The translations under genes were made by a program, and so were the position numbers. From Ranitomeya imitator (lineage: Eukaryota), in assembly GCF_032444005.1 (NCBI RefSeq), contig NC_091286.1, positions 50,096,001 through 50,160,000 on the forward strand: a DNA stretch of 64,000 nt, read 5' to 3'. The first letter of the stretch is position 1; each line of letters begins with the position of its first letter. The notes under the pieces were generated by a model. It saw only the letters and a program-made list of their open reading frames with translations. It was not told where the DNA came from and did not search any database. Shown here one piece after another: positions 1-64,000 of the stretch.

Positions 1-305
1 GTAATGATGATAATAGCAAATACCTCCATTAGAAATGTAGTATAGTTTTTCTGATTGGCTATGTCTTTCCTCATGTAGAGGCATTGCAGGACCTTATATA
101 TCCATGGTAACGACGAATGATATAGTGACAATTAGTTAGCTAATGGTTGTAACCATGGATACCTAAGGTCCTGCAATGCCTGCATGTGAGGAAAAACAAA
201 GCAAATCAGAAGAATTATACTACATTTCTAATTAGAGGGATTTGCTAATATTATTATTACACCTACTAAATATGGGGATGGGACCTTGGAGATGGGAATA
301 CCCCT
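1..305. mobile_element. T2/Kolobok-like MITE, left end outside window
   Basis: Internal inverted repeat (1-130 vs 140-260); ends ...GGGAATACCCCT followed by TTAA (306-309), the pattern of amphibian TTAA-targeting T2-family MITEs. Confidence 0.5.
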
Positions 306-439
306 TTAAGTTTAAAAAAAAGTTAAAAAAATGGACAACCCCTTTTAATGTAGCGGTATTATAGACTGGCGGGCGTTGTAATATAACGTGTGTGCCTCAG
401 TGGGGCGTAATTAGATCTGGAAATTAGTCTCCGTAACTA

Positions 440-1976
440 CCGTATATACTCGAGTATAAGCCGACCCGAGTATAAGCCGACCCCCCCTAATTTTGCCACA
501 AAAAACTGGGAAAACTTAATGACTCGAGTATAAGCCTAGGGTGGGAAATGCAGCAGCTACTGGTAAATTTCAAAAATAAAAATAGATACCAATAAAAGTA
601 AAATTAATTGAGACATCAGTAAGTTGTGTTTTGAATATCCATATTGTATCAGGAGCCCCATATAATGCTCCATACAGTTTATGATGGGCTGCATAAGATG
701 CTCCATAGAGATATTTGCCCCATATAATGCTGCACATAGCTCCATAAGATGCTCCATACAGATAATTGCCCCATATAATGCTGCACATGGCCCCGTAAGA
801 TGCTCCATACAGATAATTTCCCCATATAATGCTGCACATGGCCCCATAAGATGCTCCATACAGATAATTGCCCCATATAATGCTGCACATGGCCCCATAA
901 GATGCTCCATACAGATAATTTCCCCATATAATGCTGCACATGGCCCCATAAGATGCTCCATACAGATAATTGCCCCATATAATGCTGCACATGGCCCCAT
1001 AAGATGCTCCATACAGATAATTGCCCCATATAATGCTGCACATGGCCCCATAAGATGCCCCATACAGATATTTGCCCCATATAATGCTGCACATAGCTCC
1101 ATAAGATGCTCCATACAGATAATTGCCCCATATAATGCTGCACATGGCCCCATAAGATGCTCCATACAGATAATTTCCCCATATAATGCTGCACATGGCC
1201 CCATAAGATGCTCCATACAGATAATTTCCCCATATAATGCTGCACATGGCCCCATAAGATGCCCCATACAGATATTTGCCCCCATATAATGCTGCACGTG
1301 GCCCCATAAGATGCTCCATACTGATAATTGCCCCAAAAAAAGCTACACATGGCCCCATACAGATATTTGCCCCATATAATGCTGCACCTGGCCACATAGA
1401 TATTTGCCCCATATAATGCTGCACATGGCCACATAAGAAGCTCCATACAAGTATTTGCCCCCATATATACACTGCACATGGCCCCATAAGATGCTCCATA
1501 CAGACATTTGCCCCATATGCTGTTGCTGCGATTAAAAAAATTACATACTCACCTCTCAGGCCCCTGGCACTTGCTATATTCACCTGCTCCGTGTTCAACC
1601 GACGACCGTCGCTGTGTCTTCCCATCTTCTGCTTTGACGTTCAGGCAGAGGGAATCGTGCACTAATCGCGTCATCGCACCCTCTGCTCTGAGCATCAGTG
1701 CAGAGGAAGCGAATATGGACCCCACCCCTATGGGAGTGGGGTCCATTTTCATTACTGTAATGAGCGGTACCATGTGACTGCTCACTACAGGAAGAAGCTG
1801 CCGGCGCCAGGGAAAAGATGTGCAGGAACCGCACCAGGAGCAGGTGAGTATTATTACACAGATCCGCTCCCCCTCCCCTGCCGACCCCTGGGTATGACTC
1901 GAGTATAAGCCGAGAGGGTTACATTCAGCTCAAAAAAGTGGGCTGAAAATCTCGGCTTGTGCTTGAGTATATACGG
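440..1976. mobile_element. Tc1/mariner-superfamily (pogo/Tigger-like) MITE carrying a minisatellite and a CpG core
   Basis: TA (438-439) CCGTATATACTCGAGTATAAGCCG ... CGGCTTGTGCTTGAGTATATACGG TA (1977-1978): terminal inverted repeats plus TA duplication. Confidence 0.8.
697..1520. repeat. 51-bp minisatellite (about 15 units)
   Basis: Unit GATGCTCCATACAGATAATTGCCCCATATAATGCTGCACATGGCCCCATAA; explains the 17-aa periodic ORFs. Confidence 0.95.
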
Positions 1977-3623
1977 TACATCATAAAATAAAGGAATTAG
2001 TTTTACCAACAACTCTGAACCCCATCGCTCGGTGCCTCTAATCAGTGACCGGGTGATTGTCCATTCAGTTACCCGGCCACTGATTGTCTGCAGGGTCAGG
2101 TGACTGATGGATGGCACATTATCCCGTTCATCAGTCACCATGCCCTTCAGCCAATTATTGGTCAGATGACTAAATGGAGATGGTGTCATCACTTCTGGTC
2201 TCCACAGAGATCACAGGAGATGCAGGGGTTCACAATGGCTAGTAAAATGTAATTTCTTTTTCCTTTTTTAAAAAATCCTTTCTTTCTGGCACGTTTTTAA
2301 AAATCCCTTGAAAATCCCTTTTAACACCGCTTTGTAGGGTAGCAAATGGTGGTATAACCGCTGAGGCCCCATGACAATCCTAACGAGTCCTTTTCTTAGC
2401 GCTGACCTAGCTATGAAGGCACGTGCAGCCGAGTAGGAATTGGGCCCGGGGTGTCTTCCTTAGGACACGTTCACACGGCCATATTTTTGGTCCATGTTTG
2501 TGGTCGGAGGTTCCCGATATACTTGTATAGTGAAATTAGTCACGTGAACGCGTCCTCAGTCACTTTCTATCATGCTATACAAGGTTTATTATTCACAGTT
2601 TTTCACCGTTTGAGCCCTATTACAATATTTAAGCTCCACGTCTTTAGTATTTTTCTGCTCCAGACCTTCCCGTACTTTGCTGATATTTCTGCTGTGCGAT
2701 CTGTGTTTTCGGCGATGCAGACTTAAACTCAAGCTGACAACTCTCCATGTAAATTGGTTTTTAGAAGCTTTTGAGAAATGAGTCTGTAAAAATATATTGA
2801 TTTTATTTTGTTTGCCTTTTTACGGATCTGCACGTGTCCTCACGGACTCTTTATTTTCAGCGTTTGCAGTTTGTTGGTTTGAGAAATTGGAATAGTAAGA
2901 TGTCCCAGCGGCCGTAAAAAGGCCCATTAATGGGGCACATGGATTAAATCTGTGAGGATTGCCATCTTCGGAGCCTGATCTCTTCTTGAATCTTTCTCTT
3001 CATACCACAGAATATTTCATCTGGGGCAATAATAAAGAATGTAAGCTTCATTGTATACCGAGAGGTTTTAAAAAGTCCAATTCTCTGATTTTTTTGCTTA
3101 TTAAAGTATCTCTACTTACTATAAAGTAACGTTTTTTGTTTTTTCTTGAAATTGTTGAAAGATTTATCCAGGTTTTTTTTCCGGTTGTGTTAATGCAGGG
3201 AATGTCATAAACCATTCCCTAAAAATGTATTCTCGCCTAGTAAACACCCCCTTCCCCTGCTCCAGCAATACCAAGCTGTAAAGGGGTTGTCCAGGCAAGG
3301 GACACAAGTCTGCAGTCACTGTATATGACCTCACGCTGATAAATTCTGACAGCGTGCGGTGTGCCCACTGTCACAATCCCCCAGTATTACTTGTGCAAGC
3401 AGAGGGCCATGTGAACCCTTGTGTGTGCGTCGTGCTTCTAGACATGTTCGGCCTCTCAATAGAAATGAATCGAGAGAAGTTGAATGAGACTAGTTGGCAC
3501 ATGCAAATCGTGTACATGCAGTCGCGTGGCCGCCCCCTGCACCACCAATATGCACACTGTCACGATTCTGCTTTCCACAGTCACATGGAGTGACTGCAGA
3601 CGTTTTTGTTCCAAGCCTGAACA

Positions 3624-4116
3624 AGGGAATCTGTCAACAGGATTCCTCACACCCACCCCACTATGTATATGAATATGTAAGTCTTTCAAAAAGAGGTCCA
3701 GATGTACATTTACATGGCCAGTCTATTCCTCTGTTACTGAGGAATTGGCACTTGAACTGATATGCAAATGAGAGTGTAGATCTGAAGCCTCTGTCACTCC
3801 AGCCCTATTCCCCTTTGCGCCATCTCCTCCTGGTCGACTGATAGCCCCTTTGCCTGAAGTCACACAGCATAGAGGCTGTCGATCAATGAGGAGGAGTTGG
3901 CATTGGGCGAGGAATAGAGCTAATCTAACATAGCTTTTTAGTCTAATTTTTATATCAATTCACACTTAACCCTTAGCCTAATTTTATATCAATTAACACT
4001 TCTTAGTAACGGAGCAACAGGCTGACCTTGTAAAGGTATTGCTCATCTTGATTTTTGAAAGGGCTACATGTGCATATAAATAGATTGAGGGGGAAATCCT
4101 GCTGACAGATTCCCTT
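3624..4116. mobile_element. T2/Kolobok-like MITE
   Basis: AGGGAATCTGTCA...TGACAGATTCCCT inverted termini, right end followed by TTAA; related copies near 6190-7624 and 45369-45806. Confidence 0.55.
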
Positions 4117-4205
4117 TTAACTTTCTGTTAGTGATAACATGTTGACCATGTCTACATGGCTGTAACCATTCATTGTCCTCTGGTGCTGTCAAGTGCGGCC
4201 ATTGA

Positions 4206-4666
4206 TGTCTCCCTGTGCGGTGCAGTCTCCCTGTGCGGTGCAGTCTCCCTGTGCGGTGCTGTCTCCCTGTGCGGTGCTGTCTCCCTGTGCGGTGCTGTCT
4301 CCCTGTGCGGTGCTGTCTCCCTGTGCGGTGCAGTCTCCCTGTGCGGTGCTGTCTCCCTGTGTGGTGCTGTCTCCCTGTGTGGTGCTGTCTCCCTGTGTGG
4401 TGCTGTCTCCCTGTGCGGTGCTGTCTCCCTGTGCGGTGCTGTCTCCCTGTGCGGTGCTGTCTCCCGGTGCGGTGCTGTCTCCCGGTGCGGTGCTGTCTCC
4501 CTGTGCGGTGCTGTCTCCCGGTGCGGTGCTGTCTCCCTGTGCGGTGCTGTCTCCCTGTGCGGTGCTGTCTCCCTGTGCGGTGCTGTCTCCCTGTGCGGTG
4601 CTGTCTCCCTGTGCGGTGCTGTCTCCCGGTGCGGTGCTGTCTCCCGGTGCGGTGCTGTCTCCCTGT
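4206..4666. repeat. 18-bp minisatellite (about 25 units)
   Basis: Unit CTGTCTCCCTGTGCGGTG, highly homogeneous. Confidence 0.95.
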
Positions 4667-5187
4667 CTGGGGTGGGTGCGTGCCTGTGGCTATCCCTGTC
4701 TGCTCCTTTTGCCCGGTTTATAGTCCGGAATCACTACTGTGTAGAACTCCTTACACTGCGGAGATCAGGGTTTTCTCTGATTTTCGCTGTTGGAACAGGA
4801 AGGCTGCTATGATTGTCAGCTGCGCTCCTGACCCTTTGCTTACACCATGTCAGTATCATATTAGCACGGTTCTGTGCTGGATAATTCCTGTTCCTGTTGC
4901 TGTTTTTCTATGTCACGTTCATTTTGATCATTTATCACGTAACTTTGTCAGCCAATCATGGCAGAGCCCTATGACTGTGTATATAGAGCTGTCCCATGAT
5001 TGCCTATTCTAGCGATGCGGCATGACCTCACATGTCACCACCTGGCGCACCAGTGACTGTGGAAGCAAACTTTCCCGGTGGTGTGAATGGTGTTACAGAT
5101 TAGATGTGATTTAGTATACAGTAATACCACAATTAATGTTTTAATGTAATCTAATGTTTTCTTGTTTTTTTTTTTTTTTTTTTTAAG

Positions 5188-5424
5188 TTGTCTACTGTAG
5201 CGAATCAGATGGCTCCAAATGACAACGAAATAATTCAGGTTGATGGCACCGGGGATACGTCCTCTGATGAAGAGTTAGGAGCGGTGAGAGATATTGATGA
5301 GAACGAGTTCCTGGGTATTATTGACACTGAAGATCTGAAGGCGCTGGAAGATGATTCTGGATCTAACGATTCCACCAGTAATAGCAGCGATGATGAGGAT
5401 CCGGAGATTGACGTGATTGAGGAG
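5188..5424 (+). CDS. GTF2A1L: GTF2A1L (ALF) third-last coding exon: taspase cleavage motif and acidic region
   Basis: Poly-T tract + AG acceptor (5186-87), GT donor (5425). Translation ...EIIQVDGTGDTSSDEELGAVRDIDENEFLGII...SNSSDDEDPEIDVIEE matches ALF as I recall it. QVDG taspase-1 site at 5236-5247. Phase 0 joins in frame to the next exon. Confidence 0.92.
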
Positions 5425-6407
5425 GTACGGCACATGATACTACAGCGCTGTATTCAGGTACACTTGGATTGTTGCTCCTAAGTCTCACCTGCGGATTATA
5501 ATCTAATGCCGCTAGGCAGCTCGTGGGTCTACAGCTCCATGCATTTGCCAAAGAACACATGTAAGTATAACTGCAGGATCAGATTACACACTGGGTTTAT
5601 TTTTAAGCCTGAAATCATGAAGTCCATAAATCTACTCAGGAGCTTGATATGCAAATGTATAGAATAACTTGATTTAATCGAGGCCTTATGCATTGTTGCT
5701 TCACTTTTTGAGTCTAGATGAAGGTCAAGTGCGTACATGAGGAATAACACTACTTCCTTTTATTATGTGACTCATATCCTGCGTTTTCACTATGCATGCA
5801 CAATACAGAATTGTCTTTTCTTGAGCTACTGGATGGAGACTAGTTGCTATGATATATCTCATACACACCAAATACATAAATAATGGATTCCTACTCTCAT
5901 GACAGAAGGAACGGCCTGAAGGATGTTTTACTGTAGTGCTGCTGACCAGTGTAACTGTGAATCCTGCATTGGGATGGGTTAAAACATTTACTAGCAAGCA
6001 GCAACAATATCTCTGTGCAACCATTTACTCCAGCCATCTCCCCTACTACCTGTCGCTCTGTCCATACATGTATGTAGGAGGCATCAAGTGTATGGAGTTC
6101 TGGGTATGGATTTTATCAGCAGGTATGCTCAGTACGGGAGGCAGAAGAAAGGTAAAAATATGTTTTGTTTTTTTTAAAAGAAAATTTAAGAGCAGGATTT
6201 TCCACTATTTTTTATGTGCGTGCAACTTTCAAAGACAAGTCCAGCAATACCTTTACATGGCCAGTCCATTTCTGAGAAATCAGTGTTTGAATTGACTGAG
6301 GAGCTATGGTAGATCTTAAGCCTCTGTCACTCCAGCTCTATTCCCCACCCAGCGATGCCACCTTCTGCATGACTGACAGCTGCTTTGCCTGATGTCACAC
6401 AGCATAA

Positions 6408-7399
6408 GGCCTGTTTCACACGTCAGTGTCTCCGGTACGTGAGGTGACCGTTTCCTCACGTACCGGAGACACTGACACACGTAGACACATAAAAATCAAT
6501 GCATCTGTGCAGATGTCATTGATTTTTTTGCGGACCGTATCTCCGTGTGCCAAACACTGAGACATGTCAGTGTTCGTGGGTGCGCACGTATTACACGGAC
6601 CCATTAAAGTCAATGGGTCCGTGTAAAACACGTACCGCACACGGACGTTGTCCGTGTGCAGTCCGTGTGCCGTGCAGGAGACAGCGCTACATTAAGCGCT
6701 GTCCCCCCCCACTGGTGCTGAAGCCGCGATTCATATCTTCCCTGCAGCAGTGTTTGCTGCAGAGAAGATATGAATAATAGTGTTTAAAATAAAGATCTAT
6801 GTGCCCCCCGCCCTCCCACCCCCTGTGCGGCCCCCCGCTGTTCTGAAAATACTCACCCAGCTCCCTCGTTGGCTGTCGCTTCTTCCTGTTCTGGCCGCAT
6901 CTTCTCCTGTATGTGGTCACGTGGGGCCGCTCATTTACAGTAATGAATATGCGGCTCCACCTCCCATAGGGGTGGAGCCGCATATTCATTACTGTAATCA
7001 GCGGCCCCACGTGACCGCATACAGGAGAAGATGCGGCCAGAACAGGAAGCAGCGCCGGCGAGGGAGCGAGTCGGGTGAGTATTTTCAGAACAGCGGGGGG
7101 CGCACAGGGGCTGGGAGGGCGCTGGGCACATAGATCTTTATTTTAAACACTATTATTCATATCTTCTCTGCAGCAAACACTGCTGCAGGGAAGATATGAA
7201 TCGCGGCTTCAGCACCAGATGCTGGTACGTGTGGTACCCAGCACGGTGCGTGTGGTACCCAGTGGGCACATGGGCGGCACACGTGTGCTGCACGTGTGCC
7301 ACACTGATGTGCCACAGAAATGTAGGGGCACACGGACACGGATAATTCCGGTACCGATTTTTTCCGGTACTGGAATTATCTGGACGTGTGAAACCGGCC
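6408..7399. mobile_element. PIF/Harbinger-like (Tourist-type) MITE inserted in a T2-like MITE
   Basis: TAA|GGCCTGTTTCACACGTC...GACGTGTGAAACCGGCC|TAA; 3-bp TAA duplication. The host repeat CACACAGCA(TAA)AGGCTGTC is rejoined when it is removed. Confidence 0.85.
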
Positions 7400-8847
7400 T
7401 AAAGGCTGTCAGTCAAACAGGAGGAGGTGGTGGTTCTGGTCAAGCAATAGAGCTGGAGTGACAGAGGCTTCAGATCTACAAATAATTTTCAGCCTCTTGC
7501 ATATCAAATCAAGCACTGATTTATCACTAGACTTACCATGTAAATGTATATTGTTGGGCTTGTCTTGAAGGAGCTACATACACATACAAATAGCTTGGGG
7601 GTAAAATCCTGATGACAATTCCCTTTAAGTGGTGATATTTATTTTTCGCTATGAAATTATATTACATAGTTGCCCATTTTCACTTGTAATATGGATTTAT
7701 TTAACAAAAAAAAAAAAGTTAATTTCTTACCAGGTACTCATGCTGAAGCACAACTGTTTTTTTTAATCCCAGCTGATTAACCCTTTACATTGCATAGCAA
7801 AAAAAATAAATTCTGCAACTACGGTTGAAGTATAAGCTCTGTACATTAATTTATTTTAGTACCTTATTCATCAAGTTACCTTTAATCCCATTGTCGAGTT
7901 TCTTCTACATGAACAGATATTTTTCTTCTTTTCTTACCTCTCGTCATTGGCTGCTGGCTTCCGAGTATTTAATTATTATTAATTATGCAGCGACCAATTC
8001 CTCCAGTTCTTTTTCATCTATAATAGGAGCACCGGGTGCTAATGTTTAATGTGTTTTATTTTTTAATAAGCTGCTGATTTAGAGTAGCACTTTAATACCT
8101 TTCCTTTCATTTGATTCTTTATAGCCAATTGCTGTCATGCTAACACATCTTAAGGAATCAATTAAACTGATGGATTTTATGCCGCTAGATAAGTCTCCGT
8201 GTAATAAAGGGCCCACATGTCCTAGTCTGCTGCAAACGTCTCCTGTTCGGAGATTCCAGTTCGGAGTTGTCACGCAGCGGAAATTATTGGTGCCGTTTAA
8301 TGAGACGAAATTAAAGAGTGAATTGTTTAGACGCCTGTCTGGATTTCCAAAAGTCTTCTAAAAAAGATTGAGGGGGAATATTACACTATAAAGTTATCCT
8401 GGGAGTCCATATCAAATCACGTGAACTGTTAGAAAAAAAATATAAAGTTACGGGAGGAGTTGCATATACCATGCGGCAACATAACTATTTATTTTTGAAC
8501 ATGAAATACAAGAAATAGGCAAAACATTTAAATATAAAGGAACCCCCATACCTGGAAATCAATGAGGGCACACCAACTTCTTAGACCCACACCTACCCGA
8601 TATTTTTCTACAGGAATATGCCATAAATGTCTATCATTAGACAACCCCTTTAACATCGTCCTCTGCTTATATCGAATAAATAGCTTGCAACATTTTTTTT
8701 TTCCCCTGTATAGGATGATTGTGCCTTTTTAGTGAAAATCTTGACATTGTGGAGCCTCTGTGTTAGTGATTTTCAGTAAAAAGTGGCACATTTCTAAAGT
8801 GAGATTTGGAATTCTGCTGTTACCTTGTGTACATAACTGCAGCTTAA

Positions 8848-9313
8848 GGGTAAGTTCACACTAAGCGTTTTTTCCAGCTTTGGTTTTTTTTTTCTGCAGA
8901 AAACCTAATCTCTTGGTAGGAAAGAAGCTGCAAAAAAAAGCATTTTTTCCCTGGTTTTTCATGTGTTTTGCTGGGGTTTTTGGCATGCTAAGATTTGTCT
9001 CTTGTGCATGCTGATAAAGTTTAGTGTTGAAAAAAAGTCCTATTCCATAGAATTCAGTTTTGGCACAAAAAACCGCAGCAAAACCTGACACCTGCGTTTT
9101 TTTTCAGCGTTTTTTCACTACCCACTCAAATCAATGGATGAAAAACTCTGAAAGAAGTGACATGCTCTATGTCCAAAAAAAACATGCAAAGTACAAAATA
9201 CTGATGACAAAAAATGAGATTTCTGAAATCTCGTAGGATTTGATGGTACTGTAAAACACAGCTGAATATTAGCATGAAAAATGCAGCAAAAACGCCAGGT
9301 GTGAACTTAGCAT
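8848..9313. mobile_element. Harbinger-like MITE
   Basis: TAA|GGGTAAGTTCACAC...GTGTGAACTTAGCAT imperfect inverted termini. Confidence 0.5.
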
Positions 9314-9383
9314 TAGGCTCTGCATGTAATGCCTTTTTTTTTTTACACCCTTATTTTAATTTAGTTTTTTTTCCTCTCTCTAG

Positions 9384-9473
9384 GATCCTTTAAATTCTGG
9401 AGATGATGTGAGTGAACAAGAAGTTCCAGACCTTTTTGACACTGATAACGTTATAGTTTGTCAGTACGACAAG
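9384..9473 (+). CDS. GTF2A1L: GTF2A1L penultimate coding exon
   Basis: TAG acceptor (9381-83), 90 nt encoding DPLNSGDDVSEQEVPDLFDTDNVIVCQYDK, AAG|GTACT donor. TFIIA beta-subunit conserved block. Confidence 0.97.
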
Positions 9474-9544
9474 GTACTCCAGCTGTTCAATTACCATTGA
9501 CTTTTGCCAAGCAGCTTTTTTTTTTATGTCAAGTGCTGACATTG

Positions 9545-10290
9545 ATGTCTCCCTGTATGGGGTGAATGCCTATGTGGGGTGCACGCTGGTGTGTACTTGT
9601 GTCTGTCCCTGTATGGTGTGTGCGTGTATCCCTGTAGGGTGTGTCTCTGTATTGTGTGTGCCCCTATATGGTGTGTGTATGCGTATCCCTGTATGGGGTG
9701 TGTCCCCTGTATTGTGTGTGTGTGCGCTCGCATGCGTGTCCCTGTATGGGGTGGTGTGTGTTGTGTCCCTGTATGGTGGGTGTGCATATTTTTGTCCCTG
9801 TAGGGGGAGGTGTGCATGTGTGTATTCCTGTATGGTGTGTACATGCGTGTATCCCTGTTTGGTGTGCATGAGTGTCTCTGTACTGTGTGTGTGCATCTAT
9901 GTCCCTGTTTGGTGTGTGTATTTGTGTGCGCATGCATGTACCTGTATGGGGTCTGTGTGCGCATCCATGTACCTGTATGGGGTCTGTGCGCATGCATGTC
10001 CCTGTATGGGGTCTGTGCGCATGCATGTCCCTGTATGGGGTCTGTGTGCGCATGCATGTCTCTGGGGTGTGTGTGCACATGCGTGTCCCTGTTTGGGGTG
10101 TGTGTGTGTGTGTGTGTGTGTATGCGTGTCCCTGTATGGGGTGTGTGTGCATGTGTGTACCTGTATGGGGAGTGTGTGTTTGTGTCCGTCTCTGTATGGA
10201 GTGTGTGTGTGTGTGTCTCTGTATGGAGTGTGTCTATCACTGTATGGAGTGTGTGTCTGTCCCTGTAAGGTGTGTCTCTGTATGATGCCA
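9545..10290. repeat. Degenerate GT-rich minisatellite
   Basis: Repeating GTCCCTGTATGGGGTGTGTG(T/C)GCATGC motif with (GT)n runs. Confidence 0.9.
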
Positions 10291-10450
10291 AGAACGGCCT
10301 TCTAACTACAGGCCTCATTACATAATATCAGGTTACACGTTGTGTTAGGGGACAGCTATATATATTTTTGTAGATATTATATACTTTTCCCAGCCTTCAA
10401 AATAGCACTTAATGGCTTTCGAAATGGTCATGATATGGGTCTGAGGTTAA

Positions 10451-13103
10451 GCCCTTCATGACCCAGCCTATTTTGACCTTAATGACCTGTCCATTTTTTG
10501 CAATTCTGACCAGTGTCCCTTTATGAGTTAATAACTCAGGAACGCTTCAACGGATCCTAGCAATTCTGAGATTGATTTTTTTCGTGACATATTGGGCTTC
10601 ATGTTAGTGGTAAATTTAGGTCGATAATTTTAAATTTCACAATTTTCAAATTTTGAATTTTTATTCTGTTAAACGAGAGAGTTATGTGACACAAAATAGT
10701 TAATAAATAGCATTACCCACATGTCTACTTTACATCAGCACAATTTTGGAAACAACATTTTTTTTGCTAGGAAGTTATAAGGGTTAAAATTTGACCAGCG
10801 ATTTCCCATTTTTACAACAAAATTTACAAAAGCATTTTTTTTATAGGGACCACCTCACATTTGAAGTCAGTTTGAGGGGTCTATATGGCTGAAAATACCC
10901 CAAAGTGACACCATTCTAAAAAGTGAACCCCTCAAGGTACTCAAAACCACATTCAAGAAGTTTATTAACCCCTCAGGTGCTTCACAGCAGAAAAGCAACA
11001 TGGAAGGAAAAAATAAACATTTAACTTTTTAGTCAAAAAAATTATCTTTTGGCAACAATTTTATTTTCCTAAGGGTAAAAGGAGAAACTGGACCCCAAAA
11101 GTTATTGTACAATTTGGCCGTATTATGCATATACCCCATATGTGGGGGTGGGGGGGAGGAAACCACTGTTTGGGCGCACGACAGGGCTCGGAAGGGAAGG
11201 AGCACTATTTGACTTTTTGAATGAAAAATTGGCTCCAATTTCCTTTAGCGGACACCATGTCACGTTTGGAGAGCTCCTGTGTGCCTAAAGATTGTAGCTC
11301 CCCCACAAGTGATCCCATTTTGGAAACTAGACCCCCCAAGGAACTTATCTAGATGCATAGTGAGCACTTTGAACCCCCAGGTGCTTCACAAACTGATCCG
11401 TAAAAATGAAAAAGTACTTTTTTTTTTTCACAAAAAATTTATTTTAGCCTCAATTTGTTCATTTTCACATGGGCAACAGAATAAAATGGATCCTAAAATT
11501 TGTTGGCCAATTTCTCCTGAGTACACGATACCTCACATGTGGGGGTAAACCACTGTTTGGGCACACGGCAGGGCTCGGAAGGGAAGTAGTGACGTTTTGA
11601 AATGCAGACTTTGATGGAATGGTCTGCGGGTGTCACGTTGCCTTTGCAGAGCCGTTGATGTGCCTAAACAGTAGAAACCCCTCACAAGTGACCGCATTTT
11701 TGAAAATAGACCCCCCAAGGAACTTATCTAGATATGTGGTGAGCACTTTGAACCCCCAAGTGCTTCACAGAAGTTTATAACAGCCATGAAAATAAAAAAT
11801 AATTTTGTTTCCCCACAAAAATAATTTTTTAGCCCCCATTTTTTTTTTTTTTCCCAAAGGTAACAGGAGAAATTAGACCCCCAAAGTTGTTGAGTATGCT
11901 TATGCCCCACTGTTTGGGCGCACGTCGGGGCTCGGAAGGTAGGGAGCACCATTTGACTTTTTGAACGGAAGATTGGCTGGAATCAATGGTGGCGCCATGT
12001 CGCGTTTGGAGACTCCTGATGTGCCTAAACAGTGGAAACCCCTCAATTTTAACTCCAACAGTAACCCCAACACACCCCTAACCCTAATCCCAACTCTAGC
12101 CATAACTCTAATTGCAACCCTAACCCCAACACCCCTAATCCCAACCATAACCCTAACCACAAGCCTAACCCTAACCCCAACACACCCCTAACCCTAATCT
12201 TAACCCTATTTCCAACCCATAACCCTAGTTCCAACCCTAACTCTAATTCCAACCCTAAGGCTATGTGCCCACGTTGCGGATTCGTGTGAGGATTTTTCCG
12301 CACCGTTTTTGAAAAATCCGCAGGTTGTAAAAGGCACTGCTCCCGCAAGCGCCGGTCAATCTGAATGGCCAGAGACATAGAATCACTCAGACCGGAAGGC
12401 GTGGGAAACCCCACCATAACATCTTTAACGGATTCAGAAAGACCCTTTTTGAAAATTGCCGCCAAAGCATCATCATTCCATTTAGTCAACACAGACCATT
12501 TTCTGAATTTCTGACAATACAATTCTGCCGCCTCTTGACCCTGAGACAGGGCCAACAAGGTCTTCTCAGCTTGATCCACAGAATTAGGTTCATCATATAA
12601 CAATTTCCAGTGTTTTTTGTACAGATTTCACCTGCGGATTCCTATTGAGGAACAGGTGTAAAATGCTGCGTAACCTGCACAAAGAATTGAGATGCTGCGG
12701 AAAATACAGCGCCGCGTTTCTGCGCTGTATTTTCCGCACCATGGGCACAGCGGATTTGGTGTTCCATAGGTTTACATGGTACTGTAAACGTGATGGAAAA
12801 CTGCTACGAATCTGCAGCGGCCAATAGGCTGCGGATCCACAGCCAAATCCGCACCATGTGCACATAGCCTATTTCTAACCCTAATTCTAACCCTAACCAC
12901 AACCCTAACCCTAATTGCAACTGTAACCCTAATTCTAACCCTAATTGCAACCCTATCGCTAATTGCAACCCTAACCCTAGTTCTAACCCTAGTGGAAAAA
13001 TAAAAGTAAATATATGTTCTTTATTTTATGTTCCTTACCTATGGGGGTGATAAAGGGGGGGGGGGGGTATTTACTTTTTTTATTTTGATCACTGTGATAG
13101 GTT
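10451..13103 (+). mobile_element. Large non-autonomous piggyBac-like element, right part lost
   Basis: TTAA|(C>G)CCCTTCATGACCCAGCCTATTTTG start; same family as 17868 and 24604-29983. Contains about 390-bp subrepeats, CCCTAA tracts and nested Harbinger-like MITEs. Confidence 0.75.
12341..12602 (-). mobile_element. Isolated Ty3/Gypsy gag fragment inserted as filler
   Basis: Translates LYDEPNSVDQAEKTLLALSQGQEAAELYCQKFRKW...WNDDALAAIFKKGLSESVKD...LAIQIDRRLRE (retrotransposon gag domain); no LTR. Confidence 0.85.
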
Positions 13104-14396
13104 CTCTGTGGAGTCCCTTTGCCAGATTCATGCCCCCGAAAATTATGCACCCCCTGTATCCAGCAGACGGTGAGGTCTAAAGGAAGGGTGGGGGCGGAGT
13201 GACATTAGGTCCAGATGGACGATATCACCTTTACTGTCCTCCCCAGGTAGCAGAAGAATCTTTGAATGTGGCAAGCCTAAAAGAGATGGTCAGAGCGGAA
13301 GTGAGGGAATTCCTGAGGTCCCTGTCCCAAGCGGGAAGTTCAAAATACAAGGCCCCTTCGGACTCTGATTCTTCAGAAGGGGAAAGAGAAGAGGGTTCCT
13401 ATGATTCAGTTCCCTCATCCTCTTCGTCAGAAGAAGACTCTGGCCGGTTCTGCCTGCCTCTGGATCGGGTAGACAAGCTAGTAAAATCAGTCAGAGGAAC
13501 GATGGGCATAGCCGAACCTAAATTGCAGCTTGCCAAACAAGAGATGATGTTCAGCGGGCTGGATCAAAGAAAGCGTAGGTCTTTCCCGTTGAACGATAAA
13601 ATTCAGGAACTAATTTTTGGGGAATGGCAAAAAACCTGAAAAAAATGGGTTCTTTACCACCGGGCTGAAGTGCAGATACCCCTTCGACGATCCAGCAGTT
13701 AACACTTGGGACAAGGCCCCTAAATTAGGTGCTGCAGTGGCAAAAGCATCAAAGAAAGCCTCAATACCATTTGAGGATATGGGGGACCCTTAAAGATCCC
13801 CTTGATAGGAAGGCAGACACCTTCCTTAAGGATACCTGGGAAATGGCAGCCGGTTCTCTTAAGACCAGCAGTAGCAGCAACTTGTACGGCCAGATCCTTG
13901 ATGGTCTGGCTGGATCAGTTGGAGTCCCAGCTGAAAGAGGGTGCTTCCAAAGATATAATTCTGAATGCTCTACCAGTGATTCAAGAGGCCGCTGCCTTCC
14001 TATCGGACACCTCAGTTTCATTTAAAATGGCGGCCAGAGCAGCGGGACTTTCTAACGCGGCTCGTAGAGCCTTGTGGTTGAAATGCTGGTCGGGGAACAT
14101 TCAGAAGTGATCAAAACTCTGCGCTATTCCATGCAAAGGGGAGTATCTGTTCGGTCCGACCCTAGATGACTTGCTGGAGAAAGCAGGGGATGACCAGATA
14201 AAATTCCCTAACTTATCATCTGTGTCCTACCGTCGTCCTTTCAAACAGAAAGAGATTTGGTCAGGGAAGAAAGCGCACATTGTCACCCACTAGAGACCAT
14301 TTTAGATGGGAGGATAAATGCAGAATAGGTACGGGCTTTATGTTCCGCCGTTCCTCAAGAGAGCGCAAAAACCTGACCAATGACAAGCGATTCCTT

Positions 14397-16262
14397 TGGG
14401 GGGAGATTGTCGGCCTTCTTTTCAGCATAGTCAGAAATCACAAATAGTGATTGGGTGCGGAGTATAATATCGGATGGACTCAGACTTGAGTTTAGTCACC
14501 TTCCACAAGATAAATTTAAATTAACTCCCTTGCGCTCTTCTCCCCTTGAACAAACAACATTGGAAGCGGAAGTTGTGAACTTGTGCCTTAGGAGTTCTGA
14601 TTGAGGTTCCAGAATCTGAGAGAGGTAGAGGATTCTACTCTCCTCTATTTCTTATTCAAAAACCAGACAAATCATTTAGAACCATTATAAACCTTAAGTC
14701 TCTTAATGAGTTTCTGGTTAATAGAGCCTTCAAAATGGAATTAATCAGTTCAACAATAAAGATGCTGTTTAAAAACTGTTTCATGGTAGACGTAGATTTA
14801 AAAGACGCGTATTATCATGTACCTATCCATGAAGAATTCCAGAAATTCCTAAGGGTGGCGGTTCTTATGGGAGTATTATTTCGCCATTTTCAGTTTAGGG
14901 CACTTTCCTTCGGTCTATCAGCTGCCCCTAGGGTGTTTACAAAGATAGTTTCTGAGGTCATGGCGCATTTACGAGAATCCAATATTCTTGTTATCCCCTA
15001 TTTAGATGATTTCCTTATAGTGGGGAATTCAGCAGACCAATGCCTATCACAAGTAGGAATGGCTAGGGCCAGAGTAGAACACCTAGGCTGGATTATAAAT
15101 TATGAGAAATCCCGGTTACAGCCCCTAAATAATCAGAGATTCCTAGGTCTACTGTTAGATTCAGAGACCCAGCAATGTTGTCTTCCGCCAGATAAGTTAT
15201 TACATATTCAACAACAGGTGTTAAAGGCGATCGATAGACCCTCCATGACCCTTAGGCAAGCTATGTCCCTGTTAGGACCCCTGATTTCATGTATCCCAGC
15301 TGTCCGATGGGCTCAGTTTCACACTAGACCTTTACAGTCAGAGGTGCTGGTTAATGATAGAGCCTTAGAAGGGTCCTTGCAGGGTCAGATAATATTCAGT
15401 CCATTAACCCTTACGTCTCTTAGATGGTGGCTAAATAACTTATCTGCAGGTGTTCCCTGGGTGACACACGTGACTCGTGTAATAACCACAGATGCTAGTC
15501 CTTCGGGTTGGGGGGCCCATATGGGTGACATTTTGGTTCAGGGGCAATGGGTCTTCCAGGTGAGAGCTTCATCCAATCAGTGGGAGTTAATGGCAATTGA
15601 ACTATCAGTTAAAAAAACTCCTTGTATATCTACAGGGTCACCATGTCAAGATCCTCGCGGACAACCAGGTGGCAGTGGCTTATGTAAATCACCAAGGTGG
15701 AACGCATTCCGAGACTCTGACGCAAGTGGCGGATCGCCTATTCCAAACAGCAGAAAAACCTTTTCAATCTTTAACTGCACTTCATATCAGAGGGAAGGAA
15801 AACTTAAAGGCAGACTTCCTGAGCCACAATACTCTAAGGCAAGGAGAATGGTCTCTGAACATCTTCTATCAGATTGTCTGCAAATGAGGTCAACCAGAGG
15901 TGGACTACTTTGCCACCAGAGACAACAGAAAAGTGAGAAAATTCTGTTCCCTAAACCCCAGGGAGAATCCTCTGGTAGTGGACGCCTTTTTGATAAGATG
16001 GGATTTTTCTTTGGCTTACACATTCCCACCATTGACCCTGTTGCCTCTAGTGGTGAGGAAAATCAGGGAGGATCAGGCAAGAGTCATACGAATTTCCCCG
16101 TTCTGGCCCAGGAGGGCCTGGTTAGCGTGGCTCAGGACTATGTCAGTAGGCGACCACTGGGTGCTTCCAGACATTCCGGACTTGCTCTACCAGGAACCGA
16201 TCAGCCATCCACAAGTGAAGGGACTCCATTTATCGGTATGGAATTTGAAAGGTCATTGTTAA
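14397..16262 (+). pseudogene. DIRS pol (RT-RNase H-MT), frameshifted
   Basis: RT frame 14735-15600, frameshift into RNase H 15597-15887, stop, then MT domain 15900-16262. Confidence 0.88.
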
Positions 16263-16436
16263 AAGACAGAGGCTTCTCCCCAAATTTAGTAGATACCCTT
16301 CTGAAAAGTAGAAAACAAATCACAACAAAGATCTACTCTAGAACCTGGAAGAAGTTTCTGGCCACTTCAGATTTTAACGTTGAAGAAGGGGTGCCGATAC
16401 GTCAGATCTTAGAATTTCTTAAAAAGGGGTTGGAGT

Positions 16437-17641
16437 ACCACAAACAAAATTGAACATATTACTAAATTCCCCCTTCAGGTACTAATTCGTATTTTCAAAA
16501 AACCCCTACCTAAAATCTGGCATGACTCAGAAATAAAGAGAATTGGAAACATTTTTAATGGTAACAGTTTTCTCACTTTTAGTGAGATGAAAGCAAAATA
16601 CAACCTTCCCTCATCCGAACTAATGGTCTATTTTATGTTAAAAGAGGCCATTCAAAAAATTATGCTAGGAAAAACTATGGATCTGGAAACTTTTGCTTCA
16701 CTGCTGTGCAGTCCTAACAACAAAAATATATGGAGCCTAAAGAGCCTCTATAGATGCTTTGCCAAAGACCGCAATTCTAAAAATGTATACATGAAAAGAT
16801 GGGAGGCTGATATCAATAAGGAATTTACAGCTGAGCAATGGGACAGCGCTATAGTCAGTACATACAGGTCTAATATCTCCATGGCCTTGCATGAGTCCTT
16901 TTTTAAAGTCATGACGAGGTGGTACCTGACACCCGTAAGAATGTCTCACATGAATCACGAACATTCTTCTCTTTGTTGGAGAGGATGTGGGCTCCTGGGT
17001 AGTGTATATCACTTGTTTTGGGTTTGTCCAAAAATTATCAAATTATTTGCTACAGGTAGCGAAACACATTGCCTCGTTTGTTGATAATTTCACAATTACT
17101 CCACAGAGCGCGTTGTTATCCCTTGACTTAGACCAGTTTCACGTTTTGGTGAGACTGGTTATCATACACATTTTCTTAGTGGTTAAAAATGCAATAGCCT
17201 TTTACTGGAAAAAATCCAGTCCTCCCACGTTGAAGGACATTATCGATCAGGTACACCTACACCGCACCCTAGAATGGAGATTTGCTTTGAACAATAATAA
17301 TGTTTCCAAGTACTTCAAAAAATGGAGAGTTTGGAGTGACAAATTCTGCATTACTTAACTTGCTGGTTGTTTTATCTGGTTTTATGATCCAGCGGTGCCG
17401 TCTTTATCTCCTTCCACAAAAATTATTCTTTTCTGTGTTTTTGTGTTTCAGGGATCGAAATACCTATAATATTAACACTGTTAAAGTTAATGTTTGAAAT
17501 GTGAAATGTGCATTGTGAGTTCTCTAAATTTTAATTATTCTTGAATGCTTCATATCCCACCCTTTCCTTCCCCTATCCTCCCTTCCCCTTATTACAAAAA
17601 CTTCAATAAAAACACACATATATAAAAAAAAAAAAAAAAAA
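16437..17641 (+). mobile_element. 5'-truncated L1-clade LINE 3' end
   Basis: ORF2 C-terminal zinc-binding motif CWRGCG...GSVYHLFWVCP; AATAAA at 17605 and poly(A). 16-bp target duplication AAAAAGGGGTTGGAGT / AAAAAGGGTTTGGAGT (1 mismatch) at a TT|AAAA site. Confidence 0.92.
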
Positions 17642-17867
17642 GGGTTTGGAGTTAAATCTTTCCACAAGTACACTAAAAGTACAGATCTCAGCCCTGGGTG
17701 CCCTGCTCTCTTGTAACATTGCCAATAACTTGGGTTTCGAGGTTTATTAAGGCAGCTGGTAGAGCTAGACCCATACACAAAAATAAAACCGTACCATGGG
17801 ATCTTAACCTAGTCCTTTCAACTTTGACAAAGGAACCGTTCAAACCCTTACATTTAGCCTCAATTAA

Positions 17868-19450
17868 CCCCTTCATGACCCAGCCTATTTTGACCTTCAT
17901 GATCTGGCCGTTTTTTGCAATTCTGACCAGTGTCCCTTTATGAGGTAATAACTTAGGAACGCTTCAACGGATCCTAGCGGTTCTGAGACAGTTTTTTCGT
18001 GACATATTGGGCTTCACGATAGTGGTAAATTTAGGTCGATAATTTTTGCGTTTTTGTGTGTGAAAAAAATGGAAATTTGGCTAAAATTTTGAAAATTTCG
18101 CAATTTTGAATTTTTATTCTGTTAAACGAGAGTTACACAAAATAGTTAATAAATAACATTAACCACATGTCTACTTTACATCAGCACAATTTTGGAAACA
18201 AATTTTTTTTTTTGCTAGGAAGTTATAAGAGTTAAAATTTGACCAGCGATTTCTCATTTTTACAACGAAATTTACAAAACCATTTTTTTTAGGGACCACC
18301 TCACATTTGAAGTCAGTTTGAGGGGTCTATATGGCTGAAAATACCCCAAACTGACACCATTCTAAAAACTGCACCCCTCAAGGTGCTCAAAACCACATTC
18401 AAGAAGTTTATTAACCCTTCAAGTGCTTCGCAGCAGTAGAAGCAACATGGAAGGAAAAAATGAACATTTAACTGTTTAGTCAAAAAAATGATCTTTTAGC
18501 AACAATTTTTTTTTTATTTTCCCAAGGGTAAAAAGAGAAACTGGACCCCAAAAGTTATTGTACAATTTGTCCTGAGTACGCCAATACCCCTTATGTGTGG
18601 GGAATCCACTGTTTGGGCACACGACAGGGCTCTGAAGGGAAGGAGCGCCATTTGACTTTTTCAATGAAAAATTGGCTCCAATCATTAGCGGACACCCTGT
18701 CGCGTTTGGAGAGCCCCTGTGTGCCTAAACATTGGAGCTCCCCCACAAGTGACCCCATTTTGGAAACTAGACCCTCCAAGGAACTTATCTAGATGCATAG
18801 TGAGCACTTTGAACCCCCAGGTGCTTCACAAATTGATCCGTAAAAATGAAAAATTACTTTTTTTTTCACAAAAAATTTCTTTTAGCCTCAATTTGTTCAT
18901 TTCCGCATGGGCAACAGGATAAAATGGATCCTAAAATTTATTGGGCAATTTCTCCTGAGTACATTGATACCTCACATGTGGGGGTAAACCACTGTTTGGG
19001 CACACGGCAGGGCTCGGAAGGGAAGGAGCGCCATTTGACTTTTTGAATGAAAAATTAGCTCCAATCGTTGGCGGACACCATGTCGCGTTTGGAGAGCCCC
19101 TGTGTGCCTAAACATTGGAGCTCCCCCACATGTGACCCCATTTTGGAAACTAGACCTCCCATGGAACTAACCTAGATGTGCGATGACCACTTTAAACCCC
19201 CAAGTGCTTCACAGAAGTTTATAACGCAGAGCCGTGAAAATAAAAAATCATTTTTCTTTCCTCAAAAATTATTTTTTAGCCTGCAATTTTTTATTTTTAT
19301 AAGAGTAACAGGAGAAATTGGACATCAAAAGTTGTTGTCCAGTTTGTCTTGAGTACGCTGATACCCCATATTTTGGGGGGGGAACCTTTGTTTGGGCACA
19401 CGTCGGGGCTCGGAATGGAAGTAGTGACGTTTTGGAATGCAGACTTTGAT
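17868..19450 (+). mobile_element. Non-autonomous piggyBac-like element (truncated) inserted into DIRS YR
   Basis: TTAA (17864-67)|CCCCTTCATGACCCAGCCTATTTTG; collinear with 10451 onward. Confidence 0.8.
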
Positions 19451-20710
19451 GTTAAAGAATGTTCTGATGAAGGTCCTGTGACGGACCAAAAACATTCATA
19501 ACCATTTTTGTCTGGATACACAAATAAAAGGAAGCTCTTTTTTGTTCAAATACTGAGTGCCAAGTTTATTATTATATTTTGACGGGTTGGATGCCTGACT
19601 TGAGCACCAACAACACCTTTACTATAGAGTGCCGTGTTAGTCTATACTATTCGATCCCTTGAATGTGCCACCCATGTCCAGTATGAAGTGGTTCACCAAT
19701 GCTGCCCAGAATTGGAATGATGACAAGACAGCATGATTCTTTTCTTGTGCTGCTTCCACATAAAACGTCCACAAAAGTAACCTTTTTTTTAATGCGGTTT
19801 TAGGTGTCCTTTTATAGGGGTACATTTCTGAGCTATTGCAATGATTGAGGTGTGCGCTTGGCACATTTATTGGAGAGAGGGGGGACATCAAGCGTAATAG
19901 GGTCTTATCCAGTGGAGAAATTAGTCTAGGCGAGAAGTAAAGGAAATGTCCACCTATTGGGCAACTGAGGAATTATGGTATGACAGCTTCTGCAGTACCC
20001 TCAGGTGGGAGATCCCACCATGTAGGAGGCTAGGAGTAATAATCGGCGCTACTGTGCTAGACTTGAGAAATCCTGAGGACATTGTCAAGGATTGGAACAT
20101 GCGTTTTCTCCTCCACGCGTTTCGAAGTTGAACCAACGTCTTCATGAGGAGATCCACAATCCTATGAGTCTTCTGATTGTGAAGTTGGTTCTGCTTCGAA
20201 ACACGTTGAGAATAAACCGCATGGTCTAATCCTTTAAATTGTCCTCCAGGTTTCTTGAATGTAACATAGCTCAGACTACTACTCCTATCCTCCAAGCACT
20301 TGTCAGATTTATTGAACGTATCTATAGGTTTCGGAACTTTCTTTAATGCCTTTTCAGGGGGTTTGACCAGATTCATTTCTACTGTGGGCCACCATAAAAA
20401 AAATTCAGCCTTACATATTTTTAAAGAGAACTTGACAAGCAGATTCATGGTACCTAAGCCTGAATCTGATGCCTGCGGCTCTGTTACAGCCAGGTATGGT
20501 TTACTCTGAAACACTGCAGCATTTCGGAGAAGATCTTTTTGGAAGAGCTTCTGGGGAATGTGTCTCAGCTGACTAGACCCTGATGGCTTCTGTCCCCAGG
20601 CTTCCCTACTAGACTGACCAGTCTTTCCCAATGTGTGACCTGTCAATCAAGGGTAACAGAGTGGGGATATATCTCCGGGTGCCGGCCTCGGACTTATCAC
20701 CCCGTCTGGC
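19451..20710. mobile_element. Penelope-like element pLTR remnants with three degenerate hammerhead motifs
   Basis: CTGATGA-AGGTCC..GGACC-AAAAC (+, 19464); CTCATGA...CGAAACGCGT (-, 20110-20150); CTGA..TGAAG...CGAAACACGT-AATAAA (+, 20172). The right boundary is approximate. Confidence 0.6.
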
Positions 20711-21213
20711 TCTTTAAAATATTTTTTTTATGAAATGCCACAGTGTCTTAGAGTAAAACATACATACAGTAACTGTAATAAAGCAGTCGTCTCATTAACG
20801 CATCACATATCCGATAACAGGTGCCATTAGGCTATACAGGAGGTATACTTTGGGGACTATTCCATAAGAATATGTCTGATGCAAGGCTCTACTGTAATGT
20901 GAACAGAGTCTTACATGAAACATTGTTTTCTACATTGTAAGTACACAGCTTTCCTTTCCCTTTTCGATCCCCCCCTGCTGCTTTTTCCTTTTAGAGCGTC
21001 TCCTTGTGAGGCGAAGTAAAAAATGAATATTGTATTCAGCAGCCAAATTATCTGGCGACTGTTAGGATGGTTTGCTTGATGCAAGAAGCGATAAACTGAG
21101 CAACTTCACTGAATGGATTAGCTGTTTTTTTCTGCAATAACTGCTATAAACCTAGATTGCTTCCAGAGGAAATGTTCTATTAGAACTTTTAACTTTTTTT
21201 TTTTCTTTTCCAG

Positions 21214-21321
21214 ATCCACAGAAGCAAAAATAAGTGGAAATTCTACTTAAAAGATGGAGTCATGTGCTTTGGAGGAAAAGACTATATTTTTTCAAAGGCC
21301 ATCGGCGAGGCAGAATGGTGA
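21214..21321 (+). CDS. GTF2A1L: GTF2A1L last coding exon
   Basis: Polypyrimidine + CAG acceptor; IHRSKNKWKFYLKDGVMCFGGKDYIFSKAIGEAEW-TGA. The CFGG motif is ALF-type rather than GTF2A1-type. Confidence 0.97.
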   Translation: MHRSKNKWKFYLKDGVMCFGGKDYIFSKAIGEAEW

Positions 21322-22057
21322 ATTTGGATGAAGTGCACATCGCATTGCCTTATTTCCATAAAGTCTTTATTTTTGTTGTCTTTTGAAAAATCCCTTTTAG
21401 TTAAAAAAAAAAAAAGGCATTAACCCATAAATTGCTCATAGGCTTTTTCTTGTTTTCTGTTGTTCTTTTGTTAGAATTTTTACCTGAGAGCTGCCATCCT
21501 TTATTCTTTGAAATTGGAGGCATTGGGTTTGTTGAAAGTGAATCTTCTTAGTTTTTTTATTTAGTTCCAATATTTTTCCAAGTTTTTGTTATTTTCAAAT
21601 ACAGAGCTCCATAGTCCCTTATATTGCCACTAAATTTCCGTATGCGCGCTGCATACATAAATACATAGATCTTAGACCGTATGATGCTAGTGTACTTGCT
21701 TTGAAAATCTACGTCACAACAGCTGTGTATGATCCTGTTTGAAAGCAAGAGAGTGAGAAAGCTCATATCAGTACTGGTGTTTTATATGCCAGTGTCGATA
21801 ACCTGCACTGGAGTAAGATGTGCCAAACAAGCATACTCCTCTTAATGAATTTGGTGCAACACTGCAAAAAATATACTCCGGTCAGCGATTGGGGTACATT
21901 TCTGTCATTTACACAACTTTTGTTATGTTAATTCTGATGAATTTGTCAGCCGAGTTCACCTACCCTTTCCAACTTTGGGACCTTTAAGAAAACAAAAAAA
22001 TGCGAACTACAAGATGTGGAAAAAAAGTCAGATTACAAGTTTTGAATCAAAGCTAAA

Positions 22058-23013
22058 GGGTATGTTCACACGTTCCTGATTTCCATCCTTTTTTTTTCAG
22101 GACTGTTTTTTAAAAAACTGCAGCTCTTGGCAGAAAACGCAGGTCCTTTTTTTGGTCCTTTTTTGGTCCTTTTTTGATGCGTTTTTTGATGCAGTTTTCT
22201 AGCCAGAGTCTGTGTGTTTTCTAGGAATTTTTTTTAGGGTTAAAATGGCTGAAAATACCCTAACCCTACCCCTAACCCTACCCCTAACCCTAACCCTATT
22301 CTAACCTTAGTGAAAAAAAAAAAAAAAATTATTTTTTTTATTGTCCCTACCTATGGGGGTGACAAAGGGGGGGGGGGGTCATTTACTATTTTTTTTATTT
22401 TGATCACTGAGATAGGTTATATCTCAGTGATCAAAATGCACTTTGTAACGAATCTGCCGGCCGGCAGATTCGGCGGGCGCACTGCGCATGCGCCCGCCAT
22501 TTTGCAAGACGGCGGCGCCCAGGGAGAAGACGGCCGGACGGACACCGGGAGGCCGGGTAAGTATAAGGGGGGGAGATTAGAGCACGGGGGTGACATCGGA
22601 GCACGGGGGAGGGGCATCGGAGCATGGGGGGGTGGGATCGGGGCAGCCACACTCCACCCACGCACTTCCGCCCGCTTCCCCGCACTTCCTGCTGCAGCGG
22701 TTCTGCACCACGAACCGCAATAAAACCCGCAGATCTATTTTTGATCTGCGGGTTTTACTGCGGGTTTCACCTCACAATGGAGGTCTATGGGTGCAGAACC
22801 GCTGCTGTTTTACAAAAAGAAGTGACATGGTACTTCTTTTTTACCGCAGCTAATCAGTGCGGTTTTTTTTTTTCAATTCAGGACCATGTGCACAGTGGGT
22901 CCTGTTTTCCATAGGGTACAGTGTACTGTACCCTGCATGGAAAACAGCCGCGGAACCGCAGCGGCAAAACCGCTGCGTTTCCGCGGTAAAAAACGCACTG
23001 TGTGAACATGGCC
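22058..23013 (+). mobile_element. Composite Harbinger-like MITE with captured CCCTAA/YY1 module
   Basis: GGGTATGTTCACAC...GTGTGAACATGGCC|TAA; near-identical copy at 43670-44677. Confidence 0.8.
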
Positions 23014-24603
23014 TAAGTGTATTCATGAGCTAAACTTGGTCTCCTCACACTCAGCCTGACTGACAGCTGCAGCTTGTACTGAGCAGTGGGAGATCTCCGC
23101 AGGAGCATTGAAGGAAGGACACAGGAGCTGTCAATCAAGCTAGTTGGGTGATGATTAAGTTCTGCTTTATAAATACATTTGGATACATGTCCTCTGACTC
23201 TATTACTAGGCTCAAACTTTCAAATAGGACTATAGTGGGTTTTTATAGTAAATTCACTAGCCTTATCAGGTCTAAAACGTGTGTTAGCGAATGTATGCAG
23301 TGTGTGATGGGCCTGTTTTCAATAAATGCTTGCAGGGACTCGAACATATTTTTCAAGCATGCCGAAGTCACTTGATGAGCACCCGAGCATGCTCAGAATA
23401 ACACCTTATCCCAGCACGTTTGCTCATCGCTGCAAGTCACCCCTAGATGCCCTGCTTGGTGGTGTGCATGAGGCTGTGCATCTGAAGTTTTGGGTTTTTT
23501 TTCTCTGTAAGTCAATTTGTTATAAGTTATTGATTTTCTTTCTAGGTCAGAATGTATTGTGACAGTCATGAATTTTTTAGTTTCCAAGGCAAAAGGCCTT
23601 AAATATATATATTTAAATGTTCCACATTGGTTATGTTGAAATCTAAATGTATATCTATTATTAATAGTTTCTAATGTATACCTATGAGCAATAAAAAATG
23701 AAATTGTGGAGTCCATTTCTCTTTACTAAAAAAAAAAAAAAGCTTGAGGGAATGTTGGTTTAAATAAGGTTTTTCAGTTATTCATGGGTCCAGTGTGGTG
23801 AATGGGGGGGAAAAAACACGAACTGCATGCACCTCCTAGTCCGACACACTTGCGCCGCTTTTAGCGCCATTCTCCTGGAATAAACAATGTCATGTGATGG
23901 CTGCAGCCAATCAGCGGTCTCTGTGACATTTGCAGTGCTCCCATGACATTGTCTATGCTAGGATGAGGGCATGAGCCAAGCCAGAGTGGCCAGTGCGGAG
24001 CGATGGTGATGTAGATATATTTATATATTTCCTGGGCCCATAAATCACCTTTAAAACCTTTACCCCCAAGGGTGGTTTGCACGTTAATGACGAGCCAATT
24101 TTTACAATTCTGACCACTGTCCCTTTATGAGGTTATAACTCTGGAACGCTTCAACGGATCCTGGTGATTCTGACATTTTTTTTTCGTGACATATTGTACT
24201 TCATGATAGTGGTAAAATTTCTTTGATATTACCTGTGTTTATTTGTGAAAAAAACTAATTTGGCGAAAATTCGGAAAATTTCACAATTTTCCAACTTTGA
24301 ATTTTTATGCCCATAAATCACAGAGATATGTCACACAAAATACTTAATAAGTAACATTTACCACATGTCTACTTTACATCAGCACAATTTTTGAACCAAA
24401 GGTTTTTTTTTTTGTTAGGTATTTATAAGTGTTAAAAGTTGACCAGCAATTTCTCATTTTTACAACACCATTTTTTTTTAGGGACTACATCACATTTGAA
24501 GTCACTTTGAGGGGTCTATATGACAGAAAATAACCAAGTGTGACACCATTCTAAAAACTGCACATCTCAAGGTGCTCAAAACCACATTCAAGAAGTTTAT
24601 TAA

Positions 24604-27600
24604 CCCCTTCCCGACCCATGACGCCACGTAGGCGTCATGAAAGTCGGTGCCATTCCGACCCATGACGCCTATGCGGCGTCATGGAAAGATCGCGTCCCTG
24701 CAGATCGGGTGAAAGGGTTAACTCCCATTTCACCCGATCTGCAGGGACAGGGGGAGTGGTAGTTTAGCCCAGGGGGGGTGGCTTCACCCCCTCGTGGCTA
24801 CGATCGCTCTGATTGGCTGTTGAAAGTGAAACTGCCAATCAGAGCGATTTGTAATATTTCACCTATTATAACGGGTGAAATATTACAATCCAGCCATGGC
24901 CGATGCTGAAATATCATCGGCCATGGCTGGAAATACTAGTGTGCCCCCACCCCACCGATCGCCCCCCCAGCCCTCCGATCTGGCCGATACACTGCTCCGG
25001 CTCCCCTCCGTCCAGTGCTCCGCTCCCCCCCGTGCTCTTGTCCGCTCCCCCCGTGCTCCAATCACCCCCCTGCACTCCGATCCACCCCCCCGGTGCTCCG
25101 TTCCAGCCCCCCCGTGCTCCATTCCAGCCCCCCCGTGCTCCGTTCCACGCCCCCCGTGCTCCGTTCCACGCCCCCCGTGCTCCGATCCCCCCCCCCCCCC
25201 CCCGTGTTCCCCCCCCACCCCATCATACTTACTGATCCAGCCGGGGTCCCGTCCGTCTTCTCCCCGGGCGCCGCCATCTTCCAAAATGGCGGGCGCATAC
25301 GCAGTGCGCCCGCCGAATCTGCCAGCCGGCAGATTCGTTCCAAAGTGCATTTTGATCACTGAGATAGATTATATCTCAGTGATCAAAATAAAAAAAATAA
25401 TAAATGACCCCCCCCCCCTTTGTCACCCCCATAGGTAGGGACAATAAAAAAATAAAGACATTTTTTTTTCCCACTAATGTTAGAATAGGGTTAGGGGTAG
25501 GGTTAGGGGTAGGGCTAGGGTTAGGGTTTCGGTATGTGCAGACGTATTCTGGTCCTCTGCGGATTTTTCCGCTGCGGATTTGATAAATCCGCAGTGCTAA
25601 ACCGCTGCGGATTTATGGCGGATTTACCACGGTTTTTCTGCGCATTTCACTGCGGTTTTACAACTGCGATTTTCTATTTGAGCAGTTGTAAAACCGCTGC
25701 GGAATCCACACAAAGAAGTGACATGCTGCGGAATGTAAACCGCTGCGTTTCCGTGCAGTTTTTCCGCAGCATGGGCACAGCGATTTTTGTTTCCCGTAGG
25801 TTTACATTGAACTGTAAACTCATGGGAAACTGCTGCGGATCCGCAGCGTTTTCCGCAGCGTGTGCACATACCTTTAGAATTAGGCTATGTGCACACGGTG
25901 CGGATTTGGCTGCGGATCCGCAGCAGTGTTCAATCAGGTTTACAGTACCATGTAAACATATGAAAAACCAAATCCGCTGTGCCCATGGTGCGGAAAATAC
26001 CGCGCGGAAACGCTGCGTTGTATTTTCCGCAGCATGTCAATTCTTTGTGCGGATTCCGCAGCGAATTACACCTGTTCCTCAATAGGAATCCGCAGGTGAA
26101 ATCCGCACAAAAAACACTGGAAATCTGCGGAAAATCCGCAGGTAAAACGCAGTGCCTTTTACCCGCGGATTTTTCAAAAATGGTGCGAAAATATCTCACA
26201 CGAATCCGCAACGTGGGCACATAGCCTTAGGGTTAGGGTTGGAATTAGGGTTGTGGTTATGGTTAGGGGTGTGTTGGGGTTAGGGTTGTGGTTAGGGGTG
26301 TGTTGCGGTTAGGGTTGTGTTTAGGGTTATGGCTACAGTTGGGATTAGGGTTAGGGGTGTGTTGGGGTTAGTGTTGGAGGTAGAATTGAGGGGTTACCAC
26401 TGTTTAGGCACATCAGGGGTCTCCAAACGCAACATGGCGCCACCATTGATTCCAGCCAATCTCGTATTCAAAAAGTCAAATGGTGCTCCCTCACTTCCGA
26501 GCCCTGACGTGTGCCCAAACAGTGGTTTACCCCCACATATGGGGTACCAGCATACTCAGGACAAACTGCGCAACAATTACTGGGGTCCAATTTCTCCTGT
26601 TACCCTTGTGAATCAAAAAAAATGCTTGCTAAAACATAATTTTTGAGGAAAGAAAAATGATTTTTTATTTTCACGGCTCTGCGTTGTAAATGTCTGTGAA
26701 GCACTTGGGGGTTCAAAGTGCTCACCACATATCTAGATAAGTTCCTTGGGGGGTCTAATGTCTAAAATGGGGTCACTTGTGGGGGTTTCTACTGTTTAGG
26801 CACACCAGGGGCTCTGCAAACGCAACGTGACACCCGCAGACCATTCCATCAAAGTCTGCATTTCAAAAGTCACTACTTCCCTTCTGAGCCCCGACGTGTG
26901 CCCAAACAGTGGTTTACCCCCACTCATGGGGTATCAGCGTACTCAGGAGAAACTGGACAACAACTTTTGGGGTCCAATTTCTCCTGTAACCCTTGGGAAA
27001 ATAAAAAATTCTGGGCTAAATAATTATTTTTGAGGAAAGAAAACGTATTTATTATTTTCACGGCTCTGCATTATAAACTTCTATGAAGCACTTGGGGGTT
27101 CAAAGTGCTCACCACACATCTAGATAAGTTCCTTTCGGGGTCTAGTTTCCAAAATGGGGTCACTTATGGGGGGTTTCTACTGTTTAGGCACATCAGGGGC
27201 TCTGCAAACGCAACGTGACGCCCGCAGAGCATTCCATCAAAGTCTGCATTTCAAAACGTCACTACTTCAATTCCAAGCCCCGGCATGTGCCCAAACAGTA
27301 GTTTACCCCCACATATGGGGTATCACCGTACTCAGGAGAAACGACAACAAACCTTGGGGTCAAATTTCTCCTGTTACCCTTGGGAAAATTAAAAAATTCT
27401 GGGCTAAATAATTATTTTTGAGGAAAGAAAACGTATTTATTATTTTCACGGCTCTGCATTATAAACTTCTATGAAGCGCTTGGGGGTTCAAAGTGCTCAC
27501 CACACATCTAGATAAGTTCCTTTCGGGGTCTAGTTTCCAAAATGCGGTCACTTGTGGGGGGTTTCTACTGTTAAGCCACATCAGGGGCTCTGCAAACGCA

Positions 27601-29983
27601 ACGTGACGCCCACAGAGCATTCCATCAAAGTCTGCATTTCAAAACGTCACTACTTCACTTCCGAGCCCCGGCATGTGCCCAAACAGTGATTTACCCCCAC
27701 ATATGGGGTATCATCGTACTCAGGAGAAACTGGACAACAACTTTTGGGGTCCAATTTCTCCTGTTACCCTTGGGAAAATAAAAAATTGCAGGCTAAAAGA
27801 TCATTTTTGAGAAAATAATTTTTTTTTTTTTTCATGGCTCTGCGTTATAAACTTCTGTGAAGCACTTGGGGGTTCAAAGTCCTCACCACACATCTAGATT
27901 AGTTCCTTTGGGGGTCTAGTTTCCAAAATGGTGTCATTTCTGGGGGATCTCCAATGTTTAGGCACACAGGGGCTCTCCAAACGTGACATGGTGTCCGCTA
28001 ATGATTGGAGCTAATTTTCCATTTAAAAAGCCAAATGACGTGCCATCCCTTCCGAGCCCTGCCGTGCGCCCAAACAGTGGTTTACCCCCACATATGGGGT
28101 ATCTGCATACTCAGGACAAACAGGACAACAATATTTGGGGTCCAATTTCTCCTATTATCCTTGGCAAAATAGGAAATTCCAGGCTAAAAAATCATTTTTG
28201 AGGAAAGAAAAATTATTTTTTATTTTCATGGCTCTGCGTTATAAACTTCTGTGAAGCACCTGGGGGTTTAAAGTGCTCAATATGCATCTAGATAAGTTCC
28301 TTGGGGGGTCTAGTTTCCAAAATGGGGTCACTTGTGGGGGAGCTCCAATGTTTAGGCACACAGGGGCTCTCCAAACGCGACATGGTGTCCGCTAACAATT
28401 GGAGCTAATTTTCCATTCAAAAAGTCAAATGGCGCGCCTTCCCTTCCGAGCCCTGCCGAGTGCCCAAACAGTGGTTTACCCCCACATATGAGGTATCGAC
28501 GTACTCGGGAGAAATTGCCCAACAAATTTTATGATCCATTTTACCCTACTGCCCATGTGAAAATGAAAAAATTGAGGCGAAAAGAATTTTTTTGTGGAAA
28601 AAAAGTACTTTTTCATTTTTACAGATCAATTTGTGAAGCACCTGAGGGTTTAAAGTGCTCACTAGGCATCTAAATAAGTTCCTTGGGGGGTCTAGTTTCC
28701 AAAATGGGGTCACTTGTGGGGGAGCGCCAATGTTTAGGCACACAGGAGCTCTCCAAACGCGACATGGTGTCCGCTAACGATGGAAATAATTTTTCATTCA
28801 AAAAGTCAAATGGCGCTCCTTCCCTTCCGAGCCTTACCATGTGCCCAAACAGTGGTTTACCCCCACATGTGAGGTATTGGTGTACTCAGGAGAAATTGCC
28901 CAACACATTTTAGGATCCATTTTATCCTGTTGCCCATGTGAAAATGAAAAAATTGAGGCTAAAAGAATTTTTTTGTGAAAAAAAGTACTTTTTCATTTTT
29001 ACGGATCAATTTGTGAAGCACCTGGGGGTTCAAAGTGCTCACTATGCATCTAGATAAGTTCCTTGGGGCGTCTAGTTTCCAAAATGGGGTCACTTGTGGG
29101 GGAGCTCCAATTTTTAGGCACACGGGGGCTCTCCAAACGTGACATGGTGTCCGCTAAAGAGTGGAGCCAATTTTTGATTCAAAAAGTCAAATGGCGCTCC
29201 TTCCCTTCCAAGCCCTGCCGTGCGCCCAAACAGTGGTTTACCCCCACATATGAGGTATCAGCGTACTCAGGACAAATTGGACAACAACTTTCGTGGTTCA
29301 GTTTCTCCTTTTACCATTGGGAAAATCAAAAAATTGTTGCTAAAAGATAATTTTTGTGACTAAAAAGTTAAATGTTCATTTTTTCCTTCCATGTTGCTTC
29401 TGCTGCTGTGAAGCACCTGAAGGGTTAATAAACTTCTTGAATGTGGTTTTGAGTACCTTGAGGGGTGCAGTTTTTAGAATGGTGTCACTTTTGGGTATTT
29501 TCAGCCATATAGACCCCTCAAACTGACTTCAAATGTGAGGTGGTCCCTAAAAAAAATGGTTTTGTAAATTTCGTTGTAAAAATGACAAATCGCTGGTCAA
29601 ATTTTAACCCTTATAACTTCCTAACAAAAAAAAATTTTGTTTCCAAAATTGTGCTGATGTAAAGTAAACATGTGGGAAATGTTATTTATTAACTATTTTG
29701 TGTCACATATCTCTCTGGTTTAACAGAATAAAAATTCAAAATGTGAAAATTGCGAAAGTTTCAAAATTTTCGCCAAATTTCCGTTTTTATCACAAATAAA
29801 CGCAGAATTTATTGACCTAAATTTACCACTAACATGAAGCCCAATATGTCACGAAAAAACAATCTCAGAACCGCTAGGATCCGTTGAAGCGTTCCTGAGT
29901 TATTACCTCATAAAGGGACACTGGTCAGAATTGCAAAAAACGGCAAGGTCTTTAAGGTCAAAATAGGCTGGGTCATGAAGGGG
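24604..29983 (-). mobile_element. Complete 5.4-kb non-autonomous piggyBac-like element nested at an internal TTAA
   Basis: TTAA|CCCCTTCCCGACCC ... GGGTCATGAAGGGG|TTAA; terminal repeats 12/14 identical; TTAA duplication; no transposase ORF. Confidence 0.88.
26401..29310. repeat. Internal tandem array, 8 units of 380-394 bp
   Basis: TGTTTAGGCA-type anchor at 26401, 26793, 27181, 27569, 27955, 28349, 28731, 29111. Confidence 0.9.
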
Positions 29984-31201
29984 TTAACCATTGGAATTTT
30001 TGAAATGTTTTTTTAAAAAAAATGAACGCTTAACTTTTTTTTCACAAAAAATTTACTTCAGCTCCAATTTGTTTTATTTTGCCAAGGGTAACAGGAGAAA
30101 TTGGACCCCAAAAGTTGTTGTAAAATTTGTCCTGAGTACACTGATACCCCATATGTGGGGGTAAACCACTGGGCGCATGGCAGAGCTCGGAAGCGAAGGA
30201 GCGCCATTTGACTTTTCAATGCAAAATTGACTGGAATTGAGATGGGACGCCATGTCTCATTTGGAGAGCCCCTGATGTGCCTAAACATTGAAACCCCCCA
30301 CAAGTAACACCGTTTTGGAAAGTAGACCCCCTAAGGAACTTATCTAGATGTGTGGTGACCACTTTGACCCACCAATTGCTTCACAGAAGTTTATGATGTA
30401 GAGCCGTAAAAATAAAAAAATCATATTTTTTCGCAAAAATTTATCTTTTCGCCCTCAATTTTTTATTTTCCCAAGGGTAACAGAAGAAATTGTCACAGTA
30501 AAGTGACAGATTGCTGATTTGACATTTTGCAATGCACTGTGTCAGATCAGCGATCTGACAGGCAGTGCAGGGAGGCTTCCCGGCGCCTGCTCAGGCGCTT
30601 GAAAGCCACCTCCCTGCAGGACCCAGAAGGCCCCCGTGGCCATTTTGGATCCAGGCCTGCAGGGAGGAGGAGGTAGGAGACGTTGCTCCGAGGGTCTCGG
30701 GGAAGTACGCAGGGAGCCCCCTCCCTGCGCGATGCTTCCCTATGCCGCCGGAACGCTGCGATCATCTTTGATCGCAGTGTGCCGCGGTTAATGTGCCGGG
30801 AGTGGTTCGTGACCCTTCCTGGCACATAGTGCCGGATGTCAGCTGTAATAATCAGCTGACACCCGACGTCGATCGCCTATGACGTACTATCCAGTGACTG
30901 GGGTATGGGATAAAGGGGTTAATGTAGGGAAAAAAACCTTACTCATGTACTTAAAAATACTATAGCTTTCTATTCTACATACAGAGAATTTATTAATGCA
31001 ATTTTACTTTTTTTCTCACGCAAAGTAAGCAGGATGGGCCATGCTTTATAATTTAAAACCAGAAAATGGCACAAAAATGTTCCGTAATGGGTGTAGATTA
31101 CATTTTTTGACATTGACAGCCTGCAATGCATTTTATAATACTCTTGATGGGGCCTAAAATGTATTGGCATTGTATTTTGTCTGTCCAAGATCTTGTGTTA
31201 A

Positions 31202-31477
31202 AAGGAGTCTGTCAGCATAGAATGATCGCTCAAGCCAAATATAGGCTCTCGGTGCACCCTTGGTGTGACCAAACATTTACGTGCACCTGCTTGTTTTCCG
31301 CCTTTCTGCTTTTCTGTGGCTCTATAAGACCAGAGCTGTCAATCACAATAGAGGGGATTGGGGGAGAGAGAGGGGATAACAAGTAGGTGTGAAGTGCACT
31401 GAACTGTTTTGCTACACCAAGGGTGCACCGAGAGCGCTTGCTTGTTTCAACAGTCATTCTGTGTTGAAAGACCCCCT
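31202..31477. mobile_element. T2-like MITE
   Basis: TTAA|AAGGAGTCTGTCAGC start and ...GAAAGACCCCCT|TTA end, with internal inverted repeats. Confidence 0.5.
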
Positions 31478-32165
31478 TTACAGGGAACCTGTTCCTGATT
31501 CTCTGCAAATGATTGATAGGTATTTGCCATAGTGAGAGACCTGGTTAATCGCCTGTAGTAGTGCTGGAAAAAGACCGCCACGACTAGCCTCGTATTCAGC
31601 TATGGTCAGCCGGATCTTTTAAATCCTCTTTCCTCTAAGACGAAGAGAAAAATATACCTGGCTGTAAACGAGCAACCAGGATCTGACTCGTGGTGCTCAT
31701 CGATTCGACAGCATTAATCATGTATCAGGTTTCCTAGAAGATGAATATAAAGCTTGGATGCTAGAATCAGCTTTTTTGCAAAACTAAAAATTCAGGGCGT
31801 CAGACATATCGCTTCTAGTTAGGCAGCATGTTTGATTTTGTACTTCTATTCGTTAAAGGAAATTATCATCAGAAATTTACATGTTTAAAATAGATTATAT
31901 GTTAAATGTATTTAAGATCAAATTGCAAATTTTTTTTTTCTTATGTGTCTTTAAAACGATATATATACAGTATATGGGCCCTTTGCTGGCCTAGAGCTCA
32001 TCGTAATGCACAATTCCAACTGCTTTGAAGGTAGAAATGGGCCCCTGTGTGACAGCACAGATTTCACCAATCATATGTCCGCCCTCATGAGAGAAGTACT
32101 TCATTTTCCTGAAAAATTTCAAGGGTGCCAACACTTTCAGCCATGACAGTGTGTGTGTTTACATA

Positions 32166-33701
32166 CACCGTTATGGCTGAAGGTATTTCTCCAATACAAT
32201 TATTGCAGTTACACATGTTTATATTTCCTTTGTGTGTATTAGAAGAACACACAGAACAAATAAATGGGCTTAACTTAGCACAAAACCACAAAAAGGAGCC
32301 AGACAAAATTGTCACCCTCAACTTAAAATTTGTTTGTACACTCTTTAGATTAAATAATTGCAATCAATCGCTTCCTCTAACCATCAACAAGCTTCTTGCA
32401 CCTCTCCACTGGAATTTTGGACCGCTTTTATTCTGCAAACTGCTCCAGAGCTCTCATATTTGAAGGTGCCTTTTCCCAACAGCAATCTCTATCCATCAAA
32501 ATCTCTCCACAGGTGGTCAATGTCATTTAGGTCCGTACTCATTGCTGGTCTCTTCTCAGAACTCTCTAGTGCTCGGTTTCCATCCATTTATTGTTTCTTT
32601 TTGAAGTATGGCTTGGGTCATTGTCCTGTTGGATAATCCATGACCATGGACCCAAACCCAGCTTTCTCACACTGGGCACTACATTGCAACCCAAAAGCCT
32701 TTGCTGATCTTCAGATTCCATGATGCCTTGCACCCTGTGCCAAAAGAAGCAAAACAACCCCAAAATCTCTTTGAACTTCAACAATATTTTATTTTAGGTA
32801 CTGTGTTCTTTTCTTTGTAGACCTCATTCAGTTTTCGGTAAACAGTAGAATGATGTGTTTTACCAAATTACTCTATCTTGGTCTCATCTGTCCACAAGAT
32901 GCTTTCCCAAAAGGATTTTGGCTTGTTCACGACCATTTTGGCAAACTGCAACCTAGCTTTTTTATACCTCTGTGTCAGCAGTGTGTCCTCCTGGGTCTCC
33001 TGCCATAGTGTTTCATTTCATTCAAATGTTGACCGATAGTTCTTGCTGACACTGATGCACTTTAACCCTGCAGGACAGCTTGAATTGAATTTCTTTGGAA
33101 CTTGATTGGGACTGCTTATCCACCATCCGGACTATCCTGCGTTGCAACCTTTCATCAAGGTTTCTCTACCATCCAGGGAGATTAGCTACAGTGACATGGA
33201 TTATAAACTTCTTGATTATGTTACGCAGACTTGACAAAGGAGCATTACGATCTCAGGAGATGGACTTGTAACCTTGAGTGTTGATATTTTTTAACAATTT
33301 TAATTCTCAAGTCCTCAGACAGTTATCTTTTTCTGTTCTCCATGCTTAGTGTGGCACACACAATGTAAAGACGGAGTCATCTCCCCTTTCCATCTGGTTT
33401 CAGGTGTGATTTTTCATATTGTTCACACCTGTTATTTGCCACAGGTGAGTTTGAACGAGCATCACATACTTGAAACAAAGTTGGTTGCCCACAATTTTGG
33501 AAAGGTGACAACAATTTTGTCCAGACCATTTTTTTTATCTTTTTGTGTGAAATTATGTTCAATTTGCCTTTGTTCTTGTGTTTCAATGCAGCCTAAGGAA
33601 ATGTGTATAAGAAAACGTGTAATTGCAGGAATTTTCTGGGAGAAATATTGTATTTGCTGGAACAATTTCAACAACGTTACCAACGCTTTCAGCCATGATT
33701 G
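32166..33701 (-). mobile_element. Degenerate Tc1-like transposon
   Basis: TIR-like CACCGTTATGGCTGAA / TTTCAGCCATGATTG; transposase relic WIIQQDNDPSHTSK on the minus strand. Confidence 0.85.
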
Positions 33702-34092
33702 TCTGTGTGTATATGTATATATATATATACACACACATATACATACACACGTGCTTCTCACAAAATTAGAATAACATCAAAAACTTAATTTATTGTAGTT
33801 CTTCAATGCAAAAAGTAAAACTCTATATAATGAGTCATTACAAACTGTGATCTATTTCCAGTGTTTATTTCTGTTAATGTTGATGATTATGGCTTACAGC
33901 CAATGAAAACACAAAATTCTTTATCTCAGTAAAATAAGAAAAAAACACCTGGAAAGGCTTCCTAAGCATTTAAAGAGGTCCCTTAGCTTTACTTTTTAGA
34001 CCTCTTAGGGACTTGAACCTGTGATCGGCTGAGAGCATCTACTATATACTGTACAGCTGGGATGCACTACCTTTTTGTGGTCCATGGTTTAC

Positions 34093-34410
34093 ATTACATA
34101 GTAACATAGTTAGTAAGGCCGAAAAAAGACATTTGTCCATCCAGTTCAGCCTATATTCCATCATAATAAATCCCCAGATCTACGTCCTTCTACAGAACCT
34201 AATAATTGTATGATACAATATTGTTCTGCTCCAGGAAGACATCCAGGCCTCTCTTGAACCCCTCGACTGAGTTCGCCATCACCACCTCCTCAGGCAAGCA
34301 ATTCCAGATTCTCACTGCCCTAACAGTAAAGAATCCTCTTCTATGTTGGTGGAAAAACCTTCTCTCCTCCAGACGCAAAGAATGCCCCCTTGTGCCCGTC
34401 ACCTTCCTTA
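34093..34410 (-). mobile_element. CR1 LINE 3' fragment
   Basis: TRGHSLRLEERRF...FFTVRAVRIWNCLPEEVV...FKRGLDVFL plus (ACTATGTT)-type 3' tail. Confidence 0.9.
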
Positions 34411-34534
34411 GTTAAGTTTAACAATCAGGACGCTGTACTAAAAATTATAGGGATATTGACTTACTTGACATTTATAGGATACTAGATGGTGGCCCGATTC
34501 TAACGCATCGGGTATTCTAGAATATGCATGTCCA

Positions 34535-35095
34535 CATAGTATATTTCCCAGTCACGTAGTATATTGCCCAGCCACGTAGTATATTGCCCAGCCACGTATA
34601 TTGCCCAGTTACGTGGTATATTGCGCAGTCACGTATACAGCACAGAGCCATGTAGTATATTGCCCAGCGACGTATTCAGCACAGAGCCACGTAGTTTGTT
34701 GCCCAGTCAAGCAGTATATTGCCCAGCCACGTAGTATATTGCCCAGTCACATAGTATATAGCCCAGCCACGTAGTATATTGCCCAGCTACGTAGTATATT
34801 GCCCAGCCACGTAGTATATTGCCCAGCTATGTAGTATATTGCCCAGTTACGTAGTATATTGCGCAGTCACATAGTATACAGCACAGAGCCATGTAGTATA
34901 TTGCCCAGTCATGTAGTATATTGCCCAGTCACGTATATTGCCCAGCGATGTAGTATGTTGCCCAGTCAAGTAGTATATTGCCCAGCCACGTAGTATTTTG
35001 CCCAGCCACGTAGTATTCAGCACAGAGCCACGTAGTATATTGCCCAGTCACGTAGTATATTGGCCAGTCACGTAGGTATATAACACTGCCCACGC
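34535..35095. repeat. About 20-bp minisatellite inside Helitron
   Basis: Unit GTAGTATATTGCCCAGCCAC. Confidence 0.9.
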
Positions 35096-35524
35096 AGTAT
35101 TTAGCAGTATGTGCACCATATCCCTGTTAAAAAAAAAAAAAATTAAAATAAAAAATAGTTATATACTCACCCCTGGGATCTAGCGAAGCTGTGTGATGCG
35201 GCCGCCATCTTCCGTTCCCAAGATGCATTGCAAAATTACCCAGATGACTTGGCGGTCTCGGGAGACCGCTAAGTCTTCTGGGTAAGTTTGCAATGCATCT
35301 CTGGGAACGGAAGATGGCGGCCGGTGCGAGTGCATCGTCCGACGACAGAAGGTGAGAATAGTAGAATTGTTTTTTTATTTTTAACATTACATCTTTTTAC
35401 TATTGATGCTGCATAGGCGGCATCAATAGTAAAAACTTGGTCACACAGGGTTAATAGCAGCGGATACCGAGTGCGTTACCGCTGGCATTAACCCTGTGTG
35501 AGTGGTGACTGGAGGGGATGATGG

Positions 35525-36495
35525 AGCGGGCACCGGGGACACTGCGGGGAGTGGGGAGTACGGAGCTCGTGCCGGGGACACTGCGGGGAGTATGGAGTGG
35601 AGCGCCGGGGACACTGCGGGGAGTATGGAGCGGGCGCCGGGGACACTGACTGCGGGGAGTATGGAGCGGGCACCGGGGACACTGACTGCGGGAAGTGGGG
35701 AGTACGGAGCTCGTGCCGGGGACACTGACTGCGGGGAGTATGGAGCAGAGCACCGGGGACACTGACTGCGGGGAGTATGGAGCGGAGGGCCAGGGACACT
35801 GACTGTGGGGAGCATGGAGCGGAGCGCCAGGGACACTGACTGCGGGGAGTATGGAGCAGAGCACCGGGGACACTGCGGGAAGTGGGGAGTACGGAGCTCG
35901 TGCCGGGGACACTGACTGCGGGGAGTATGGAGTGGAGCGCCGGGGACACTGCGGGGAGTATGGAGCGGGCGCCGGGGACACTGACTGCGGGGAGTATGGA
36001 GCAGAGCACCGGGCACACTGACTGCAGGGAGTATGGAGTGGAGCGCCAGGGACACTGACTGCGGGGAGTATGGAGCAGAGCACTGGGGACACTGACTGTG
36101 GGGAGCATGGAGCAGAGCACCGGGCACACTGACTGCAGGGAGTATGGAGTGGAGCGCCAGGGACACTGACTGCGGGGAGTATGGAGCAGAGCACCGGGGA
36201 CACTGACTGCGGGGAGTATGGAGCGGAGCGCCAGGGACACTGACTGTGGGGAGCATGGAGCAGAGCACCGGGCACACTGACTGCAGGGAGTATGGAGTGG
36301 AGCGCCAGGGACACTGACTGCGGGGAGTATGGAGCAGAGCACTGGGGACACTGACTGCGGGGAGTATGGAGCGGAGCGCCAGGGACACTGACTGTGGGGA
36401 GCATGGAGCAGAGCACCGGGGACACTGACTGCGGGGAGTATGGAGTGGAGCGCCAGGGACACTGACTGCGGGGAGTATGGAGCGGGCGGCGGGCA
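35525..36495. repeat. 37-bp G-rich minisatellite inside Helitron
   Basis: Unit GCGGGGAGTATGGAGCAGAGCACCGGGGACACTGACT. Confidence 0.93.
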
Positions 36496-37773
36496 CTGTG
36501 ACTGTAGGGGAAGGAGTAATCGGACTGTGCCTGTCGCTGATTGGTCGCGGCAGCCATGACAGGCAGCTGCCGAGACCAATCAGTGACGCGGGATTTCTGT
36601 TACGGAAGTTGAGGACAGAAAGACGGAAGTACCTCTTAGACAATTATATGTATATATAGAATGAAAGTATATTCAATAATTGTATGATCGATATAAATTC
36701 TGCTTACAGGACTGTTATTGCCACCAATCTGCACTTCAATGATACGTTCACAGGTTTTTCATAAGAGTTTATAAATCGCTTCTGCTTCTAAATCCTCATA
36801 AAAAAAGTGTCAAATACTCTTTTGAATACATTTTCAACTGATTTTAATGGGAAAAGCTCCTATAGTGCAGGAAGTGCTATTTTTCACATAATTTTTGAAA
36901 TTTCCCAGTAAAACTAGTAGGAAGCATATTCAAAGAGTATTTGAAGCGTTTTTTTTAATGTGGATTTTTAGTAAAATCCGCTTCTTAATCCTCGTTGAAC
37001 TGAATAGGCCCTAAAGAGGAAGAGGTCATGTATCCAGATGGCTCTCTACACTAGATCAAGGGTTTGCGCACAACTCCCATAATCTACAGTGGAGTCACAG
37101 GTTTGGAAAGCCACCTGTCCAATTCACATACTGCTTCCTGGAGATCTCGGTGGTTGACTAGACGCCATTATCCTTATGCATCAAGAGATGTCTACGCAAT
37201 CCACCATTGGACTTGTCAGTCCCTGACCCCTAGGCTGGATTTTTCTGTCCATATGGTTGGGGGCCTGCAGATAATGGTGTTGCGTGCTGCAGGTTGTGCA
37301 CCCCTACTGTACAGGGTGTTGCAGTGTATAGCGGAATTGCATTTCTCCTATGAAGGCCATCCTGTGCCTGGGCTTCACAGGAGGATAGTGGGCCTGTCTG
37401 GCATGATAACCCATTGGTTCTTTGCATCCGTTACTGTTGGCACCAACCATATGTGACATGGGCGCGAAGGAATTGAGAAGTTTACATGCGATGATTTTAA
37501 CTTGGGACTGGGCATAATTTTACTTCTCACAACTTTTTTGGGGTTAAGCCTTTTGTATCTATTGGGAAGCGCTGCCATCTATGTCCCAAGACAGAATGCC
37601 CCGTAGTGCATATGAGGTCCCTTTCAGGTGGTTAATGAACATGTCAACAGCAGCATGTTGTATCTTGTAACTTCTTTTAACGGCCTCAGGCTTCAAAAGC
37701 CGTGAGGTAGCTCAAAGAAGGGCTATGGCGATTCTTTAGGCACCTTCCACATGAAAGCCCAGACTATTATATA

Positions 37774-38281
37774 TCTATATATATAATTGTCTAAGGGTTT
37801 TTCCGTCTGTCTGTCTGTCCTGGAAATCCCGCGTCTCTGATTGGTCGAGGCTGCCAGGCCTCGACCAATCAGCGACGGGCACAGCGACGATGATGTCATA
37901 AAGGACGTAGACATCCCGCGTCTCTGATTGCTCGAGGCCGCCAGGCCTCGACCAATCAGCGACGGGCACAGCGCCGATAATGTCATAAAGGACGTAGACA
38001 TCCCGCGTCTCTAATTGGTCGAGGCCGCCAGGCACAGCATCGACGTAGAAATCCCGCGCCTCTGATTGGTCGAGGCCGCCAGGCCTCAACCAATCAGCGA
38101 CGGGCACAGCGACGATAATGTCATAATGGTTGCCATGGCGACGATAATGTCATAAAGGTTGCCTCGACCAATCAGCGACGGGCACAGTCTGCCGTGAATT
38201 CTGGAATCATCATTGTCCATATACTACGGGGACATGCATATTCTAGAATACCCGATGCGTTAGAATCGGGCCACAGTCTAG
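37774..38281 (+). mobile_element. Non-autonomous Helitron
   Basis: A|TCTATATATATAATTGTC... 5' end; 3' hairpin CCCGAT-GCGTTAGA-ATCGGG then CTAG|T; inserted between A and T with no duplication. Confidence 0.88.
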
Positions 38282-39090
38282 TATATTATATACACACATA
38301 TATAATATATTAGACACATAATGACAGCAGTAGAGGCGGCATAAAAATGCTGAAAAAGGACACTGAAGTGTCTTCTGCTTCCATAACGATGCAAATATGC
38401 CGATGACTGTAAGACGTCTTGTGCACATAGTCTTGCACCAATTTAAAAACCACCTACAGTCAGATATGATTTTTTTTCCTACTTGTGCGCATCCTTATTC
38501 TCAGAAGATTAAAGCAGATCTGTCACCAGATTTCACAATAAAAACTGCATTCATTACTAACTAGATCTCTGAGATGTGATGATGGGGCTGATTAGCATTT
38601 TCCAGGGCCGCATGTCTTGATTGTGAAGCTTCTGTGTGTCCCTCCTCACACTGCTCAGTACCATCTGCAGCTGTCACTCCATTATTATCTTATCAGAATA
38701 AGGACACAACATGTGCAATGGAGTACACAGTTTACTAATGATAAAGCATTGCATCACAGGTATCGCCAGATTTCACGGTATAAACTGCATCCATTATTAA
38801 ACAGATCTGTTAGCCCTTACTAACAAAAGCAACAAAAATCAGATTGGCTATATAGAGTCCAATGTAACAATGAGAGCTCATGAGTCCAAGTGTATTCAGT
38901 CTCTGCCTATCCAGCCCTTCTGTCAGCTGCAGCTTGTACTGAGCAGTGTGATATCGCAGCAGGGAGGAGGGACACTGAGATGTCAATCTGGATTCAACAT
39001 CAGTCTCGATAATGTCACCTTTGACTTTTTGTCATTTATATTCGGTTATGAATCTGACACACGTTTAATGTTAAGTATCCGATGCCTGAA

Positions 39091-39131
<41 letters not shown>

Positions 39132-39246
39132 ATACCTTCCATTGGGTTTTCCTTCATAGACACAGATTTTTAACTTTTTTTTTCAACTCAAAATTTTTAG
39201 GTAAAGAAAAATTGTGTTGTCACCAGTTTCCATAAAACCTCTTCAT

Positions 39247-39252
39247 TTTATT
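39247..39252 (-). terminator. Candidate LHCGR polyadenylation signal
   Basis: AATAAA on the minus strand about 167 nt after the stop codon; the region is AT-rich, so a chance match is possible. Confidence 0.35.
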
Positions 39253-39418
39253 AACTCTTTCTTTGTCACAGCACTGTTCCTTGTTTACAACAATTAAAAT
39301 ATCAAGCGCCAGGTGGTGCCTCGTATATACATAAATAGATGTACATATTTACAGAATGATTTTCCTTTCAGTAATGATTTGTGCAGTTTAATTAAGTACT
39401 ACGGATCGAGGTGAAGAC

Positions 39419-40550
39419 TCAAGTGTCCGTACATGCCGGTTTGTCTTTTATGCTCAAGTATTGGGGATCAAAGGTGGTAAGGTGCAGATCAGCCCTGGAT
39501 GCCTTTTTTGGTCCGGTGTATACGCTGTCGGTCTTGCAGTTGGAGGTATAGGCTGTGAAATTACTGACTCTGTAAAGTTCCGCTTGAGCCTTGCAGCAAC
39601 CGAACTTGCTCATGAGCAGGAAGAAATCTCTCCGGAACGCTTTGGTAAAGATTGCATATAGGAATGGGTTAGCGCAGGAATTCACGGGGTAGAACAAGAC
39701 CAGCAATATTTTGGAATTGGTCACGGTAATAAGTGGAACTTTAAAGGCTGCGGAAATGGCGAAGAATGAAATTGGCGCCATGCATGTAAAATCGGTGAAG
39801 ATGAGCACCGCCATTTTTTTAGCTATTGTGGTGTCTTTGTTGGTCGGCGTGAACTCTGGATTTTGGACGGCGATGTAGATTTTGATGTAACAGGCGCATA
39901 TGATAATGAAGGCTATGACATTGAGCACCAATATGATGATTATGTATGCCTGTGAAAGAGGCGTTTCTATGTCCATGGGCAGGCATATACTGACTTTAAT
40001 GTAATTGCTTACGCCAACAAGAGGCAGAAGAGCAATGAGTAGCGAAAAAATCCAGCCTCCGAGCATTATCAAAATTGCGTGTCTTAACCGGAGCTTACGG
40101 TCAAGTTGCATTGCATAGGTGATCGTATGCCATCTCTCAAGGGTTATCACAGTGAGAGTGTACACCGACAGCTCACTGGCAAATACCGTGAAGAATCCAG
40201 CCGCGCTGCAGCCGCTCCCGGTCTGCCAGTCAATAGCATGGTTATAGTACTGACTTTTAGTCTTGGAGTCAACCGATGCGATCAGCAGTAGATAAATCCC
40301 CATGCAAAAGTCTGCGAACGACAGGTTGCACATCAGAAAGCGAGGAACGGTGAACTTGTAATGACTTGTCAGCAGGACTAAAAGAACCACGGCATTTCCT
40401 GCAATAGCAAGTATGCTAATAAACCAGATCAGGACTCGAAGGAAATTGTAGCCCACGATGTCCTCGCAAGGGTTAAAGGCATCTGGCTCTGGGTTACATT
40501 TCAGGGTTCTCGGCTTAAAAAATTCTTCATAGTCCATCGTCAGTTCCATA
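39419..40550 (-). CDS. LHCGR: LHCGR terminal exon (exon 11 equivalent): end of hinge, 7TM domain and C-tail
   Basis: Acceptor TTTTTTTCAG at 40551-60, phase 2. DYEE...[83 protein letters not shown] and the C-tail are LHCGR-type rather than FSHR/TSHR-type. Confidence 0.96.
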
Positions 40551-40788
40551 CTGAAAAAAACAAAACAATATGTTGTCAATTACAATCGATATAACAAAAT
40601 TTTGTATATTCAGTTGCAAAAAATTATTCATTCTCCATTGCAAATTAGGATTATAAGGCCGGCATCACACTAGCGTGTTTTACGGACATATGAGCGGCGC
40701 AGAAAATATGCATTGCACACGGTACATTGATTCTCTATGGCCCAGCTCCTACCTTGCGTATTTTACGCAACCGTATTATACAGTCTTG

Positions 40789-43186
40789 GGCCGGCGTCAC
40801 ACTAGGCGTAAGTAAATACGGTCTGTTTTTTACGGCCGTAATACGAAGTAATTGTCCTAAAATACTGTTCCGTATTCAATGCGAGGATGCGATTTTTACG
40901 CACAAATTTATCCGTATGTAATCCGTATGGCTTCCGGACGGCGATTTTTTTTCACGCAGGCTTGCAAAATGGACATATCATGGATCCATCGGCTCAAATA
41001 TTCTTAAAAACATATATACAGTTATATATATATATATATATATAATGTCAGTGAGACACATATATATATATTTATATTTAATTCAGTGCTAGATAGCAGA
41101 AAAGCCGGTAATTCAATTGCCGGCTTTTCCTATCTCCTTCACAAACCCGACATGATATGAGACATGGCTTACATACAGTAAACCGTCTCATATCTCTTCT
41201 TTTGTTACATATTCCTCTTTAGTAATGTAAGAAGTGTCTTTGTGTCAAATTTGGGGTCTCTAGCTATTAAATTAAAGGGTTAAATCCCGGAAAAAATTGG
41301 CGTGGTCTCCCGTGCAATTTTCTCCGCCAGAGTGGGAAAGCCAGTGACTGAGGGCAGATATTATTAGCCTAGAGAGGGACCATGGTTATTGCCCCCCCCC
41401 TGGCCAAAAACATCTGCCCCTAGCCACCCCAGAAAAGGCACATCTGTAAGATGCGCCTATTCTGGCACTTAGCCTCTCTCTTCCCATTCCCGTGTAGCAG
41501 TGGGATATGGGGTAATAAAGGGTTAATGTCACCTTGCTATTGTAAGGTGACATTAAGCCCGGTTAATAATGGAGAGGCGTCAATTATGACACCTATCCAT
41601 TATTAATCCAATAGTACGAAATGGTTAATAAAACACACACACATTATTAAAAAGTATTTGAATGAAATACAGACACATGGTGTTTTAATATTTTATTATA
41701 CTCTTAATCCACCTGAAGACCCTTGTCACCTGAAATAAAGTTAAAAAAACAAACAATATTCCATACCTTCCGTCGTTCAGTCTTGTCCCACGCTGTAAAT
41801 CCATCTGAAGGGGTTAAATCATTTTACACCCAGGGGCTCTGCTAATGCATCTGTGCTCCTGACTGTAAAATCTGGGGAATGAATGGAAAGCAGGGTAATG
41901 TAGCTACCTACTGTAGACTTGCGGTGCTGCGCCCCCTGCTGGTATAAACTCATATGAACTCGAGCGTGAGAAAATATTCAGAAAAATTCACACGCTCGAG
42001 TTCATCTGAGGTTATGCCAGCAGGGGGCGTAGCACCGCAAGTCTAGATAGCTACGTTTCCCTGCTTTCCATTCATTCCCCAGATTTTACAGTCAGGAGCA
42101 CAGCTGCATTAGCAGAGCTCCTGGGTGTAAAATGATTTGACCCCTTCAGATGGATTTACAGCGTGGGACAAGACTGAACGATGGAAGGTATGGGATATTG
42201 TTGTTTTTTTATTTTAACTTTGTTTCAGGTGACAAGGGTCTTCAATTGGATTGAGAGTATGATAAACTATTAAAACACGATGTGTCTTTATTTCAATAAA
42301 ATACTTTTTTCATAATGTGTGTGTTTTAGTAACCATTTACTACTATTGGATTAATAATGGATAGGTATCTTATTGACGCCTCTCCATTATTAACCTGGCT
42401 TAATGTCACCTTACAATAGCAAGGTGACATTAACCCTTTATTACCCCATATCCCACCGCTACACGGGAGTTGGAAGAGAGAGGCTAAGTGCCAGAATAGG
42501 CACATCTTACAGATGTGGCATTTCTGGGGTGGCTGGGGGCAGATGTTTTTAGCCGGGGGGGGGGGGGGGGTCCTATAACTATGCTCCCTCTCTAGGCTAT
42601 AAAATATCTGCCCTCAGTCACTGGCTTTCACACTATGGCGGAGAAAATTGCACGGGAGCCCACGCCAGTTTTTTCCGCGATTTAACCCTTTATTTTAACA
42701 GCTAGAGCCCCCAAATTTTGCACACACACACTCGGAACATTAGTAGTGAGGATTATGCAAAAAAAGGGATATGAAAAGGTTTACTGTATGTAGACCATGT
42801 CTCATATCCTGTCGGGTTTGGGAAGGAGATAGCAAAAGCCGGCAATTGAATTACTGGCTTTTCTGCTATCTAGCGCTGTATGAAATATATATATATACGT
42901 GTCTCACTGACATATATATATATGTATGTATGTATGTATATAGACTGTATATACGTTTTCACAAATATTTGAGCCCATGGATCCATTGTATGTCCGTTTT
43001 GCAAGCCGGCGAGAAAATCTCGCTGTACGGATGCCATACGGATTACATACGGAGGATGACATGCGCAAAATATGCTGCCACACCCTGACTACGGATGACA
43101 TACGGATCACTATTTTGGGAACATTTCTGTGTATTACGGCCATAAAAAACGGACCGTATTTTCATACGCCTAGTGTGACGCCGGCC
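40789..43186. mobile_element. 2.4-kb fold-back Harbinger-like MITE
   Basis: GGCCGGCGTCACACTAGGCG...CGCCTAGTGTGACGCCGGCC|TTA; arms are homologous up to the centre near 41975. A partial second left end lies at 40657-40787. Confidence 0.85.
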
Positions 43187-43478
43187 TTAGTTAAATTGTA
43201 ACACTTTTTGCTGTTTGCAATTAAAAAAATTTTTAAAACAAGAACAATTTAAAGGGAACCTGGCAGCAGGATTTCACCGCCTAATTATTTATATGTTCAT
43301 GTAACTCTTTGAAAGACAAGTCCAGCAATACCCCTACCTAGAAAATCCGTTCCTCCATTCCAAATCAGCACTTGTATTGCTATACAGTTAAAGCAATGGT
43401 AGATCTGAAGCCTCTGTCACTCCAGCTCTATTCCCTGCCCAGCGCCGCATTATCCTGCTGGACTTGGAGCCTCTATGC

Positions 43479-43664
43479 CAGGGGTCCCCAACTCCAGGCC
43501 TCGAGGGCCGCCAACAGTGCAGGTTTTCAGGATTTCTTTAGTATTGCATCGGTGGTTATGTGATCATCTGCACAGGTGATGATTCCAACCCCTGTGCAAT
43601 ACTAAGGAAATCCTGAAAACCTGCACTGTTGGCGGCCCTCGAGGCCTGGAGTTGGGGACCCCTG
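43479..43664. mobile_element. hAT-like palindromic MITE
   Basis: CAGGGGTCCCCAACTCCAGGCC...GGCCTGGAGTTGGGGACCCCTG with about 65-bp arms; 8-bp duplication not evident. Confidence 0.7.
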
Positions 43665-43669
43665 TCTTA

Positions 43670-44677
43670 GGGTATGTTCACACGTTCCTGATTTCCCTCC
43701 TTTTTTTTCAGGACTGAAACCGCAGCTCTTTGCAGAAAACGCAGGTCCTTTTTTTGGTGCTTTTTTGGTGCGTTTTTTGGTGCGTTTTTTGATGCGTTTT
43801 TTAATGCGTTTTTTTATGCAGTTTTCTATGCAGAGTCTGTGTGTTTTCTAGGAAGTTTTTTAGGGTTAAAATGGCTGAAAATACCCTAACCCTACCCCTA
43901 ACCCTGCCCCTAACCCTAACCCTACCCCTAACCCTAACCCTACCCCTAACCCTACCCCTAACCCTACCCCTAACCCTACCCCTAACTCTAACCCTATTCT
44001 AACCTTAGTGGAAAAAACAAATTCTTAATTTTTTTATTGTCCCTACCTATGGGGGTGACAAAGGGGGGGGGGGTGTCATTTACTATTTTTTTTATTTTGA
44101 TCACTGAGATAGGTTATATCTCAGTGATCAAAACGCACTTTGGAACGAATCTGCCGGCCGGCAGATTCGGCGGGCGCACTACGCATGCGCCCGCCATTTT
44201 GCAAGATGGCGGCACCCAGGGAGAAGACGGCCGGACGGACACCGGGAGGCCGGGTAAGTATAAGGGGGGGAGATTAGGGCACGGGGGGGCATCGGAGCAC
44301 GGGGGGGGGGGGGGCATCGGAGCATGGGTGGGTGGGATCGGGGCAGCCACACTCTGCCCACGCACTTCCGCCCGCTTCCCCGCACTTCCTGCTGCAGCGG
44401 TTCGGCACCACAAACCGCAATAAAACCCGCAGATATATTTTTGATCTGCGGGTTTTACTGCGGGTTTGACCTCACAATGGAGGTCTATGGGTGCAGAACC
44501 GCTGCGACTCCGAAAAAAGAGGTGACATGGTACTTCTTTTTTACCACGGCTATTCAGCGCGGCTTTTTTTCCCGATTCCCGCATCATGTGCACAGTGGTT
44601 CCTGTTTTCCATAGGGTACATTGTACTGCAAAAACGCTGCGGTTCCGCAGAAAAAAACGCACTGTATGAACATGGCC
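43670..44677 (+). mobile_element. Composite Harbinger-like MITE, second copy
   Basis: TTA|GGGTATGTTCACAC...GAACATGGCC|TTA; collinear with 22058-23013. Confidence 0.88.
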
Positions 44678-46489
44678 TTACAGTTTCTAAGATCTCTCCT
44701 AGTGGCCATTATATATATATATATTTTTTTGCTTCCACTGAATGAAAACCTGCTATATTTGTGTTGTGATCAGGTGCCATAAACCCTAAGGAAGCCATAG
44801 TGCATGGTGTACCACGTAGGGCTTCTTTTACTCTCTACCCACATTCATTTTTTAGGGTTTATGCCATTTAGGTCACATACTCATTTCTGATCTGGTATTT
44901 AATTATTCTACTCACTTTATTCTTCTATTTTTCAGTCACTTTACACCATTCTATTCGTTCTGATGTATTTGTTTATTGAGGCTTTCAGGGAGATTGTATT
45001 GATCCCTTTATATACTCCATTTTGGGGATCTGGTCATGTGCAAAAAACTTGTTGTTTTGGTTTCTTTGCCTTTTTAACGTTTTAACGTTTTTAATGTTGA
45101 TTTGTTCACCATGTATATTTTATACAATGCAGGCTGTCTCCCATTTCATATTATTATTATCATTATTTTATTTTCTTCTATTTTTAGGGTGCTATTATTT
45201 TACTGGTGCTTTAAATACACCATTCTTTTTTCCTCTTTATACATGTGTTTTGGTGTATAGCACAGAACTCTCTGATATTGGTAGTGCTTGCCATACATGT
45301 CTTTTTCCATATAAGTGTATAGCACATTCTAGTAATCTATAACGAGCCATGCACCTCAGTGATTTTTAAAGGAATCTGTCAGCAGGTTTTTATCATGTTA
45401 ATCTGAAAGCATGTAGGGCCTGAGACCCCGATTCCAGGGATGTAACTTACTGGGCTGCTTGTTGTCATTTCAATAAAATCAGTGTTTTATCAGCAGGAGA
45501 TTATCACTAGAGGACTAGTTGTCTTGTGTCAGGTAGTCTTCCTGCTCTGTGTAACCACGCCCAAACCTCTGATTGGAAAATTTCTGCCAGTGTTCAGTGT
45601 GCACAGAAAGCAGCCAATCAGTGGTGTGGGTGGAGATATACAGAGCTCTGCATTCAGGGAAGTGCTTGATCTGAAGGAGAAAAAACAGGGATTTTATCAA
45701 AACTGCAGCAAGCAGCCCAGTTTTTACATGTCGCTGGAATCAGGGCCTCTGCCCCTACATTTTGCTGCTCTCAGATAACATGGAAAAACCTGGTGACAAA
45801 TTCCATTGTAAGGATGGGGTCACATGAATATACCAGAAAAGTAAGATGATTTTGTTCTCGATTGTTATCATGTGCAGTCTGTATACAATTAATCTTTTTA
45901 CTCATGTGCTATTAATTATAATTTAAAGTTTCCTATGTCACAGAATTGCAATGTATCCGTAACAATCGACTGCCACTCTGATGGTCCGCATGGCATCTGA
46001 TTTTTTTTTTCTTTCTTGCACCCGTCTGATTTTGGAGTGAATACAACTTCACACCAGTCCAAGTGCAAGCCCCTCTTCTACAGGATTGCACTTGTCTGAG
46101 TTATTCTGTGGTTGTAACCATTAAGATTCAATGACTACAAGCGGAGATTTTGAAAAAAAAAAAAAAAGTGAGGAATTGATACGAAAGAAATAATCGAAAA
46201 CTGCACATCTTATAACCCCCAGTGGTCGCTGAACTGAAGGATCAAAAGTGTTCAGGACTCTCCTCTTCCCACACTAAAGAGGGGCTCCATAGATTTCCTG
46301 CTGAGTTCATCTTCATTGTCGGAGGAAAGCAACAAAAGACTTTTTTCCCTCCATTTGAAGGATTGGTGGGAGTCTCCGCACCCAGAGAACCACTGATCAA
46401 AACTTTTGACATGTCTCCAAAAATGTACGTGCACGTTAGTAATGCACAATTTTTCTAGATTAAATAAAAAGGAAATCACTGCTGCTTAC

Positions 46490-46570
46490 TTTGTTTCATT
46501 TGTTTGCTTCCTTGGCAAAATGTTACCTTGGTTTGTCAAGTTTCCTAAGTATGCAAGCGGGGAGTCAAGC
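46490..46570 (-). CDS. LHCGR: LHCGR exon 10 (81-bp hinge exon)
   Basis: CTTCTCTACCCCCACAG acceptor and AA|GTAAGC donor; exactly 81 nt, phase 2/2, joins exon 11 in frame. Encodes LDSPLAYLGNLTNQGNILPRKQTNET with N10, Q14, R20, K21, N24, T26 at the same positions as human exon 10 as I recall it ([26 protein letters not shown]). Confidence 0.88.
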
Positions 46571-46699
46571 CTGTGGGGGTAGAGAAGCATTATATAAGCG
46601 AACACACAATATGCTGCATTTCTATCTTACAAGGGACCAATTTAACATTTTTAAGCTTTGGTATTCATTGATTTAATGGTATAAACTAACGAGAGGGAT

Positions 46700-47335
46700 A
46701 ACATACTACATAACATATAATATATAACATGTAATAATATATAATATGCAATAATATATATAACATTTAATAATGAAATAATATATAACATGTAATATAA
46801 CATGTAGTAATATATAACAATAATATAACATGTAATAATAATTAATAATTTTATTTATATAGCGCCAACATATTCCGCAGGGCTTTACAAATTATAGAGG
46901 GGACTTGTACAGACAATAGACATTACAGCATAACAATAATCACAGTTCAAAACAGATACCAAGAGGAATGAGGGCCCTGCTTACAATCTATGAGGAAAAA
47001 GGGGAGACACAAGAGGTGGATGGTAACAATTGCATTAGTTATGTAATTTATGTAGTTTAGTAATGTAATAATATGTATAACATGTAATATAATATATAAC
47101 ATGTAATAATATATATATAACATGTAATAATATATGTAACATGTAATAATATAATGTATTACATGTAATAATATATTACTTGTAATAATTAAGAATATAG
47201 AAGATGTAATAATATATAACATTTAATATGTATAAATATGTATATATAATATATAACATGCAATAATAATATAATATATAACATGCAATAGTATAATATA
47301 TAACATGTAATAATAGTATATAATGTAAAAATCAT
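46700..47335. repeat. AT-rich TATATAACATGTAATAA minisatellite containing an L2-like 3' end (about 46840-47030)
   Basis: Low-complexity repeat; AATAATTTTTATTTATATAGCGCC motif typical of L2/CR1-related 3' ends. Confidence 0.7.
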
Positions 47336-47875
47336 TGACTTATAAAGACAGAACATTACAATATTTCTTACAAAGAACAATGCTAAGGTAAAAAAAAAAG
47401 ATTGAATAGAATATCCATACAACAGCAGGAGGTGTATAAGAAAATTACATACAACAGAAAACAGAAGAAAAAAAACGATTGGGTGAGTGAACATGAAAAC
47501 GTTGGGGAAGGGAACAGGGAAGATTCAGATGTCATGTTCATCCACGTGACTGCCGCAGTCTCTGGCCACTTTGGTCTAGTGTTGTACTGAGCCTAGTGAT
47601 TGACTGCTGTGGTCCCGTGAATGTATGGCATGGGCACGTCATCACTGCGAAGAAATACAGAAGTTGTGGAGCCCATTGCTTCTGGAACTTTGAGGGATTG
47701 AACAGTTGTTTTTTGTTATTTTATCGACTTTCCTTCTGTTGAACCATTTTTTGTAAAAATCATGAACATCCCACTTACCGTCATTAATTTTAACGAGAAA
47801 TCTCATCTCAAATATAAATTATTTATTTATTAAAGGAGATAAAAGTTTGCCCCATTCTGAATTTTTCTATGTGGT

Positions 47876-48720
47876 TGTCACGGATCCTCACTCTGTGGTG
47901 TCACTAATTCGTCACATATCTGCTCTCAGCACGTGACTGGGTTGTGCCTGCAAGGGTTAATCTATCTCCCCACTCTCAGTCCAGCATTCAACCTCTGTCC
48001 TATGCTATAATGGGAGCATAAATCACACACCGACCCAGGCCACACACCCGCTCATACACGCTGCCACCACTCATCGAACACACGGGTGATGAGTCCCGGA
48101 AATATTAATAATAATATTGTCTACCACTTATAAGGCTCACAAACCTAAGGCTATGGATTCGTTAGAACATTCAAGGTTCAACTTGTTAAAGTTTATACTT
48201 TAATACAAAAAGGTTCAGTGCTTACAGTAAGAAAAAAGGTATAAAAATATGATAATAAAAAGACATACAACTTATGAAAAACAGTATAACATAAACAGGA
48301 GAAAACGTACAGAAATCATCTAACTTGGTAGTCTGCTTTCTGCTCCCTGATGGGGGTGAATATGAAGTTGGTGGAACACATCAGCTTCTCAGGCTGCCCT
48401 CATATGTGAACACGATTCTAAGTATACAGGTCTAATTTATAGCTTTGGTCTGGAGGTCAGATTTCTAGACCAGCCCCTCAGGTTAATATCATAATTGCCT
48501 GTTTATGATTGGACCACGGCGGCGCTACCAATGAATATATTATTTTCTCTTGAGATCCTTTGTGTAAATGTTCTCACAGAAATACTATCAGGCCGTAATT
48601 GACATCTCTCTTCCAAGAGCTAGGAGGTGTCAAGTGTTATCCTTTTTTCTTGGTCCTAGTTAGACCCCCTGGTGAGATTTGGAGACAGAAGTCTGCTTGT
48701 CTCAGGAAAATACATATTAA
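47876..48720 (-). mobile_element. Gypsy LTR (left copy)
   Basis: TGTCACGG...CATATTAA; homologous to 55351-56119 (roughly 25 substitutions over about 600 bp by eye, plus a roughly 78-bp indel). Interrupted at its terminal TTAA by a MITE. Confidence 0.9.
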
Positions 48721-49381
48721 AGGTACCTTCACACATAACGATATCGTTAACGATATCGTTGCTTTTTGTGACGTAGCAACGATATGGTTAAGGAAATCGT
48801 TATGTGTGACAGCGACCAACGATCAGGCCCCTGCTGGGAGATCGTTGGTCGCTGAACAAAGTCCAGAACTTTATTTCGTCGCTGGATCTCCCGTGGACAT
48901 CGCTGGATCGGCGTGTGTGACACCGATCCAGCGATGTCTTCACTGGTAACCAGGGCAAATATTGGGTAACTAAGCGCAGGGCCGCGCTTAGTAACCCGAT
49001 GTTTACCCTGGTTACCAGCGTAAAAGTAAAAAAAAACAAACAGTACATACTTACCTACCGCTGTCTGTCCCCGCACTAAGCATCTCTGGGAACTCCTTCA
49101 AGATTGTTGGAAGACCATTTCCAGTGACTACCTCTTGAAGCTCATCAAGAGAATGCCAAGAGTGTGCAAAGCAGTCATCAAAGCAAAAGGTGGCTACCTC
49201 GAAGAACCTAGAATATAATACATAATTTCAGTTGTTTCACACTTTTTTGTTAAGTATATAATTCCACATGTGTTAATTCATAGTTTTGATGCCTTCAGTG
49301 TGAATGTACAATTTTCATAGTCATGAAAATACAGAAAAATCTTTAAATGAGAAGGTGTGTCCAAACTTTTGGTTTGTACTG
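48721..49381. mobile_element. Truncated MITE (48721-49075) fused to a Tc1 3' fragment (49076-49381)
   Basis: AAGGTACCTTCACAC MITE start at TTAA; Tc1 C-terminus (LIKRMPRVCKAVIKAKGGY) and TIR ...CCAAACTTTTGGTTTGTACTG|TA. Confidence 0.8.
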
Positions 49382-49440
49382 TATATACATACACATATTT
49401 CACCACACCTCCCTCCTTATGAACGTGCATGGGGGTTGAC

Positions 49441-52400
49441 TTACAGGTAAGCTCCCGAGCACGTATCTGGTTCTGCCCCACCTTGGTGAGATAGGCCATC
49501 AGCATTGCCATGATCGACTCCCTTCTTATGCTGAATTGTGAAAATGTATTGCTGTAATATCAGACTCCATGTAAGCAATTTCCCGTTGTCCCCAACTACT
49601 CTGTTGAGCCAACTCAATGGGTTATGATCTGTTATCATGGTGAAGTTGGGCCCATAGAGGTATGGTTGCAGCTTCTGCAGAGCCCACACAATTGCCAAAC
49701 ATTTCTTTTCAATGGGGGCATAATCCACTTCTCTTGGCAGGAGTCTCCTGCTTAGGTAAAGAATTAAGTGCTCCTCTCCTTGTTGGTTCACCTGGCTGAG
49801 AACCGCACCTAGCCCATAAGTGCTGGCATCTGGCTGCACTACAAACCGGCAATTGAAATCTGGGGCCTGCAGGACGGGTGAATTAACCAATGCCGACTTT
49901 AGGGCAGAAAATGAGGACTCCAGGAGACAATTTGGGGAAGTTTCCTCCTGGTAAGATCAGTTAACGGTTTGGCCAGAGCATTGTAGTTTGGTACAAACCT
50001 CCTATAGTAGCCAGCCGTACCCAAGAAGGACAGTACCTGCTTCTTGGTTCGTGGGGTGGCCCAGGCTGTAATGGCTTCTACCTTTCCTGGCTCAGGTTTT
50101 AGAAGTCCTCCCCCCACCCGGTGTCCTAGGTATTGTACTTCCCGCATGGCTACCTGACACTTCCCTGGCTCATCAGTAAGACCTGCAGTTTTAAGCCTTT
50201 GCAACACCTGAGAAAGATGTACGAGGTGTTCCTCCCAAGAATCACTAAAAATGGCTATATCATCAAGATAAGCGATGGCAAAACCATCACATCCTTCCAA
50301 TAAGTGATTGACCAACCTCTGGAAGGTGGAAGCGACATTCTTCATACCAAATGGCATCACCAGAAACTTAAACAGCCAGAATGGCGTTATAAAAGCAGAC
50401 CTCTCCTGAGCTTCTCTGGTCAAGGGTATCTGCCAGTATCCCCTACTTAGGTCCGTGATGGTAAGGTATGATGCTTTAGCTAACTGCTCTAACAGCTCAT
50501 CTATCCTCGGCATGGGGTAGACCTCACATGTAGTCAATACATTTAATATCCTGCAGTCTACACAGAACCGGGTAGTACGGTCCTTTTTTGGGACAAGAGC
50601 CACAGGCGAGGCCCAGGCACTCTGGGATTTTTGTATCACCTTCAGGTTCAGCATCTCATCTACCTGTTCTCTCTTGTGTGTCAGTGCAGCACCCCAAAGA
50701 CCTGGTCGTTGCAGTAATGTCGCTCTGCCGCTAAGGAGGGTGATGTTATGTCTGATTGCACTAAAGGAGCTCATCTGACCAGGTATCACAGCACACATTA
50801 CACTTCACACTCCGGCCACTAGGGGGAGCAAAAGGCACTATTTATTAGGTCACTCCTCACACTGGTAAAACTAGCAGTTGGACAAGAAGTTAGACAGAAC
50901 ACAGCCTGGGAGAGCTCCAGGGAGGACCTGTCAGAACTGGGAATCTGGCAGGTACCTAGCCGAAAGGACAGATTGTTATGGAACCGCGCCTGCACTACCT
51001 TGCGGCGGTATCTAAAGAAAGGACACGAAGCGAAGGATATTGTGGACAGTGAGAAAAGAGATCAAGTACAAAGGAGAGCCAGTAGGCGTCGTGCCCCGAG
51101 ATCGGCAACATCCTACTGAGGCGCGTAGCCGGTAGCCGGTAGCCGGAGCACCGAGGAAGTAACAGTCTCCACGCATTACTTCAAACAGCGGCAGGACAGT
51201 CAATTACAGGTTGGCTGTCTACCTTACATCACCTAAGAAGGACATAGGAGGCAATCGTGGGAGAGGGGCGTCTCTAGGGTCCCAGAATAACTCCAGGCCT
51301 ACCTGTCATAAAGGTGCGTCCTAGCCATAACAAACCTGGGGGATGGACAGAGAAAGATCTAGAAAGAACGAGAACAGAAGTTGTGAGGACTATCCCGAAT
51401 GCCCAGCAGGGAAGAACTACAACACACAGGCACTAGTGGTAGGCACTGATTTCCACCTGCAAAGAGAACTCTGGATGTGCCTTCGGACCGGCCGGTCTCA
51501 GACAGCCCTGTTGACAGTGCTCTGGATTGAAGATCCTGAAACCTTCAGTAAAAGGTAAAGAGACTGCAACCCTGTGTCCTCGTTATTCCTCGCACCTTGC
51601 ACCACGCACCATCACCTTTCATTGGACGCCCCTTAGCAGGGTCACGGACCGGGTCCAGCCACCGTGACAACCCCAGAACTGAGCCAGAGACGACCGGTAC
51701 TGAGTTACCCGCGGTTCTGCGTCTGGGGGCACTCCAACTTCACCTCTGCTGACACACGGTATGCAGACTGCCATACTGGGGGATTATCACCAGTGTCCAC
51801 ATGGTGAGCCTCTAAGTGTGTCTTCCCAGGCTCCCCTGTGAAGACTTCGGTGAACTCGCTGAGCGCCCCCATCAGCTCAGACTCCTGACTGTGGGATAGC
51901 TCTGGGTTAAACTCTGCTGACTCCAGGGACTCCATGTACTGAGTCCCAGCCTCCACATCTAGTAACAGATCGGCCTGCCCCTCTTCAGGCAGTCTACAGA
52001 CAGGTAAGACACAGGTCTCCCTGTCATGATGAACCTTCAGCATATTCACATTAAATACTTTATGACGCTTTGCATCCTCATCTAGTGTCACCACATAATT
52101 AACATCATTTAGCCGCTTATGTACAGTGTATGGTCCCTCCCATGCGGCCTGCAATTTATTCTGTAACATAGGGACCAACACCCAAACCTTCTGCCCCTCC
52201 TCATATGCCCACAGTCTGGTATTACGGTCGTACCAGACCTGGTTGATTTGGGCCTGGGTCACGTTCTCATGGGCCAGGTTGCTCAGTTTTTGCATTCTCT
52301 CTGAGCCGCAGTACATATTCAACCACTGAGACTCCAGTAGTTCTGGAGTCGTCATCCCAACAGTCCTTAATCAAATCAAGTGGCCCCCTGACCCTCCTCC

Positions 52401-53870
52401 CATAAACCAGTTCAAAGGGAGAGCATCCTGTCTCTCCCTTCAGTCTCCACCAGCATTTTGAGCATTTGCTTTATTGTTCCGTTAAAACGCTCGCAAAGTC
52501 CGTTGGTTTGGGGTTGATAGGCGCTGGCCCCAAAATGCTGTACTTTTTTTTTTTGCAGAGACTTTCCATCAGATCGGACATGAACTGGGTTCCCTGATCG
52601 GTTAACATTTCCCTGGGGAAACCCACATGAGAGAAAACAGTCAGTAAAGCATCTGCCACTTTGTCTGCTCGGATGGAGGACAGTGCAACAGCTTCCGGGT
52701 ATCGTGTAGCATAGTCCACCACTGTGAGGATGTACTTTTTGCCAGAGCTGCTAGGGATTGCAAGTGGCCCTATGATATCCAAAGCCACTCACTAGAAAGG
52801 CTCATCGATCACAGGCAGTGGTATCAATGGAGCATTCTGTATATTCCCGGACTTTCCAACTCTCTGACAAACTACACATGATCGACAATAATTGGCAATA
52901 TCTGTCCCCATCTTGAGCCAATAGAAGTTATGTGTCAGGCAAGCTTTAGTCTTTTGTATTCCAAGGTGTTTGGCCAGAGGAATTTCATGGGCAATTCTCA
53001 GTAATTGTTCCCTAAATGGATAAGGGACAATAAGCCGCCTTTCATAGTCCCAAAATTCTGTAGAATCCATGGGGATAGTCTCTTTATACAGTCTGCCCTG
53101 GTCCCAGTATACTCTCTCTTTGGCAGAAGCAGCAGGGGGTTGTTCTGCAAGATATCTGAACTCTTCCAGACTGACATCTGTCCGCAGGGCCTCCTGGAAG
53201 CTCTGACAGTCAGCCTGTAGGCCCTGGCCTAGTGTTACTGCTAGGCCCTGGTCTGAAGCTGAGTCTTCAGTGTCTGTTATCAGGGACCTTGTTGGGACTG
53301 CCATGTAATTAGGCTCCGGGGCCACAGTATGGGCCTCCTGTTCTGGCAGTCCTGTCTGAGACTCCCCCTCTAATCTCTGGGCCTGAGTCTGAGCCGCAGC
53401 CTGGCTCCGGGTCACAGCTTCCACATATTTACAGTCCTGTGCATTGGGACATTTTCCCTCCTCGCACGGGATCTCAAGTGGGTCACTTGCTTCCACCTTC
53501 TCTGTAGCATTTACTTGCAAGGGAGGAACATAGTGGGACACCATCCTCCCCACGTCCGTGCCTAGCAACACATTGGAGGAATAGCCTCTGATACTCCCAC
53601 TTCTCTCAGTCCTTTCCCTGCTCCCCAGTCGAGGTACACACGGGCCATGGGCACGGCAGGGCTGACCCCTCCAATCCCGGTTATAGACATAGTCTTTCTT
53701 TGTATGATATCGGCAGGGGTTATCATGGCTGGATGCACCAGAGTCACCTCTGCCCCAGTGTCCCTGAGACCAATGGTGACTTTATTGCCAACAGTGACAG
53801 ATTGACAGTTCTCATTAGCCCTTGCATCAGAGCTGGCCACAAAGAGGACAGACGGTGGGGACACAGACGG
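49441..53870 (-). pseudogene. Gmr1-type Gypsy pol with domain order protease-integrase-RT-RNase H, disrupted
   Basis: LRDTGAEVT (PR, about 53760); H..LAKHLG...CRSCVVC (IN zinc finger); LDIIGPL..VDYATRYPEA..TDQGTQF (IN core); AYLDDIAIFS (RT); QPDASTYGLGAVL..TDHNPL (RNase H). Confidence 0.93.
50685..51736. mobile_element. Solo-LTR-like insertion of an unrelated family, between IN and RT
   Basis: TGCAGCACCCC...GGGGCACTCCA imperfect TG..CA termini; the pol frame stops at YRVSAEVK and resumes at THKREQVDEML. Confidence 0.7.
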
Positions 53871-53879
53871 CTATGTGGT

Positions 53880-55152
53880 TGTAGTTGGGCATTTCTCCCT
53901 ATCAGGGCAGACAGTGCTAACATGTCCCACTTTGTTGCAGGAGAAGCACCGGCGTGCATCACCTAGAGAATGTTTATTCCCTGAGACCCCATAGAAGGTG
54001 GGCTTGGACAGCACTGGTGATCAGCCGGCAGAGGGAGAAGGGTCCCCGTTTGGCTTACCTCCCCTCCAGCTGAATCCCGATGGCTTCCGCACCTCAGGCA
54101 TCCTGTCAGTCACATAGCAGTCCGCAATCTTTGCAGCCTGATCTGCAATTTGTGGCCCCGATCACACACAAATTGTCGTACATCCATGGGGCACATGTGA
54201 AGAAATTGATCCTTGACCATAAGATCCATTAAGTCCTCAAAGCTGTTAACAGAAAGTCCCCTGATCCATTGGTGGAGCGTGGTCCTCAAGGTGCTCACAA
54301 CATCCGCATAGCTGTCAGTTGATCCACGTTGTAGGTTCCGGAACTTTCTCCGATACACTTCTGGTGTTAGGTTGTATTTCCTGATCAGGGCCTCTTTTAT
54401 GGCCTCATAGCTCCCATCTAGCTCTGGTGGGAGGCCAACAAAAACTTCCAGGGCTTTGCCTCTCAACCCTGGGGTTAGATACTGCGCCCACTGCTCACGG
54501 GGTAGATGGTATTGCCTGCAGGATTTTTCAAACCCCCAAAAGGAAAGTATCTAAGTCCGTAACCTTCTCCATCACAGGGAAGTTTTCCAGACGTGTTCTC
54601 CTCGGATTTATGTCCTGGGAGGGGGTTAGCTGATGACTGATGCCCCTCTCTATTTGAGCCATCTGAAGCTGGAAAGCTCTTTCCTCCCGGCGTTCTGCAG
54701 CCTCTCTCTCAGCCTGGCGTTCTGCAGCCTGTTGGTACTGTAGAATAATCTGCATGCGCAGATTGGGATCACTTGTTCCCAGCTGTTGTAAGTCCATTTG
54801 TAAAGTAAAGTCCATAGGCTCCTCAGCACTGGCATTTCCATCAGGTATCTCCGGTGCAAGAGCTGGCATTACTGGGTCTCTCTGAGGTGAACTCTCTCCT
54901 TGCCCACATCTGGGCAAGGAGAGAGTTCACCTCAGAGAGACCCAGCAATGCCAGCTCTTGCACCGGAGATACCTGATGGAAATGCCAGTGCTGAGGAGCC
55001 TATGGACTTTACTCTCCAGCACTTTGCTCTATGTCCTGCTCGACCAAGGCGCATATCAGCAGCTCCCTGGATCTGTCGGCCGTCTCTATTCCTCTCTGCT
55101 CACAGAGGTCGGTCAGAGCCTCTTTGCTCTGCTTCTTGTACTGGGCTGCCAT
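53880..55152 (-). pseudogene. Gmr1-type gag with SCAN-like capsid domain and CCHC knuckle
   Basis: ATG at 55152 (MAAQYKKQSK); FEKSCRQYHLPREQWAQYL..GKALEVF..YEAIKEALIRKYNLTPEVYRRKFR; RCFSCNKVGHVSTVCP. Stop introduced by the fold-back at about 55010. Confidence 0.88.
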
Positions 55153-55329
55153 ATCGATGAACAGCCTTTGCCAAATAAAAGATCGAAAAGAAAAACGGGG
55201 AAGGGAAACTGTCTGCAAGTATGTCTACGTAAGCACTGTGTTGAACCTTGTAGAACTGGTGCACTCCTCGCAAGGATACCAAAATAATTGCTTAAACCAT
55301 GCACTAATGCTCTAAAAGAAATAATTCTT

Positions 55330-55348
55330 TCCCACCGCTCTGCCACCA
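55330..55348 (-). promoter_or_regulatory. Primer-binding site, tRNA-Leu type, with 2-nt insertion
   Basis: TGGTGGCAG[AG]CGGTGGGA, 2 nt from the LTR end. The vertebrate tRNA-Leu 3' end ...TCCCACCGCTGCCACCA predicts TGGTGGCAGCGGTGGGA. Confidence 0.75.
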
Positions 55349-55350
55349 GT

Positions 55351-56119
55351 TGTCATGGATCCCCACTCCATGGTGTCACTTATTCGTCACGTATCCGCTC
55401 TCAGCACGTGACCTGGGGTTGTGCCTGCAAGGGTTAATCTATCTCCCCACTTTCAGTCCAGCATTCAACCTCTGTCCTATGCTATAATGGGAGCATAAAT
55501 CACACACCGACCCAGGCCACACACCCGCTCTTACACGCTGCCACCACTCATCGAACACATGGGCGATGAGTCCCGGAAATATTAATAATAATATTGTCTA
55601 CCACTTCTAAGGCTCACACACCTAAGGCTATGGATTCGTTAGAACATTCAAGGTTCAGCTTGTTAAAGTTTATGCTTTAATACAAAAAGGTTCAGTGTTT
55701 ACAGTAAGAAAAAGGTATAAAAATATGATAATAAAAAGACATACAACTTATGCAAAACAGTATAACATAAACAGGAGAAAACTTACAGAAATCATCTAAC
55801 TTGGTAGTCTGCTTTCTGCTCCCTGAGGGGGGTGAATATGGAGTTGGTGGAACACATCAGCTTCTCAGGCTGCCCTTACATGTGAACACGATTCTAGGTA
55901 TACAGGTCTACTTTATAGCTTCGGTCTGGAGGTCATATATTATTTTCTCTTGAGATGCTTTGTGTAAATGTTCTCAGTATACTATCAGGCCGTAATTGAC
56001 ATCTCTCTTCCAAGAGCTAGGAGGTGTCAAGTGTTACCCTTCCTTCTTGGTCCTAGCTAGACCCCCTGGTGAGATTTGGAGACAGAAGTCTGCTTGTCTC
56101 AGGAAAATACATATTAACA
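55351..56119 (-). mobile_element. Gypsy 5' LTR
   Basis: Minus strand TGTTAATATG...CCATGACA, followed by the PBS. Confidence 0.92.
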
Positions 56120-56947
56120 CCTAAGTGAGACATGCAGCCTTCAGGACAGATGTTACTAGTCACACAATACCTATACATGGGTCACCACACACACACACAC
56201 AGACACACACACACACACATATTTATATATATATATATATATACATATTTCCCTACAGAGGTCCTGTAACATGTTGTAGATATGAAAGAGTTAATCTCGA
56301 AGACAATATAACTACAGTTTATGTATAATATTCACACAAATAACTTCCACAGTATGGACGACCTCTATATGGTATTGTGTTGTTCCTTTGTGCCCTCCTG
56401 ATTAAATGAAAGTGGATTATAGCAAAAATAATATACACTCCTCAAAACTGAAATTGCAACACCAAGAAGATAAAGTCATGGAATTATGGAAATTACAGGA
56501 TGGATAGACATGTTAGTTATATGCAAATAAGAAAAAAATGTAAAGAAAATTTTCAAATCTTCTCTTTATTTATTGTTGAGTATGAGCAACATGTGCAGAA
56601 ATCCCCACACTTACTGCCTTGGCTACTATCAAAGACGTTATTAATGGTTGTCTGAGGAAAGTTTTATTGCTCTGAATGCCCTTGGGCAAATTATCAAGAT
56701 CCACTGCTGGCAGTTTCCTTTGCAATAACTGACCAAAGAACTCACATATGTGCTCGACGGGAGACAATTCTGGAGACACTGCAGGCCATGGTAGCATGAT
56801 TAGGCAATGTAGGCCACAATTGCAAAAAATATATATGTTCAAATCCCTCCCCATTTCCTAAAATATAGATAAAATCTAAAACAAAAAAATAATTTACGTA
56901 TTTAGCTTTGTTGGATTTGTAACTGTGTGAACCAATAATATATTATA

Positions 56948-58404
56948 CAGTGGCACATAAACGTTTTGGCACCCATGGTCAAAATTACTGTTATTGTGAA
57001 CAGTTAAGCAAGTTGAAGATGAAATGATCTCTAAAAGGCCTAAAGTTAAAGATGACACATTTCCTTTGTACTTTAGGCAAAAATAAAATATACATATATT
57101 GTCATTTTTTACATTTTAAAAATTACAAAAAGGAAAATGGAACGATGCAAAAATTTGGGCACCTTTGGAGATTTGTTTGCTAGGATAACTTTGACCAAGG
57201 TTTAATTTTAAGACCTTAATTAGCCTGTTAGAGTTATAGCTTGCTCACTATCACCATTTGGAAAGGCCAGGTGATGCAAATTTCCCAACTTTATAAAAAG
57301 CCAGCCTCCTCTTACCTTGTGCCAGAAAACAGCAGCCATGGCTGCCTAGCACTTTGAAAAAGAAAAGGTGGAGGCTCACAAAGTAGGAGAAGGCTATAAG
57401 AAGATAGCAAAGAGTTTTCAAGTTGCCCTTTCCTCAGTTCAAAATGTAATTAAGAAATAGCAGTTAACACGAACAGTGGAGGTCAAGATAACGTCTGGAA
57501 GATCTAGCAAAATATCAGTGAGAGCTGCTCGTAGGATTGCTAAAGAGGCAAATCAGAACCCCCGCTTGACTGCAAAAGACCTTTAGAAAGATTTAGCAGA
57601 AGAAAGTCTCTCCTGTGTGCTCACCATAAAATTAATGTCACAAGTATGCAAATGAACATCTAAATAACCCTTACGCATACTGCAAACAAGTCCTGTGGAC
57701 TGATGAGGTTAAAATTGAACCATTAAGCATTGGGGTAGATCAATCATGCATTGTGATTGTGTTGCAGCTAATGGCATGGGGAACATTTCACAGGTAGAGG
57801 AAAGTATGGATTCAATGAAATTTCAATAAATTATTGATGCAAACATAACAATATCTGTAAAAAAGCTGAAGTTGAAAAGAGGATGGCTTCTATAAATGGA
57901 TAATAATCCTAAACACGTCAAAATCCAAAATTGACAACCTCAAAAGACACAAGCTGAAGGTTTTACAATGGCCCTCACAGTCCACTGATCTGAACATCAT
58001 TGAAAATCTGCGGCTAGACCTCTAAATAGCAGAACATGCAATCCAAACCTGGAATGTAGGAGAGCTGGAAGAATTTTCCAAGGAAGAATAGATGAAAATC
58101 CCTAAAGCAAGAAATGAAAGACTCTGGTCTGTCCACAAAAAGTATTTACAAAATGTTATACTTACAAATGGGGGCACTACTAAGTACTAACCATGCAGGG
58201 TACCCAAACTTTTGCATATGCCTATATTCCTTTTTGCAATTTCTTAAATGTAAAAACAGCATATATATTTTTGTTGCCTAAAATACAAAGGAAATGTGTC
58301 ATCTTTAACTTTAGCCCTTTTCCAGATCATTTAATCTTCAACTTGCTTTAATGTTCACAATGACTAATTTTAATTAGGGGTGCCTAAACTTTTACATACC
58401 ACTA
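56948..58404 (+). mobile_element. Degenerate Tc1-like transposon
   Basis: TA|CAGTGGCACATAAACGTTTTGGCACCC ... GGGGTGCCTAAACTTTTACATACCACT; relics of VLWTDEVKIE and DNNPKH motifs. Confidence 0.8.
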
Positions 58405-58984
58405 TTTTATATGGTGAAAGCCAAAATTAAAAAAACATACAACAGAGTTGCCGATTTGTGATCACTTCGCCTCTAAAAAACCCTGAATAGCAAAAAGTAG
58501 TATGGACCCTACAATACTGATGATATAACCTACAGCTCATACTACAAAACAAGCCCTCATATAACTCTATCAACTTTAAAATATAAAAGGTATGGCTCTT
58601 GGAAGGTGAGGAGAAAAACTGAAAGTGAACATGGGAGTTCTGTCACCCAAAAGCCCACATAAATCTGGAGCTGGCCCTGTTTGGAGATACTTTACTCCAG
58701 AAGCAATGTTTGTGGGGCTATATACCTCTGTAGACATGGAACATGGAGTAAAGGAATGGAGGCACAAATGATTACAATTGGGGGTCTTGTACACCACTGC
58801 AGTAGCCAAATACGGCTCTTTACAAAACAGCAGCATGAGATACTCCAATTGAGCATGAGATAAAGCTGACTTCACCTAAGCAGTTTTTATGCTTTTTGTT
58901 TCAGTCCTACACAGTGTGGATATAAGCATGAAGAAATATCAGTCTTCCCTTAAGGTTACATCCACACCACATTTCTGCAGCAGC

Positions 58985-61262
58985 AAAATCTGCAAGTGTG
59001 CACTGAATGCGTCTGATATGTGAGCAATGTGTGCTATATGCATAATATGGGAGCAGTGTGTGCTTTACAGGTCTGATATGTGAGTGGTGTGTGCTGTATG
59101 TGTCTAATATGTGAGTAGTCTGCACTGTATGTGTCTAAGATGTGTACGGTGTGTGCTGTATGTGTCTAATATGTGAGTAGTCTGCACTCTATGCGCTTAA
59201 TATGTGTACGGTGTGTGCTGTATGTGTCTAATGTGTGAGCAGTGTGTGCCTTATGTGTCTAATATATGAGTGGTTTGCGCTGTATGTGTCTAACATGTGA
59301 GCGGTGTGTGCTGTGTGTCTACTATGTGGGCAGTATGTGTGCTGTATGTATCTAATATGTGAATGGCTTTTGTGCTGTATGTATCTCATATGTATGAGGT
59401 GTGTGCTGTATGTGTCTAATATGTAAGTGATGTATGCGCTGTATGTGTCTAATATGTGAGCAGTGTGTGCTGTATGTGTCTAATATGTGAGCAGTGTGTT
59501 CTGTATGTGTCTAATATGTGAGTAGTCTGCACTGTATGTGTCTAATATGTGAGTGATGCAGGGCCGGCTCCAGGTTTTTGAGGGCCCCGGGCAAAAGAGT
59601 CTCAGTGGGCCCCCCCTTTAACACAAACCATGATTCATGATGCACGTAGTATATAACACAGCCCACATAGTATATAACACAGGCACCACACGTAGTATAT
59701 AGCACAGCCACGTAGTACATAACACAGGCAGCCCGCATAGTATATAACACAGCCACGTAGTATATAACACAGCCACGTAGTATATAACACAGCCACGTAG
59801 TATATAACACAGGCACCCCACGTAGTATATCACACAGCCCATGTAGTACATAACACAGGCAGCCCACGTAGTATATAGCACAGCCACGTAGTATATAACA
59901 CAGCCACGTAGTATATAACACAGCTACGTAGTATATAACACAGCCACATAGTACATAACACATGCAACCCACGTAGTATATAGCACAGCCACGTAGTATT
60001 TAACACAGCCACATAGTATATAGCACAGCCACGTAGTATATAAAACAGCCACATAGTATATAACACAGCCACGTAGTATATAACACAGCCCCGTGACATA
60101 GTATAACAGCCCACGTAATATATGACACAGGCAGCCTACGTAGTATATAGCACACAGCCACGTAGTATATAACACAGCCCTGTGACGTAGTATAACACAG
60201 CCCACATAGTATATAGCACAGCCACATAGTATATAACACAGCCACGTAGTATATAACACAGCCCTGTGACGTAGTATAACACAGCCCACGTAGTATATGC
60301 ACAGCCACGTAGTATATAACACAGCCCCATTACGTAGTATATAACACAACCCCATGATGTAGTATATAACACTCCCCACGTAGTATATAGCACAGGCAGC
60401 CCACATAGTATATAGCACAGCCAACCATGTAGTATATAGTCTACAAGTCCCAGCATCACTCAGATGCCATACTGTAGGTCTGTGTAGTGTAGGACAACAA
60501 GGCCTAAGCAGGCTGCATCCCCCGCAATGCTTTGGGACCAGGAAGGAAGACTCACTGCTTCACTTTCTCAGTCACAACTCATGCCATCGCCCGACTGTTG
60601 TGGACACAGGGTGCACTGACTGCTGCTCGTCTTTCTGCTGCTTGGCGCTGCCACGCTGGACCTGGACGGTGGACCGTGTTACGACGATCTGTGAGCTCTT
60701 CACTCTTCACTCTCACCCGGAAGCGATGACCGCTGGCCCGGAAGTGACTCCCCATGGTGAGTATTCCTGCAGCTGCGCAGCGTCAGTCCCCGGAGAGCTC
60801 TGTGTGTCGCCTCCTGCTGCTGGGGATGTCATCTCCAGCTCTGCCTCCGAGTCCTGGCTGGGAGTTGACTGTGTAGTCACACTGCACACTAGCACAGGAA
60901 TGTAGTCCGGCTTCAGGGCCCCCCAGGAACGCCTGATGTGCATCAGTGACCATCAGTGTTGTACCGTTAAGGGCCCCTCTGTCTTGCCAGGGCCCCGGCA
61001 CTTGCTCGGGTGCACCGGGTGCTGACGCCGGCCCTGGAGTGATGTGTGCGCTGCATGTGTCTAATATGTGAGCAGTATGTGCTGTATGTGTCTAATATGT
61101 GAGTAGTCTGCACTGTATGTGTCTAATATGTGTACGGTGTGTGCTGTATGTGTCTAATATGTGAGTAGTCTGCCCTGTATGTGTCTAATATGTGAGTAGT
61201 TTGCACTGTATGTGTCTAATATGTGTACGGTGTGTGCTGTATGTGTCAAATATGTGAGTATA
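58985..61262. repeat. 31-bp minisatellite split by a hAT MITE
   Basis: Unit CAGTGTGTGCTGTATGTGTCTAATATGTGAG on both sides of the insertion. Confidence 0.9.
59559..61036. mobile_element. hAT-superfamily MITE with minisatellite and CpG core
   Basis: GAGTGATG|CAGGGCCGGC...GCCGGCCCTG|GAGTGATG: exact 8-bp duplication and 10-bp TIR. Confidence 0.93.
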
Positions 61263-61269
61263 TTATTGA

Positions 61270-63680
61270 AAAAAACCTAGCACTCAACTTTGATGCTTAT
61301 GTGCAGTTTTTATTGTAGTACCCAATAAACGTTTCGGTCCTTCACACGGACCTTCGTCAGTAACTACATGTGACAACAAATAACCAAAATTACCAAAACA
61401 AACAAAAAACATAAACAAAGTATGTACATGGCATGGAGGGAAAAAAACAACGGCATCAGTAACAACGCTGGTCATAGATGCTGAAGAGAACCAAAACGAG
61501 TAAAGAGGCACAAGACTGTTCCACGGGATAAAATAGGAGAGGAAGAGGAAAGAACAAGGTGGTGTAAGGCACGTACCATACTATACTGTGGTGAGGGCAC
61601 AGAGACTGATATGTCTCGGGGCACTATAGAATGCAGCGCCTAGAAATCATGGGAGAGTGAGATGTGAAGCCTACCTACAGAGTAGTGATAAGAGAGAGTG
61701 TTATTATGTGCGTACCTAATGCGAGCGCTGGACCGGATACCAGGCTGGGGGAAAAAAAACGGATGAAATGTGGTGAGGATACATACCAGAATGCTATATT
61801 AGAGCTGTCATGCTGCGCTTGAGGGTGGTTACCTGAAAGGGGTTAACGAGTTGTGCCAATATCAGACGCGGAGTCCACCGCTGGTCTGATAGGGGGGAGG
61901 GAGAACCGCCAATAAATACACAGAGGGAGGGGCCACAACAGCTGAATAGCCAGTAGGCTGTGTGGGTGGTGGACCGGAAGTGACATTTCCCAGTCCGAGT
62001 GGCGCTGTGAAGGAAGCGTGCGGCTATGTTATGTTGCCGAGCTAGCGGAAGTCACGTGTGTGCGTCTCAGTTCCCAGAAGAATAGGCTACGGAAAACAGG
62101 TTCCACCTAACATGATGCACATCTAGAAGATCACAGACAGCGAGGCGGGGTGGTGCTTAGCGGAGATCCACAGTGATTGGTGGAGGATCTCCGTGGTGTA
62201 AGTGCTCATTCTGCACAGCGGTCAGCCGGACAATTACTAGACGGAGTGATGAAAACAGACTTAGTCCAGTGTGCTCTATAAGTGGCAGTAACGCGGTCTC
62301 AATACATACGGCTCTAATAATAGAAGAGAGAAACACAGTTACTTATGTTATACATACACACATTTGTCAAGTTAGAAATAAGTAATTATCTGAGAGGAAG
62401 TGGCACCTAATAAACGATTACTTATATTATACATATACGTAAAGTCATATTATAATAAGGTTGCCATTATAGAAAAAGTTGCGCTGAATATACTGTAAGA
62501 CCGGTAATTAGTAGTGACCCGGTATGGAGAAAATAAAATAAAATGAAATAAAATAAGATAAAATAGAATAAACGTAGACGACCTCATGTAGAGACCTACA
62601 GACGAGAGATGTGGATGTACTAACGGAAGAAGCTACCCAAGCAAATATTTAGAGAAATGACGCCAAATCGTAATCTCTGTTGAGACCCAATGGGTGAAGG
62701 GTCTCCAACGTGTGGATCCAAAATGCCTCCCTCCGTTTTAGGCGGGCCACCCTGTCTCCACCACGTCTGATAGGGGGGACGTGTTCAATGACCTGAAACT
62801 ATAATTGTGAGACATTGTGACCTTGAGTATGGAAGTGTGACGGTATGGGTAGTAGAAGGTTTTTACAACGAATCGTGGACTTGTGCTTAGAGATACGATT
62901 GCGTATTGCTTGCGTGGTTTCCCCCACGTATAGAAGTCCACACGGACATTTGATCAGATATATAACCCAAGATGAGGCGCAGGTGAAGTAATCTGGAATA
63001 CGGAACACTTTGCCCGAGCGAGGATGGTGAAATGAGGAGCCCTTGAGGACATTATGGCACTGAGAGCAATTGAGGCACGGAAAAGTCCCTGTGCGGGGAT
63101 TCTGTAAACAACTTTGGCGAGGGGACGATTTACCGGATCCCACGTCTGCCCTTACCAATGAATCTTTCAGCTTGGGTGGGCGCTTAAAACAGGGGAGAAA
63201 TGGGTTTTGAAATTCTGGAACGTGAGGGTGGGCTTTGGACAGTAAATGCCAGTTTTGGCGTATGGACCTGTGTAGTATATAAGCAAATGGGTGATAAGAA
63301 TGAACAAAGGGGACCCGATTAGTAGCTTTATTGGGTCGTGGGAGTGGCGGTGAAATGGCTTGTTGTAGAACAGATGATGGATAGCCTCGTTGGGTAAATT
63401 TGGTGGCCATTTCTTGTAAATGGAGTGGCCGTAAATCCGTGTCCGACACGATTTTAGAGACCCGATAGAATTGGGACTTGGGTACCGATTTCTTAGTGGC
63501 AGGGGGGTGAAAACTGGTAAAGTGTAATAAACTATTACGGTCGGTACTTTTTGTGTACAGGTCGGTTGAAATGGAGCCGTCCGGCTGGAGGATGACCATA
63601 GTGTCAAGGAAGTTAATCCGGGTGGAATCATGGGACATGGTAAAAGAGATGCCCGGCCAGGCCATGTTAAGGAACCTACC
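61270..63680 (-). mobile_element. Penelope-like element 3' half (RT thumb, GIY-YIG endonuclease, pLTR)
   Basis: NFLD..LYTKSTDRNSLLHFTSFHP; CPCGLLYVGET..RISKH; after one in-frame stop ...REAFWIHTLETLHPLGLN, ending at 62649. Confidence 0.92.
61328..61360 (-). ncRNA. Minimal type I hammerhead ribozyme motif (PLE pLTR)
   Basis: CUGACGA-A-GGUCC-GUGUGAA-GGACC-GAAACGUUU: intact core, 5-bp stem II, palindromic stem III; AATAAA about 15 nt downstream. Confidence 0.8.
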
Positions 63681-63759
63681 TTAGCACCATGTTACCAGTA
63701 GTGCTCACGGTTTTTTCTACGAAATATTGTTTCCCCTACGTGGAGCACACTGACGGGTC

Positions 63760-64000
63760 ATGACCACGTTTTCTTATAATGCAGAAGAGACCTCGAGTAT
63801 CCTGGCACGTTCCACTTTTAACAGTGATTTTCTTAAAATCCCTCCAAGAGAAACTAGGGGGAGAGATTTAGAACGGGAGCTCGGCACTTCACAAACATTG
63901 AATTACACTGTGCTACACTTACCGAATACCTTCGAGCACAACGGATCCCTAGGGGTCTGCGGGTTCCACTACGTCCCACACTGTTTCGGGACTCCTCTGA
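63760..64000 (+). pseudogene. Penelope-like ORF N-terminus in opposite orientation, continuing beyond the window
   Basis: MTTFSYNAEETSSIL...; after a frameshift ELHCATLTEYLRAQRIPRGLRVPLRPTLFRD, the N-terminal IPRGL motif of vertebrate PLE ORFs. Confidence 0.8.

Follow-up and report, generated by a model that had tools for sequence, protein, structure and literature searches.

A candidate promoter, mini-exon and splice-donor cargo in several families of non-autonomous transposons of Ranitomeya imitator

Why should near-perfect complements of U1 recur, often in outward-facing pairs, inside seemingly unrelated transposable elements of the Ranitomeya imitator genome? The question is raised by the sites at 6849 and 7074, which the original prediction grouped with similar sites elsewhere in the window (the whole 64-kb stretch of DNA analysed here) as a design shared across transposon superfamilies. 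An exact-word scan of both strands of the window found nine matches to GGTRAGTAT, the complement of the U1 5' end from -1 to +8, at 1545(-), 1843(+), 6849(-), 7074(+), 22556(+), 35163(-), 44253(+), 49047(-) and 60756(+), against 1.05 +/- 1.08 expected from 100 dinucleotide-preserving shuffles. The prediction of nine matches where about one is expected is therefore borne out, and its coordinates for them were correct to within 1-2 bases. The weaker partners that it named are likewise present (AAG|GTGAGA at 35349(+), GCA|GTGAGT at 60550(-), and AAG|GTATGG at 41761(-) and 42185(+)), as are its promoter-type words (YY1-like, ETS and CCAAT), found at specific coordinates in the window.

The plain donor word GGTRAGT is at expectation in the window (16 observed, 15.8 expected), so the whole excess lies in one specific 9-mer with AT at +7/+8. 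That dinucleotide follows 9 of the 16 GGTRAGT sites where 6.6% would be expected (binomial 2e-7), and it does so at 9/9 sites within cassettes and 0/7 sites elsewhere. This AT-restricted excess is the mark of a single recurring sequence, not of a general surplus of donors. The only variable position of the 9-mer is the R at +3, precisely the position that U1 tolerates. It should be borne in mind that palindromy and homology links tie the nine matches together, so that collapsing them by detectable homology leaves at most six, perhaps three, independent lineages, for which the Poisson P is 8e-4 and 0.09 respectively. Since alignable flanks have been lost in several cassettes, and since the excess is restricted to AT, the 9-mer appears either to have been retained amid divergence or to have been reached repeatedly.

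The focal cassette, A2, is a 507-bp palindrome (6712-7218, centre near 6965) that matches its own reverse complement at 92.9% over 510 columns. Its right donor, GGTGAGTAT at 7074-7082(+), was found by the exact-word scan, and its left donor, GGTGAGTAT at 6849-6857(-), is the mirror image; the two lie 217 bp apart, symmetrically within the palindrome. On the right, a YY1/Kozak-like AAGATGCGGCC opens a 15-codon frame that runs from its ATG to the donor (7028-7076, +), with a mirror copy starting at 6903(-). As RNA, positions 6830-7101 are predicted to fold into a single hairpin of -257 kcal/mol (z -30.9). Because read-through RNA would pair each donor with the complement of the other in this predicted hairpin, the donors would be usable only in transcripts that start inside the core.

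The carrier of A2 is a 996-bp element (6407-7402) with GGCCKGTTTCACACG as its terminal inverted repeat (TIR) and TAA on both flanks, and contigs of 4/4 runs (X1, X7, X8 and X9) contain the empty-site joint from 6406 to 7403. TIRs, a TWA-type 3-bp duplication (here TAA) and a site that is empty in other copies together identify a PIF/Harbinger MITE, and the label of Harbinger-like MITE previously given to this element, judged by its TAA flanks, GGCCKGTTTCACACG ends and empty site, is correct. The MITE is itself nested inside an outer inverted-repeat element reaching from 6226 to about 7628, with an end reading TTAAAGGG. Word depth is 1.4e5-4.5e5 over A2 and 1.4e5-7.5e5 over the whole focal element, compared with about 9.5 for single-copy DNA; the depth of the focal element is not in itself a copy number, but suggests some 10^4 copies in order of magnitude.

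The second cassette of this kind, A1 (1545-1851), has donors at 1545-1553(-) and 1843-1851(+) and is not palindromic. Its right arm (1711-1805) aligns with the A2 core (6894-7037) at about 80% identity (z = 28), while its left arm is unlike the right and contains a decayed inner donor, GGTGAATAT, at 1576-1590. The host of A1 is a 1.5-kb Tc1/mariner-like TIR element (438-1978) whose ends form 27-nt inverted repeats, with TA at each extremity; inside it, a 51-mer array (692-1518) adjoins the cassette. The A core thus has carriers of two kinds, the TIR element with TA flanks and the Harbinger-like MITE with TAA flanks.

Family B is one-sided. B1 (22465-22564, +) consists of an NRF1-type GCGCATGCGC, paired YY1 words and a 16-codon frame ending in GGTAAGTAT; B2 (44162-44261, +) is 94% like it, and is carried by a Harbinger-like MITE (about 43671-44680) with GGGTATGTTCACACG-type ends and TTA on both flanks. 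A third, diverged copy, B3 (25225-25324, -), was overlooked in the original prediction because its -1 base is A instead of G; its exon has acquired indels, and GTAAGTAT is intact, which we count in favour of donor retention. Cassette C (49047-49055, -) is GGTAAGTAT followed by a T-rich stretch, truncated 35 nt upstream by a Tc1-like transposase fragment.

Cassette H (35163-35360) has GGTGAGTAT at 35163-35171(-) and GGTGAGAAT at 35351-35359(+) around a palindromic core (35199-35323) in which AAGATGGCGGCC occurs twice. Its arms are 92-100% palindromic on the inside, then diverge into 27-nt exon stretches that are unrelated and of equal length, and match again at the donor. The host (34473-38290) had been called a Helitron. 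Helitrons lack TIRs and are recognized by 5' TC and 3' CTRR ends and a 3' hairpin. The assignment is contradicted by 72-nt TIRs at 34473-34544 and 38219-38290 that are 92% complementary, and the element is a TIR transposon. Within it lie a 20-mer array (34532-35081), a 37-mer array (35580-36504), a nested insertion (about 36650-37780) and CCAAT palindromes (36540-36590 and 37830-38180).

The remaining exact match belongs to a non-palindromic cassette (60550-60764) with GCA|GTGAGTCT at 60550(-), an ETS-type CCGGAAGC, and CCGGAAGTG directly before ATG|GTGAGTAT at 60756(+). Its carrier (59559-61036) has short CAGGG-type TIRs (CAGGGCCGGCTCC/GCCGGCCCTG) and an 8-bp target duplication, GAGTGATG, on both flanks, in agreement with the hAT MITE label that it had received; this hAT-like MITE is inserted into a 31-mer array and has an internal 20-mer array of its own (59643-60423). 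Palindrome D (41540-42418), with arms 89% alike, has the weak donors AAG|GTATGG at 41761(-) and 42185(+); behind both come a T-rich stretch, then at +41 a CAG resembling an acceptor, and AATAAA at +69 to +107.

Cassettes A2 (TAA), A1 (27-nt TIRs), hAT (8-bp duplication) and H (72-nt TIRs) thus reside inside non-autonomous elements with their own termini. The paired outward donors around a palindromic core that had been proposed as the common architecture are present, but in A2, H and D the two outward-facing donors follow automatically from arms that mirror each other (93%, 92% and 89% alike, respectively), neither A1 nor the hAT cassette is a palindrome, and in family B the donor is one-sided. 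What does recur is the internal order of the unit. The YY1/Kozak-like word AAGATG[GC][CG]G, wherever it stands outside coding sequence in the window (7/7), is followed 41-51 nt on by GTRAGTAT or by GTGAGAAT, which replaces it in one arm of H; in all 7/7 the frame is open from the ATG to the donor, and the order and spacing of the modules are constant. The words upstream differ among the families: family A has an E-box-like CACGTGAC together with a central hairpin, family B the NRF1-type GCGCATGCGC and paired YY1 words, and the hAT cassette ETS-type sites, its exon ending in ATG|GT.

Several links of homology connect these units. The YY1-type word AAGATGGCGGC is found at 35211(-), 35311(+), 44203(+) and 25280(-), making it identical in H and B. 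The mini-exon of the A1 right arm aligns in register with the family B exon over about 54 columns ending at the donor, and homology between A and B is limited to about 50 GC-rich columns. A T-rich stretch 3' of the donor is common to H, C, D and the A1 left arm, and homologous 20-mer arrays occupy the same side of the cassette in H and the hAT element, a position held in A1 by the 51-mer array. The cassettes are mosaics, the A1 right arm joining an A-type core to a B-type exon, and genome-wide contigs place other arm types on the same central hairpin, those like the A1 right arm being common (contig loose ends at 6935, 7004 and 7018). The hAT cassette and the A1 left arm share no alignable flank with the other cassettes, which leaves room for convergence, and in these two the 9-mer may have been reached independently. 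The proposal of a design shared across several superfamilies accordingly stands as regards the carriers, which do belong to several, but the common thing is largely one cargo by descent.

Beyond the donors, a pyrimidine tract with CAG that resembles an acceptor lies 27-144 nt downstream in the A1 left arm, A2 (+99/100), B1/B2 (+141/144), HL (+47) and D (+41), and AATAAA is found 3' of such sites in B (+162/165) and D (+69 to +107). It is suggestive, though not significant, that some units could be whole miniature transcription units. The ordered ATG, open mini-exon and donor extend what had been predicted as mimicry of a promoter and first exon, but the function attached to that mimicry is without support.

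Our look at RNA covered assembled contigs at one locus, A2. Runs X8 and X9 are RNA; of the gene on the + strand they cover the exon at 5188-5426 alone, unaligned letters standing at either end of the contig, and the run whose contig bridges the donor is shown to be RNA by the splicing of its exon contig. Contigs of X7, X8 and X9 also extend over the cassette. Record 30 of X9 (6729-6889) bridges the A2 left donor unspliced, record 12 of X7 and record 31 of X9 cross the right donor by fewer letters, and among the contig records listed there is no joint or loose end at an A2 donor. An opposite-strand joint from 6835 to 7067 in an RNA run was considered as a splice and rejected, having no GT-AG ends; it is a variant copy, with a 27-nt deletion that removes the left donor. 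The ratio of RNA to DNA depth in two cassette bins was 0.0035-0.0038 (X8) and 0.0005-0.0006 (X9), equal to or below that of the flanking MITE. Neither A2 9-mer is changed among the 40 of 281 genome-wide variants listed, a sample that has no power on constraint.

The description of the cores as CpG-rich is valid to a modest degree. The cassettes pass an island filter of GC >= 50% and CpG o/e >= 0.6, though the hAT cassette has an o/e of 0.56, and their range (0.56-0.80) compares with 0.55 for the whole window, in which about 40 segments pass the same filter, most of them lacking a donor. Transitions between arms and copies amount to 0.086 per CpG position versus 0.027 elsewhere (odds ratio 3.4, Fisher P 2.5e-4, from few sites). 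This indirect test suggests CpG decay of the kind that germline methylation of resident copies would produce, and, judged in the same indirect way, the cassettes do not seem to have the unmethylated germline state of a CpG-island promoter. All cassettes lie in introns or near genes, the neighbours being the acidic exon of the + strand gene at 5188-5426 and the last exon of LHCGR (- strand). Nothing here supports activity; a few source copies may nonetheless be active.

Several other identities for these sequences were considered and set aside. There was no Rfam match at the gathering score, and relaxing the cut-off to E = 5 brought in weak miRNA look-alikes of the hairpin type alone, with neither an snRNA nor a hammerhead among them; a Penelope-like palindrome with hammerhead ribozymes was accordingly rejected. 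ATACTYACC as the 5' end of a U1 gene was dropped because the likeness ends after 10 bases. An origin of the circovirus/geminivirus type for the central hairpin was discarded with only 5/9 bases of the nonanucleotide matching, and when metagenome contigs were scanned for exact matches to a 19-base word from the core, three microbial chance matches were all that came back. Nor are these elements introners, since their donors, which are directed outward, are internal by 300-900 bp.

The anatomy of the unit, the homology links, the termini of the host elements and the very high copy number are the steps established here. We lean, by a modest degree, toward an explanation in which a single diversified cargo of promoter, mini-exon and donor has spread among MITE families, been doubled into palindromes and kept its donor in source copies, with most resident copies inert. 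The unit would read, in order, promoter-type words (YY1, NRF1, ETS, E-box), an ATG in a Kozak/YY1 context, a mini-exon of 9-24 codons and a donor complementing U1 from +1 to +8. It is most likely derived from the 5' end of a gene transcribed by Pol II, either a captured host gene, as in HelibatN3/NUBPL, or a remnant of a transposon's own gene, and would then have been handed from one non-autonomous TIR element to another (Tc1/mariner-like, Harbinger-like, hAT-like and one unclassified TIR family), recombining and often being doubled by inverted duplication. Inverted duplication alone yields two outward donors around a palindromic core, and so suffices to account for that layout. That the 9-mer would have been kept in source copies while its flanks diverged suggests that it is probably important to the cargo as RNA; this argument for donor constraint draws on the few copies within one window. 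The likeliest role for the donor would be that of a promoter-proximal 5' splice site that boosts and stabilizes transcripts from the core, and of some 10^4 resident copies the majority are probably inert, methylated relics.

How far this spread of a largely inert cargo should be preferred depends on how the same observations sit with other readings. The original prediction held that the cassettes mimic a bidirectional promoter and first exon, outward donors recruiting U1 against premature polyadenylation or silencing; as a working system, in which transcripts start in the core and the donors may alternatively splice to downstream host exons, this would benefit the element. The fixed spacing of promoter word, ATG, open mini-exon and donor, the match to U1 as far as +7/+8 in every cassette site and the donor retained in B3 are what such a function would leave behind, donors buried in a hairpin make sense only for transcripts starting inside the core, and HelibatN3 works in this way (PMC4778049). 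A non-autonomous DNA transposon does not depend on transcription of its own sequence, however, and the contigs from the one locus speak weakly against it as well, in the unspliced record across the left donor, the lack of a donor joint among the records listed and an RNA/DNA depth over the cassette that does not rise above the flanking MITE; the excess of CpG transitions, suggesting germline methylation, adds another weak objection. On balance we regard working promoters as unlikely. The fullest form of the idea, to which we give the same low credence, is that selection has kept the full U1 complement in a natural activation-tagging system, a two-way promoter/first-exon cargo exchanged by at least three TIR superfamilies and present in about 10^4 copies, whose promoters would come on in the germline or the early embryo, splicing into downstream host exons or else holding the element's chromatin open for transposition. 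A rather unlikely alternative, in our estimate, derives the cassettes from internally deleted transposon genes, so that each would comprise promoter, exon 1, short intron, acceptor, last exon and poly(A) signal, folded back on itself, with the donor being simply the first of the gene. MITEs usually arise as deletion derivatives and one-ended fold-backs, and the acceptor-like sites 27-144 nt past the donors, with AATAAA soon after in B and D, have the expected arrangement. Acceptor-like sites are common by chance, though, several of the putative introns (27-47 nt) fall below the length at which vertebrates splice, no coding remnant was seen beside any cassette, and descent from one parental transposase gene leaves the same cassette in different superfamilies unexplained.

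The location of all cassettes in introns or near genes, with AATAAA words near several donors, could instead reflect a filter imposed by host tolerance, in which a strong U1 site in either orientation would suppress cryptic poly(A) sites in introns, reduce the harm done by an insertion and let such elements accumulate, their symmetry providing independence of orientation. We think this improbable: palindromic copies would bury the donor in a long hairpin on read-through, family B is one-sided, a lone strong intronic donor is itself a risk, and a single window has no power on orientation or location. Chance or composition, or a DNA-level word such as a binding site unrelated to U1, would accommodate the unenriched GGTRAGT 7-mer and the Poisson P of only 0.09 once the matches are collapsed to three lineages. 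It would not readily produce AT at +7/+8 in every cassette site and in none of the others, variation confined to the R at +3 where U1 tolerates it, weaker partners that are still donor-like, or constant placement after a mini-exon that is open and headed by ATG, and we consider it very improbable indeed.

The spread of one cargo that we favour has its closest published precedent for promoter, few codons and donor as transposon cargo in HelibatN3/NUBPL. In Myotis bats the Helitron HelibatN3 picked up the NUBPL promoter together with six codons and the splice donor (Grabundzija et al. 2016, PMC4778049), and now exists in thousands of copies, with exon trapping seen both in experiments and in bat transcripts (PMC4778049). 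As in the bat element, the frog unit is carried by a non-autonomous DNA transposon and places a start codon and a few codons between an internal Pol II promoter and a donor aimed downstream, a likeness that on the frog side is at the level of sequence. The frog carriers, however, are TIR transposons (with TA, TAA/TTA or 8-bp duplications) instead of Helitrons, the cargo commonly points both ways through palindromic doubling, and the donor matches U1 through +8; moreover, the parental gene and chimeric transcripts are documented in bats, whereas the frog cargo is known from its sequence. A search of the literature found no description of such cassettes in amphibian MITEs.

Other systems share parts of this arrangement. 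LTR and L1 promoters, such as mouse oocyte MT/ORR LTRs and the L1 antisense promoter, give a first exon and donor to chimeric host transcripts, and there too a transposable element is the source of promoter, first exon and donor; retroelements nevertheless need a promoter of their own, whereas the frog carriers are cut-and-paste, non-autonomous and require no transcript. At bidirectional promoters, a promoter-proximal U1 site reportedly favours productive elongation through the U1-PAS axis or telescripting, as is said to have been described by Kaida and colleagues in 2010 and Almada and colleagues in 2013. A promoter-proximal U1 site downstream of the start is what the cassettes resemble, but the axis is a statistical property of host promoters, and in the frog both initiation and U1 binding are predicted. 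Engineered activation-tagging transposons of the Sleeping Beauty T2/Onc type carry a promoter and splice donor, and similarly present an unpaired donor within a TIR transposon; the frog cargo differs in being natural and in having none of the vector's acceptor/poly(A) traps. Introners, finally, are also DNA transposons that bear splice signals, but their donor and acceptor are terminal or nearly so, and splicing takes out the complete element, while the frog donors are internal and face outward.

This analysis contributes the set of homology links, the structure of ATG and open frame, the confinement of the excess to +7/+8, the verified ends of the carriers, the measured decay of CpG, an initial and weakly negative look at contigs of RNA runs, and the published precedent. 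If the cassettes are inert, the case is a caution that an excess of a motif in 'unrelated' transposons can stem from one mobile cargo doubled by palindromes. If they are active, the frog genome would hold tens of thousands of mobile promoter-plus-donor units that could, at any site of insertion, give rise to chimeric transcripts and to first exons that are new. They would then be a natural test of what a promoter-proximal U1 site contributes to transcript survival, and a large-scale natural counterpart of the bat Helitron/NUBPL case, on cut-and-paste carriers and in both directions.

In cassette A2, a 507-bp palindrome (6712-7218) whose splice donors lie at 6849-6857 (-) and 7074-7082 (+), a contig of sequencing run X7 (depth 206) connects position 6835 to position 7067 on the opposite strand. 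Because the palindrome is symmetric, this joint is equivalent to a copy that lacks 27 nt (6836-6862), the left donor included. It was absent from the contigs of the DNA run, and no GT-AG ends were found at it.

The element that carries the one-sided family B cassettes is present in four copies in the window, one of which (12967-13103) has no cassette. A constant component of this element, within Harbinger-like MITEs, is a telomere-like CCCTAA-type array followed by an A-run (12076-12991, 22257-22330, 25440-25527 and 43884-43996). A separate tandem repeat occupies 26397-29335, with 7.6 copies of a 388-bp unit at 85% matches. The TIR element that contains cassette H also holds tandem 87-bp units (37826-38180 and 36523-36598), each a palindrome with two CCAAT boxes (GATTGGTCGAGGC / GCCTCGACCAATC) and a CpG o/e of 1.12; these units form a second promoter-like module, one without a donor.

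The hAT-like MITE has interrupted what was a single array of 31-mers, now split into two parts (58995-59554 and 61047-61258); the split array offers a clean comparison, before and after insertion, of the 8-bp target duplication GAGTGATG. Further along, an open frame at 62799-63665 (-) has at its end a GIY-YIG nuclease domain like that of Penelope-like retroelements; the match sits right at the Pfam cut-off, with E 1.3e-4. Cassette C, with its donor at 49047-49055 (-), is truncated on its promoter side by an adjoining fragment of a Tc1-like transposase, the C-terminal coding end (49090-49215, +).

A coding exon at 5188-5426 (+) is preceded by a pyrimidine tract and AG and followed by GAG|GTACGG. 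Its predicted product is acidic and rich in serine, and its sole Pfam match, to TFIIA alpha/beta, is weak (E 0.76). Contigs from two RNA runs (X8 and X9) span this exon alone, which suggests that it belongs to a spliced mRNA; unlike these, X7 contigs continue at high depth from 5226 to 6085, an extension that could come from a retained intron or from an mRNA with an alternative 3' end. Judged by its position beside LHCGR, the exon could be part of a GTF2A1L-like neighbour.

The open frame at 39419-40579 (-), which encodes a complete 7tm_1 domain (E 4e-36), is the large last exon of an LHCGR-type receptor. The cassettes between 41761 and 60764 therefore lie inside introns of this receptor gene, on either strand.
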